A stretch of 64,000 nt of DNA. Source: Anthoceros angustus. Its lineage: Eukaryota; Plantae; Anthocerotophyta. Within the stretch, counting starts at the first letter, position 1, and each line of letters begins with the position of its first letter. Location: positions 1,054,001 through 1,118,000 of the forward strand of contig MU008163.1 in assembly GCA_010909165.1 (NCBI GenBank), written 5' to 3'. The notes below the pieces were generated by a model. That model made no database searches, was not told the DNA's origin, and was given only the letters and a program-made list of their open reading frames with translations. Of the stretch, positions 1 through 64,000 are shown piece after piece. The position numbers and the translations under genes are program-made.

Positions 1-275
1 CCCATCAGAAAACTACTAGTAAGAACCACCAGAAACTATGAGCATATCATGCACTTGATGGGGATCAACCGCGGACGGTTTCAACAGATTAGCAGCCTCC
101 GTTGGCGAGGATCGATCTCCACCTGCCATTCTTCAAGCTGTGGACACTGTCACCTCACAAACTGTGAATAAAGGACTGCAACGTGCAGTGCACCTGCCGC
201 CAAAGAGGCTGCCAGATGCAGACACGCAAGGACTTGGACTGAAGGAGAGCTCAATTCTGCGGGCTGCTGCCATGC

Positions 276-779
276 TTAGTAACCGCACAGCCCGAAGACG
301 CACGACTCCCCATATGCGCATTTCTTCTTGCATCCACCGCAGTTATGCTTGTCCCGATTCACATTCTTGCACTTCCCGGAGCAGCAGATACGGCCGGCCT
401 CGCAGGTGTGATAGCATTTGCCGCAGTGCTCGGGGTTCGTGTCCAGGTCGTAGCAAGACGCCCCGCAGCATGCGTTGTTTGGAATTTTGCTGTTCAGACA
501 GGCAGAAGGCTGGATGACGCAGCCACCGCGGGGTCGCCCCGACGTGTATCCTCCCCCACCATAAGAAGAGCTCGCGGTGTTCAATGTCACCCCAGCAGTT
601 CTCGTCTGCGGCTCCCAGACGCTTCTCGGGACAGAGCTGACCCCTTCCCGCTCTTCATTCAATGCAAAACTCTCAGCGCCTTTCCCGTCGGCCTCCACAC
701 CCCATGAACTCACACAAAGCAGCACAAGCACTGCCGCCGTCACCATCACCATCTTCAAACATGCGAAGTATACTGCCAT
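276..779 (-). CDS. STIG1-family (stigma-specific protein 1-like) cysteine-rich secreted protein, copy 1
   Basis: 167 aa ORF with hydrophobic signal peptide (VTAAVLVLLCVSSWGVEA) and the STIG1 cysteine pattern CCGASCYDLDTNPEHCGKC..C..GRICCSGKCKNVNRDKHNCGGC..KC.YGESCVFGLCGY*. Confidence 0.88.
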   Translation of the reverse strand: MAVYFACLKMVMVTAAVLVLLCVSSWGVEADGKGAESFALNEEREGVSSVPRSVWEPQTRTAGVTLNTASSSYGGGGYTSGRPRGGCVIQPSACLNSKIPNNACCGASCYDLDTNPEHCGKCYHTCEAGRICCSGKCKNVNRDKHNCGGCKKKCAYGESCVFGLCGY

Positions 780-1780
780 CGAAACCTACCAGGAAATCCA
801 CAAATCCGTCATCACACAGCGGGAACCAAACACGCTCTTCACTCACAGCAACAAAATCCTCACCAACACCCGCATTCATGAATTCACGGTACCTCGAGCT
901 CGAGACCAAACCTCAGCTGCAGCCCCGATCGAGCTAAATCCACGCCAATGCCGCCTCCCGAACCAGATCAAACAGCGCTCTTGAAATTCGGCTCGCTATC
1001 AGTCTCGAAACCGGCCGATCGCCTTCCGCAGATGCCACGGAATGCTATCGGAAGGTCGGCAACAACGCGAGTGCGACAGGGCAAGCGGCGCCCACGATTC
1101 GCGTCACCAACAAAGCAGAAACTGGAAACCGATAGAGCGGGAGCTTCGCGCGTGAGCCCGCCACGAGCCAAGTGTGCCTGGTAACCTACGTGCGCCCGCG
1201 TGGACCTCCATATAACTTCATTTCGCATCATTCCAAAGAGGCCTCCATTTCTTTCCGCCATCTTTCGTAAGCTTATCCTGCAATAAGAAGGGTCATCATG
1301 AAAGCAAGGCGCCCGCCACAATTCCGCTTTAACTGCAGTTGAGCTCGAGTTAACAATAGTTAAGTCACCCGAGGCCAAGAACCTCACGGCTCGTAATGGC
1401 CTTGGAGTTGAATGAACTAAACCCGCCCGTAGGTGACCGCCCACGAGCGTTATGTGGGAGGCAGGTCCTTTCGCGCTCGCGCTCCCGCTCCCGCGACCAG
1501 TTCGTTATTAACCACCTTCAGGGGCGGCAACCCGCTGGGCGCCGACCACAGGACGGCGACCGGGGCGTTCCTGTAGCTAGGGCTTTGCAGGTAAGCTGCC
1601 CGCGCTTGCCGCGCTGCCCGGGGCGTGAGCCGCGATCATGAATTGATGCCTGTTCCACTGGACAAGCACACACCGAGTGTAGGCGACGAGTGCAACTTGT
1701 GAGACGCGCTGCTAGCTCGTGTTCAGTGATTCGCGTCTCGTGTCCAGATCGCGGCGAGCGCTGTTGGAAGCGCGCAAGCT

Positions 1781-2826
1781 ATGGCGGCAGAGGATGTGGA
1801 TGCGGGATGGGGTGGATTGGTGGCGGAGGGAGCGGGTATGAGGCTACCGGGATCTATTCCAGCAAGCTCCCTACCATCACGTTGCCGGACGGGAACTCGG
1901 CAGCGGGATTGTGAATCACATTTTCGAGGAGACGCGGAAGCATGGACGGTGGGAGAAGGTCGCCTTGGTGGATGCCACAACCGGGGAGGCGCTCACGTTC
2001 CGACAGCTGGAGGAGAAGGTGAACAGGGCCATGGCTCTGCTGCCGTTCGCCGGGCCGACGTATGGCGATCATGCACTGTTTCTTGCTCCTAACTCGTTGG
2101 AAATGATTGTGGCTCTGCTGGCGTGTTTGCGCGGGTGCGGTCGTGCTCCCTGCTAATCCTGCGTACACGGCGGACGAGCTGGAGAGGATCTTCGGGGATC
2201 ATCTAAGGTTTGGTGCCGTGTTCACCACTCCGGATGTGATTGACAGGATGCGAGCTGAATCGAAGACGTCCTTCTGGGACTCGAAAAAGATGCCAGCATT
2301 TATCATCGGAAAGGCGGATCCGAAATGGAAGAGAGGGGAGTTCGATTGGACGCTTGCTGACATGTTCGGCGATGTATTTGCTTTGGACCGCTATGTATAT
2401 AAGATACCGCAGAACTGGGAAGCTCTGATGCTGCTGTCCTCTGGTACCACGGGGGTGAGCAAGGCGACAGTCCTGACGCATAAGAACCTTATAGCATTTA
2501 CGACTATCTACAACGGTAATCCCGTGAATGGAACCAAGGATGATGATGTTTACGTGTGCTCGACCCTCAGTTCCACATATACGGCCTCGTCGTCGTCACA
2601 CTGGCAAACCTTGTGAGGGGGCTACTGTAGTCGTGATGCCCAAGTACTCTTTGCATGGTCTTCTGAAAGCTGTGGAGGAGTTCCGTGTCACCTATTTGCC
2701 TATTGTGCCTCCCATCGTGCTAGACATCCTGAACTTAAGTGAAGAGGAGCTGCGCAAGTATGACCTGTCTTCCGTGACTCTGATCAGCTGCGGGCCTGCA
2801 CCACTGAAGCAGGAGACCATTGAACG
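1781..2826 (+). pseudogene. 4-coumarate-CoA ligase-like acyl-CoA synthetase, copy 1 (exon 1 only, 3'-truncated)
   Basis: AMP-binding motif [17 protein letters not shown]; near-identical to 6900-7947; breaks at GAGACCATTGAACG|GCAAAA where the STIG1 downstream flank restarts. Confidence 0.85.
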
Positions 2827-3222
2827 GCAAAAACAGCCTCATTCTGTCATCCCCACTTGTCAATTCCTATTCTTTAGAAAACAACTAACAGTCGGCCTTC
2901 AGAACACAGGAATGTCCAGCACCACATCTGTGCTAGACTTCCATCTCCCCATCAGAAAACTACTAGTAAGAACCACCAGAAACTATGAGCATATCATGCA
3001 CTTGATGGGGATCAACCGCGGACGGTTTCAACAGATTAGCAGCCTCCGTTGGCGAGGATCGATCTCCACCTGCCATTCTTCAAGCTGTGGACACTGTCAC
3101 CTCACAAACTGTGAATAAAGGACTGCAACGTGCAGTGCACCTGCCGCCAAAGAGGCTGCCAGATGCAGACACGCAAGGACTTGGACTGAAGGAGAGCTCA
3201 ATTCTGCGGGCTGCTGCCATGC

Positions 3223-3719
3223 TTAGTAACCGCACAGCCCCGAAGACGCACGACTCCCCATATGCGCATTTCTTCTTGCATCCACCGCAGTTATGCTTGT
3301 CCCGATTCACATTCTTGCACTTCCCGGAGCAGCAGATACGGCCGGCCTCGCAGGTGTGATAGCATTTGCCGCAGTGCTCGGGGTTCGTGTCCAGGTCGTA
3401 GCAAGACGCCCCGCAGCATGCGTTGTTTGGAATTTTGCTGTTCAGACAGGCAGAAGGCTGGATGACGCAGCCACCGGGTCGCCCGACGTATCCTCCCCAC
3501 CATAAGAAGAGCTCGCGGTGTTCAATGTCACCCCAGCAGTTCTCGTCTGCGGCTCCCAGACGCTTCTCGGGACAGAGCTGACCCTTCCGCTCTTCATTCA
3601 ATGCAAAACTCTCAGCGCCTTTCCCGTCGGCCTCCACACCCCATGAACTCACACAAAAGCAGCACAAGCACTGCCGCCGTCACCATCACCATCTTCAAAC
3701 ATGCGAAGTATACTGCCAT
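3223..3719 (-). pseudogene. STIG1-family protein, copy 2 (frameshifted in this sequence)
   Basis: Near-identical to 276-779 with several short indels, mostly in homopolymers (e.g. extra C at ~3241, extra A at ~3658); may be intact in vivo. Confidence 0.8.
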
Positions 3720-4489
3720 CGAAACCTACCAGGAAATCCACAAATCCGTCATCACACAGCGGGAACCAAACACGCTCTTCACTCACAGCAACAAAATCCT
3801 CACCAACACCCGCATTCATGAATTCACGGTACCTCGAGCTCGAGACCAAACCTCAGCTGCAGCCCCGATCGAGCTAAATCCACGCCAATGCCGCCTCCCG
3901 AACCAGATCAAACAGCGCTCTTGAAATTCGGCTCGCTATCAGTCTCGAAACCGGCCGATCGCCTTCCGCAGATGCCACGGAATGCTATCGGAAGGTCGGC
4001 AACAACGCGAGTGCGACAGGGCAAGCGGCGCCCACGATTCGCGTCACCAACAAAGCAGAAACTGGAAACCGATAGAGCGGGAGCTTCGCGCGTGAGCCCG
4101 CCACGAGCCAAGTGTGCCTGGTAACCTACGTGCGCCCGCGTGGACCTACATATAACTTCATTTCGCATCATTCCAAAGAGGCCTCCATTTCTTTCCGCCA
4201 TCTTTCGTAAGCTTATCCCGCAATAAGAGAAGGGTCATCATGGAAGCAAGGCGCCCGCCACAATTCCGCTTTAACTGCAGTTGAGCTCGAGTTAACAATA
4301 GTTAAGTCACCCGAGGCCAAGAACCTCACGGCTCGTAATGGCCTTGGAGTTGAATGAACTAAACCCGCCCGTAGGTGACCGCCCACGAGCGTTATGTGGG
4401 AGGCAGGTCCTTTCGCGCTCGCGCTCCGCTCCCGCGACCAGTTCGTTATTAACCACCTTCAGGGGCGGCAACCCGCTGGGCGCCGACCA

Positions 4490-6360
4490 CAGGATGCGAG
4501 CTGAATCGAAGACGTCCTTCTGGGACTCGAAAAGATGCCAGCATTTATCATCGGAGAGGCGGATCCGAAATGGAAGAGAGGGAGTTGATTGCACGCTTGC
4601 TGACATGTTCAAAGATGTATTTGCTTTGGACCGCTATGTATATAAGATACCGCAGAACTGGGAAGCTCTGATGCTGCTGTCCTCTGGTACCACGGGGGTG
4701 AGCAAGGCGACAGTCCTGACGCATAAGAACCTTATAGCATTTACGACTATCTACAACGGTAATCCCGTGAATGGAACCAAGGATGATGATGTTTACGTGT
4801 GCTCGACTCCTCAGTTCCACGTATACGGCCTCGTAGTGCTCACACTGGCAAACCTTGTGAGGGGGGCTACTGTAGTCGTGATGCCCAAGTACTCTTTGCA
4901 TGGTCTTCTGAAAGCTGTGGAGGAGTTCCGTGTCACCTATTTGCCTATTGTGCCTCCCATCGTGCTAGACATCCTGAACTTAAGTGAAGAGGAGCTGCGC
5001 AAGTATGACCTGTCTTCCGTGACTCTGATCAGCTGCGGGGCTGCACCACTGAAGCAGGAGACCATTGAACGATTCGTTGCCCGCTTCCCAGGGGCCAAGT
5101 TCCTGCAGGTATATCTCATGGAGTGAGGCTAACTTGATGATCATCCGGATCTGATTAATTCGGGGATGGTGTTAGATTTGAAGTGACTTCCTTTCTGTTG
5201 CCGATTCTTTGATCACGCACTGACCTGAGACTGCGTAATTTCGCTGTGGCATGGTTACGGTATGACGGAGACTTCCGCCCTGGGGCAACCTTTCCTGCCG
5301 TTGGTTACAGGCCAGATTACTTTGGATCTGTGGGCCTTTTGCACTCCAGCACTGAAGCGAGAGTCGTCGATACGCAGACGGGAGCATTTCTTGGCCCGAA
5401 TAAACAAGGGGAGCTCTGGTTTCGAAGTCCTGGAAACATGAAAGGTTGGGAGGATACTTTTTGCGCCAGAACTTTCGACTGCTGCCACCACAACTCGTTA
5501 CATGCATAGTCGATCACCTTAAATTAGCTGTCCAGAGTACAGATTCATGGGCTACACTAACTTCACTCCATGCAGGTTATAAGGGTAACCCTGAAGGCAA
5601 CTCTTGAGGCTATTGACAAAGACGGGTGGCTTCATTCGGGAGATGTGGGCTACATCAACGAGGATGGGTTTCTATACATTATCGATCGCATCAAAGAGAT
5701 CATCAAGTACAAGGGATTTCAGGTATAGCTTATGACCGTAGATATGCATTCTTTACACGTGTATGGTAAATGATGCACTGAAAGTTCACTACATCATCTG
5801 ACATACTGTACTAGTTAGTATGCCAGCTGAGACACTCTTGCAAACATTTGACGCCCGCAACAATTCTGGACATGTATGTGGCTATTGCAGGTTGCACCTG
5901 CAGAACTTGAAGGACTGCTACTCATTCATCCTGAAATTCAAGATGCCGCTGTGATACCGTGAGCAGCCTGAAGACCCTTTCCTTCCATATTTCCTTCAAC
6001 TTTTGCAACATGTATAAAACTGAAATTTATGCTGATATATCATGCTCGTCTATGCATGCAGTTACCCTGACGATATCGCTGAGAGATACCCATGGCTTTC
6101 CTTGTGCGCGTGCCTGGGGCCCGCTATAACCGAAGAGGATGTGAAACAATACATCGCAGACAAGGTAATTTGCGCGCATGTAGAGGCCGCATATGTGTGT
6201 GGATGTGTACAAATGCTGTGGTCTGCCGTTCACTCTTTCTTGGAGCAAACCATTACGTGTATTCATTTGGAAATTCACGCATTTGAAATTCGTAAACTTT
6301 ATGGCAGGTAGTTGCTTACAAGAAAATTGAAAAGTAGAGTTCATCGACAGCATTCCAAAG
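4490..6360 (+). pseudogene. 4CL-like acyl-CoA synthetase, copy 2 (5' part of exon 1 deleted, last exon truncated)
   Basis: SSGTTG, (G)YGMTE, GELW and GWLHSGD motifs with the same introns as copy 3; upstream region fused into exon 1 at ACAGGA; ends at CATTCCAAAG where the promoter sequence restarts. Confidence 0.85.
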
Positions 6361-6899
6361 AGGCCTCCATTTCTTTCCGCCATCTTTCGTAAGCTTATCC
6401 CGCAATAAGAGAAGGGTCATCATGGAAGCAAGGCGCCCGCCACAATTCCGCTTTAACTGCAGTTGAGCTCGAGTTAACAATAGTTAAGTCACCCGAGGCC
6501 AAGAACCTCACGGCTCGTAATGGCCTTGGAGTTGAATGAACTAAACCCGCCCGTAGGTGACCGCCCACGAGCGTTATGTGGGAGGCAGGTCCTTTCGCGC
6601 TCGCGCTCCCGCTCCCGCGACCAGTTCGTTATTAACCACCTTCAGGGGCGGCAACCCGCTGGGCGCCGACCACAGGCCGGGGCGTTCCTGTAGCTAGGGC
6701 TTTGCAGGTAAGCTGCCCGCGCTTGCCGCGCTGCCCGGGGCGTGAGCCGCGATCATGAATTGATGCCTGTTCCACTGGACAAGCACACACCGAGTGTAGG
6801 CGACGAGTGCAACTTGTGAGACGCGCTGCTAGCTCGTGTTCAGTGATTCGCGTCTCGTGTCCAGATCGCGGCCAGAGCGCTTTTGGAAGCGCGCAAGCT

Positions 6900-9320
6900 A
6901 TGGCGGCAGAGGATGTGGATGCGGGATGGGGTGGATTGGTGGCGGAGGGGAGCGGGTATGATGAGGCTACCGGGATCTATTCCAGCAAGCTCCCTACCAT
7001 CACGTTGCCGGACGGGAACTCGGCAGCGGGGATTGTGAATCACATTTTCGAGGAGACGCGGAAGCATGGACGGTGGGAGAAGGTCGCCTTGGTGGATGCC
7101 ACAACCGGGGAGGCGCTCACGTTCCGACAGCTGGAGGAGAAGGTGAACAGGGCCATGGCTCTGCTGCCGTTCGCGGGCCGACGTATGGCGATCATGCACT
7201 GTTTCTTGCTCCTAACTCGTTGGAAATGATTGTGGCTCTGCTGGCGTGTTTGCGCGGGTGCGGTCGTGCTCCCTGCTAATCCTGCGTACACGGCGGACGA
7301 GCTGGAGAGGATCTTCGGGGATCATCTAAGGTTTGGTGCCGTGTTCACCACTCCGGATGTGATTGACAGGATGCGAGCTGAATCGAAGACGTCCTTCTGG
7401 GACTCGAAAAAGATGCCAGCATTTATCATCGGAAAGGCGGATCCGAAATGGAAGAGAGGGGAGTTCGATTGGACGCTTGCTGACATGTTCGGCGATGTAT
7501 TTGCTTTGGACCGCTATGTATATAAGATACCGCAGAACTGGGAAGCTCTGATGCTGCTGTCCTCTGGCACCACGGGGTGAGCAAGGCGACAGTCCTGACG
7601 CATAAGAACCTTATAGCATTTACGACTATCTTCAACGGTAATCCCGTGAATGGAACCAAGGATGATGATATCTACGTGTGCTCGACCCTCAGTTCCACAT
7701 ATACGGCCTCGTCGTCGTCACACTGGCAAACCTTGTGAGGGGGCTACTGTAGTCGTGATGCCCAAGTACTCTTTGCATGGTCTTCTGAAAGCTGTGGAGG
7801 AGTTCCGTGTCACCTATTTGCCTATTGTGCCTCCCATCGTGCTAGACATCCTGAACTTAAGTGAAGAGGAGCTGCGCAAGTATGACCTGTCTTCCGTGAC
7901 TCTGATCAGCTGCGGGCCTGCACCACTGAAGCAGGAGACCATTGAACGATTCGTTGCCCGCTTCCCAGGGGCCAAGTTCCTGCAGGTATATCTCATGGAG
8001 TGAGGCTAACTTGATGATCATCCGGATCTGATTAATTCGGGGATGGTGTTAGATTTGAAGTGACTTCCTTTCTGTTGCCGAATCTTTGATCACGCACTGA
8101 CCTGAGACTGCGTAATTTCGCTGTGTGGCAGGGTTACGGTATGACGGAGACTTCCGCCCTGGGAGCAACCTTTCCTGCCGTTGGTTACAGGCCAGATTAC
8201 TTTGGATCTGTGGGCCTTTTGCACTCCAGCACTGAAGCGAGAGTCGTCGATACGCAGACGGGAGCATTTCTTGGCCCGAATAAACAAGGGGAGCTCTGGT
8301 TTCGAAGTCCTGGAAACATGAAAGGTTGGGAGGATACTTTTTGCGCCAGAACTTTCGACTGCTGCCACCACAACTCGTTACATGCACGCGCAGTCGATCA
8401 CCTTAAATTAGCTGTCCAGAGTACAGATTCATGGGCTACACTAACTTCACTCCATGCAGGTTATAAGGGTAACCCGAAGGCAACTCTTGAGGCTATTGAC
8501 AAAGACGGGTGGCTTCATTCGGGAGATGTGGGCTACATCAACGAGGATGGGTTTCTATACATTATCGATCGCATCAAAGAGATCATCAAGTACAAGGGAT
8601 TTCAGGTATAGCTTATGACCGTAGATATGCATTCTTTACACGTGTATGGTAAATGATGCACTGAAAGTTCACTACATCATCTGACATACTGTACTAGTTA
8701 GTATGCCAGCTGAGACACTCTTGCAAACATTTGACGCCCGCAACAATTCTGGACATGTATGTGGCTATTGCAGGTTGCACCTGCAGAACTTGAAGGACTG
8801 CTACTCATTCATCCTGAAATTCAAGATGCCGCTGTGATACCGTGAGCAGCCTGAAGACCCTTTCCTTCCATATTTCCTTCAACTTTTGCAACATGTATAA
8901 AAACTGAAATTTATGCTGATATATCATGCTCGTCTATGCATGCAGTTACCCTGACGATATCGCTGGAGAGATACCCATGGCTTTCCTTGTGCGCGTGCCT
9001 GGGGCCGCTATAACCGAAGAGGATGTGAAACAATACATCGCAGACAAGGTAATTTGCGCGCATGTAGAGGCCGCATATGTGTGTGGATGTGTACAAATGC
9101 TGTGGTCTGCCGTTCACTCTTTCTTGGAGCAAACCATTACGTGTATTCATTTGGAAATTCACGCATTTGAAATTCGTAAACTTTATGGCAGGTAGTTGCT
9201 TACAAGAAAATTCGAAAAGTAGAGTTCATCGACAGCATTCCAAAGCTGCCTTCAGGAAAGATACTACGCAGAGTGCTCGTCCAGCAGGCAAGACTCAGCG
9301 TGCCGACACCGAAGCTGTGA
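6900..9320 (+). CDS. Peroxisomal 4-coumarate-CoA ligase-like acyl-CoA synthetase, full-length copy 3; exons ~6900-7985, 8132-8324, 8460-8605, 8774-8841, 8946-9048, 9192-9320
   Basis: Motifs SSGTTG, Q|[34 protein letters not shown]|[19 protein letters not shown]; five GT-AG introns; C-terminal PKL* (PTS1-type). Several small frameshifts in exon 1. Confidence 0.88.
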
Positions 9321-9450
9321 CCCGAAGCAGATTGACGGATATTCGCAGATTTTAGGATAGTGGGACGTCTTCCACGAATTTCATCATCCTGCTAGGTGCT
9401 TTTCATAAGGACCGATACAAACACCATGACTCAGGATATAGTCGTCATAT

Positions 9451-9987
9451 TGCCTTAAAAACTTAATTCAATCGATATTGTCATATTATGCCTTAAAAAC
9501 TTAATTCAATTGCCTTAAAAACTTAATTCAATCAGAATATCCAATAGAATGACTCACTCAGATACATTCATTATGCATCAAAACTTAAATCAATTAGGAC
9601 ATCTACCAGAATCGACTAAGAGCGAAAACTTAAATCAATCCAAACATCTACCATAATCGACTAAGAGCGAAAACTTAAATCAATCAGAACATCTACCATA
9701 ATTGACTAAGAGCGAATGTATTGGTCAAGGATGTCACCATACCATTAAGTACTAGAGACACTATCACGATCGTGAGAGCTAAAGACTCACAAGACCACTC
9801 GTTTACGTTGGTCTCGATTCTAAATGGTTGCTAGTACCTTCTACCATAATTGACTAAGAGCTAATGTATTGGTCAAGGATGTCACCATACCATAAAGTAC
9901 TAGAGACACTATCACGATCGTGAGAGCTAAAGACTCACAAGACTACTCGTTTATGTTGGTCTCGATTCTAAATGGTTGCTAGTACCT
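9451..9987. repeat. Composite tandem repeats: TGCCTTAAAAACTTAATTCAAT x3, ~45-bp unit x3 (~9580-9714), 148-bp duplication (9692-9839 / 9840-9987)
   Basis: Direct alignment by eye. Confidence 0.9.
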
Positions 9988-10020
9988 GTGGTTTGAAGGT
10001 AACCGTTTTGAGCTCTCACA

Positions 10021-10087
10021 TGTTAGTTTTGTTTTCTAAAGAATAGGAATTGACAAGTGGAGGATAACATAATGAGATTATTTTGCC
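10021..10087. repeat. Inverted homolog of 2826-2890
   Basis: GTTTTCTAAAGAATAGGAATTGACAAGTGG (10031-10060) is the exact reverse complement of 2853-2882, with further partial matches on both sides. Confidence 0.85.
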
Positions 10088-10879
10088 ACTCAATGCACTA
10101 GGCACGTGCATCGAACGAGATGCAGTTCTAGCGTTCTAGTTCAACTTTAAATTGTTCGAAAGTCTATGTATGTAGCCGTTACTTAGGCCCTAGCTTCAGG
10201 TGTCCTCTAAGCTCATGCTCATGAGCCTTGTGTGTGTCCTGAATTACCCTCCGAGCCCAAATAATTTTTTAATCAGAAAAAAACGATTGCAACTAGGGGA
10301 AAAAAAGATCACAATTGCAAATATTGAGGGCTAGAGTCAGTATGAGTATGAGTGAGAGGAAGCCCAACTTGTTCATAGCAAGAAAACGTACCAATATCGA
10401 AGACAATGACAAAAAACCATCGTGAAGATTAAAGAGTTTGAACAAGGCCATGCTTAATTGAGAAGGCCTGGCCCCAAATTAAGCACCTTTCAAAGTTTCT
10501 TACCTTTTTGGGCCAAAACACAGAGCATTTGATTTAATTTTTTTTCAAAATAACACACCCTCCTTATCATTGTCTATCCAACGAGCCAACTCCCATGTCA
10601 TTCCACCCATTGTTGCTCTTACAATTGCCAAATTTTCATTGGAAGTTCCGTTCCGCAAAATTACTCAACGCCAACGTTGGCTAACCTCCCTCACTTAATC
10701 CATTGCCCAAACCAACAAGCACATTGCGAAGCTCCTTATGATGCAAGAGAAGAAAATGATTAGCAATAAGTGTCTGGTTTATATACAAGATCATGGTAAC
10801 TGTTTTAATGGTAGACTGGCGGTTTATACTGGTAACTGATGTAACTACGTAAACGGTTAACTTAAGTCTAATTAAGACT

Positions 10880-11676
10880 AGGGTGTAAGCCGGAGCGTGC
10901 CCTAAAGCCTAGCTCCGGATCTATCAGCGCTAGGCTCAGTCCTCCTGTCACTTCCTTCTTGAGTGTCACCGCCACCGAGTCGCTGAGATCCAAGGCCTCT
11001 AAGAATTCATCCCCGTCTTTTTTCTTTTTGGAAATCCGCTTTTATCTGTACTGCCATGGCCTTCATTTGTTCCTCCTGTTCTAGCAGCCTGCCTTCATGC
11101 TTCGCCATCTTCTGTTCGTGTTCTGTGAGTCGAGCTTCTATTTGTGCTATCAATGAGGCCAATTTGAAAGCTGTCTCCACAACTGGGGGGATTGTGCTCT
11201 CAATTATGTAGGCATTTGCTCTAGTATGACTCCATTCTCGAACTTGAGTTGCAGGCTCCCATGCTCCTCTCCTTGGCCCATCTCAAAAATTAGGTTCGGC
11301 TCTTGTGTGCAGGGCTCATCCTCCTCTGGTGTCCATCATTGGATGCGTTTACTTTTGCCGAACTCAGAGATCCGCCTCTGTCCTTGGGTGGACCCAAAAC
11401 CACCAGGTTGTCCCTGCCCATCACTCAGTGAGTTGTATTCAGAGTCAACAGGGTCACTCCCGATGCCCAGCGGTGGGGGCTGCATCTTGCTAGACTCCAT
11501 GTTGCTTTCCATGTTAGATCCTGACGCTGTTAGGCCACCATTTTCGGGCGAGATGCTCGGGGATTTCATGTTCTTTCCCTCCGAGAAAGCACTGTACTGT
11601 TGGCTCGTCTTTGTAGCTCTTTGGCTTTGCTCCTCGTGAGGAGGGTGCTACCTTCGCCCTTCTCTCTGTTAGGTAA
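10880..11676 (-). pseudogene. Decayed coiled-coil ORF, possibly retroelement ORF1/gag-like
   Basis: Minus-strand frame continuing from ORF 11336-11569 through stops into LIAQIEARLTEHEQKMAKHEGRLLEQEEQMKAM; no diagnostic motif. Confidence 0.3.
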
Positions 11677-12480
11677 AACATGATAATTTTTGAAGGGGGG
11701 GAATATAGTAACCCCCTTCGGTCGAGACAGCACCCCCTTGTCACGATGTACACCCTTCCTGTAACAGCATATCTACCCTACTTTGATAATGCGCGCACCC
11801 TTTCTGAGGTCATACCTTTGATAAAAGACGCACTTTCAAGTCTACACCCGAGAACTGGAGCACAGTAGGGTGTGGGCCCGTCTATGTTTTTGTAGAATGC
11901 ATAGAGGGCTCCCATTTTCATATGTTTATTACAACCGAAAACTTTTACTTTCAAGTGGTGGAACACAATGAAAACAATCCCGTACTAGCGGGAGTCTCAT
12001 TTCAATGGTCGTGAGAACATTGCAACAAACAACTGCTAAAGGAGGAAGTGGTCATCAGCATCGACAATAGTCATTCAAGAGTGCGGCTTGGCGACTCATC
12101 TATGCCTTGCGCCGAAACTGAGTCAAGTACCGCCGCCATATTCCGGAGGCGGTCTATATCCTCCGCCTCAAAGTTGTCGTTCTCCTCCATTGCTTGCTCG
12201 TCTTCAATAGTACCATTCTTGGGCCCAGCGTCCAATGGTGTCGACTACCACATAGCATCTAGCGTCTGCTGACCCTCATCCAGAAGGTCGCCAGTCATGG
12301 TCTTCAACCTTCTGGCACTCAATGCAACCACTTAGGCTTTAAGGCAATGTCAGCGTCCTTAAAATGAACAAAGTTAGTTGCCCATGCGCCCATGCAAGCA
12401 TCCTTAAAATTAACAAAATTGAGTTGTTAAAGGGATACGGGTTTCGAGCACGAAACCTATTCATTACTACATTCTTTTCC
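11677..12480. mobile_element. Copy C (remnant) of the methyltransferase-carrying TIR transposon: left TIR plus 3' tail of the MTase gene
   Basis: AACATGATAATTTTTGAAGGGGGGGAATATAGTAACCCCCTTC aligns with the TIRs of copies A and B. Minus strand ~12060-12358 reads VVALSARRLKTMTGDLLDEGQQTLDAMW versus copy A VVSLSVRLKTKTGALLTEGQQSLDSVW. Confidence 0.75.
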
Positions 12481-13490
12481 CAACAACAACAACAACTTTA
12501 TTTATGTCCACTAAGGGTGGAAGAACCATCATGGGACAGAGATAGTACAGCGTAAAAGAGGTTAAAAAACCGAGTACACTTACGTACGTCTGAACTAGAG
12601 AAGCAATACATGTGAGGCAGAAAAGAAGGCGAAGACTAGGAGTCCAACAAGGACTGCCGAAGATCAAGAAGCTCAGAGAGACATAGTCCAGAGAGCCTAG
12701 GAATGTGGAAAGAGAAAAATCTGCGCAGCGAGAAGCCGGCACACTAAAAAAGAAGAGAATAACGAGATCGAATATCGGCATAGGCGGGACAATAAAAGAG
12801 GAAGTGTGATTGAGATTCAGGATCCAAGGAGCAAAGCTTGCAGATCCTATCGTCTTGGGGAGGGGTAGGCTTGAGCCAACGGTCGGTCTCAATCCGGAGG
12901 TGGTGGGAGCTAACACGAAATTGACCTATGAGTGTGCTGGAGTTTGAAGGAAAGGGGAGGCGAGGTAGCAGGCGGGGTAGGAAATTTACGGAGGAGGATT
13001 AACTCGGAGCTCGTCTTTGTAAGCGGAGTCTAGAAGTGAGAGAGGAAGAGGGGACGGTGAGGCGAAAGTATCTTAATTTAAGGGCCTATGAGTGGTTGGG
13101 GGATGTGAGAAAGGGAGTTGGGAGGAGAGGGCCAAGCGAGTCGAAAAGGTTCAAACTCGAATCTTCTAAGCCGGTTGGCGGCTTGAGAAAGCCAAAAAAG
13201 CTTGTGGGTGGGTATTGAGCGGAGGCGGAGGACTTAAAGGCAAGGAGGAGGTAAGGGGATCCAAAATGGGATTAGCAATATCAAGGAGGTGGAGGCGGTA
13301 AAGAAAGGATGAGAGGCGAAAAATGCCATCAAGTTCGAGGGAAAGGCGCAAATTCGAGAAAGGAGGATGGGTAATGGAGTGAGCGCTTACAAGCAATGTG
13401 AGCGGAGAAAGGAAGATTGAACCCTTTCCACCTTCGCCCAAGAAGAAGGGGAAAGATCTGGGCCCCAAATTTCAGCGCCATACAAGGCGG
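12481..13490 (-). mobile_element. 5'-truncated non-LTR retrotransposon (LINE, RTE-like) 3' end
   Basis: Minus frame reads FRVSSHHLRIETDRWLKPTPPQDDRICKLCSLDPESQSHFLFYCPAYADIR (C-terminal CCHC finger of ORF2); ends in AATAAA followed by (GTT)5 at 12481-12502. 5' boundary approximate. Confidence 0.8.
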
Positions 13491-15138
13491 AGGGAATTAC
13501 CATAGTGTTGAACACCTGCTTCCGAAGATTGATATCCTGAAGATTCACTACTACAAAACATATGGCTTTTTAATGCAAAATATAATGTAACAATGACGCA
13601 TAGTGGCATGGAATCACGTGTGGTCCTTTTAGCCAAAGCGTTATAAAATACATTATAATGAACTCGATATTCCTTACTTTTTAACGTGGCAACCTTACCG
13701 GTTGCCATGGAATGTCCGGTGGCCGGGTGGTGGGCAAGTTATCCGGTGCAGCCCCGGTATGCCTATAACCGGGTATGGTATGGGCGGCCAGCGGACGGGT
13801 CCCCAGTTGCCACCGTCGCCCCGTTCGTGGGCCCGTTGTGCGGTTCGTGCCGGGCACCGGTCTGGCCCGACCCGTCATAGAATCTCGGGTCACCGGGCCA
13901 GACCCGTTTTCCCTCTTCCCCGCTGGCGGTTGAATTCAAAAACTGGCTTCTTGGTAAGAGCGTATTTGACTGTCCTGGTTTGACCGTCCAACAACATGAT
14001 GTCAGGCGGCTGTTCATTGGTGCGCAAACACACTCCATGATGGTCCTTGATTGGTGAAATAGATCTAAAAATGGTGGATGTTCATTGGTGACTGCACAGT
14101 CAATTCTGATTGGCGTTCTGATAATACCCTAGTTGGCTTTACACCGCGAAAACCATGCCCTTCACGCTTCAAGACTGTACTGATTGAATGTGTCTGACAA
14201 TGCTTTCAACCGGATTTGAAATTTGAACGGGTTTCTACAAGCTCATTTATGCATTGATTAAACTATAATATTTGTTAGTCGTAATTAATAATTACATGAA
14301 ATCGTGATTACGGTAAAACCGTACGCGCACTAATCCACGCTCACTAGTTCTATGCATGCGAAGCGAAATGGTGGCTCGCCCCTTCGACCTCTTCATGCGG
14401 CCCCGCCTCCTTCCTCCCATCACGCTTGCGCCGACTTTGGTTACCTCCTTCCAAGCGGCGAACAGGTGGTGCATTGGCCCGTCCCTGGTCATTGACATCC
14501 CCCTTTCAGAAACAGTATGTTGACATGGATGGCAGAGCGCAAACAGTTTTAAATTACGCTCAAGTTCTAACGAATGGACAGAACAGAAGTGCTAGCATGT
14601 CGTCACTCCTTACTTCCTCCGGTCTTTCAGTATCGATGCCCCTCGCATTCGGCAAGGGGAATCAAGCATCGACCGCATGCCCCAAACTAGATATCAGATA
14701 TTGCAGCCTCAAAAATACTAAGCTTCTCCACGACTTCATAGTGACACAGAAATTAAAACTGCGCATATGATGGTCTGTACTCAACGCCATGCTCAATTGA
14801 TTTTTTCGCCTCGGAGGCGAAATCTTGTGAAGGGGGTTAATATCCGAACCCCCTTCCGTGAAATGAAAACCCCCTTAGCACAATTCACACAGTCCCGAAA
14901 TACGCGTTTTGGCTCTTTTTTAAAAACGGACGACCATGTTCCAACGAGTAGGAATTGAGAAAAACTCTTATCGCACAACAAAGACATGAAAAGCAGAGGG
15001 CGACCGGCCGGCGCCTTTTCATTGATTCTTTGGAACATGGGAATCAAGACATCAATTGCCTCAATGCAACGGGTCCATAAGTGATTGCGAACTAAGCGGC
15101 GGATGCACGCATGAGATCACTAAGCCTACTCCCTACGG

Positions 15139-18100
15139 CTAACTTGGGACTCGTCCGGGGTAGAGCAAACTCGAATCCATCACAATAGCAGTTGAATCGC
15201 TCCACTTCCTCTTCATCGAAGCTGTCGTTCTCCCCAAGGCCCTAGTGTCTTCGTTTAGTCTTGTCTCGTCGTCGTCAGGGGTCGTGGAAGGCTGCCAAAC
15301 GCTATCCAAGGATTGCTGTCCCTCTGTCAAAAGTGCTCCAGTTTTGGTCTTCAGCCTTACGCTTAAGGAAACAACCTGAGCTTGCAGGGAGTCCTTCTCG
15401 CTGATACACACCTCCTTTGCCCAGAATTGCGCAAGTCCTCTGCGGTGGGCGTCAAATGTCGATTCTTCTTGACATCGTAACCTCATGCCCGAAATCCTTT
15501 GTGCAATATATCCTGCACACCTCAAGTCAGCTTCTATAGCAATACAATTCCGTCCGCATAGTAGAGCCGCCAGTAACGTTGTCCCACTCCCGGGCATACA
15601 TCCAAAACCCAATCTCTCGAGAAGGTTCGGATAAGTTCATCATAAGGCCCGGAGGCCTCGGTATGGGCAAACCACCGCCTTGTCGTGGGACATGTACACT
15701 GTTTCTTCACAACCGTATCGTGAGCGATCACGACCTCCCATTGTTGAAAGTGCCGTGCATGGCATTGGGCATCATTGGAACTCTATCCCTGTGAACCCAT
15801 CTTTCATTCCCCAACCCACCGTGACATATTCCACGGTTTGAACCCACCTCATTGTTCATGTTGGTCTTGTCCCATACAAATGAGACCAAGCCCCTTTCTT
15901 GCACCACCTTCGCATGGACTCCCCGACGGTGTGAGCCTCCTCCACACCATGCATGACAATCATTCTCAACTCATCGGAAGTTGTTTTCTCCGCAAAAGCT
16001 CGCAAAGGTGTCCATCATCTGCTTGTCAACACGTTTGTCCAAGGGCCCAATTTGAAACCCCCTTGGAACGTCCATCACCAGAAGTGTGTACTGGCGTCCT
16101 CTCAGAAATCCACGCATGTCTGCCAAATCTCGGCTTTCCACTTGGTACTGCACTTGTTTATCCGAGGAGGGCACACTGAACACCTCCAGTCCCTCCTCAA
16201 GGTCCTTGTCCGCTAAAGCACGCTGCTCGTCCTCCAGCCCTTTCCAATTGTTCACCTCAAAAATAAAATGCTGAAAGGCATCTGGAAGTTTGGACAAGAC
16301 CTCAATGTCCTTCAGTTGCTGCGAACCACAAGTTTGTTAGTCCAAAGTGGGAAAGAACCGAATGGAGGGCGCCGGCCGGCCGGCGCCCTCCATGACCTTG
16401 CGTACAGGCATGGACAAGAAACTCACCTTTCCAGCAAAAGCAGTTTGAAACCGCGACAGCATCTGGTCTGTGGAATGCAACGGATATTCCTCTCGGACCT
16501 CCTCAAATGAAGAGCACCCCAGGTGCTTGACCATCGCCACTTGTATGACATGAAACTTCTTCCGCAGCGTGATCTCCTCATCCATGCCCTTCAAATCAAT
16601 CAGGCCAGTTAACACCTTTTCTGTCGCTGTCACCAGAATTTGCTGCCCGCACTCTCCAGTATGCCTTGGAACGATTTCCATGGCTTTGCCAACATGTCCT
16701 TGACTTCGTACACTCCATTTGCTTCGCCTCTCAACTGCTTCCCTTTCCCTTTCTTGCTTGTTCGGTAGATGCTTCCGCTCCGGAGTTCTCCAGCCTCCCA
16801 CTTGAAAATGGAGTCCACATTGGCCCATACCTTTCCTTCACCTTGGCAATGCATAAAATGTGTGCGGTTATCCACTTTGTTACGCTTATACACATCGTCT
16901 TGGCGCCCTTCATCATCCTCAATCGCCCAAGCACCTTATGATTGTACTTCCATGCCATTGTCATCTGCTCCTTCTCGTTTGCTATCAAAGCTCATCTCTT
17001 AAGTATCGGACGCTCAATGAAGTTCATCTTCTTCCGCTTTGTCCCATAGTGTTGTGTGATGGCAAGGACTCGCATTTACGGTATAGTAAGCCCGCAATAG
17101 ACATGCGCTTCAACATTGGAACCTCTTCTTCCGGTGATATATCGCATAGATGTTTCATGGTTGCATAAGTGTGGTTCCCACCAAGAACCCCATAACATAT
17201 TTTTTCGCCCGCCATCTCTTCCATCCAACTTCGAGGTCATTGCACTCACTTGGATCAATCATACATAATAGTGGCATACACCTCCTCTATCCTCCCTTGA
17301 AATAACTCGGCGGATAATTGGCCCATGCCTCTCAACCCTGCGAATCTGCGCATCCGGCGTAATATGCGAAGCTGGTCGTAAGTTCTCCAATTTCACTAGC
17401 ACTGTCTCCATGACAACCTTCTTTCCGTGTGAATCCCTTAGGCGAGTGAGGGGTGCATCCATCGCGTCGCAGCGTTCTTCATCTGTCAAAATATGCACAT
17501 TGGGAATGGCACCAAACACTTCCTCTTGTGCCGACGCCCTTTTTGATTTCTTTTTCTTCCTCCTCCTCCGTGCTTCCACTGCCGGGTTTCTTCGCACCTC
17601 GGAATCCAACACCGCAGCAGGCGCTTGCCTTGAGCGCCTCGGTCGTCTCTATCTCCTATGGCGAGGCGCGGCCGGCCGGCCGGCGCCTCTTCCTCCGTCC
17701 ATACCGTGTCCCCGCACCCACTTCCTCCTCTGTGCCTCCAACGTCAGCACCTCTTCCACTGCGGTCCAGTGGAAGGGCTCTTGTGGATGGAGGTATGCGG
17801 CGCCCGGCCGGCCGGCGCCCGCTATCTCCTTCCAGGCCCGGATAAACCGGTTGGGATCCGGAGTGGCCAAGTCCGAGCCCCACTCTTCGCCTGCGGCGCC
17901 GGGCCACGGCCGCCTCCCCGGCATTCACTACATCGTGTGCACACTCATAGATGGCCCATGCTGCCGGGTAAAATTGCCGCATCCCTATGTTCGTCCCTCC
18001 CCGAGACTTCATCGGAATGTCCCACGTCAGAATCGGGCCCTCTTCCTCATCGGATGGGCCAAGTTCGCTCTGGGCTGTTGCTCGCACCGCCTCTTCAACC

Positions 18101-18978
18101 ATTCTTTGATGTGCTGCGCACCCTTCTCATCGGCTCTCTCCTATGATCAATGACCGTGCTTATCTTCCCACAGATTGCCCTTATAAGGGCCATTCCTACC
18201 AAAGGTGGGCGGAAAACAAACAAACAAGTTGAATGTTAGTCATCAAAGTCGGAGGGTTTCGCATGTCGTTGTTGGAAACTTACGTGTCGGCATGCATTCA
18301 TGAACTCTTCCACTATTCGAGGTGCACATTTTTGGCGTTGAATCCTTGGAGGCCGAGAACATAAGACCTGTAAACTCGGGGTCTGGATGACGGCATCGAA
18401 CTCGTATGGCACTGGTGGTGCACAATAGCGTGAACTCCGGCTCCCCTCGTTCATGTCCATGTTTGCCCAGACACCCTTGCTCTACGATTTAAAGCCCCGA
18501 TACCCCATTATCCGTAGTTTGAGCAAGGGGTCCATGCCGTTTTCAACCTCCGGTGCGGATCACGGACTAGCATCCAATCCTTCTCCACAATGACAGTAGG
18601 GTCAATCTGGCCACCCAGTCTGCGGATGTGCACGGTCTCCTCATAGCTGAATGGCGACGGAATTGGTGCATGCACCGGATGCTTTGAAGCCTTGCCTCCT
18701 TCCTTCCTATCTCCTTGCCCGCCAGCTGCCTTTGTTCTGCTTGTTTTCCCCGAAGACATGCTCCCGGATTTTGCTTGCCCAGCAGAGGCTATATGGCCCC
18801 CCACACCTCCAGAATGTGCGGCATGCCCTCCCAAACTTCCTTCCACAGCCTTCCTCTCGGCGCGGAACCTCGTCTTGCGATTTAGCGGATGTCTTCGTCG
18901 AATCGCTTTGCCTTCTTCTGCCGCCGCGGCCGGAGGATCGCAAGCCGAGTCCTTCTTGCTCCGCCTTCCGCTCGCCAT
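15139..18978 (-). CDS. Multi-exon gene: N-terminal basic region + ParB-like (GGNH) domain + beta-class N4/N6 DNA methyltransferase (frameshifted as sequenced), copy A
   Basis: Minus-strand order: QIRRV..YGVLGGNHT (~17190); GT-AG intron 16426-16319 with CTAAC branch point; LLVMDVPxG (motif IV-like); SFVWDK; PPGLMM.LIRTFS; DWVLD..GSGTTLLAALLCGRNCIAIE (motif I). Catalytic motif before SAM-binding motif matches the N6_N4_Mtase fold. Linkage of the 5'-most exon (18978-~18282) is inferred. Confidence 0.8.
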
Positions 18979-20389
18979 CTTTAAGAATGAACCCCGCAGA
19001 TCACAAGACATCAAATTTGGAAGGCGCAAACAATTGTTTCACATGGAAGTAGAACGAACCTCACTCGCACACCCCGCCGATTGATGCACCTGAGGAATGC
19101 CCGGCTCCTGTCTCCCCAACCCCGAGCGCGCCCGTGATAGCCGCAATCCCAGGCCAAGGGAGGATTCGTGGAATTGTGGACGGACACCTCCTCCAAATCG
19201 GGCAACACCGCCAGCAAGACGCCCTCACTTCTCCTCAAGTGGAAGTGCGCAACGCTCCACCGTGACGGCAAGTGGCAAGAGAAAACAAATAGTAATTAGG
19301 GTTTCCTCCCAACTGGTATTTATAGCCCAAAAACATGCTCAGATTAACTTATGCCATATATCCATATACCCCATATAAACCACGGATATGAACCATAACC
19401 CTATTGACTTGGGTGGTGGTAGGCACACTCAATGTGGACAATAAAAGCGGAGGACGGCGCGATATGCCGTTAGATATCCGTATCGAACTCCATCATGTTG
19501 TCGTTATTACGGAGGAACATAATATCCTACCCATCTATGCGCGACGCCTATCCATAAAGACAATGGCCATCTTCACCATTTTCGCCATCGGAGGTCTCTT
19601 CCAAGACCGCCGCGATGTGGTTTCAACGACGCGGGCGAGTGTGGTTTCAATCGACGCTTCTACAAGTTGTGCGATACCATGTTGCGCCTCACCCACACAC
19701 CTAGCGAAGAGGTTTGAGTTCGCCCTTTTGGAAGGATTACTTGGTTTTCACCCCTATCTTGTTTTCGGATTCGAGTTCGCTTAGTGCATCCGGTTGCGGG
19801 ATGAACAATGGGAAGAAGGTTTCTCTTCACAATGTCAGCGTGTTTCCCGTAAAGTTGGAGAAGTGAGTAGACCTGTTGAACAGGCCACCACGTCACCTGA
19901 ACCTGGGCATCCCCGTCGAGTGCGTTTTGCCATTCCCGAAAGACGTGTTGATAATGAAGGTTGACGATGATTTTTTCCATATGGGAACTGGGACGCTAGT
20001 GTATCACCGTTGTGGGATTTTGATGCATTCTTCCGATATTGTTGTTCCAGACACGCGCCAAGACGCCGCCTCCGCCGCCCTGGGTGTTCCTCCAACACCT
20101 AGGAATTTGCATCGGTATGTCGCTGGAGGAAGCCCATCCAACCGACGCTCAAGCTTCCCGAATGGCGTGGCGTTCTCCCAGATACATCGACGCCGTGGTT
20201 TGTTTCTGCGGAGGCTGATTGCGTCCGCTCACCGGTTGAGGAAGGTCCCATTGGCGACAATGAAGATTCGAGCGTGTTTCGCCACCGATGCATGTCGTTC
20301 CTTCCATCCCAAGCCTTTGAGTGAGTCTCAAGGCTCCAACAAGGCGATTGTTATATCACGCAAGAAGAGAAGCTGGAGTGTCCAAAAAG

Positions 20390-23050
20390 CGAAGGGATAC
20401 AATGATGATTTCAAGAAGCCTTGTTGCATAAAAATGTGTTTGCTTGGGGAAAGCGCGATTTCAAGAGCAACGGTATTTCTTCGCATGGGGAGACAGAGCA
20501 GGAGACATATCTCAGCCTCTTGTTCACCCATGGATCCCGAGGTGATAGGGCGAAAGTGGTGACACATGTCATGGGGCGACTCTGCGCTTTGAAGGCTTTA
20601 GAAGAGTACATTGTCTTGGCCACAGGAGGTATGAGGAGCTAAAGAGCAGAGTCATTCGGGAATCACCTTGGGATGGATTTGAACCAAACCCGAAGGCACA
20701 GTCGACGTATGCGATGGATGCCCTTTCGTGGATGGACAACGCCTTCACGTTTATGGCCGAGCGGCTGCCAAACTTGGATGTTTTTAATCTGCCCGACACG
20801 TATACAAAGTTGGAAATATGGACCTTGTACAAGCGTCAGTGCGAAAACTCTAACACTCGCTACGTCAAGTACCCATGGTTCTTGAAATTGTGGAGAAGCA
20901 ACTTCCCAACAAGAAATCAAGTCCAACAGTTTTCAACATGCTCGCTGTGTCTCGAAGAGCACTATCGAACACAATGCACAAGGAAGATCAAGGTAATTTG
21001 CACCAATGTGTCCTCCATGAGGTTGTTCACCGCTTGGATTTGCTTGACTACCCGATGGAGCGGATGTGCTCTTCCAATACCACTGTTCTCATATGAGATG
21101 CATGTACGCATGTTCTACAATGTTTGTGTTTGGTTTCCAAACGGTGCGCTCAACAGCTGCGCGCGCCCGGTATTTAGTGGTTTCCACCACGGAAGCCGCT
21201 TGCTCACTCCCTCCCAATCGAGAGGCAAGAGCCGGCCGCCTTCCCAAATCCGAAATGTAACGGGGGCGTGCGCCCGGCCCAAATCGGGAACGAAGCGAGA
21301 TTGTGGGCGCCTCGGCCGCCCCCCGCCCCACTTTATCCGCCATGTATCCCCATTTGGATGAGCGTCGCAAATAAGCATTCTGCATGTGAAGAAGTTTCCT
21401 GTCGGCGATGTCTGCTCATTTGGAGGGCCTAACGGATGCCGTTTTGAGGATTTTGATATTTCGACTAGGACATTTGTTTGTGGCAGAGAAATTTCAGTGC
21501 TTTGGAAGCACACCGCGTGCGCCCACCGGAGCGGGAGAAAATGTCCAAACACAGAGCAAGAGCTATGTGGAGCCACATAAGTATATGCTACTATCCATAG
21601 ATGGAATGGACCAAAAAGACAGATTCCTCATCTTCTCCGGTACGAAAAACCTCGAGAGGAGTGTCGATTTCACCACGTGGTTGGGTGTATGATTCACAAC
21701 TACACGCAAGCGAGAGCCTATTTGCATTATGCGAATTTAACGACGCAACTGACGATCACCATCATTCGTGACGTTATACATAATTACGAGGGGTCCGCCA
21801 AGAGTTTTGTATCCAATGGACAACACATGGGGAGAACAAGAACCAGCTTTTGCATATCCGAACATGCTTGTTGATATGGGTACTTTTGAAAAAGTGAAAG
21901 TGGGATTCCTTTTGGTCGGGCATACGCATGATCAAATCGACGGATGTTTTCTTGCTTCTCCAAAAGCTTGAGACATAAAGAGGCTCACACCCCCGCATTG
22001 TCGAGATCTTGATGCATGTACACTCCGTGAGGTAAAGATATTGAGTGGCGACTTTCGGTCATATGTGTGGCCTATTAGACAAGGCCGAGAGGCCTCACTT
22101 ATGGGCGGTAAAGAGATTGAACAACTTATCGTTCCAGCACCAATTTAAAATAACCCGTGAAGAGAAAGCGGACCGCGGTTCGTGATTGCTATCGGAGCAA
22201 GATTCCACCTCGCCACAATGGGAAGCGGAAGGGGTTTGAGTTTGAAATTTGTCCTTCCGACACTATAACAATTTCACCTCACCGCGGTCAAGGGATAAAA
22301 AGGAACACAGTGACATTATCACCAATCGCAGCTGCCCATCTTAAGGATGGTCTTTCGAACTTAGGCCTTATGTGACATCACAGGAGTTTTTATGGTGGGA
22401 AGCTTTCTGGTTGGACCAAGAGAAGATTGTGTTATTGTGCAAAACAACATTGGCCTTGTGCTACGTAATCCTTGGAAATGGTACTCAAGATCGGAAGTGG
22501 ATGCAAACCTCTCCATGTTCCGGATGTGGCGTCTTTGGAGGAGGCATTGCTAAGGGACCTCCACAACGAGATATGTATTTGGGAGCATACCAAACACGGG
22601 AGGCAACAGAAATGGAACGGTGGAATGGTGATATCGCGGAAATAAAGGCAGGGATGTTTGTTGCGCCGCGACACGATACGCATAATGCACTTTTGGATTG
22701 GCAAGGTAATCTTGCTCAATTGCATTCGCCACTTCCTTGTTCATTGGTACGTAATCAACATACGAGATGCATAAGGAAGGTACGTGAAGAATATCTTAAT
22801 CGGAGGGATGCCACGAGCTGCGAGCAATGCGGAAAAGGGGAGCGAAATCCATCCATCAAAAATATCCAAAAGGTTTTTGTTCACGAAACTGTCATCCTCT
22901 ATTATGGGTTCACATTGACTACGGAGACACTTGTACTGTAGATAAGAAGGCAATCAAAGAGAAGTTCATTGCGTTGCGAGGCTTCATTCAACCAGTGAAA
23001 GTCCCACCGAGGATAGTGAAGATGATGGTCATGATGCCGGACCAAGATGA
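20390..23050 (+). CDS. DUF7869-type RNase H-fold DDE/D transposase (Sola/Chapaev-like), copy A, frameshifted
   Basis: KPCCIKMC; FLKLWRSNFP..FSTCSLC; YMLLSIDGMDQK; VLY..DNTWGE; MLVDMGTFEKVKVGFLLVGHTHDQID; probable intron ~21.1-21.5 kb. Ends approximate. Confidence 0.78.
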
Positions 23051-25039
23051 TGGAGTGCCCGAGAAGAGTAGAAAGCCCTCTCGAATGTTGTGTCATCTTG
23101 CATGGGATCTTGGGAGGCTATGTGCTCCGTGTTGCTCGAAGACATATGTCTCAAAAGAGTGTAGGCCCATGATAGAATATTGGTTGTGCTGCCTCAGTAT
23201 ACCTCAGTAGACTTCACATGCTATAGAATTTTCGATGTGCAAGCCATTTCCACTGAAGCGGGGACATGGAGGAAGTATGGTGTAGTTAATGGCTTGGCAT
23301 TTAAGCATATGGCGTAACACATGTGTAGCCCGCCGGCATGTTTGTGTGCGATGACACGGAACTGGGCGCCACGTGTATGCCGATTGTAGTCTTTGGGTTT
23401 TAACAATGTGATTATATTCTTGGGCTCAATTTATGGTGTGCTGAAGCCACCCACTCACCCCACACATATAGTCTTTGTGTACACACACGAGCAAAGGCTG
23501 CTACTACCCCTTTCCCAATAGGTCGAGCCGTAGAACAGGGCCCCGGCGCGCCCTACTCCTCAAACATCCTTGGCCCCCCATCAGGGTTCAGCTCATCCAC
23601 GATCACCGTCCTTTTATGAATGTTAAGGGTGTTTTGGCTAGGAAGACCAGAAGGCGTGTGAATGGTCCTTCACATGGGTCTTATATGCACCCAAAATAGG
23701 GTTACCTCTTGCACCTTAACCCCTTCACCGGCAAGAAATGAACCTCATGTCAATGCTTCACACGAAAGTTCACCCTTCTTTTCTGCCCTATATTCATTCA
23801 TACCTCTATAACCACGAGTTGCGGACCCATGTCAAACCCCCTTCAGGGGATATTTCCCTTGAAACCCCCTTCCTGAATATTCACCCCCTTCACAAGATAT
23901 TGTGTTCTCCCCAACCCCAAGCAAGATTGCCTACCTTTCCTCTCATCGCACTCCGTGTGATCCGCTTGTTAGGATCTGGTGGTGGAGGAGATGGAGTCTG
24001 TCGTGTGTCCAACTCCCTCGCAGCACCTAGTTCGTCATCTGAATGGGAAGCCACTATCTCCGAAGGCGCACCTGCAAGTCCAATGAGTAGACTCTGATGC
24101 ATGAGCACATAGGCGAGCCAACGGATTGCATTAAACATGAAACGGTGATTGCTTACTTCATACCTTCCTTCGCTAGAGAGGCCGGAAAGCTTCAATGTCT
24201 TCCATTCCATGCTCCTTGCCTTCTTCAAGTGTGGGCATCTTGTGGAACTTGTGGTAAAAACTTCTTGAAGTCCGTGGCCCCCTCGTCCATAGGGGTTGCA
24301 CCGCACCTTCATACTTAGCCACCCGGCCTGCTGCCTTCATTTGTTGTGCCCTTGGCCACTCACCGTTGTTTTGATCAAGCACTGCACCGAATTGATTTCG
24401 CACCACGCCTCTTTGGACACATTACCTAGGCGCAAATGTTTTTCAGAATCACCACGTCTCGAAATCTGCATAACTTCACCGGGCTAGTGAATGAATTTTT
24501 GGTCGAGACCTGGGAGAATTGCTTGTTGATGAAATCTCGGTTAGTAGCTGGGAAAACTCTCACGAATGATGTCAACGAGTTACGTGCGCAGCTCCTTGAA
24601 TGCTCGACCATGGTTTCAGAAAGTCACGTGTGTGCACTAGCTCAGACTCGTTTAAAGCAGGGGCCTTGCTCCATGTACCAACTTCCCAAACATATCATCC
24701 CTAGCTACTTTACGGGCATGTCGCATCCTCACTACACACCGTCGCCTCCGCCAAAACCGTGGCCCTCCCATGCAATTTCACACAAGTCTGAGCACATCTT
24801 CAAGGTGTGCACTGCGGAGGACCTCCTGCTGTGGTGTGTGCACTCTCCCCTCTCCCGCCTCACCTCGCCATTAGGGAGGAACGTTGCTTCCACATGTTCA
24901 AATGTCCTGGCTCAAACCGCATGCCCATAGCTCCCTCACTGACCAAACCATCCAACCTTGGTGTCATGGCACCTTCATTCGTCTCTGCGTGTGCCTTGAC
25001 CCGCATGGACCGCAATCATCGAGGTGCACCCGACCCTCC

Positions 25040-25120
25040 TGTGATTCTCCACCCATGATAGGAGCCCTCCTCCGATCTCCACCCACTGATAGGAGCCCTC
25101 CTCCGATCTCCACCCACTCA
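25040..25120. repeat. ~31-bp tandem repeat (TGATAGGAGCCCTCCTCCGATCTCCACCCAC), ~2.5 copies
   Basis: Direct observation. Confidence 0.85.
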
Positions 25121-25646
25121 TGGGCCATGTCGATTAGGCGAAATCCCTACAAGATACCACACAAACCGGGAGAAAAATGACTATTGTTGCTCAAGAAGAG
25201 GTAGTCACAAATGAGAGATGCCTCACAATTGAGCCCTCAGTGGGAGGCGATGAATGACAATTTGTGGTGCCGCCACCTATGACGTCTTGCATTGTCCGTC
25301 TCCCCATTTGTATAGTGTGGCACCTTTCGGGCGAGCAAATCCCTCTGGAACCCGATCGGGGCCATGTTTTGACCCCAATCCCGGCCACGCCCCACCTTAA
25401 CCCCTTCTCCATTGTCTTAGTAGTTTCTCTTCCACAGGCCATCGCCCACACAACACGCCTCCTGCCCCCGCAAAGACACAACACGCCCCTGCAGACTAAG
25501 TCAGAACATTCATGGTTAGAACCGCCGCTGGTTGCACGTACTCCCCACACGCCATCTGTTGTCATGGGCACGATTCGAAAAGCCACGGCCTGCAAATTTC
25601 CATGCCCCGCCCAGCTTCATTGCTGACATCCTGCGGCAGTGCTCAT

Positions 25647-25726
25647 CGCGCTCCTCCCTATCCGTTTGTTTGCCCGTCGCCTAAGGCTATCGCGTTCCTC
25701 CCTATCCGTTTGTTTTGCCCGTCGCA
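25647..25726. repeat. ~44-bp tandem duplication (CGCG.TCCTCCCTATCCGTTTGTTT.GCCCGTCGC)
   Basis: Direct observation. Confidence 0.8.
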
Positions 25727-26372
25727 CCATGGGTGCATGCTGCACTCAGCCCTATCGACATCAAGCATTGCACCATCCTTTTTCCCTCCTTACATACTGA
25801 CTGCACGCAAATGTGTTCGCACATGTGACAGATCTGGACAAAAGCCGCCATAACGGCCGAGGTGCATCGGCAAATAACGCCCGGTGGGTACTTTCACGCT
25901 TTTGGGGGCGTTGCGTCACCATCAACCCTATGCCAACTACAAATCGCTCGCCATGACCGTGGTGATGGCAATCGTATTTTGACTGCTTTGGGTGCCTCCT
26001 AAAGGCACGAAACGATTATATAATCAACACCATAATATTTGAACCGGCTGGAATATACGAACCCGTCAAAACCCGGACCAAATTGGGTTCCCCATCCACC
26101 AGAGTCCGCAAGTTTAGTGCTGTGGTTTGATCCCGCTTTGTGGGTGCTTTCACACGAATGTGGGTATGTTGGTGCATTCGGACCTCTCGACGGCACCCAT
26201 TTAATGTCTTATAGGTGTGAAACGAGATCTACGGATATTTTGCAGCCGTCAATGAAGTCATCCTTGACAAAGCGAATAACAATGTCACTCATAGTTAAAG
26301 AAGGAGCAGCCGGCATGCCGCCTGCCTTAGTTCTAACCATGCGGTTATGGTACTTTCAAAACTAAACTAGAC

Positions 26373-29300
26373 TCACTTCCCTCGAGATTCTCGGCTTGAG
26401 GCCGTGCTCGGAGGCATTGTCCCGACACGCTATCTAACACAACTTCCGTCCTTCGGTCGAGCATCCTCGGGATCCTCGAAATTGTCGTTTTCGACCATAG
26501 CATTTCGATATCGACGCATCCTCCTTGCTCTTCTCAAATAGTCGGGATGCCACAATGCAGATAGGGTTTCTGGCGATCATCTATAAGATCTCCGCCTTCA
26601 TCCCGCTCAACCCAAGTGGGACTACTGGCACAGGATGCATCCTTCTCGGACAAGCTCAATTCTTTTGCCCGACTGGGTGGGGCCTCGGCGGTGTGGCTCA
26701 TGGGTCAACTCCTCCTGCGTCCCAGAAACTTCATAGCCATGAATCCTTTGCGGAATGAACTCAGCAGCGTTTGTCAACCTCCACGAATGCAATTTCGCCA
26801 CAAAGGAGTGCTAATGTCGTTGTTCCACCCCCGCACATGCATCTAATATCCAATCTCCTTCTCTGGAAGTTCTTGATCAACTTCATCATTAGACCCGTGG
26901 CCTCGACACGGAAACAACCACTTGTCCACATGTATAATAACTTCTTCACCACGGCCGTGTGCAACTCCCCATTATTGAAAGAGCCCCGCAAGGTATTCGA
27001 CATGGACACCTTTGTCTTCTTGCTCGCGTCACCCACCCCACGGTTGATGTACTCCATGTCAAAGCCTCCTTGGTCATTGTGCATATTAGTTTTGTCCCAA
27101 ACAAATGAGACCATGCCTCCACCGCACACCACTTCCTCATACTCTCGACAATATGCGCTCTTCCACACCATGCATTACTATCATTACGATCTCGTCGCAC
27201 ATTGTCATGTCATGGAAGGAATGAAATATGTTTGCCATTTCTTTGCTCAAGTTTGACATCATACTTCCCTTGTTGAATCCCAGGGACATCCATCACCAGT
27301 ATACTTGACTCCAAAGAAACCCTCTCATTTCGCCACATCTCACGCACCACTTGATACTTCACTAACTCCTCTTTGGGCACTAAAGATTGCAGCCCTTCCT
27401 CCATGTCCATGTCCGCAAGTGCCCTCTGCTCATCCTCCAGCCCTTTCCATGTGTGGACCTCTAATATAAAAGCACGGAAATCTTCGGTAGCTTTTTGGTC
27501 TTCAACATCTTTAACTTGCAAATAACACAAAACAAGTGAGGTTGCCGAAAGTCGATTGGGGACAATAGGGAGGGAGCATGCCGCCCTCCAATAGTTCTAT
27601 CTTGGTAAGAACAAATAAACTCACCTTCCCTTCGAGCGGAAATCGCAATGACTTCATCCGTTGAGTGCACGGTACTCCTTCCTCACCATCTCGAATGAAT
27701 TGCAGCCTAGATGCTTCGCCATAGCCACTTGGATCACATGTAGTTTCTTCCAAGAGTGATCTCTTGGCCATACCATTGAGGTCTATGAGACTGTCAGACC
27801 TTCTCGGACACCGATCAACATTTTTGGCCGCCTCACCCGGTGGAATACCACGAAAACTTCGCCAAGGCTTCCTTGCATGTCTTTTGGCTTCACAAAACTT
27901 TGGTCCACCGACTTCGCCTCATCCGCAGCCTGCTTCCCTTGCTTTTCTTGCTTGTTCTCTGCAACATGTTTGGCTTGTTCGGCAATTCCATGGCCTCCCA
28001 CTTCGTGAAGATCTTATCGACATTTTCCCACACTCTCCCTCAAGTTTGGCGATGCAAAGGATATGTGTGCGATTGTCGACCTTGTTTTGCTTATCGCTCA
28101 TCCTCTCCGGCCTCATCATCATCTATCAAGCCCAAGCACCTTATAGGTTGAACTTCCATTCATGGTCATATTGACACCATCCTTTTTGCTATCGCAACTC
28201 ATCTCAAGTACCAACTTGCTCAATGAAATCATCTTCCTCCGCTTGTCGACATGGTTGTGGTGTGGCGAACCCTCATCTCCGTAAAGTGAGCCCACAATAG
28301 ACATGGGCTTCCATCCATTGGAATCCTTGATGGAGATATGTCTCGGATGCTTCATCGTGCATAGGTGTGATTGCCCCGAGCACTCCCATCACATACTTCT
28401 TGGCTCTAAACTTATTCCGCCTATAGATTGAATGTCGCATTGGGGTCAATCATGCACGATGAGGCACCTTCCTCAACTCTACCTTTCAAATAACTCGAGC
28501 TGTAGTTGGTCCATGCTTCATCCACAATCCGAACTGCATCCGGAGAAGAAAGGATGGTGCCTTAAATTCTCTACCAAGAACTGTTTTAACCACTTTCTTG
28601 CGTAGAACTCTCGATATTCGCAAATAATCTTCATCACGGATGGAGGCCTCTCCCCCCGCACAACATGCGGATTTCATCGTATCGCAGCCCGCTGCCGCTT
28701 TCCTTCTCTCTTCCTCTCGACCTCCCCCCCAACCGGCTTGTCGAACCGCTTGCGCTTCCACTACTCGATCGCCCACCATATCAGCCACGCCGCATGCGCG
28801 CCCTCCTCCCATGAGGGCGCCGCCCACCCCCCTCTGGCCGGGAGGCGCCGCATGCCGGCGCCTCTCCAGGGAGGCGCCGGCATGCGCCCTCCATCCCCAT
28901 GGCGGGCGCGCCGCATGCCGGCGCCCGCCTCATCCAAGGCTGGCGCGCCGCATGCGCGCTCTCATCCCGGGGCCAGGGGCCGGCATGCCGGCGCCCTTCC
29001 GCCCACCCCACTGGTGGCCGCTCGCACATCCAGGCCGATGCCGCCTTCGCAGAGGGCGGAAGGGGCCGATGCCGCGCCCTTCCTCTCCTCCCATGCCTTC
29101 ATCCCGGATATAAACCAGCGCTGAGGGGTGCCCAACCCATGTGTTCTCCCACCGGCAGTACACTGTCAGCGACCCATGTCTTCACAGGATTGTAAGGCAC
29201 CGTGGCACCATGGAGAAATCAAATCATCCTCCTCACCCCATTATCACCATCCTCCTCCGCATCATCCTGTTGGCCAAGCAACTCAGATAGGGCCATCCTC

Positions 29301-30190
29301 TTCATCCGAGGGTCCATACTCGCCTCATCTCCTTCCAATTCATAATCGACCCAGGTCCTTCTAAAGACATCTCCGGTGATTGATGATTGTAATCACCTCA
29401 CATAAGCATCGATAAAAATTCCTTGCATTACGCAAGAGTTAGAAGTTCCAAAAGTGTTTAGTGGATGCAATGATGTTCAAAACTTCAAAATCAATGACCA
29501 AAGACATGCACTTACAATCCGTGGTCGAAGAGCTTCCCGGAATTTGAGAGACAGTTCACGTGGCTCACACTTTTTGCTAACCAAGCCTGCTATGCTCAGC
29601 ACGAACACACTGTAGTCGACCGACTCCACTGGCAAAGCTTCAAACCCATAAGGCTTCGAAGTCACCAAGACCTGAATATCCGGATCTCCTTCCGCTTCTA
29701 TTAACGTTGCCCATACCACAAATCCAGCCCTGGCTCTCTGATTCGGCAAAGCACCGTTGTGGCCATAAATCCATAATTTCAACATTGGTGTCCACACCAC
29801 ATTGTCTTCATCGTTCTCACTGTCAAAGCCTTCCTTCTGACAATCTCATCAATCCGGGTTAGTGTGTCTGCAATTGAACAGTCTCCTCAAGCGTAAAGGT
29901 AAGGATTAGAATTTGCGGCACTGTTTGTGAGTTTGCCATCTCGATTTCCCTCCGCCTCTCCTTTGTGCTCACCGATCCTCGGATCCGAAAGTTGGCCGTC
30001 GCCTCCAACATCGTGCTCGCACGCCTTCCAAGCAGCTGAATTGGAAGACCAGTCGGCGAACTGTCCATGATCTCCTCCACGGCTTTGCGTGTGATCGCCT
30101 TCTTCCCTTTCTCTTCCGACGCTTTGGTTTGTCCACATGCGGCGGGCCTTCTTCTCCCTCCTTGTCCTTCTTTGCTGCGCCACTTGCCAT
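26373..30190 (-). CDS. ParB-like + N4/N6 DNA methyltransferase gene, copy B (frameshifted as sequenced)
   Basis: Colinear with copy A: GVL.GNHTYA (~28375), KVDNRTH, GK|GTGAG intron donor at 27624, WKGLEDEQRALADMD, ILVMDVP, SFVWDKTNM, GLMMKLIKNF, GGGTTTLALLCG..VEVDKRC. Confidence 0.78.
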
Positions 30191-30945
30191 TGCCACGATC
30201 ACAAGCAACGATGCATACGGAGACACCAAATCTCCTCAAGCGTAAAGGTGAAGGATTAGAATTTGGCGGTACTCTTACGTGAGTTTGCCATCTCGATTTC
30301 CCTCACGCTCCTTCGTTGTGCTCACCTTTTGATCCGGGATCCAGTTCGGGGCGTGCGCCTCAACATCGTGCCAGCATTCGCCTTCAAGGTGCGCCTTGAA
30401 TTGGAAGACCGGTCGGCTCGAACTTTGGTGTCCATCCACTCCACGCCCGGTCTTTGCGGTGTGATCGCCTTCTTCTTCTTCTTGGCGTTTTGGTTTCTCC
30501 ACATGCGGCGGGTTTCTTCTCCCTCCTTGTCCTTCTTTGCTGCGCCACTTGCCATTGCCACGATCACAAGCAACGGATGCATACGGTGAGACACCTCCTT
30601 CAAGCGCGCGAGGGTTGCGCGCGCCTCCACAATCACGAATGGCGCGGCAATGGCCTCCACTCGTGACCGGCGCTTGGAGGCGCAATTCGAGGCCTTCCGG
30701 TTTCGGAAGTGGAGCGCAACTCGCGATGAACGCGGTGTGAGCCGTGAACGCCTCCATTAAAAGGAAATCGGCCTAAAAATCAGGTTAAATAGGACGGTGA
30801 GTGAGCACCGTATGTCGATGTTTGTTTTCCACTTACCCTATTTGGTGTGGCACCTTTGCACATTTTTCACGGTGGCCCATGTTTTCCAACCGTGTTGCAC
30901 TTGCATACATTAAAGCCTTCGATCCCTAACGCAAAAGCCGCAACT

Positions 30946-32626
30946 TTATGACCGCCAGTGAAACGGGCGTCGGATCCGCACCGTAGATAAATCTTCTCCG
31001 CTGAGTGCTGGAAAGATGCCACTCGAGGCATCCGCGCGATAGTTCTCGATGTCTAATATGATTGTGCCGTGATTTGTCCCTCCTTGTTCTGTGGTGCCGA
31101 TCGCCACCGCCGACGTCTCTTGCCCATGCTCCACTCCACCCATACCGATGAAGACAGAGGTAATTTTCATAAAGCGCTCGCCCACGCCCGTAGAGTCCCT
31201 TGTCACTGGAACGTTGTTCATAAATGGGTCATGCGGTTTGATCGCAGATGGGGAACTTGTTGGCATATCGAATGCCTCGCCTCCAAAGAGACCCATGCGC
31301 AAAAAGGGGCAATGATCATTTGGCCAAAGCGCTCAACTTTGCCCGAAGGGACCGAGTCAATGCTCGGACAACCTGTGTATCGAACACAATTATGTAGACA
31401 AGCTGGAAATTTTCCGAGGCAAGCGGATGGCGGAGGTAATCGCTGGATGATGGCTTCACCTTGTTCTCGTGAAAATCGTATGCAGGCTCGGGATGGCGAA
31501 GGACTCATAACCATTCTCGTGCACCCCTATGTGCCACCGACGGAACTTGCGGCTATGGAACTTAGCCCGAGAGACGAGATCGCCCCGAGTAAATGAGCGT
31601 GCCATGAGGTCTTTCGCCTCGTGTGGAGTGTTTGGTGCATGGGGGGGATATTGCTGGCGATAACGTTCCCCATCCTCCTCCAGATTCGTCATCTGTTTGG
31701 CCAAGCAACTCCGGTATAGGGCCATCCTCTTCATCCGAGGGTCCATACTGCCTCGTCCTCATCTCCTTCCAATTCATAAGCCCTCCTTCTAAAGACATCT
31801 CGGCGGTGATTGATGATAGAAGTTGTTATCACTTCACACAAGCATCGATAAAAATTCCTTGCATTCTGGCAACGAGTTAGAAGTTCCAAAAAGTGGTTAG
31901 TGGATGCAAAGATGTTGCAAACCTTGAAAAGCATTGGCAACCAAAGACATGCACTTACAATCCGTGGTCGAAGAGCTTCCCGGAATTTGAGAGACAGTTC
32001 ACGTGGCTCACACTTTTTGCTAACCAAGCCTTTATACTCCGAACACCTTGTAATCTTGAGCTCGCAAAGCTTCAAACCCATAAGGCTTGAAGTCACCAAG
32101 ACACGAATATCCGGATCTCCTTCTTCTATGTTGCCCATACAAATCCAGCTCTCGATTGCAAAGCACCGTTGTGGCCATAAATCCATAATTTCAACATTGG
32201 TGTCCACACCACATTGTCTTCATAGTTCGCACTGTGTCAAGCCGGTCCTTCTCTCGGACAATCGTGTCATCAATCAAGTTAGTGTGTGCGCAATTGAGCA
32301 GTCTCCTCAAGCGTAAAGGTGAAGGATTAGAATTTGGCGGTACTCTTACGTGAGTTTGCCATCTCGATTTCCCTCACGCTCCTTCGTTGTGCTCACCTTT
32401 TGATCCGGGATCCAGTTCGGGGCGTGCGCCTCAACATCGTGCCAGCATTCGCCTTCAAGGTGCGCCTTGAATTGGAAGACCGGTCGGCTCGAACTTTGGT
32501 GTCCATCCACTCCACGCCCGGTCTTTGCGGTGTGATCGCCTTCTTCTTCTTCTTGGCGTTTTGGTTTCTCCACATGCGGCGGGTTTCTTCTCCCTCCTTG
32601 TCCTTCTTTGCTGCGCCACTTGCCAT
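30946..32626 (-). CDS. Extra paralog in copy B sharing the MTase gene's N-terminal region but with an unrelated C-terminal part
   Basis: MASGAAKKDKEGEE...KKCEPRELSLKFREALRPRI...GPSDEEDGPI duplicated from 29290-30190, then diverges at ~31640; 32302-32732 is nearly identical to 30231-30661. Confidence 0.5.
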
Positions 32627-32809
32627 TGCCACGATCACAAGCAACGGATGCATACGGTGAGACACCTCCTTCAAGCGCGCGAGGGTTGCGCGCGCCTCCA
32701 CAATCACGAATGGCGCGGCAATGGCCTCCACTCACCGGCGGGAGGCGCAATTGCCTTCCTTGGTTTCGTTTGCGGGCGGTGTGGTGTCTTGAAGAAGACC
32801 GAGGCGGAC

Positions 32810-35693
32810 ACGGTAGGATTTCAAACCGTGTTGCAACAAAGTATGTATTCAACGACTTTCAAGGAGGGTTTCAAGAAGAGAGGCAAAGGTTTCCTTATGT
32901 TGGGAAGGTCCGAGACATACTAGAGACCCTTGTAAGGCCTCGACCATGGATCGAAAGGAAAAGACATCTACTTTCAAGGCACCGGTTCCAATCAAGTGTC
33001 GAAATCCTAAGGGTGTATTGCATAGGGTCGGAAAGGTATGAGGAGGTGAAGAGTATCGTTGAATTCACCATGGGATGGTAGCAAACCCGGGTGAAATCAT
33101 CTCATGCATTGGGCGCTATAGCATGGATGGATGCAACATTTCGCAATTAGCGGCCGCCTAATGTTGAAGTCTACAATCTTCCCGACACTTTCACCAAACT
33201 AGAAGTGTGGACACAATACAAATGTGGCATGGAGCAAAACGGCAGATATTTCAGACGCTGCATTTACGAGACTATGGGGCGAGAACTTCAAGCGAAGATA
33301 CCCAAATCCAATCGATTTTCAACATGTTCTCGGCGCCGGTCTAAAGTTCAACATCCGGCAATCGGATCGCGATGATGGTATGCTCATCGCCGCACACCGC
33401 TTTCCGATATGGTATAAAGGGGCAAAGGTTGGGCGTCACGAGGTGGGCCATCCGATGACGACGGTGGTCAGGATGGTGGATGTTGACCCTTGGTCGAGGC
33501 ACGGTCGACGGCCCTTGGTCGAGGAAGGCGGGGCATGTTCTCTAGAATGCGCCAGGAGTGGAGGAGAGGAGCGCGGCATGCTCGGCGGGGAGGAGATGAG
33601 GAGGGCGTCGGCATGCCGGCGCCCTCAGGCGGAGAGGCATGCGGAGGGGAGGAGATGAGGGGCGCATGCCGGGGCCCTAAAGGCGGGGGCAGGCGGCCGG
33701 GGCCCGCGGGGAGATGAGGGCGCCGGCATGCCGCCCATGAAAATGGAAGGGGATGGGAAAAGGAGGAGGAGCGGGAAAGGGGTTGGGCGCCGCGCCATAT
33801 TGGTTGAAGAGCAGGGACACTTCGCCTTGACATTTGTGGCGCGGTTCGGCGCCCTAGCGTTGAGGACCATTGAGGGCCCTAATATATGGGACCACACAAC
33901 GGCCGGAACCCTAGGTTCGCTGCTTAGGTTGACCCTCCGAGGCGGTTAGGGTCGGTGCCTTGCCTCTACAAGGACAAAACCCTAGACCCAGACTTATAAT
34001 GGCGCCGACTTCTGCTCATTGCATTTGAAATGAGGCGTTAGTGGGGAGGGTCGGTCGTGAATGATGGTATATGTCCTCATGGACACCGACATGACATTTG
34101 GTTGTATGGCGATATATATCGGAGGCATTGAACAAACATCGCATAAAGCTTATGGAGGAGCGGAAGAAGTTGACAAAACATCGAATCTAAAAGGATACAC
34201 CGAGCCTCACAAGTACATGTTATTATGTATCGATGGTATGGATCGAAAAAAACATCTTTACCGATATACTTAGATGGCCTAAGGAGCTAAAGGAAGATAG
34301 CCGTGTTACCGTCCATGTGGTGGGGTGTATGATTCACAATCACACGCTCACGGCAAGGGCGATCTCGCACTACGCAAATTTGAACGATGCTAATTTAACC
34401 ATATGCATTATATTGTGATGTGATACATACGTATGTCGGCTTTCCCAAGGTTCTATATTTGCAACTGGACAACACACATGTCGGAGAACAAGAATCAACT
34501 GCTTTGCTTATCTCGAATATGCTCGTGGAGATGGGGACATTTGAGAAAGTGAAGGTGGGGTTCCTTCTCACACACATGACCAGTTGACCAAATGTTCTCT
34601 GTTTCTCCAAGCATTTGAAGCACAAAGAGGCCAAAACTCTTCCTTATGCAGGATATATTGACCAAGGCTCACGCCAAACCCGTGAAGGTCCCGACCGAGG
34701 TTCCGATCGCTTCCGCAAAAACAAAAGGGCTCTAAGTTTAAATGCGGTTCGCAAGTCAACAATCTATCATTCCAACACCAATTCAAAATCACGGGAGGAA
34801 AATCAGGGGTAAAGTTATTATCCGAGTAAGACGACCTCACCGTTATGGGAAATGTAAGATGGCTGGAGTTCTTGTCTTTTATTCCAAATGTCGAGATAGG
34901 ACCCACAACCGCTAGCTCTACGCCAAGGACAAGAAAGGCTGATGGAAAGCTCACCGCACGGGAAGGAGTAGAGCACTTAAGGAAGGGTTTGCGAAACTTT
35001 CCACATATGTTAACGCAGAGGAGGAGTGGTGGAATGACTGGAAGGATCAAGAGGAGATTGCAACTATAGTGGACAATAACATTGGCCTTGTGTTGAAAAG
35101 TCCGGAAGTGGTATGATAGATCTGCAGTAACTTGTACCGCCACCGCAGTTCCGAGGAGGCTATCTTGGACGAAGCCTTATTAGACGTCAACGGACATGTA
35201 CTTGGGTGCTTACCAGAGTGTGGAGAGACGGGAGCAAGAGGTCGAGCGCATGAATGGTGACATAACGGAGATTAAAAAGGTATGTTTATTGTCACCTTGT
35301 GAGGGGACACACACAGTGGCATTCGGTTGCAAAGGTGTTGAGTGTGCACCGACCGATGACCCATACCTGCATCGTGGCGAACCGAGCACACCGATGCCTA
35401 CGAGGGCAAGTATGTTTGAGAATACTTGGTCGACCGAGGAGGTAGACAATTTCATCTACCAACAAAGGTGCAAAAGCATGGAAGCCACCCAACGCTCGTG
35501 GTTGTTTGTACATAAGATACCATTGTGTACTATGGGTTCAATCTCACTTCTAGGAAACATCAGACTGGCGGATAAAAAGCTATCAAGAGAAGTTAAGTGC
35601 CCTCCGTCCCCATCTTCAACCTGCACTCCCTCGGTGGACATGAGGATGATGGTGATGACGCATTTATTCCACATGGAGAAACCGACGCCCTGA
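32810..35693 (+). CDS. DUF7869-type transposase, copy B, frameshifted
   Basis: DFKPCCNKVC; YNLPDTFTKLEVW; EPHKYMLLCIDGMD; KVLYLQLDNT; MLVEMGTFEKVKVGFLL..HTHDQ; GC-rich probable intron ~33.35-34.1 kb at the same place as in copy A. Confidence 0.78.
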
Positions 35694-37786
35694 GTCGTGG
35701 GAGGAGTGAAGGACCGAACGGCTCGACATATATCCCACTCATGGTCCGCTCCTTCCAAATTACGGCGCAACTCTTTTCCACACCCTTTGTGGTGGCATGC
35801 TTAAGCCCATCACGACAACATTTTCTCGTGGTCCGCTCCTATTGACACCCTTCATTTCACCGGCCCGCCATGACTTTGTTCGTTGGATTGCTTTATGGCG
35901 CCCATTTTCGTGAAACTTGGCGCTCTTTTCCAGCCGATACCATGTAATCGGGTTTTGTGAAGAGGAACATGGAACAGACAAGACAAGATTACTCCTGACA
36001 GCGGATATTAAAAAGGCCATGTTGGGCATATTTGTTTAAAGGGAATGGATAAGGGATTTCTCAGGTGTGAAGATGGGCGGATGCACGCCCACGGTGGTGT
36101 GTTTGCACACCCTTGTACACTTATATAAACAGCTCATTTTCTATACCTTCTTACCATAAATGGGAACCTTGCAAATCCGCCTGCTCCTTCACTATAAGGC
36201 GAATAATGTAAAGACTGTCGGGTTTCATTATCCCGCACAAAGGGAGTTTGAAATCAGACCAAGCAAACCCCATTGGCATGTCCCCACCATACCCTTGTTG
36301 GTGTGTGTGCTCCATGCAATTTTAAACCGGAATGTGGATTCGACCATAATTTTGAACACATTCTCCATGACTACATGCAGGAACGGCGATTTAGTGACCA
36401 TCCAGAACCCGGTTCAGCGTATATACATGCATAAAGCCGCTTGATGTATATTCCGCCGGTTCAAATATTATGGTGTTAATCCCAGCTGTGAACTACTTAG
36501 TTTAGGTATATCCACTCCTTGTGATTTTCCTTGACCACTCATCACACCGCTTGACAACTCGAGTGCGTCCTCTTGCATGCGCGATGCCTTGCTCCAGCTT
36601 GCACATGCCTTTGAGCACGCCATGGCCGTAACTCGTTGTCACGCTGGAGTTCTGGACACGTGGCGCTATCCCAATGTAACCCGTTTCCCATAAGAAGGAT
36701 GCATCGACCCCTCTTTTCCAAGCATTCACCGCCTCTTGCGCGATTCGTTCCCCGGCTCAGAGGTGTGGAATTTGGGCTTCTTCTCGCACCGTGCTCCCAA
36801 TTGGCTGCCCAGTCTCGAGTTTGGGAGTTTGCTTGTTGCCACTTTGTTGTCACTTGTTGCGCCACCACAACTTAAATCGTTTTGGCTTGTAATGTGTAGG
36901 GTGAGTTGCGATTAACAGAGGACCATGGCTCACGTGGGGCCAACATCCTGGATACCCTCCACATTACGAGAACGACCAGCATTTGACTCATCGCCGGGCT
37001 CCCCTCGCACCCCTTTCTCTCGCACCGATGGCTGCTCAACAAGCACCGCGATAAGCTTGAGCGTGAAGACGGAGTTGATGTTTGAAAGGCGGACAAGTGT
37101 GTCCGAGGGTGAGGCTGGGGGTTGTGGATTTCAAGGCATACCGCCTTCTCCCGAACCGGAAAAAGCCTTGGGCATCAAGAGACCGGATAGAGCGTGTGAA
37201 GGACGATGGCATTCACACACGCCGCAAGCGACCGCACCGCCTGGATTCGTAGAGCATTAGTGCCGTATGTGCCCATGGACATAGACAACGGGTTTAGGTA
37301 GGGGTTTGCATGTGGTATGATGCCATGTTTTGTTTTTAATGGTCGAACATGAGCCGTATGTTGGCGGTATGGGCCGGAGGTTAAAATGCACCCCCTACAT
37401 ATATTTTGTCATTAAACCGCCTGTGGAAACCCTTGCCTGAAACCCTCCAATATGAAATGGCAACAAAGGTGTGTGCCACATCCTCGAAACCTCACGGAAA
37501 TAGCGACAGCGGCCGCCTTGTATCTCTCGGCATTCCCTGGCTACTAGGCCATAGGAAGTGTAATGGTGGTCTCGCAAATGATCGGTGCACGCAATTTAGG
37601 TTGTGACATGAGTCCAATTGAGTCGGTCCGTAATTAATGATCCCATTCCACAAAGAAACATATTTTGACCCATTTATAATTATGTATTTACCTTGCACGG
37701 ACCCCACTAGTCGACATGCCGTTTTTCCTTTTCGACTTAACTATCCCACCTAGCATGTATTGGTGTGCATATCATCCATTGCCGCG

Positions 37787-40700
37787 TCACCATGACGTCC
37801 GATGGGCGAATGCGAGTGGCGTTCGGGAAATGTATACGGTCTGCTCGTGATCCCGACCGTATCGCAAGGCGTCTTGTATCCACCGACCGTAACCGGTCGT
37901 AATCACGGACCATTGAGGCGGGTCATGTGTTGGGTCACACTCGTACCAATGGATGTTTAGTATGAATGACCGGCCGACCATCACATTCCACTTCGAGAAC
38001 CGTAATATGCAATCAAGTATTCTTGTTGCCGATGTCCCCAACCATCTCAAATGACCCATGGACCCATGTGTTGCCCTTCGATTGGCATCTGCAGCCATTG
38101 TGCGAAAATGATACCCCTAAAATCTAGACCTCGATATTCAGAACGACAAGTCGTGGCCCATTGCTCGAGCCTTAATTTCGCCAAGTTTGGGTTGTCATTC
38201 CATGCCCCTTCGCAAGGCCCCGCCGAGCCACGCCTTGAAATCCACCTCATCATGTTGGGCATGTCTCGTCGCTACGATAGGCATCATAATTGCAGAGTGC
38301 AACAACAAGTACTGCATGCGGCCAAGATTAAGAGCCACTTGTTTGCCCATGCCAAGGGCGTTCCTCATGATCACATCGTGCACGACCGTATAAATGCCGA
38401 TGTTCGTGTGCTTCCGCCATGAACTCACTTGCATAATGCATTGCCTCCATTGCAATGTAACGCCATACTTCCTCTCTGTCCGCACGCCTAACGTGATTTT
38501 TCGGGATAAGCATGTACCTTTCCATCGGGTACATCCACCGTATGAACAGTGCCAAATAATTCTACCTCCTCCATGACATGGAATATCATATGTTGCATCG
38601 GGTTCCAAAGGTAGAGGGCATAAGCTCAAGGTGACCATGAGGTCAACAACCTCCAACTTCTTTCGGGTATCTCCGATATGTCGATTGCCTTCCCACATAT
38701 CCATCTATAAAGTTCACTTAGGCATGCAATTACCTTGTACTGGAGCATCCAAACGTCCTCTTAGCGATTGGCGATAATCTTGCATGATACAATGCCAATC
38801 ATGGCTCTTGAGTCCGCATTTTTTGGCCCCGCAGCACGACCAAGTTCAAGCCCCTAGGTGGTCTCATTGCACATATCTCATCCTTCACGCTTGAAGATCA
38901 TCCGCTTCAAGACATAAGAGGCCTCGCAAATGCAACATGTCGCCCTCCTCCACCGCCACAACCATGGCTTGGAATCGTTTGTCTCCATATCTAAACGGTT
39001 GCAATGGTGTCACTCGACCGTTTCCCCCATATGGCCTTGGCATTGTTCACTTCTACATGCATTACATCCTTTGCCCATAGCTTGTGTATGTGGGTAAGAT
39101 AAGAAAGTGCGAGGATCGTGACTGGGTTACTCCCCACACCGTGTTCCTCCTTTGCTGCATCACCGCCCAACGTGCATTTCAAGAGAACTTAACAGGTGAG
39201 GGCGTGGCATTTCGCATCTATTATCGAAAGCATCGATCCGAAATGACCGGCGGCCAGTTGCACCATCGCCGGGCACCAATGTACAGATTTTGTCTAAGTC
39301 TCACGACCAGGGCTCTAGGCCTATACCGCAATACACGGAGTGACCCGGACTTGTGTGCCAAGCAAATTTCCATCCGATATAATCACATGTTGCAACCACC
39401 GCTTTAAGCTTGAAAAATCTTTCGGTATCATCAATTGGCTTGGAGAAGTCCTCACAATCCACACCTACCCATAGCTCCAATTCCGCAACCAATGGTTGCA
39501 AGTACACGCCATGTTTGGCACCTGGGTCCCGGAATCACCATAGACATCAAAATGCGTTCCTTTTGGTGGATAGCCGTGGTGGAAGGTTTTGGATGACCGA
39601 AGCACCGCCATATTGAGTTGGAGCATGATCGGGCCGGCCGTTGAGGCCGTCTGCATAAATAGAGAGTCGAACGCTCCTATCGCTGCACCAAAATTTTCCA
39701 TGCCATCAAGAGCAACCCAGTGTGGGTGTTGGGGCCTTTATAATCCAGACTCGCCCATCCCATCGGGATGGTAAGCATGCGGTTACAACTCGCCCCCCAC
39801 CTTCATAAGAATGTGACTTGCAGCTTGTCGTGATTGGGGTAGAGAATTTGGGCGAGGCAGAGCATCCGCTAACCACCTTGAACACATCGGTGATCGCACT
39901 ATCTCGATAAGTTGTGTCTCCCCGCACGCTACAAGGGCAAGCGTGCGACAACCGATCCGAGTCGTGATGCATGCCCCATCTATGACAAACAAAGGTTTTG
40001 AGGCCTCCTCGCATCGATTGATGCCATTGATCGGATGAGGATACAAACCGCAGTAAAGGTGGACCATTGCCTCGCCATCTCGGGCATGGTCAATAGGTGG
40101 CTCGGTATTGAGTGTCGTGGCGGACTGCAAAGAATCGTGGACCATCTCGACGGTTTCGCCACCCACCCAGATCGGCCCTACATTGCGCCCGAGCCTCCCA
40201 CATGCCAGGGATGAATATGTGGAATAACTCCCGGTCGCGCGACCATGGCTTGGAATCGTTTGTCTCCATATCTAAGCAGGTTGCAATGGTGTCACTCGAC
40301 GGTCAAAATTCCCCATATGGCCTTGGCATTGTTCACTTCTACATGCATTACATCCTTTGCCCATAGCTTGTGTATGTGGGTAAGATAAAGGCCAGTCGTA
40401 GGATCGATGACTCATGAGTTACTCCCCACACTCAGTGTTCCTCCTTTGCATGCATCATGCCATGCATTTCAAGAGAACTTAGGAACAACGCTGCGAAGTG
40501 GGCGTGGGCGCATTTCGCATCTATTATCAGCATCGATGCGAAATGACCGGCGGGTGTCGGCCGGTTGCTACACCATCGCCGGGCACCAATGTCGACATTT
40601 GTCTAAGTCTGGCGACCCGGCTCTAGGCCTATCGATCAATACAGCGGAGTGACCCGGACTTACGGGCCAAGCAAATTTCCATCGGGATAATCACATGTTG

Positions 40701-41560
40701 CAACCACCGGTCTTTGCCGCGAAGCTTGAAAAATCTTTCGGTATCATCAATTGGCTTGGAGAAGTCCTCACAATCCACATACCCATACCAATTCCGCAAC
40801 CAATGGTTGCAAGTACACGTCCATGTTTGCTTTGCTTGGGTCCGGAATCACCATAGACATCAAAATCGTTCCTTTTTGGTGGATAGCGGTGGAAGGTTTT
40901 GGATGACCGAAGCCCCATATTGAGTTGGAGCATGATCGATGGCAAGCGGGTTGAGGCCGTCTGTACAAATGAAATTCGAGCGTTCCTATCGTCGGCACCA
41001 AAATTTTCCACGCCATCAAGAGCAACCCAGGCGGTGTCACCATAATCCGCATCTTACCATCCAGGCTTGGGATGGTAAGATCTTGATTCTTACCTTCCAC
41101 CGGGAATGACTTCCGAACCTTATGCGTGGTGGGGTGAAAATTTGGGCGGCGAGCAGCAATCCTATACACCAGACACCGGTGATGCACTGTCGATATTGCA
41201 TCTCACCGCTCCACGAAGACAGCGTGCACGACAAGCGTCTGGTGTTGATGCATGCCCCATCTATGACAAACAAAGGTTTTGAGGCCTCCTCGTGATTGAT
41301 GCCATTGATCGGGGACGGAGGATACAAAAGCGTGCAAAAGGTGGACCATTGCCTGCCATCTCGGGCATGGTATGAGTGTCGTGCACGGACTACAGTGCGT
41401 GGCATGGACCATCTGACGGTTTCGTCACTGCCGTGTCGGCCCTACATTGCGCAGCCCTCCCAGGCAGTTGTGGATGAATATGTGGAATAACTCCAAGGCC
41501 GTGTCACGATCATCGATCCAACAAGCGCCGGCCCTTGAAGATAGTCACTTGGTGGGCGTC
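37787..41560 (-). pseudogene. CACTA TnpD transposase (Transposase_21 / DUF4218 / DUF4216 regions)
   Basis: NMDVYLQPLVAEL, DVMHVEVNNAK, GLKSHDWHCIMQDY, RWMYPMERYM, ILNIHWYE. Confidence 0.85.
38961..41492. repeat. ~1.28-kb tandem duplication inside TnpD (38961-40241 / 40242-41492)
   Basis: ACCATGGCTTGGAATCGTTTGTCTCCATATCTAA at 38961 and 40242; GGATGAATATGTGGAATAACTC at 40209 and 41472. Confidence 0.9.
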
Positions 41561-42998
41561 CCTACAAGAGATTCAATGGTGTGTTAGAGCGGATGCATAC
41601 GCTAAGCGTGCCAAGATGCAATGGTGTGGTAAAGATGTGATGCATTCATGGCAAACCTCAGCGGCGCTATGATGTCGATTGCTGGAATGGGCGGCGCGAT
41701 GTGCCCTCACGGGATGCTCATTACCAATGCAATCGGGACATGACCTGCAATTGCGGTTGCGAGGACCATGAATCCATGTTCGCGCCCGACTTGAGTGAGT
41801 TGTTCTTGCATCTAACATTTAGACTAGAGCGTCAAAGGGTTGAGGCTAGATGGCATAAAGGGCCATTCTTGGTTGCGAAAACGGTCATCACTCGCCCGAA
41901 TTTGGGCGAACATGGCTAGAAACGGGCCTCACGCCCGGGTTCCGCCGACTGTGCGATCTTTGCAAATTATAGTACCACAGTGTGGCCCATACGGGCTGCC
42001 GTCGTCCGTACCAAATGCCGATGATATGTACCTAGCCTTGAGGTGCAAAAACCTTGGCGATTGGGTTCGCTCGACGGAGCATCAAAGTGTGCGACATCTT
42101 GAAGCTCACCAGCGTGCCAGTTCTGGCAGGTGCTTTAACAATTCGGTCGCCTTGTATGCGACTCGGGGGAATGGCCCGGCGGCCGCTCTAATCTGGGGAT
42201 GGGCCAATCCCATCGCCCGATGCCGCCCGTTCATTCCTGATTGGACACGGCCGTGACATGGACCTTGTGAGGAGTGCGCTTGAGTCTAGTTCATCGCCGC
42301 CATCGAATACGGCCGGTACCATCGCCGGGGTGAACCCCTTGTGGCGGTGGGAGCATGCTCCTCACCTCCGGCGGAGATTGCGTGCGTGCGAGGCCTTGAG
42401 CGGATGAGGTCGAGGTTCAGTATGGACTCACGGGCGTGGGCGGGTATTGCAAATTGCGGAGGGCGCCATCGACGATGGAGAAGCACTATCACATCACAGC
42501 GTCTCGGCAATGATGATGCGGGACCACGCGCCATTCGCTCCATCGCGGTGCAAGCAATGTCAGGAAGTGGTGGGTTGGATGTGCATCGAGGTTGGGGCAA
42601 GGCATGGTGGAAGCCAAGGAATTGGGCATATTTGTGGCCGATGTGGTAGAGACTCGAGGGCGTCACACATCTCTTGAACATCCCAATTGTTCTTTGAGGT
42701 CGGGACCCCGGTGAGCAAGATGTTTTGTCCCATACATTGACGAAGTTTGGCGTGATAGTTATCGACTGGAGCCACCTTTGAGGCGGGACCCGAGGCCAAG
42801 GCATCGGCGTCACGTGACGGTTGGAGACCATGCGGGTGAAGAAGCCTACTTCAGCGGTGGGCGGGAGATCCAGGACCTCAGGCTCACCAGGTGGGGGCCA
42901 AAAATTCAGGTTCGCTCTGTTGGCCCACCGTGGGATCCCAAGCGTCTGGTTGTGTGGACAAGACCCTCTCGTCCACTCCATGAATTCATCAGAGCGCC

Positions 42999-45900
42999 TG
43001 TGGCGGGACTTTTGCTGATGGCCAGCCGGGCGCGCACAATCCCGTGTCGTTGTAGGAAGAAGTCCGTTCCCAAAGGAATGATAGGCCGTTTACGCGTTTG
43101 GTGATTCTTCTGACCTTAGCGCTCGTTCGGTCTCGGCACACACACATACTCCTAACTACTCACAGCGTTCACGTGGGTATGGCCAAGCGTTTGGACCCGT
43201 TCGCGTCCGTATCGTTCACATACATCCTCACGCATCGATCCTTTCCTCTCTCCTCTCACGCTACACTCTTGATCTTAGAAAAAAGAGTTCTGTGATCGGA
43301 CCTCCTCGTCGTTCGGGCCTCCGTCCGGGCTCTACCACCCTCCGTTCCTCCGGCTCACGCGCGTTCGATCAGTTCGTGTCGGACCGCGGCTCGGACGAGC
43401 ACGGATCACGGTCACCCTTCCACACACACCACAACGCGTTAAGTCCGTCACGGGACCTTGATCAATCTCCCGGGTGCACCTTTCGGTGACTCGGGACTCA
43501 CGTTAGCAAGAAGACTCACAAAGGTGCAGAACGCGGCATCAACACCAAGAGAAAGATGCTTTACTAGGCGACCTCGGCCCTCTTATCTGCGCCCAAGGTG
43601 GCGTCTTTATTACCCCTATTACGAGGCTCGGTATACCCTAATCGACGCCTACCATTCCCCCTATCTCCTTCGCCGGTGGGAAGGTCCAGGCCCTCGGAAT
43701 GGGTGGTCAATCCCCGTCAGCGGTTGTGGTGCACCCAATCGGATGATCCGTGGCGGGCCCCTCTCTCCCGGAATCACTGTCGGGTTGGGCTCGGTGATCG
43801 ACAACGCCCGTTACCGGCGTCATCCTCCCACGGCCTCACAGGTCCTTCGTGGTGGGGCCACCCTATCGGCTCCCCTAAGCGTAAGTCGAAGGGGCTCCTC
43901 CTTCACGCCGGTCCTCGGGGTCTCGACTCACGAACCCGAGTCAAACTTCACAGGTCGAGTCGGCTTGTCTCAGGTCCGGACCTCGGTCGGTTATGTCCGG
44001 ACAGGTCCGGACCCGGTCGGACTTGAGTCGGACTTGTCAGTCCGGACTTGTCGGACTTATTCGTCCGGACTTGTCCGGCCTCCCGGGTCGGACAAAGTCC
44101 CTCACGCCCCCGGGTTTCCTCCCTCACGGGACTCCTCGTGGCTCTCCCTCGAAGTCCTCCGGTTCCCGATCGCCGGGTGACTCCGTTGGCCCCTCCTTCC
44201 ATGGTGAGGTGCTGACCCTCATCGCATCGCCCTCTCGTTCTCCTCGGTTGCTCCTCTCGCGCTCCGTCATCTCCAAGCAGGCCACTAGGGTCCTGTCTTG
44301 TCCCGTGGCCTTCATCTCCTTGAGCCTTCCGGTCCGTCCGTCTGCGGACGAGGCTTCTCGCCTTGGGAGCTCGGCGTGGTAATAGGCAAAGTCTGATCGA
44401 CTTGTTGAATTGCCTCTTCCACGTGTGCGGAGCACCGATACTCCCTCGCCATAAGTGTTGGGCGTCTGCTTGTTGGGCCACTCTCTGCCGGTTGTGGTGG
44501 GCGTGTATCACGTGAGGCTACAAGGCGGCCTCGGTCACCTCTGCCTAGCTCCACTTGCTCCTCGTCGTTTCCATCGCCGACTTACCGCCATAGCGGCGTT
44601 CCCTTCCGCCTTTCTCGGTGGACCGGTGACTTCTTTTACGCTTCCGGTGCTCGCGCTCCCGTTCATTCGGCCTTTAGCTGACTCCCTCTCCGGCGGTCGG
44701 ATACCTCCGTCCAGGCTCGGGACTTCCTCCGGCTCCTTACGGCAGCGTCCAACTCCTTGGATAGTCGCGATTTTCCTCCGTCTTGACGGGCCGGGCTTCT
44801 GTTTGTCTTGGATTCTCGTTGAGAATCACTGCTTTCTCAAGCGCATCTTGGGTTGTAGCTCGGCGTGTCCTTCTTGCCTCCTCTACCTCCTGCATTTGTA
44901 CTCGGAGATCCTCTATCTCCCAGTCTTGGCCTTCCCTGCTCCATAGCCTTTGTCACGGCCAGTAGCCTCATTTGCTTGACTCTCTCCACGGTTCGATCAC
45001 GTCATGGTGATCCGGTCGCTCTTCTTGCCAGGCTCCTTCGCCGCCTTTACAGGCCTCGCCCACTTGGCTCTGGCCGGGCCGCCTCCGGTCGAGCTCTCTC
45101 TTGTGCGGGCCTCTTCCGCCTCTGCTGCGCTTCCCTCTTCCGCAAGGTCCTCCGCCGCTTGGGCCTCCAGGCTTGCTTGCTGGTGAAGAACCTTAACCAG
45201 TCTGGCGCCCGGGCCTCGCTCCGCCATTTCCCTTCCTCGATCCGAGGGACTCCGCCTTTCCTTTGCCCTCGGCCGCCTTCACTTGCTCTTGGGTTCCACC
45301 ATCCTCCTCGGGTGGCCTCCACTTCACAGGTCTTCTCTGTACACGAGACCCCAAAGCATTCCGTCCATGTAGCGGAGACTCGCCGTGTTTCTTCCACGGC
45401 CGTGAGGCCCCACAAAGTCCGTGGGAGCCGGCATTTCTCGGTCCGCCAAGGACCTCCATACCGATCAGTAAGTCGGTGGGTTCTCGGACCTAATCGGGAC
45501 CCTCGGGTCACAGTGGTGAGTCAGTCTCACCCTCTTTGGCCCTCTTGGCCTCTAACTCCTTTGTGCCCTCTTTCTCACAGGGCTCGGAGGAGGTGAGGGG
45601 TCAGGAGCAAGCTCTTTTGCCCCTTCACTGCCGGGGCAGGACCCGGCGTGGGGGTGCGCGGTGACCTCCACTCCTTGGGCCACGTCCTTTTCGCCCTCCT
45701 TACGCCTCTTGACCTCTTGCCACTCAGGTGGCGGGGTAAGTCTGCACCAGTCTTTGCGTTGGTAAGCGGCACCGTCTTCGCCTCTTGACTCCCGGAGTTC
45801 GTCGGGGCTCGGCAGTCGTGGTTGTTGGTTTTGTTGCAGCCGGTGCGGGGCCCAACCCTCGGCATCGGCTCCCTCACTCTTGCTGCTCGGAGGGCACCAA

Positions 45901-47270
45901 AAGGAGGGGAATCGCCTCCCAAACTTCCACAGGTGGTGAGGGGTTCGCTCAGGGCGTGAGTCAGGAATCCTCGATCGTCCTCCTCCCGAGTCGCTTGGTC
46001 TTGAAGGGCGACCCCCACCTCAGGCCCTTGCACGCTCTCGGGGCCTCCTTCCGGGCGCCGCTCAAGCTCTCCCTCCTTGAGGGCTCGAAATGTCCCCATA
46101 CATGAATCGGTATGGGGTCTGATGGCGAGGCTTCGCTCCTTAGCTTCGTGCCTCTGGCAGGCGAAGATAATCCTTCCCCGTCGCTCTCTTCCCATTGGGC
46201 GCATGCGAGAATACCAGTTATCACCAAGGTGATCCACCTTGGTGGCGAGTTCAATGGACAATGATCCGGGCTACCCCTTACTCGTCCGGCGGATCGGATA
46301 TCAACCATCCGTTGGTTGTCCTGCGTTCGAGCCTCGGCGCGCGGTGGTGGCCCTATCTTCCCCTTGCCTTAAGGGGCTCGGCCACGCCCCTTCTTCCTCC
46401 TTGGCGGTTGTAGGCCATCCTCGGGACCTCAAGGTCCATCGCCTCGGGTCCTCCGGAGGTTCTTGGATCGGACCTCCTTGTTGATCGCCGGCATCTTCGG
46501 GCAAACTCCGGACTAGAGTAGCGTTGTCAAGGTCGAGACCATTTGGAACACGTCAGATGCCACTCTGCACCAATTCCCCCTGCTTCCTCCGGCCGGGCGA
46601 AGTCCGGATAGCGCGGGTCACAATGTTGCGCTCCACGGTCCATGGCTCCCAGACTCCGTCGGCTTTTGGGTGCCATTGCTTTCTCCTCCTCTTGTTCTGG
46701 CTGGCGTCGGCACGATGTTCCTCCTTCGCCGTTTGCTCCAACCAGGGCCGCTCTGGCGCCCAAAAGCGCGAGCCGGATTGCGGGCGCGAGGCTGAATGCG
46801 GAGGCTGCGCGGAAAATGACCTCCCTCCTTGGCGCTTGTGGAAAGCTTCTGGGCGGGGCGCCTCGTTGTCCGTAGCGCGAGGGCATGGCTTACTCGACCC
46901 TCGCCCGCTTACTGCGGCCTTACGCCCGCGCCGCGTGAATACTGCCTGTCCTGGCAGGGTTACGGCCTCTGCATGCCCGACCTCCACTCGGGGCCGTCCG
47001 TGGCGCCGCCTCGTCATCCTCACGCCTCGCTCCTAGGTTACTTTCACGGCGTACTTATCCTATTTTGACTGGGTGGGTTCGGACTTATCCGTTACTCGGC
47101 GTGGTCCGGAGCTTGCCATAGTGGTGCAGGGTCCGTTGTTCACTCAGTCCGGAGTATACTCGAGCCTCGTCCGGGCTACCCCAATTTATTCCTCCTTTTC
47201 CGCCTTATTTATCCTTCAATCCTAAAAGAAACCCTACTTATTTCTTAACTCCCGAAGTGCATAGCCCACA
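42999..47270 (-). repeat. 3' LTR (~4.27 kb, TG...CA)
   Basis: Starts TGTGGCGGGACTTT, ends GTGCATAGCCCACA; aligns with 52766-57268; contains a GTCCGGAC/CGGACTT array at ~43970-44095. Confidence 0.9.
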
Positions 47271-47282
47271 TACTCCCTTCTC
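47271..47282 (-). other. Polypurine tract
   Basis: Minus-strand GAGAAGGGAGTA immediately before the TG of the 3' LTR. Confidence 0.75.
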
Positions 47283-47299
47283 ATCATTGGCGTCTCCGC

Positions 47300-50200
47300 C
47301 AACACTAAAACTTCTTCACCGCCACCCGTTTACCCGAGTGGGCAGCTCTCCATCTAGGCGCCGTGGTGGGCCGGACCGTTGTCATATACTTGCACCACTT
47401 GGTACGGACCCATCCATCTCGGTGAAGTTTGCACAAATGCATGTAACGACTATCATAAAGGAGGGCGGGTCCTTCCTTTACATACTCGATTCCATGATCG
47501 TGATCGTGCCAAATCTTTGGTTTTGCTGTTGCATCTTGGTGAGCTTCTTCCATCCTCATGTCTTTGCAAACCCCAAGAGTCGCTCGGTGGCTTTCCTCTT
47601 ACGGTCTCCTTCCATCATTACTCGAAAAGTGGGCACTTCAAACTCTCACGGCATTACGGAGAGTGTCGTAGGTCAAGTAAGGGTCCGTTGTGTGGTCACC
47701 TTCTCTGCTCGGGCATACAGTGCGGATGGCGGCTTGGTATCCGATCATGGGCGTAGTTCACGTGAGTTTATTCGATCCTGCGGATGAGCCCATTTGTCTT
47801 CTCTGTCATTGGCCCATTGGATTGTAGGGTGCCGTCTTGCGATGATTGATGCGAAATACTCCGTCATGGCGGCCACCACATCATTAAGGAAATGGGTTCC
47901 CCTATCACTTACCAAGCTGCGGCGGACATCCGTGCGGGTTATGATGTTGTCTGGAATTTGGCCACGGTATTTGCGAGTCCGTTCTTGTCGCCGCCTCTAC
48001 CCACAGTGCGATGGTCCGTTGCCACGGGATGTATCTCCTTGTGTGTGTCTTGTCGTGTGTATGGGTCCAACAAAGTCAATACCCCACTTTTGAAGGTGCC
48101 GGTGCCAATATCGGTACTAGCGGCCCTGTGTCGGGGTTGGCTTCCGATCCGGGACAAGCATCACACTTCTTCCTGGTGGGTGTCCCCATACATTGTTGGC
48201 CCGATCCGCTTCAAAATCTTTTGGTGGTGACTGTCTTGCGTAGTGTCCCCCCAATCCTTCGCATTCCCTTGACGAGCTCCTGTCTGCGGTTGCAAGTACC
48301 TTCGTTCTACTCAGGCCCTAATTTGAACACACACCGTTGTACATTACGAAGGGTCGAGCATAGTGCACGAATGCCTCCCTCATCCCACAGTCGATTTTGA
48401 AGCTCCATTCCCAGTGCGCTCTATTCTTGGTCGGACGAGCGGCCCCTCCTTCCGCTTAAAATGCCCGGTTCGTAGCTTGGGGTTGGTCGGTGGGCTCCTC
48501 GGTTGTACTTTCTGCGGCAACCAATGTCTCATCCGGGGAGCATCTTCTTCGATCTCTCGCTGTTTTCAATCGTGACGAAATGCATTTTGGTCTTGCCTCC
48601 CTTGTCTTGTTTCCACTTGACGTGAACTCCTGCGGCAATATCCACCTTGCTATCCGTGACGGTCCGTCTTATTCACGGATGCTTGACGCAAAGTGGTCTA
48701 CATAGAACACAAACTCCGGTAGTAGGTAGTGTCGAATTTCTTGGACATATACCATACCCAGTGCTTGGCGCTTCTGTAGTTGTGTATTTTCGTTCGCGTG
48801 GGTGGTATCGTCGCGTAGTATACGGGATAATCCGCGCTTGTCGTCCTTCGGCTCGGCACTACTCCGATAGCGGACACATCTACATACACATGAAATTTCT
48901 GCTCGATCCGGTCCTCTTAGAACCGTGCGCTTACCAAGGTGTTACATAAATCCGAAGGCCTCCTCTCGCTCCGTGACCCGGGTCCAAACCTCCTCCCATG
49001 AAGTTACATCAACTTAGCGCCCTCTTGCAAAGTCCTTAATAAACCGTAGTATCCCACCATTCCGAAACCTCTCGGCTCCTTTAGGTTCGTGGTGGAGGCG
49101 GATGACCGGACCTTGTCTGGTCCACCTCGATTCCAGCAGGCACGATGTCAAAGATTCCCTCCGTCATTCCAAAGTAGCATTTCTCGGTGTAGGCTCAATT
49201 GAGTCTCCGGCGCTCAAGCACCTTCTTAGATGCCCAAGGTGTTTGTCCTGCTCCCCATGCACACAAAATCATCCGGAATATCTCCATGAAGTCCCTCGAA
49301 GTCACGGAAGGCGTTGGTCACCATGCATGAGCGACCACAGGCGCTCGGTCATCCCAAAGGCACTTCTCTTGTAGGCAAGCGTACCCCACTCCGTAGTGAA
49401 GGTCGTCTTGTCCCGGTCAAACTCCCTTAGGTGCAATTGGTTATATCCGGAGTAGCCATCCGGAAGGAGTAAGTAGTCCGTCCGACCACCTTGTCCAAAA
49501 TGTATCTGAATGGCATGGCCGGAAGTGGTCCTTCTCCGTTCGGCGTTGAGCTTCCTCAATCTTGGCATACCGAATCTTTGTTTCTTGGGAACCACCACAA
49601 TCGGTAGCGACCCACTCGGTTGTGATGGGGAAAATGATGTCTGCCTCCGGTACTTATCAAGGACCTCCTTCACCTTGATCGAATACTTGGGGTTGAGCTT
49701 GTATTGTCGGATTGGTGGCACGCTCACGGCTTCAAATCGATCTTATGCTCTCCACTTCTTGAATGCCCTTCATGTCCGTGACCTTGAGGCGAACACCTCA
49801 TAAAACTCCCCAGTGCTTTAGTCCTTCCTTGGTCCGGAGGCATGCCTTTCTTAAACTTCTTGCTGGCGGACCTCCACTTCTTCCACGTCCGGGTTCACCG
49901 TCTCCCGTTCGTCTTGCCTCATTGCGTCCAAACCCCTCGTCCTCCTCTGGGATCGTCCTCTCGCATCCCCATTCTCGAAGAGCTCGTCGGAGGTGAATCG
50001 TGTTACTCCGATGTCGCTTTTCCTTGGTCCGACTCTTGTTGTCTCCCCTTGTCTTTGGTCACCTCCTCTTCACTTCCTTCCTCCGGCCCGTTGTGGCGTT
50101 TACTAAAACAATCAATCACTTCCACCAAAGGCATCCCGGTAGTCCATCTCCTCCTCGGACCCGGCGGATCTTGGCGAAAGTCGCCTCCTCGGAACTATCT

Positions 50201-52483
50201 TGTTCGTCGCCCGGTGGAGTCCTCCGAGGTATACCCTTGTAGTGCTCACGGTTTCCCACAATAGGTGTCCTTGCTCCGGTGATAGCAACCCTCCCTTCTC
50301 GCACCTTAGGGTCCCGTCCACGAAGTGAATCTCCTTCCTTCCAAAGTGTAGCTTGCAGGCCAACCCACCATGGCAACACCTCATACCCTAATGGTCCGGC
50401 GGTTTGATCACAACAAAATCCGGTTTGTAGGGTGCCGGCTATGGTGGCCAAGACTCGGTTAACTCCCGCGGATCTCTTCTTGACATATACGCCATTCTCG
50501 AGTCTTCGTTGAGGTTGAAGGATGTGAAGCCCAATTTTCGTGCCGGTGATGAGGTTGACTCGGACCCGTGTCCAGCGGTACATCCTTGATGATACATCCA
50601 ATCTCCACTTGTACCACTGGCGGTCGTATGGGACACCACCCTCACTTCCAGTGCTACCCTTCACGGCTTTGGTGCTCACCGGTGGGTTTCCCTAACGGCC
50701 AGCGGACCTCTTGTATTTGGGTTATCCCTCGGGTGTCGAAAGGACACAAGGTCTGGCGATTCATCATCGGTCGCCACATTAAAGGCGAGGCTTCTACCCC
50801 AATCGAGGATCCTGCTGCTGCGTCCTCATCCTCTCCCGGTCACGTGTTACGGTATTCTCCGGATGCTTGCGCATCTCCTGCAACATCTCGGTCACCTCCG
50901 GACTACGTCCGTGGAAGCTAACGTCGCCGTCGAGGCACCGTTCCTTCTCCACTGTCTGCGGAGAACTTCCTTGGGTAATCCCTCCGTGAGCTGCCGTCCA
51001 GCCCTCCTTCATCGGTCGGATCCTCTGCTGGTATTTGGTTTGATTGCCTTCCTCGGCGTCCGTGGCGCTTCCTCCGATCTTGTTCTTCTTCCTTCTCGCT
51101 CCTTCCTTGACTACAGTAGACACCTCAAGATTTCCATGACTCCTTCCTTCGACACCCCCGTACCTTCTTGTTCTTTTCCATCTCGCGTACCTCACAGGAA
51201 TCTCTTCCTCCGCCAGAGCATCTTGACTTGCCGTCCTGCCGGTCTTAGGAGGTGGCGTTGGTGGTCGGGGTTCTCCGCTTGGTGTGGCATATGCGTCCTT
51301 GCGGGGTTGGGACATAGCGTCTTGCTGTCATATGCCCTTGCATCGCCCACTGTCGAAGTCCCCATTACCCTCGTTGAGTGCGGACACGCGTTGGAGTAAT
51401 GGATTCCGTTCCAACAGACCACGGCCGTCGGAGGATACGAAGGGCTCCCATGCGGTCTTTGCATCGGTGGGGCCCGTTGTATTGGACCTCCGGTTGGCGG
51501 ATACATGGTTTTGGGATATCGCGGCCCGGAGGGGCTTCACCACTGATAGGCCTCTTCCCATTGCTCCTCGGCCTCCTCCTCGTATTCGTAGTCCACTTGA
51601 TGCACCGGCCTTGAGGCGGTTGGACTTCGAATGGCGTGTTGGCACACGGCACACGTCGTTCGCCGTGTCGGTGTTTTCCGCGCTCGGTCCTTAACACAGT
51701 TTATCGCGGTCCTCTACTCTCTTTATCACTTTTCCAGTCCTCCCGGACTGCTACCTCCTTTGAGGGAGTCTGAGCTTCTCGGACGGTCTTGGTGTCACCA
51801 CCTCCTTCTTACCACTTCTTTTTTGGCGGGGCCTTCTTGCTCTTCTTCTTGGGGATACTCTTCCTCGCTAGAGACCTCCGTCTCTTCTTGGACTGCTCCT
51901 CCTCAGAGACACCTCGATTGGTCTTCCTCCTCCTCAAGACTCTTCCTCCTCGGAGTCGAACCCGTTTCTTCTTCTTCTTCTTGCCTCCTTGAGCGGTTCT
52001 TTATCCTCGATGTAGCGATTCCTCGTAGTTTTCGGCCGCTCGACCGCCTTGCCCGTCCTTCTCGGCCGGCGGGGCGTGCAGCCATGGGTTTGGCTAGACG
52101 CCGCGAACCACCGTCGCTTGCATCGTGGTATGGGTTGGATGCCGATCCCTCGGGGCATAGAACCGCTCGATGTCTGAGCCCGGCTTCTCCTTCTTCCCTC
52201 GATTTTCCAACTTTGATAATACATACCCCTCTGGTCGATCCCTCGAAACCGTTCTAAGAAGGCATTTTCAAAGCTTCAAGCGAGGGTGGGGCATTCTCCG
52301 GTGGTCGGTACTTTCTCCGATACCATTGAGCGGTTGTCCTCGGAGAACCCCTTGGAAAAATTTGGATGAGTGCGACTCCCTCTCCGTTGAAGTTGGCTTT
52401 GGACGAAGTCCTCCACAAAGGTCTCGCATCCGCTCCTTCTTCCCTCCGAATATGGAGTCGCTTGTTTGGTCGGTAGGGGCCAT
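47300..52483 (-). pseudogene. gag-pol polyprotein (frameshifted as sequenced)
   Basis: gag knuckle-like CWNGIHYSNACP; protease ILDxG (~50800); RT PIVVVPKK, DGYSGYNQ, DKTTFTTEWG, xxDDF; RNase H HVYVD..DYPVYYA; integrase GIDFVGP, GTHFLN. Confidence 0.88.
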
Positions 52484-52750
52484 GGCTGCGCCATCGATGG
52501 GTTAGGCGTGGGCATCCTACCTTCTTCCGTTGGCGTCCCTGTACCCGTACTCGTCTTGGTCCGACAATTCGACCACGTTCTCCCTCCTCGATCGTGGTGC
52601 TCTCGTTGGGTTTGGCGTCTCTCCCTCTCCACGGCTCGGAGAGCGAGTGACCACGTCCGATCCTCTGACGGTTCACTCTTGACCGCTCGCCACGCATTCA
52701 CTTACCTTCTCTTCCTAAGGGCGCACTGCGGCACCACGGCCGATTTCATT

Positions 52751-52762
52751 CCCGCAGCGCCA
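52751..52762 (-). other. Primer binding site
   Basis: Minus-strand TGGCGCTGCGGG, 3 nt from the CA end of the 5' LTR; cognate tRNA not determined. Confidence 0.75.
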
Positions 52763-52765
52763 AAA

Positions 52766-55700
52766 TGTGGCGGGACTTTGATGGCGGTGGCGCGCACAAT
52801 CCGTGTCGTTGTAGGAAGAAGTCCGTTCCCAAAGGGAATGATAGGCCCGTTTACGCGTTTGGTGATTCTTACCGTCCTTAGCGCTCGTTCGGTCTCAACA
52901 CACATACTCTAACTACTCTGGCGTTCACCGTCAGGCCGGCCAAGCGTTTGAGACCCGTTCGCGTCCGTATCGTTCACCATCCTCACGCATCGATCCTTTC
53001 CTCTCTCCCTCACGCTACACTCTTGTCTTAGAAAAAGCGGGTTCTGTGATCCGGACCTCCTCGTCGTTCGGGCCTCTCGTCCGGGCTCTACACACCCTCC
53101 GGAGTTCCTCCGGCTCACGCGTTCCGGTCGGTGTCGGACGCGGCTCGGGGCACCGCGGATCACGGTCACCCTTCCTGCACACACCACAGCGTTAAGTCGT
53201 CACGGGACCTTGATCAATCTCCCGTGCACCTTTCGTGACTCGGGACTCACGTTAGCAAGAAGACTCACAAAGGTGCAGAGCAGCATCAACACCAGAGAAA
53301 GATGCTTTACTAGGCCTCGGCCCTCTTATCTGCGCCCAAGGTGGCGTCTTTATTACCCCTACGGGCGATAGCTCGGTATACCTAATCGACGCCTACCCCT
53401 ATCCCCTATCTCCTTCTTGTTGTGGTGGGAAGGTCCTGCCTCGGAATGGGTGGTCAATCCCCGTCAGCGGTTGTGGTGCACCAATCGGATGATCCGTAGG
53501 CGGGCCCCTCTCTCCGGAATCACATCGGGTTGGGCTCTGGCGGTCGACAGCCGTTACCACGCATCCTCCCCAGCCTCCCACAGGTCCTTCGCCATTGTGG
53601 GGAAGGTCCAGGCCCGCCTCGGAATGGGTGGTCCAATCCCGTCACAGCGGTTGTGGTGCACCCAATCGGATGATCCGTGAGGCGGGCCCCTCCTCTCCCG
53701 GAATCACAGTCGGGTTGGGCTCGTGATCGGCGGTTACCACGGCGTCATCCTCCCTGGCCTCCCACAGGTCCTTCCGGTGGGGCCACCTATCGGCTCCCCT
53801 AAGCGTAAGTCGAAGGGGCTCCTCCTTCTCTGCCCGGTCCCGGTCCTGTCACTCCGACTCGAGAGTCGGCTTCACAGGTCCGGCCGGCTAGGTCGACCTT
53901 GTCTCAGGGGTCCGGACCTCGGGGTCGGTTGTCGGACTTGGTCCGGACTTACAGTCCGGACTTGAGGTCGGACTTATTGAGTCAGGTCGGACTTATTCAG
54001 GTCCGGACTTGAGTCCGGCCTCCCGGGACAAAGTCGGACTCACCGGGTTTCCTCCCTCACGGGACTCCTCAGTGGCTCTCCTCCAGGCTGTTCCCGATCG
54101 GGTGGCTCCGTTGGCCCCTCCTTCCATGGTGAGGTGCGGGTGCTTACCTCGCATCCGCGCTCCCTGGTTCCTCCTCCCGGTTGCTCCTCTCCGCGCTCCG
54201 TCATCTCCAAGCAGGGGCCACTAGGGTCCTGTCATCCCGTGGCCTTCATCTCCCAGGCCTTCCGAGTCCGTCGTGGGCGTGAAGGCTTCTCGCCAGGCTC
54301 GGTGGTAATAGGCAAAGTCAGATCGACTTGTTGGTGCCTCTTCCACGTGTGCGGGCACCGATACTCCCTCCGCCATAAGTGTTAGGGTGGCGTCTTTGCC
54401 CGGCTTGTTGGGCCACTCTCTGCCCGGTTGTGGTGGGGCCGTATCACGCGAGGCTACAAGGCGGCCTCGGTCACCTCCTGCAGTGCCTGTTGCTCCGCTC
54501 CGGCTCGTCGTTTCCTTTCCCGCCACTTACCGCCATAGCGCGTTCCCTTCCGCCTTTCTCGGTGGACCGGCTTCTTTTACGCTTCCGGTGCTCGCTCCGT
54601 TCATTACGGCCTTTAGCTCCGCTCCTCTCCAGTGATCGGATACCTCCGTCCAGGCTCGGACTTCCTCCGGCTCATGGCACAGCGTCCAACTCCTTGGATA
54701 GTCGCCGATTTTCCTCCGTCTTGACGGGCGGACTCTTTTGTGCTCGAGTCGTGGATTCTCGTTGAGAATCACTGCTGCTCCGACGCATCTTGGGTTGTAG
54801 CTCCAGTGTCCTTCATCCTCCATCTGCTGCGCCTCCTCTACCTCCTGCGGTACTCGGAGATCCTCTATCTCCCGAGTCTTGGCCTCCACTCCATAGCGCC
54901 TTTGTCGCCTTGGGTCAACCTCATTTTCTGACTCTCCACCACGGTTCGATCCGTCTGTGATCCGGTCGCTCTTCGCTTGAGCTCGCCGCCGCCTTTACGG
55001 CCTCGCCCACTTGGCCCTCTGGCCGGGCCGCCTCCAGTCCGAGCTCTCTGCTTGTGCCGGGCCTCTTCCGCCTCTCTGCGCTTCCCCTCTTCTGCAAGGT
55101 CCTCCCGCTTGGCCTCTGAGCTTGCTTCAGGTGAAGAGAACTTAACCTTGATCTGCTGAACCGCGGGCCTCGCGCTCCGCCACCCGGCGTTTCCCTTCCT
55201 CGATCCGGCGAGGGACTCCGCCTTTCCTTTGCCCTCGGCCGCCTTCACTTGCTCTTGGGTTCCACCATCCTCCTCGGGTGGCCTCCACTTCAGGTCTTCT
55301 CATTTGCACGAGACCCCAAAGCATTCCGTCCATGGCGGTGGCAGGACTTCGCCGTGTTTCTTCCACGGCCGAGTGAGGCCCCACAAAGTCCGTAGTGGGA
55401 GCCGGCATTTCTCGATCCGCCAAGGACCTCCATCCGATCCGGAGTAAGTCGGTGGGTTCTCGGACCTAATCGGGACCCTCGGGTCACAGAGTGGTGGTCC
55501 AGTCTCACCCTCTTGGCCCTCTTGGCCTCTAACTCCTTTGTGCCCTCTTTCTCACAGGGCTCGGAGGAGGTGAGGGGTCAGGAGCAAGCTCTTTTGCCCC
55601 TTCACAGCCGGGGCAGGGGCCGGCTCGAGGTGGGCTGCGCGGTGACCTCCAGCTCCTTGCGTCCCTTCTGCTCCTTACCGCCTCTTGACCTCTTGCCACT

Positions 55701-57268
55701 CCGTGGGCGGGGGAGTGGCACCTTCGAGGTCTTTGCGTTGGTAAGCGGCTTTGCCTCTTGGCTCTTGCTGAGTTCGTCGGGGCTCGGCGGTGTCGTTGTT
55801 ATTGTTGTTGCCGTCTGCGGGGCCGCCCTCGGCATCGACTCCCTCTGCTTGCTGCTCGGAGGGCACCAAAAGGAGGAAGGGGAATCGCCTCCCAAACTTC
55901 CACAGGTGGTGAGGGGTTCGCTCAGGTATGGAGTCAGGAATCCCTCGATCGTCCTCCTCCAGTCGCTTGGTCTTGAAGGGCGACCCCCACCTCAGGCGCC
56001 CTTGCACGCTCTACAGCGGGGCCTCCTTCCGGGCGCCGCTCAAGCTCTCCTCCTTGAGCTCGAAATGTCCCCATACATGAATCGGTATGGGGATCGATAA
56101 GAGGCTTCTCGCTCCTTAGCTTGCGTGCCTCTGGCCCAGGTGAGATAATCCTTCCCAGTCCGCTCTCTTCCCATTGGCGCATGCGAGAATACACCAGTTA
56201 TCACCAAGGTGATCCACCTTGGTGGCGAGTTCAATGGACAATGATCCGGGCTACCGCCCTTAATCCGGCGGATCGGATATCAACCATCCGTTGGTTGTCG
56301 CTGCGTTCGAGCCTCGGCGCCGGTGGGCCCTATCTTCCCTTCGCCTTAAGGGCTCGGCACCGCCCCTTCTTCCTCCTTGAGCGGTTGTAGGCCATCCTCG
56401 GGACCTCAAGGTCCATCGCCTCGAGTCCTCCGGAGGTTCTTGGATCGGACCTCCTTGTTGATCGCCCGGCATCTTCGGGCAAACTCCGGACTAGATAGCG
56501 TTGTCAAGGTCCGAGACCATTTGGAACACGTCCGGATGCCACTCACCAATTCCCCACTTCCTCCGGCCGGGCGAAGTCCGGATAGCGCGGGTCACAATGT
56601 TGCGCTCCACGGTCCATGGCTCCCACTCCGTCGGCTTTTGGGTGCCATTGCTTCTCCTCCTCTTGTTCTTTGTAGGCTGGCGGTCGGCCGGCACGATGTT
56701 CCTCCTTGCGTTCGTTGCTCCAACCTTGGGCGTGCGCTCTAAGGCGCGCCCAAAAAAGCGCGAGCCGGATTGCGGGCGCAAGGGGCTGAGGTCTGCGGGC
56801 TGCGGACCTCCCTCCTTGGCGCGCTTGTGCTTCTGGGCGGAAGGCGCCTCTTCGTTGTCCATGCGCGAGTGCATGGCTTACTCGACCCTCGCCCGCCTGC
56901 GGCCTTACGCGCCGCGGCCGCGGGCGTGAATACCTGCCTGCGGCCTCGCAGGTTACAGTCTGACCTCAGCATGCCGACCTCCACTCGGGGCCGTCCGCGT
57001 GGCGCCGCCGTCATCCTCACGCCTCGCTCCTAGGTTACTTTCACTGGCGTACTTATCCTATTTTGACACTGGGTGGGTTCCGGACTTATCCGTTACTCGG
57101 CGTAGTCAGCTTGCCATAGTAATGCGGGGTCCGTTGTTCACTCAGTCGGAGTATACTCGAGCCTCGTCCGGCGCTACCCCAATTTATTCCTCCTTTTCCG
57201 CCTTATTTATCCTTCAATCCTAAAAAAGCGAAACCCTACTTATTTCCCTGCTCCCGAGTGCATAGCCC
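52766..57268 (-). repeat. 5' LTR (~4.5 kb), with an extra ~175-bp internal duplication (~53420-53780)
   Basis: Aligns with 42999-47270; the terminal ACA and TSD at ~57269 are missing or garbled. Confidence 0.88.
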
Positions 57269-57984
57269 TGATTTGCGCCACCAAGATCGTCAGCGGAAGG
57301 GGTGTGTCCGGAGGTTGATATGCATCGGGGCATCACCACCTTTTCTCGCATGCCTTCATTTACAACGTCACCGAGGCCTTTGTGTACTATTGATTTTATG
57401 TCTAATAAGCGGTGCATTCGAGGTGCTCGAGCTTGCAATGCCATCGTGAGGGCGTGCCACTTTGCATTGGTAGCGGAAAGGTTCGGATGGTTCTTGTAGA
57501 ACATATGCATTCATCTTTGAGCCTCGGACATTCGGCAAATTGTGGTAGTGGACATGCATGACTCACGCATGGAGATCGTAGGTTTTCAAATACACATGTA
57601 TGTGACGGCATGAGCATTAGGCAATTTTGGAAATTGTGTTTTGTGAGAGGACTTGGAAGTTTGACATGCCTAGTGATGGCTTTTGGGCTTGCATGGTATA
57701 TGCACAAGCTTAGGGGACTACATTTTGTGTTCGGATCAAAAACCCCTCATACTTCATACACTCATGTGTCAGCGGTGGTAGATAAGCGGCACTTTCGAAA
57801 AGTGACCTTTCAAACCTTGCTACCAGTTGTCCTTTTAGAAGTTATAGAACATCAAGCCATTCGTGTGCAACAGAGCTCCGCCCAACTAAGGGCAACGGGG
57901 TTCAAATCACAACTCGATTACATAGTTCGTTCCTTAAGCATGCAGTTGGTGGCCCTCAACCCGGTTCCTATGGTGCTAGCAGGA

Positions 57985-58120
57985 CATGGCGCCTCCGGAT
58001 CTGATGCCCGGCTACTTGGCCCCATATGGCACATCGTAACATGCCCTCCGGATCTGGTAACCAGCTACTTGGCCCCATGTAGCTGCCGCCATGCCCTCCG
58101 GATCGTGACGTGGCTACTTT
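57985..58120. repeat. ~50-55-bp degenerate tandem repeat x3 (CATGCCCTCCGGATC..GCTACTTGGCCCCAT)
   Basis: Direct observation. Confidence 0.75.
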
Positions 58121-58521
58121 GCATGCCCCGCATGCTACACACGAGAGAGAGGGGTTTTGTACAACAGCGGTCTTGTACCAACTTTGCTTGGGTGAGCGAA
58201 ATTTGTCCGGTTACAAAGGCGTGAACAAGATTTGTCCTACAAAGGGCAAATGTATCCGAGGACATGGCGCGTTATTGATGAGGCAGACTCGGGAGGCGTC
58301 ACGGTAGAAGCGGTCGAGCCGTTGGGCGAGACCGTTCTAGGGCCGTCGTTGACAGCGGGGAGGCGGCCGGTGGGGCGAGGCAGCCTACCACTCGACGAGG
58401 CGGTGGCGGGAATCTGTCTATCTTTTAAATTGCCTTGTGCAACCACTTTAAAATCTTTCTCTCTCTTTCACGGTTTTCACTTTCGCCCGAGTTTTCACTT
58501 TCACGCTTTTCGTTTGCCTTT

Positions 58522-60250
58522 TCACGGTTTGGGATTTATCCTTTCTAACTTTCTTCTTGCGTTGAAGGGGTGTACCGGCGATTTCGGATCACTCTGTCTT
58601 GAATAATACTTCTTTCTTTGTTCATTATACGGTCCGGAAAGAAAGTTAATCATTTGAAAATTTTCAAGCAGGAATATTTTGAGGCAATGGTAAATATCGG
58701 ATATACATATAATTTCACCCTGTAAATATGATATACTAACCTCAAATAGTGCAAACAACTCCTTTTGATTCTTGATAACTACAAACAAAAAAGCGAGTTA
58801 ATATTTTACCTCCATTTCAAGTCGAAGAAGATCTTGCTCGGTAAATACCTTTCTCACTAATGTGAGGCAATGGCTGTGAAGATTTCCCACACTACGGAAA
58901 TGTGATTGGGCGTTACGCAAAGTATCAACTTGAATTTGCATATTTGGTAAATACCAATATTAATATTTTCCTTGTTTACATACGTATTCTGAACTAACCT
59001 TTTGAATGTTTTTGTAGTTTCGGATCTTCCATGAGTCAACAAGTGCATGGTTTTAGCTCCTTATTTTCAATGGCTGTGATATTTCTACATTACCAAAACA
59101 CAAATTTCATTAGTACTACATAAAGATTCAAATAAACTATTAAAACAATATAAACCGATAACACTTACTTTTGGATCTCCATGTCTTGCTCTAGGGTTGT
59201 CTCGACCCATCTTCATTGCGATTGGCTGCTGGATCTTTGAGGCTATGTTCCCAAATGGGAACATATCTATTTTAAAATCTTGGAAGACTTGTGGATCTTG
59301 AAAGTTATCCATCCATTTTCCAAAGTCGACAAATTCTTCGATGGTCCATACGTTGGTGCATTATCTTGACTTTTTTCCTCTTTTGTCCTTTGAAAAGCAG
59401 TAATTAGTAAATACTAGTTACAAATATACTAATTATTAATTACAAATATACAATAGCAATTACGATGAGATATGGGTGTTGTTGATTTTGTCCATTGCTT
59501 CAATTTTCTCCTTAATTTCCTTGCGCAACTTGTGTTGACACTCATAAACAAATACATTAGTACTTATTTGTAAACAAATACATATAATACTAAGTGTTAT
59601 TGTTTACCTCAAAATCGATGAATTGAGATCGATGTCCATTAAACCTCGGACCAGTCATTGTTTCCAACTCTAATTGAGTGTTGTTGGAGATTCTTCTTAA
59701 TATCCTGTAACCATATACAACCGTAGTAAGTTGCCGATACCTATATTTCCGTTCTATAGTCCTAGAGGAAGTTGCAGAACCAAGTCTTTACCTTTTTAAT
59801 TTTTTCGAGTTGGACAGGCACCTGGCAAAGGAGCTGCAAGTCCTTTTTGTCCATTGATGTGAACATAGTGTGCTCCGTGAGTACTGTAACAAAGATATAG
59901 AGTTAGAAATGTTGACAGTAGATTCAATTCAGATAATTGTAATGTACTACCTTTCTCAACTATCTTTCGTATCTCAATGAGAGGATTTGAACTTGACTGT
60001 CATCATATCCTGGATCCCCATGGGTGAACATGGTTGTTCGATCGCCAGCTGTTAAGGTTTGTTGGGTCTCTACTATTGTGGTCGCTTTCTGGAGAAACAG
60101 TCATTTTAGCCATGGATTCATCAACCACAAAATGGATTTGGCGGCTGTAGGTAGAAATTATCATTACCTTCTTGGATGTCGACCATATCATCGTTGCTTT
60201 CATTCTCGGATGCCATTCTGAAAAAAAAGCATCGGTCAGGCTAATGTACA
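58522..60250 (-). pseudogene. Multi-exon AT-rich gene remnant, possibly CACTA TnpA-like
   Basis: Short open segments separated by AT-rich stretches with GT donors and CTAAC branch points on the minus strand; HYVHINGQKG resembles Transposase_24 weakly. Confidence 0.25.
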
Positions 60251-62139
60251 CAAAACAACGCTCAAACTTGAACAAGTTGGGTACATACAAGCGTTGTTAC
60301 AGACCTGTAATCAGTTTGTTGGGCGTGGTCGGGCGTAACCTGCGCTGGTATCTTTGTGTTGTGTGTGACTGTGTGGGGCACTGGTCGAGGTATGCTTGCG
60401 CAAGAACTATTACAGAGTCACGTAGCTGGGCAAGACACATAAGAAGGAGTCAAAACCCGAAACAGAGACATACCGAAGCAAAAGACATGGTTAGCTTATC
60501 TTGACGGCAGGCGGTTGGTGTTGCTGGTGGTTACTCTCGATGTTGGGCTCAGAGGGGATCTTTGTGAAGACTGTTGCCTGTCAAGACGGACTATTGCCTT
60601 TGTTTGGATTGAGTGCGGCCTGGGTCGGGTATGCGAATGAGCGTTGGGAGAGGTGGAGAACAAGCGCACAAAGAAGGTACAAAGGGTGTAAGCCCAAAAC
60701 CCAATCCAGGCCGCACCATACTAAGGAGATCAGCTGGGGGTGTGGCCGATCGCGCAGGAAAAGTGGGCGGGACCAGCGGCTGGGGGTAGTGGTTTAAATA
60801 GGGACAAGTTAGGCGTTAGGATGCTTCTTGGCGGGAGGCCACGGCTTCGAGGGTTGAACCGCGCCCGCCTTTCGGTCGGATGGGATGAAGAAGGTAAAAT
60901 TAGGTTTGGTGAGCTTAACTAGGTTTGGAAGGTGGGCGGGTCACAATCAAGACCTAGGGTTTGGAGTTAGGTTTGGAATTCCAGGTTTGGTAAATTCAAA
61001 AAGCAGTAGCAGTGTGGAAGAGAGAAGCTAGGGTTTCTTTGGCAGGGTCTTACTTTCGGGTCTAAAGTCTTTTGGTAGGCTCAGAAGGCCAAGTTACAGC
61101 GCTTTTCTTTGTGTACGACTCTTCATATATACGTGAGGATGTCATTGTAGTTACCGCTTCATGGGCGTGCTTCACGTTAGGGTCTTTGCGAAGTCTAAGG
61201 TCTCGGATGCGAGGCGACCTATGGCAAATGGCGCTTCTGAAAGCGCTTGTGCGGCGGAACCGTTAAAAAAGCCAGCGTGGGTGAAGTTGATCTTCTGCCG
61301 GTGTTGTGTTTTCGTCGTTGTTCCTTCGGGGCCCTTTCTTCACTCTTTGGTTGAGCATGTGTTTTAGTCTTAATTCCTTCCTTTTCAGTAGTCCAAGAAG
61401 CTTGAGGCTTTGCTCAAGGAGAGAGTCAGTTCTAGTTTACTTTCTATGGTTCTTTAAGGCTCTTGTCCGAATGACAGGCCTTCTTTGTAGCTGTCGAAGT
61501 CCAAGTTGGTCAAGTTTTTGGTCCAAGGTTCTTTAACCCTCTTAAAAGGTTAAGGTTTCACGTCCTTTGTTCAAACTCCAAGGTTTTGTTAAGTTTCCTT
61601 CAAAGCCAAGGTTGTGTTTCTGCTGTTGAAGGTTGGTTTTCAAATGAAAGAGGTTCGTAGGTCCGAAGGTGAGGGTGTCTTTGCTCCTGGTTGTTTATCC
61701 GAAGGCTTTTGTTGTCCAGTTTGATGGCTTTGCTATCAGTTGTATTATGTTCGCGGAATATTGCCGCGGTGCGATTGTTTTGGTGCGCCAACACTTCTCT
61801 AGTTGTTTCAGGCCACAGTATTTGAGCCTGTGCGCCAGTGCTTTTGAGCGCTAGTGTCTTCAGGTCCAGTACTTCTCAGCGCTAGGACTTCTAATTCTTG
61901 TGCTTTTTAGCGCTTGGTTGTTAACGCTCGTCTATTTAGTGGTTGTGTTCTCAGGTTAGTGTGTCTTAGCTCTGGACTGTGCAGTTGCTTTTGTGTTTCC
62001 ATCGTTGCAGTTATCAGTTTGGAGTTTTGTTCCTTGGTTGCGTTCTGTGATTTGCATGTTGCTATGTGTCTGGTCCTTGCAAACATCTTTGATTCGAACT
62101 CATGTTTGTGTGGTGTGTTTTTTGTTTCAGTGAAGTACT

Positions 62140-63460
62140 GGCTGGGAGACGCTCAGATGTATAAGACGTTTTCTCGACGTAAGAACATTGGTTCATTGCT
62201 CATATGTCTGAGGTGTATGTCTCTGTGGTTTATTGTCCTACTTGTGTCGCATTGTTGTGTGACCTTTATTTTCCGCCCGGTTTGCTGCATTTTTGTTTTG
62301 TGTCGCTTTCTTTCCCATGCATGTGTGTCGATGTTATTTTGCGTAAGTCGATGTTGTATGTTCTTTGTTGTTTACAACAAAACTAATTGAACTGTGACCG
62401 ATGCTTGGACTAGAAACTACATAAGCTGATCGTTGTTTTTTCTAAGCTTGGTGTGTTATTAATTATCTTTTCCTTATCTGGTTGTGTGACTTTCATCAAG
62501 TCTGAGTTCAATTTGTTTTATTGTTTTGGACTTGATTGTGTTTGGTTGTTTTTTTCAGGTGAATCATACATTTTCTTAGCGAGACTGAAATTTGGAACAA
62601 GATCTGAGTCCGTCACTCGCCAACTGTGGTATGTTGCATGTCTATCAATCGTTTGTGTCTATGGCTCTCTGGCTGTGTCATGTTTGCAGGTCTTTTTGTG
62701 GTCTATTGGTACATGTGTTTTGTTTGTGTTATATATCGCTTTCCGATGCCCATGTCCTTTTGATGTATGTTTTCGGCAATAAGAACATTGGTTTATTTGC
62801 TCGGATGTCTTGATTGTGTATATGCATCTTTGTTTTATTGTCCTATAAGGTTGCATTGTTGTGTGACCTTTTTATTTCTTTTGTCTTTCTGCATTTTTGT
62901 TTGTTTTGGCTCTTTTCTTGGCGGTTGTTTGTGTCATCGTTGCTACCTTCGATGTTGTATGTGTTCTTTGTTGTTTACAACCAAAACTAATTAGGTGTGT
63001 TCTGGACTAGCATAAGATGTTGTTGTTTTCTGGGCTTCGGTGTGTTATTAATTATCTTTTGCTTATCTGGTTGTGTGACTTTCTGTTAAGTCCTGTACAG
63101 GTTCAATTTGTTTTATTGTTTTGGACTTGATTGTGTTTGGTTGTTTTTTTCAGGTGAATCATACATTTTCTTAGCGGAAATTTGGAACAAGATCACGTCA
63201 AATCTCACTATTGTGGTATGTTGCATGTCTATCAATCGTTTGTGTCTATGGCTCTGGCCGTCATGTTTGCGTCTTTGTGGTCATTGGTATGTGTTATGTT
63301 TGTGTTATATGCTCGACCGCCTCCAGATGTCCTTGACGGTGTATGTTTGCATCCTGTCATTGTCTTATACACAGGCTTCTGCATTGTTGTGTGATATTTT
63401 TCTTTTGCTGCCTGTTTGCTGGATTTTTTGTGTTCGTGTGCGCTTTCCGCGGGTTGATTT
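62140..63460. repeat. ~590-600-bp degenerate tandem duplication of GT-rich sequence (~2.2 copies)
   Basis: TAAGAACATTGGTT at 62180 and 62780; TGTGTTATTAATTATCTTT at 62452 and 63041; GGACTTGATTGTGTTTGGTTG at ~62528 and ~63123. Confidence 0.85.
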
Positions 63461-63932
63461 GTCTGACTGTTGTTGCCCACTTTTGTGTCTGACTGTCTTT
63501 GTTTGTGTATGTTTGTTTTGATAAGGCCTCAAGGGCTTTTGAACGCATTTTTTCTTAATATTTGTTCAATTTGTACTAACTACTATGGGAACTCTTTTAT
63601 TTTGTAGGACTTGAAATTCAAGTTTGAAGGCTGTGGCAACATCTTTACTCTGGTCTGTTGGGGAATGAAAAAAGTTTTTGCTGAATGGTTTGTATGCATG
63701 TTCTGCTGTTTTCGTTGTGTTTTCTTTGGGGCTTCTTTGCTTTCTTTGTTCACTTCACATCTCACTCGCCAGAAAGGTTTTTTTTTGTTTCAGGAAGGGT
63801 TTTGGTATTTGTTCTCTCTAACATGGACGTAGCTGATCTCTCTAACATAAAGCAAAGGGGATTTACAAGAATAACAATGTATAGATTTAAGGAGTGTTCT
63901 GTGTTACATCTCCCACTGTCCTTTTCTCTTAG

Positions 63933-63995
63933 ATTGTCTTATAATCAACTGTCAGACCTTCCAGCAGGTTTTTATCTGGAATTCGCAAACACAAT
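63933..63995 (+). CDS. Possible single leucine-rich-repeat exon
   Basis: Pyrimidine tract + AG before, GTAAG after, 63 bp symmetric phase, encodes LSYNQLSDLPAG. Confidence 0.4.
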
Positions 63996-64000
63996 GTAAG

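Follow-up and report, generated by a model that had tools for sequence, protein, structure and literature searches.

The closest described counterpart of the locus analyzed here is Sola1-1_Ec32, a transposon of the brown alga Ectocarpus published in 2025. It has AACCG termini, a 4-bp target site duplication (TSD), a length of 21.5 kb, and 282-bp terminal inverted repeats (TIRs), and its opposite-strand accessory gene encodes a 1104-aa ParB-like plus N4C/N6A methyltransferase (MTase) protein (PMC12477816). The authors propose self-binding and self-modification and point to comparable proteins of green and red algae (PMC12477816). Among the Plavaka genes of Bostrychia, PAG2 combines an N6-adenine methylase with a SET domain and PAG3 a ParB domain with a 2OG oxygenase, and in red-algal Plavaka elements, inverted-repeat arrays adjoin the ParB-containing PAG3 (bioRxiv 10.1101/2025.02.11.637652). 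According to the same preprint, VANDAL is so far the only case in which a transposon has been shown to bind its own DNA and modify it. In the text portions covered by our literature search, ParB-methylase transposon cargo was not described for any land plant, and DUF7869 was not mentioned. The family may be covered by Iyer et al. 2011, to which the green-algal cases are attributed; the consulted text of Iyer 2016 (PMC4738411) does not describe it.

The DNA analyzed here is a 64-kb stretch of the Anthoceros angustus genome, referred to as the window. It holds two TIR DNA transposons, elements A and B, in each of which an accessory gene with ParB-like and MTase regions lies head to head with a DUF7869 transposase gene on the opposite strand (Table 1). 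We take DUF7869 to be a marker of Sola-like transposases. The element A transposase carries the motifs SIDGMDQ ... DN..ENKN ... GHTHDQID. Membership in Sola2 was rejected, as the Sola2 motifs DFAENY / SDG / ATSHGK in the consulted part of the published alignment (PMC3627910, file S10) differ by eye from SIDGMDQ / QLDN..ENKN / GHTHDQID. The arms of element A (14822-14843 / 23877-23898) are 95% complementary, and those of element B (26023-26048 / 36455-36480) are 96% complementary. The ends of element B read AATC/AACAC...GTGTT/AATC, which gives a 4-bp target duplication. TIRs with AAC termini and a 4-bp TSD, which mark the Sola1 type in the Sola1-1_Ec32 supplement row, are thus present in element B; element A has the right end ...GTGTT with target CTC(C) (junction GTGTT/CTCC) and a damaged left tip. 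By its layout, termini, and TSD, the carrier is a predicted Sola1-type transposon. The ParB-like plus MTase gene is almost certainly accessory cargo of such a cut-and-paste transposon, the carrier being seen for copies A and B. Like Sola1-1_Ec32 as described, the elements are TIR DNA transposons with AAC... termini, a 4-bp TSD, and an accessory gene opposite the transposase that encodes a ParB-like region followed by an amino-MTase. They differ in their land-plant host and in size, with 9 to 10.5 kb and ~26-nt TIRs against 21.5 kb and a 282-bp TIR.

TABLE 1 Features of elements A and B in the window
Feature	Positions	Strand	Basis or remark
Element A, TIR DNA transposon, ~9.1 kb	14813..23906	.	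Inverted arms, end sequences
DUF7869 transposase, element A	20549..23300 (limits approximate)	+	PF25273 E 3.3e-11; frameshifted
N-terminal ParB-like region, copy A (QIR, GGNHT, ...HN)	17000..17483	-	Motif order only; homologous to P0006 from VLGGNH on
Middle region, predicted helical, ends ...FAGK at splice donor	16427..16999	-	Helical in model of relative P0006
Intron, 108 nt, phase-0 GT-AG, CTAAC branch-like site	16319..16426	-	Holds perfect palindrome 16368-16387
Beta-class amino-methyltransferase exon, then divergent tail (predicted)	15139..16318	-	PF01555 E 0.0084 on window piece; hhalign; relatives
Upstream coding stretch GPSDEEEGPI, weakly conserved	18031..18472	-	tblastx A vs B
Palindrome GGCGCCGGC-CG-GCCGGCGCC, 4 copies in element A	14998, 16368, 17666, 17799 (span 14998..17819)	.	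Candidate binding sites
Element B, TIR transposon, ~10.5 kb, AACAC...GTGTT termini, 4-bp TSD AATC	26026..36477	.
Accessory gene copy B	26640..28650	-	64% nucleotide identity to A; intron donor 27624
Palindrome GGCGCCGGC-AT-GCCGGCGCC, 6 copies in element B	28844, 28873, 28905, 28976, 33604, 33719 (span 28844..33736)	.
DUF7869 transposase, element B	32900..35700 (limits approximate)	+	PF25273 E 9.9e-9

At the left junction of element A (14804-14821), the sequence forms a hairpin in which the first 9 nt of the element repeat the flanking target in inverted orientation; it resembles a scar of excision or repair, unless it arose as a read artefact. One short-read contig (run X1) joins 14809 to 23907 as an apparent empty site, with a short side of only 20 letters. 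Short GAAGGGGG/CCCCCTTC repeats lie near both ends of element A (14829-14856 and 23837-23891) and may be transposase sites, separate from the GC palindrome described below. The weakly conserved coding stretch upstream of the accessory gene may represent more exons of that gene or a third gene. An internal duplication in element B (29244-30705 / 31667-32768) spans the matching stretch (GPSDEE), which may likewise be one more exon or belong to a third accessory gene.

Positions 1-9254 hold a tandem array of STIG1-domain genes (E 2e-18) and AMP-binding genes, which we take to be 4CL-like, with copies 97-99% identical; the array may reflect recent duplication or be partly an assembly artefact. STIG1 is a land-plant family. 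Upstream of element A, fragments at ~12400-13200 (minus strand) resemble the C-terminal region of a reverse transcriptase, presumably of the LINE type. Frameshifted transposase-like sequence at ~36500-42500 (minus strand) contains internal repeats (38961-40231 / 40242-41494), and its motifs recall what we assume to be an EnSpm/CACTA-type transposase. At ~43000-57300, long direct repeats (43666-47267 / 53585-57268; 84%) surround fragments near 49300-49750 that resemble a reverse transcriptase, and the whole is probably an LTR retrotransposon.

Copies A and B of the accessory gene are 64% identical over 15392-17387. The first-pass annotation had read QIRRV...GGNHT upstream of the MTase, and both motifs are indeed present on the minus strand of copy A (QIRRV at 17348-17334, GVLGGNHT at 17191-17168), but in differing frames. 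The A/B alignment suggests that the true reading after QIR is probably ...EAWANY... and not RVERHG, so only QIR is a safe reading there. More generally, the motifs of copy A are scattered over three frames, and the gene is interrupted by frameshifts. The intron of copy A follows GK and reads GTGAGT...CTAAC...CGCAG; copy B keeps the donor context GGGAAG/GTGAGT at 27624, and its acceptor is garbled.

To collect relatives, one frame of copy A was read through with X at stops (P0001). This query matched four proteins among 1.84 billion representatives (best E 7e-12), all from Logan assemblies; the clusters of these four held four more proteins, and a profile search added P0010 and P0011. Over aligned residues, copy A shares 101/249 identities with P0006 and 88/262 with P0011, which is beyond chance, and copy B shares 74/214 and 72/246, respectively. 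In three of the four relative clusters, protein comparison separates a run-off form (P0002, P0003, and P0008) from a continuing form (P0006, P0007, and P0009), and the fourth cluster holds a run-off form only. The run-off forms enter unrelated sequence at the residue that matches the copy A donor, and the joined register reads FAGK/QLKDI. In cluster 3, the longest contig listed measures 16,193 nt for each of the halves P0008 and P0004, against 4,011 nt for the joined form. We infer that run-off and joined relatives come from genomic and spliced contigs, respectively; the joined relatives may instead be intronless DNA copies. The unspliced/spliced pairs break at the same residue in three of the four clusters and support the 108-nt phase-0 intron called earlier after GK in both copies, which would then be conserved beyond A and B. 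The spliced forms in these clusters also suggest transcription in other organisms.

Other searches returned little. A homolog search with a 121-aa piece of the window gave no match, and no relatives of 782-2230 aa were found, which is weak evidence. Every ESM Atlas match to the window piece stayed under 0.9. Pattern scans of viral and metagenome contigs gave one and four weak partial matches, taken as chance, with no pattern match for P0011 or P0006. A tblastn search of window pieces against phages and plasmids yielded nothing meaningful, and a PDB sequence search with alignment A1 gave no match.

Since copies A and B are broken as assembled, they could be decayed relics with genuine frameshifts, irrespective of how the protein works. 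The frameshift-aware alignment to the relatives places 12 shifts and 2 stops in copy A and 20 shifts in copy B, and the carriers themselves are worn, with the damaged left tip of element A and the internal duplication in element B. However, the assembly of the window is indel-rich. Ordinary genes are affected too: between near-identical tandem copies of the 4CL-like genes, 14-18 gap bases occur per 1.6-1.9 kb. Run X2 gave no match to the window, which carries no information on expression. Contigs assembled from the short reads of run X1 show many gaps and few substitutions, and they add letters within the MTase exon; one contig of 217 nt, on 17060-17275, has 1 other letter and 11 gaps. Genuine decay of these two copies is a serious possibility that falls somewhat short of an even chance, and it would concern copies A and B alone and not the family. 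In addition, 85 contigs of run X1 match the MTase exon (581 nt) at 80-100% identity, which suggests many MTase-exon variants in the sample and is not a copy number.

A comparison of nonsynonymous and synonymous change between A and B had been proposed as a check on the gene. We compared 270 codon pairs anchored on the relatives, after dropping stop codons and codons within 3 of a frameshift. Identity by codon position was 0.61 / 0.61 / 0.38, with a pN of 0.38 and a pS of 0.78. Because synonymous sites are saturated, the result is expressed as pN/pS (0.41-0.57 by bootstrap) and not as a dN/dS value. The codon-position pattern and the pN/pS ratio together indicate that A and B diverged as coding sequence under purifying selection.

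The C-terminal half is, as predicted from sequence, a prokaryotic-type beta-class amino-MTase fold. Relative P0011 matches Pfam N6_N4_Mtase (PF01555) at 30 bits against a cut-off of 26.7 and is placed with PF01555 clusters at 0.95-0.96 in the ESM Atlas, and its matches to solved beta-class enzymes are weak (best E 3e-4). A three-sequence profile (P0011, P0004, and A) aligned by hhalign to 29 prokaryotic beta-MTases with 97.8% probability over 204 columns. The homology runs across the domain, and motif IV lies N-terminal to the SAM-binding motif I, as in the beta class. In copy A, the exon carries DVPRGF (16072-16055, with DVPRG at 16072-16058), WDKTN, and VLD..GSGTT..IAIEAD at ~15614-15530 (motif I/II). 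The motif I glycine loop and the acidic motif II residue read DGCSGSG...AVDVD in P0011 and, across one frameshift, VLDVC.GSGTT...IAIEAD in A; together with the QKP region, they are conserved in P0011 and can still be made out in A and B. From these intact-looking motifs, SAM binding is predicted.

Motif IV had been singled out as atypical, and this observation holds. Copy A reads DVPRGF, and copy B reads DVPG, with its further letters not callable. In the hhalign alignment, DLPRG falls on DPPYN, so A, P0004, P0009, and P0011, which share D[VL]PRG, depart from the catalytic (D/N/S)PP(Y/F/W) pattern. The reference beta-MTases, most of them from one closely related family, have DPPY in 83/87 cases, DPPW in 1, and another motif in 3. 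A sequencing artefact was rejected because relatives drawn from separate data sets also show DLPRG; the replacement of DPPY by D[VL]PRG is thus, as far as these sequences go, a family trait. In the structure of N4CMT, as described, the target amine is held by the first motif IV residue together with the first proline's backbone, and base stacking is provided by the Tyr (PMC10406627). A phage-type ParB-methylase fusion (L115/L128, G006:C7) has DAPY for DPPY, a natural variation at the second motif IV position. Since the backbone carbonyl requires no proline, as this DAPY illustrates, and the Asp is kept, the real change in motif IV would be Tyr to Arg. We rate catalysis by this half as about evenly balanced, since Arg takes the place of the base-stacking Tyr, but the SAM motifs, the Asp, and the second Pro are conserved.

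The first-pass annotation had seen in this gene a phage-derived module that has been eukaryotised. A prokaryotic-type MTase with a spliceosomal intron agrees with one part of that proposal. However, both copies lie inside TIR elements of the predicted Sola1 type, so a newly eukaryotised, stand-alone host gene was rejected in favor of transposon cargo. As to the donor, the matches of P0011 to 256 phage records are weak (best E of the 25 listed, 4e-6) and fall mainly in the C-terminal region around motif I; they do not separate a phage from a bacterial donor.

Both elements also carry a 20-bp GC-rich palindrome, GGCGCCGGC-NN-GCCGGCGCC, with five matches at ≤3 mismatches against 0.03 expected; none of 100 shuffles reaches five. 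An indel-tolerant scan of the window finds four sites in A, all with centre CG, and six in B, all with centre AT, with none outside the two elements and 0 in 30 shuffles. The exact half-site occurs 11 times in the 64-kb window, and 11/11 lie inside A or B, which occupy ~19.5 of the 64 kb. In B, the palindromes are found in both arms, whereas all four in A are confined to the left arm. One site lies in the middle of the copy A intron, where it is perfect, and a degenerate copy occupies the same place in the copy B intron. The palindromes are candidate binding sites of the accessory protein; they could equally be transposase sites. The earlier caution that 4mC and 6mA cannot be told apart from sequence is upheld. 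If the palindrome itself were the substrate, the mark in element A would have to be N4-methylcytosine, since the 20-bp site of A contains no adenine.

Taken together, the data are consistent with a self-targeting accessory protein. Such a protein would bind the palindromes of its own element through the N-terminal, probably ParB-derived half, and its beta-class MTase half, with predicted SAM binding, would mark or shield the element DNA and so may protect it against host silencing. We consider this whole chain, from palindrome recognition to methylase-fold marking or shielding against silencing, slightly better than an even proposition. The location of the gene in two TIR elements opposite DUF7869, the MTase fold, purifying selection, and the restriction of the palindromes to the two elements, each with its own centre, argue for it. 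Against it stand a ParB homology that is not detected statistically, a motif IV that departs from DPPY, and the frameshifts of both copies as assembled.

The same cargo gene could carry a dead MTase half (pseudo-methyltransferase) that serves only for DNA binding or base flipping, with the protein acting as a structural helper of transposition, for example by pairing the palindrome clusters of the two arms. The Arg in place of the motif IV aromatic residue in A, P0004, P0009, and P0011 would fit this reading, as would a T or S at the position of the ParB GxxR arginine and the presence of palindromes in both arms of B. However, the conservation of motif I/II, the QKP region, and the motif IV Asp speaks against it, and a pairing role agrees poorly with the four palindromes of A in one arm. 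On balance, a dead enzyme appears rather unlikely.

The self-targeting chain also depends on the N-terminal half, which is probably ParB-derived. By eye, its motifs follow the order V.L..L.P, QIR, a hydrophobic strand, Y.[VM].GGNH..A, and V.A.V..GL...E...LA..HN, as in aligned ParB domains, and hmmsearch and hhalign alike place HN on the ParB EN. Statistical tests gave no such signal. A profile from 35 bacterial and phage-type ParB domains, picked by the G-x-x-R motif, scored 18.7 on A and 16.8 on B against a background of 16.8 ± 2.0 over 212 tiles. The hhalign comparison with ParB gave a probability of 0.3% and a score of 12.5, against 10.9 ± 1.8 for 60 column shuffles (maximum, 16.7), and Pfam and PHROG showed no ParB match on the accessory-gene fragments and relatives. 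These tests are weak, because two broken copies alone cover the first half of the domain. In an AlphaFold2 (AF2) model of P0006, residues 1-35, in the ParB-like region, have no resolved fold and the middle region is helical; a fold search with this model retrieved generic helices, with the ParB-like region not spanned and no informative match for the middle region. The N-terminal half might instead, whichever mechanism applies, be a DNA-binding or helical domain without relation to ParB, with a GGNH that matches the ParB box by coincidence. The blank statistical tests and the lack of a modelled fold for residues 1-35 speak for this, but it seems unlikely given the shared motif order, the placement of HN, the naming of the Ectocarpus counterpart as ParB-like, and the poor coverage behind those same tests. 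If the ParB reading holds, the GxxR CTP-binding arginine has been lost, in line with the changed GNHT box pointed out earlier: in a register set by eye, its position falls in GGNHT in A, GNHT in B, and GGNHS in P0002/P0006, giving T in both copies and S in the two relatives.

A more specific version of the self-targeting chain would combine an active D-x-P-R amino-MTase with a CTP-independent ParB-type reader of the element-specific palindromes, placing a private 4mC mark on the element's own copies that excludes host 5mC silencing, with protein and palindrome centre co-evolving between families; we regard this version as unlikely. Also unlikely is a reading in which the transposase or a host factor occupies the palindromes and the gene is a passenger that serves the host or methylates DNA broadly. 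It would have a parallel in Marchantia, whose beta-class 4mC MTases are placed in late spermiogenesis by the description consulted (bioRxiv 10.1101/2021.02.12.428880), and palindrome binding by the accessory protein is a prediction. Against it, DN4MT1 is described there with TSPPY and as tandem host genes, copies A and B are enclosed by TIR elements, and the gene's intron contains a palindrome that is perfect in copy A and degenerate in copy B.

Set beside known enzymes, the MTase half resembles beta-class MTases (M.RsrI, DpnA-like M1.HpyAVI, TTHA0409, CcrM, and the bdelloid N4CMT) in having motif IV before motif I, together with QKP and D..GSG, and the ParB-first order is that of phage-type ParB-MTase fusions of ~420 aa. 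The A/B family differs from both in that D[VL]PR stands for DPPY/SPPY, GGNH[TS] stands for GxxR, a helical stretch of ~190 aa separates the halves, and a spliceosomal intron is present. We take the VANC protein and its VANDAL carrier to be unrelated to the accessory protein and carrier of A and B. By analogy, VANC of Arabidopsis VANDAL, also an accessory protein of a transposon, has non-coding target motifs that are specific to the element, but it is described as removing methylation, in contrast to the methylase fold in A/B (PMC5735166). Marchantia DN4MT1a/b are likewise prokaryote-type beta-class amino-MTases in a land plant; they have TSPPY and are tandem host genes active in sperm, and the available text describes no ParB half or transposon (bioRxiv 10.1101/2021.02.12.428880). 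Membership in the DN4MT1 type was rejected, as the TSPPY motif IV is absent here. The DAM-retrotransposon class was rejected as well, its carriers being retrotransposons in the part of the report consulted (10.64898/2026.05.21.726589).

Plavaka PAG2 and PAG3 resemble the A/B genes in their transposon-borne ParB-like and amino-MTase domains and in inverted repeats near the ParB gene, but their carrier is EnSpm/Plavaka, and ParB and methylase occupy separate genes (bioRxiv 10.1101/2025.02.11.637652). With Sola1-1_Ec32, compared by its description and not by sequence, the differences on the A/B side are the D[VL]PRG motif IV and the element-specific 20-bp palindrome (PMC12477816). The design is already published for Ectocarpus, and what the present analysis adds is the conservation of D[VL]PR and palindromes that are specific to each element. 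This family-wide motif raises the question of whether amino-methylation can proceed without a base-stacking aromatic residue, and an active enzyme could be, next to Marchantia DN4MT1, a second source of the 4mC or 6mA of plant DNA. Two diverged elements, each with its own version of the candidate palindrome, offer a built-in specificity swap, which makes the proposal directly testable. ParB-methylase cargo is a published candidate in algal transposons, and the present locus extends this design to a land plant.
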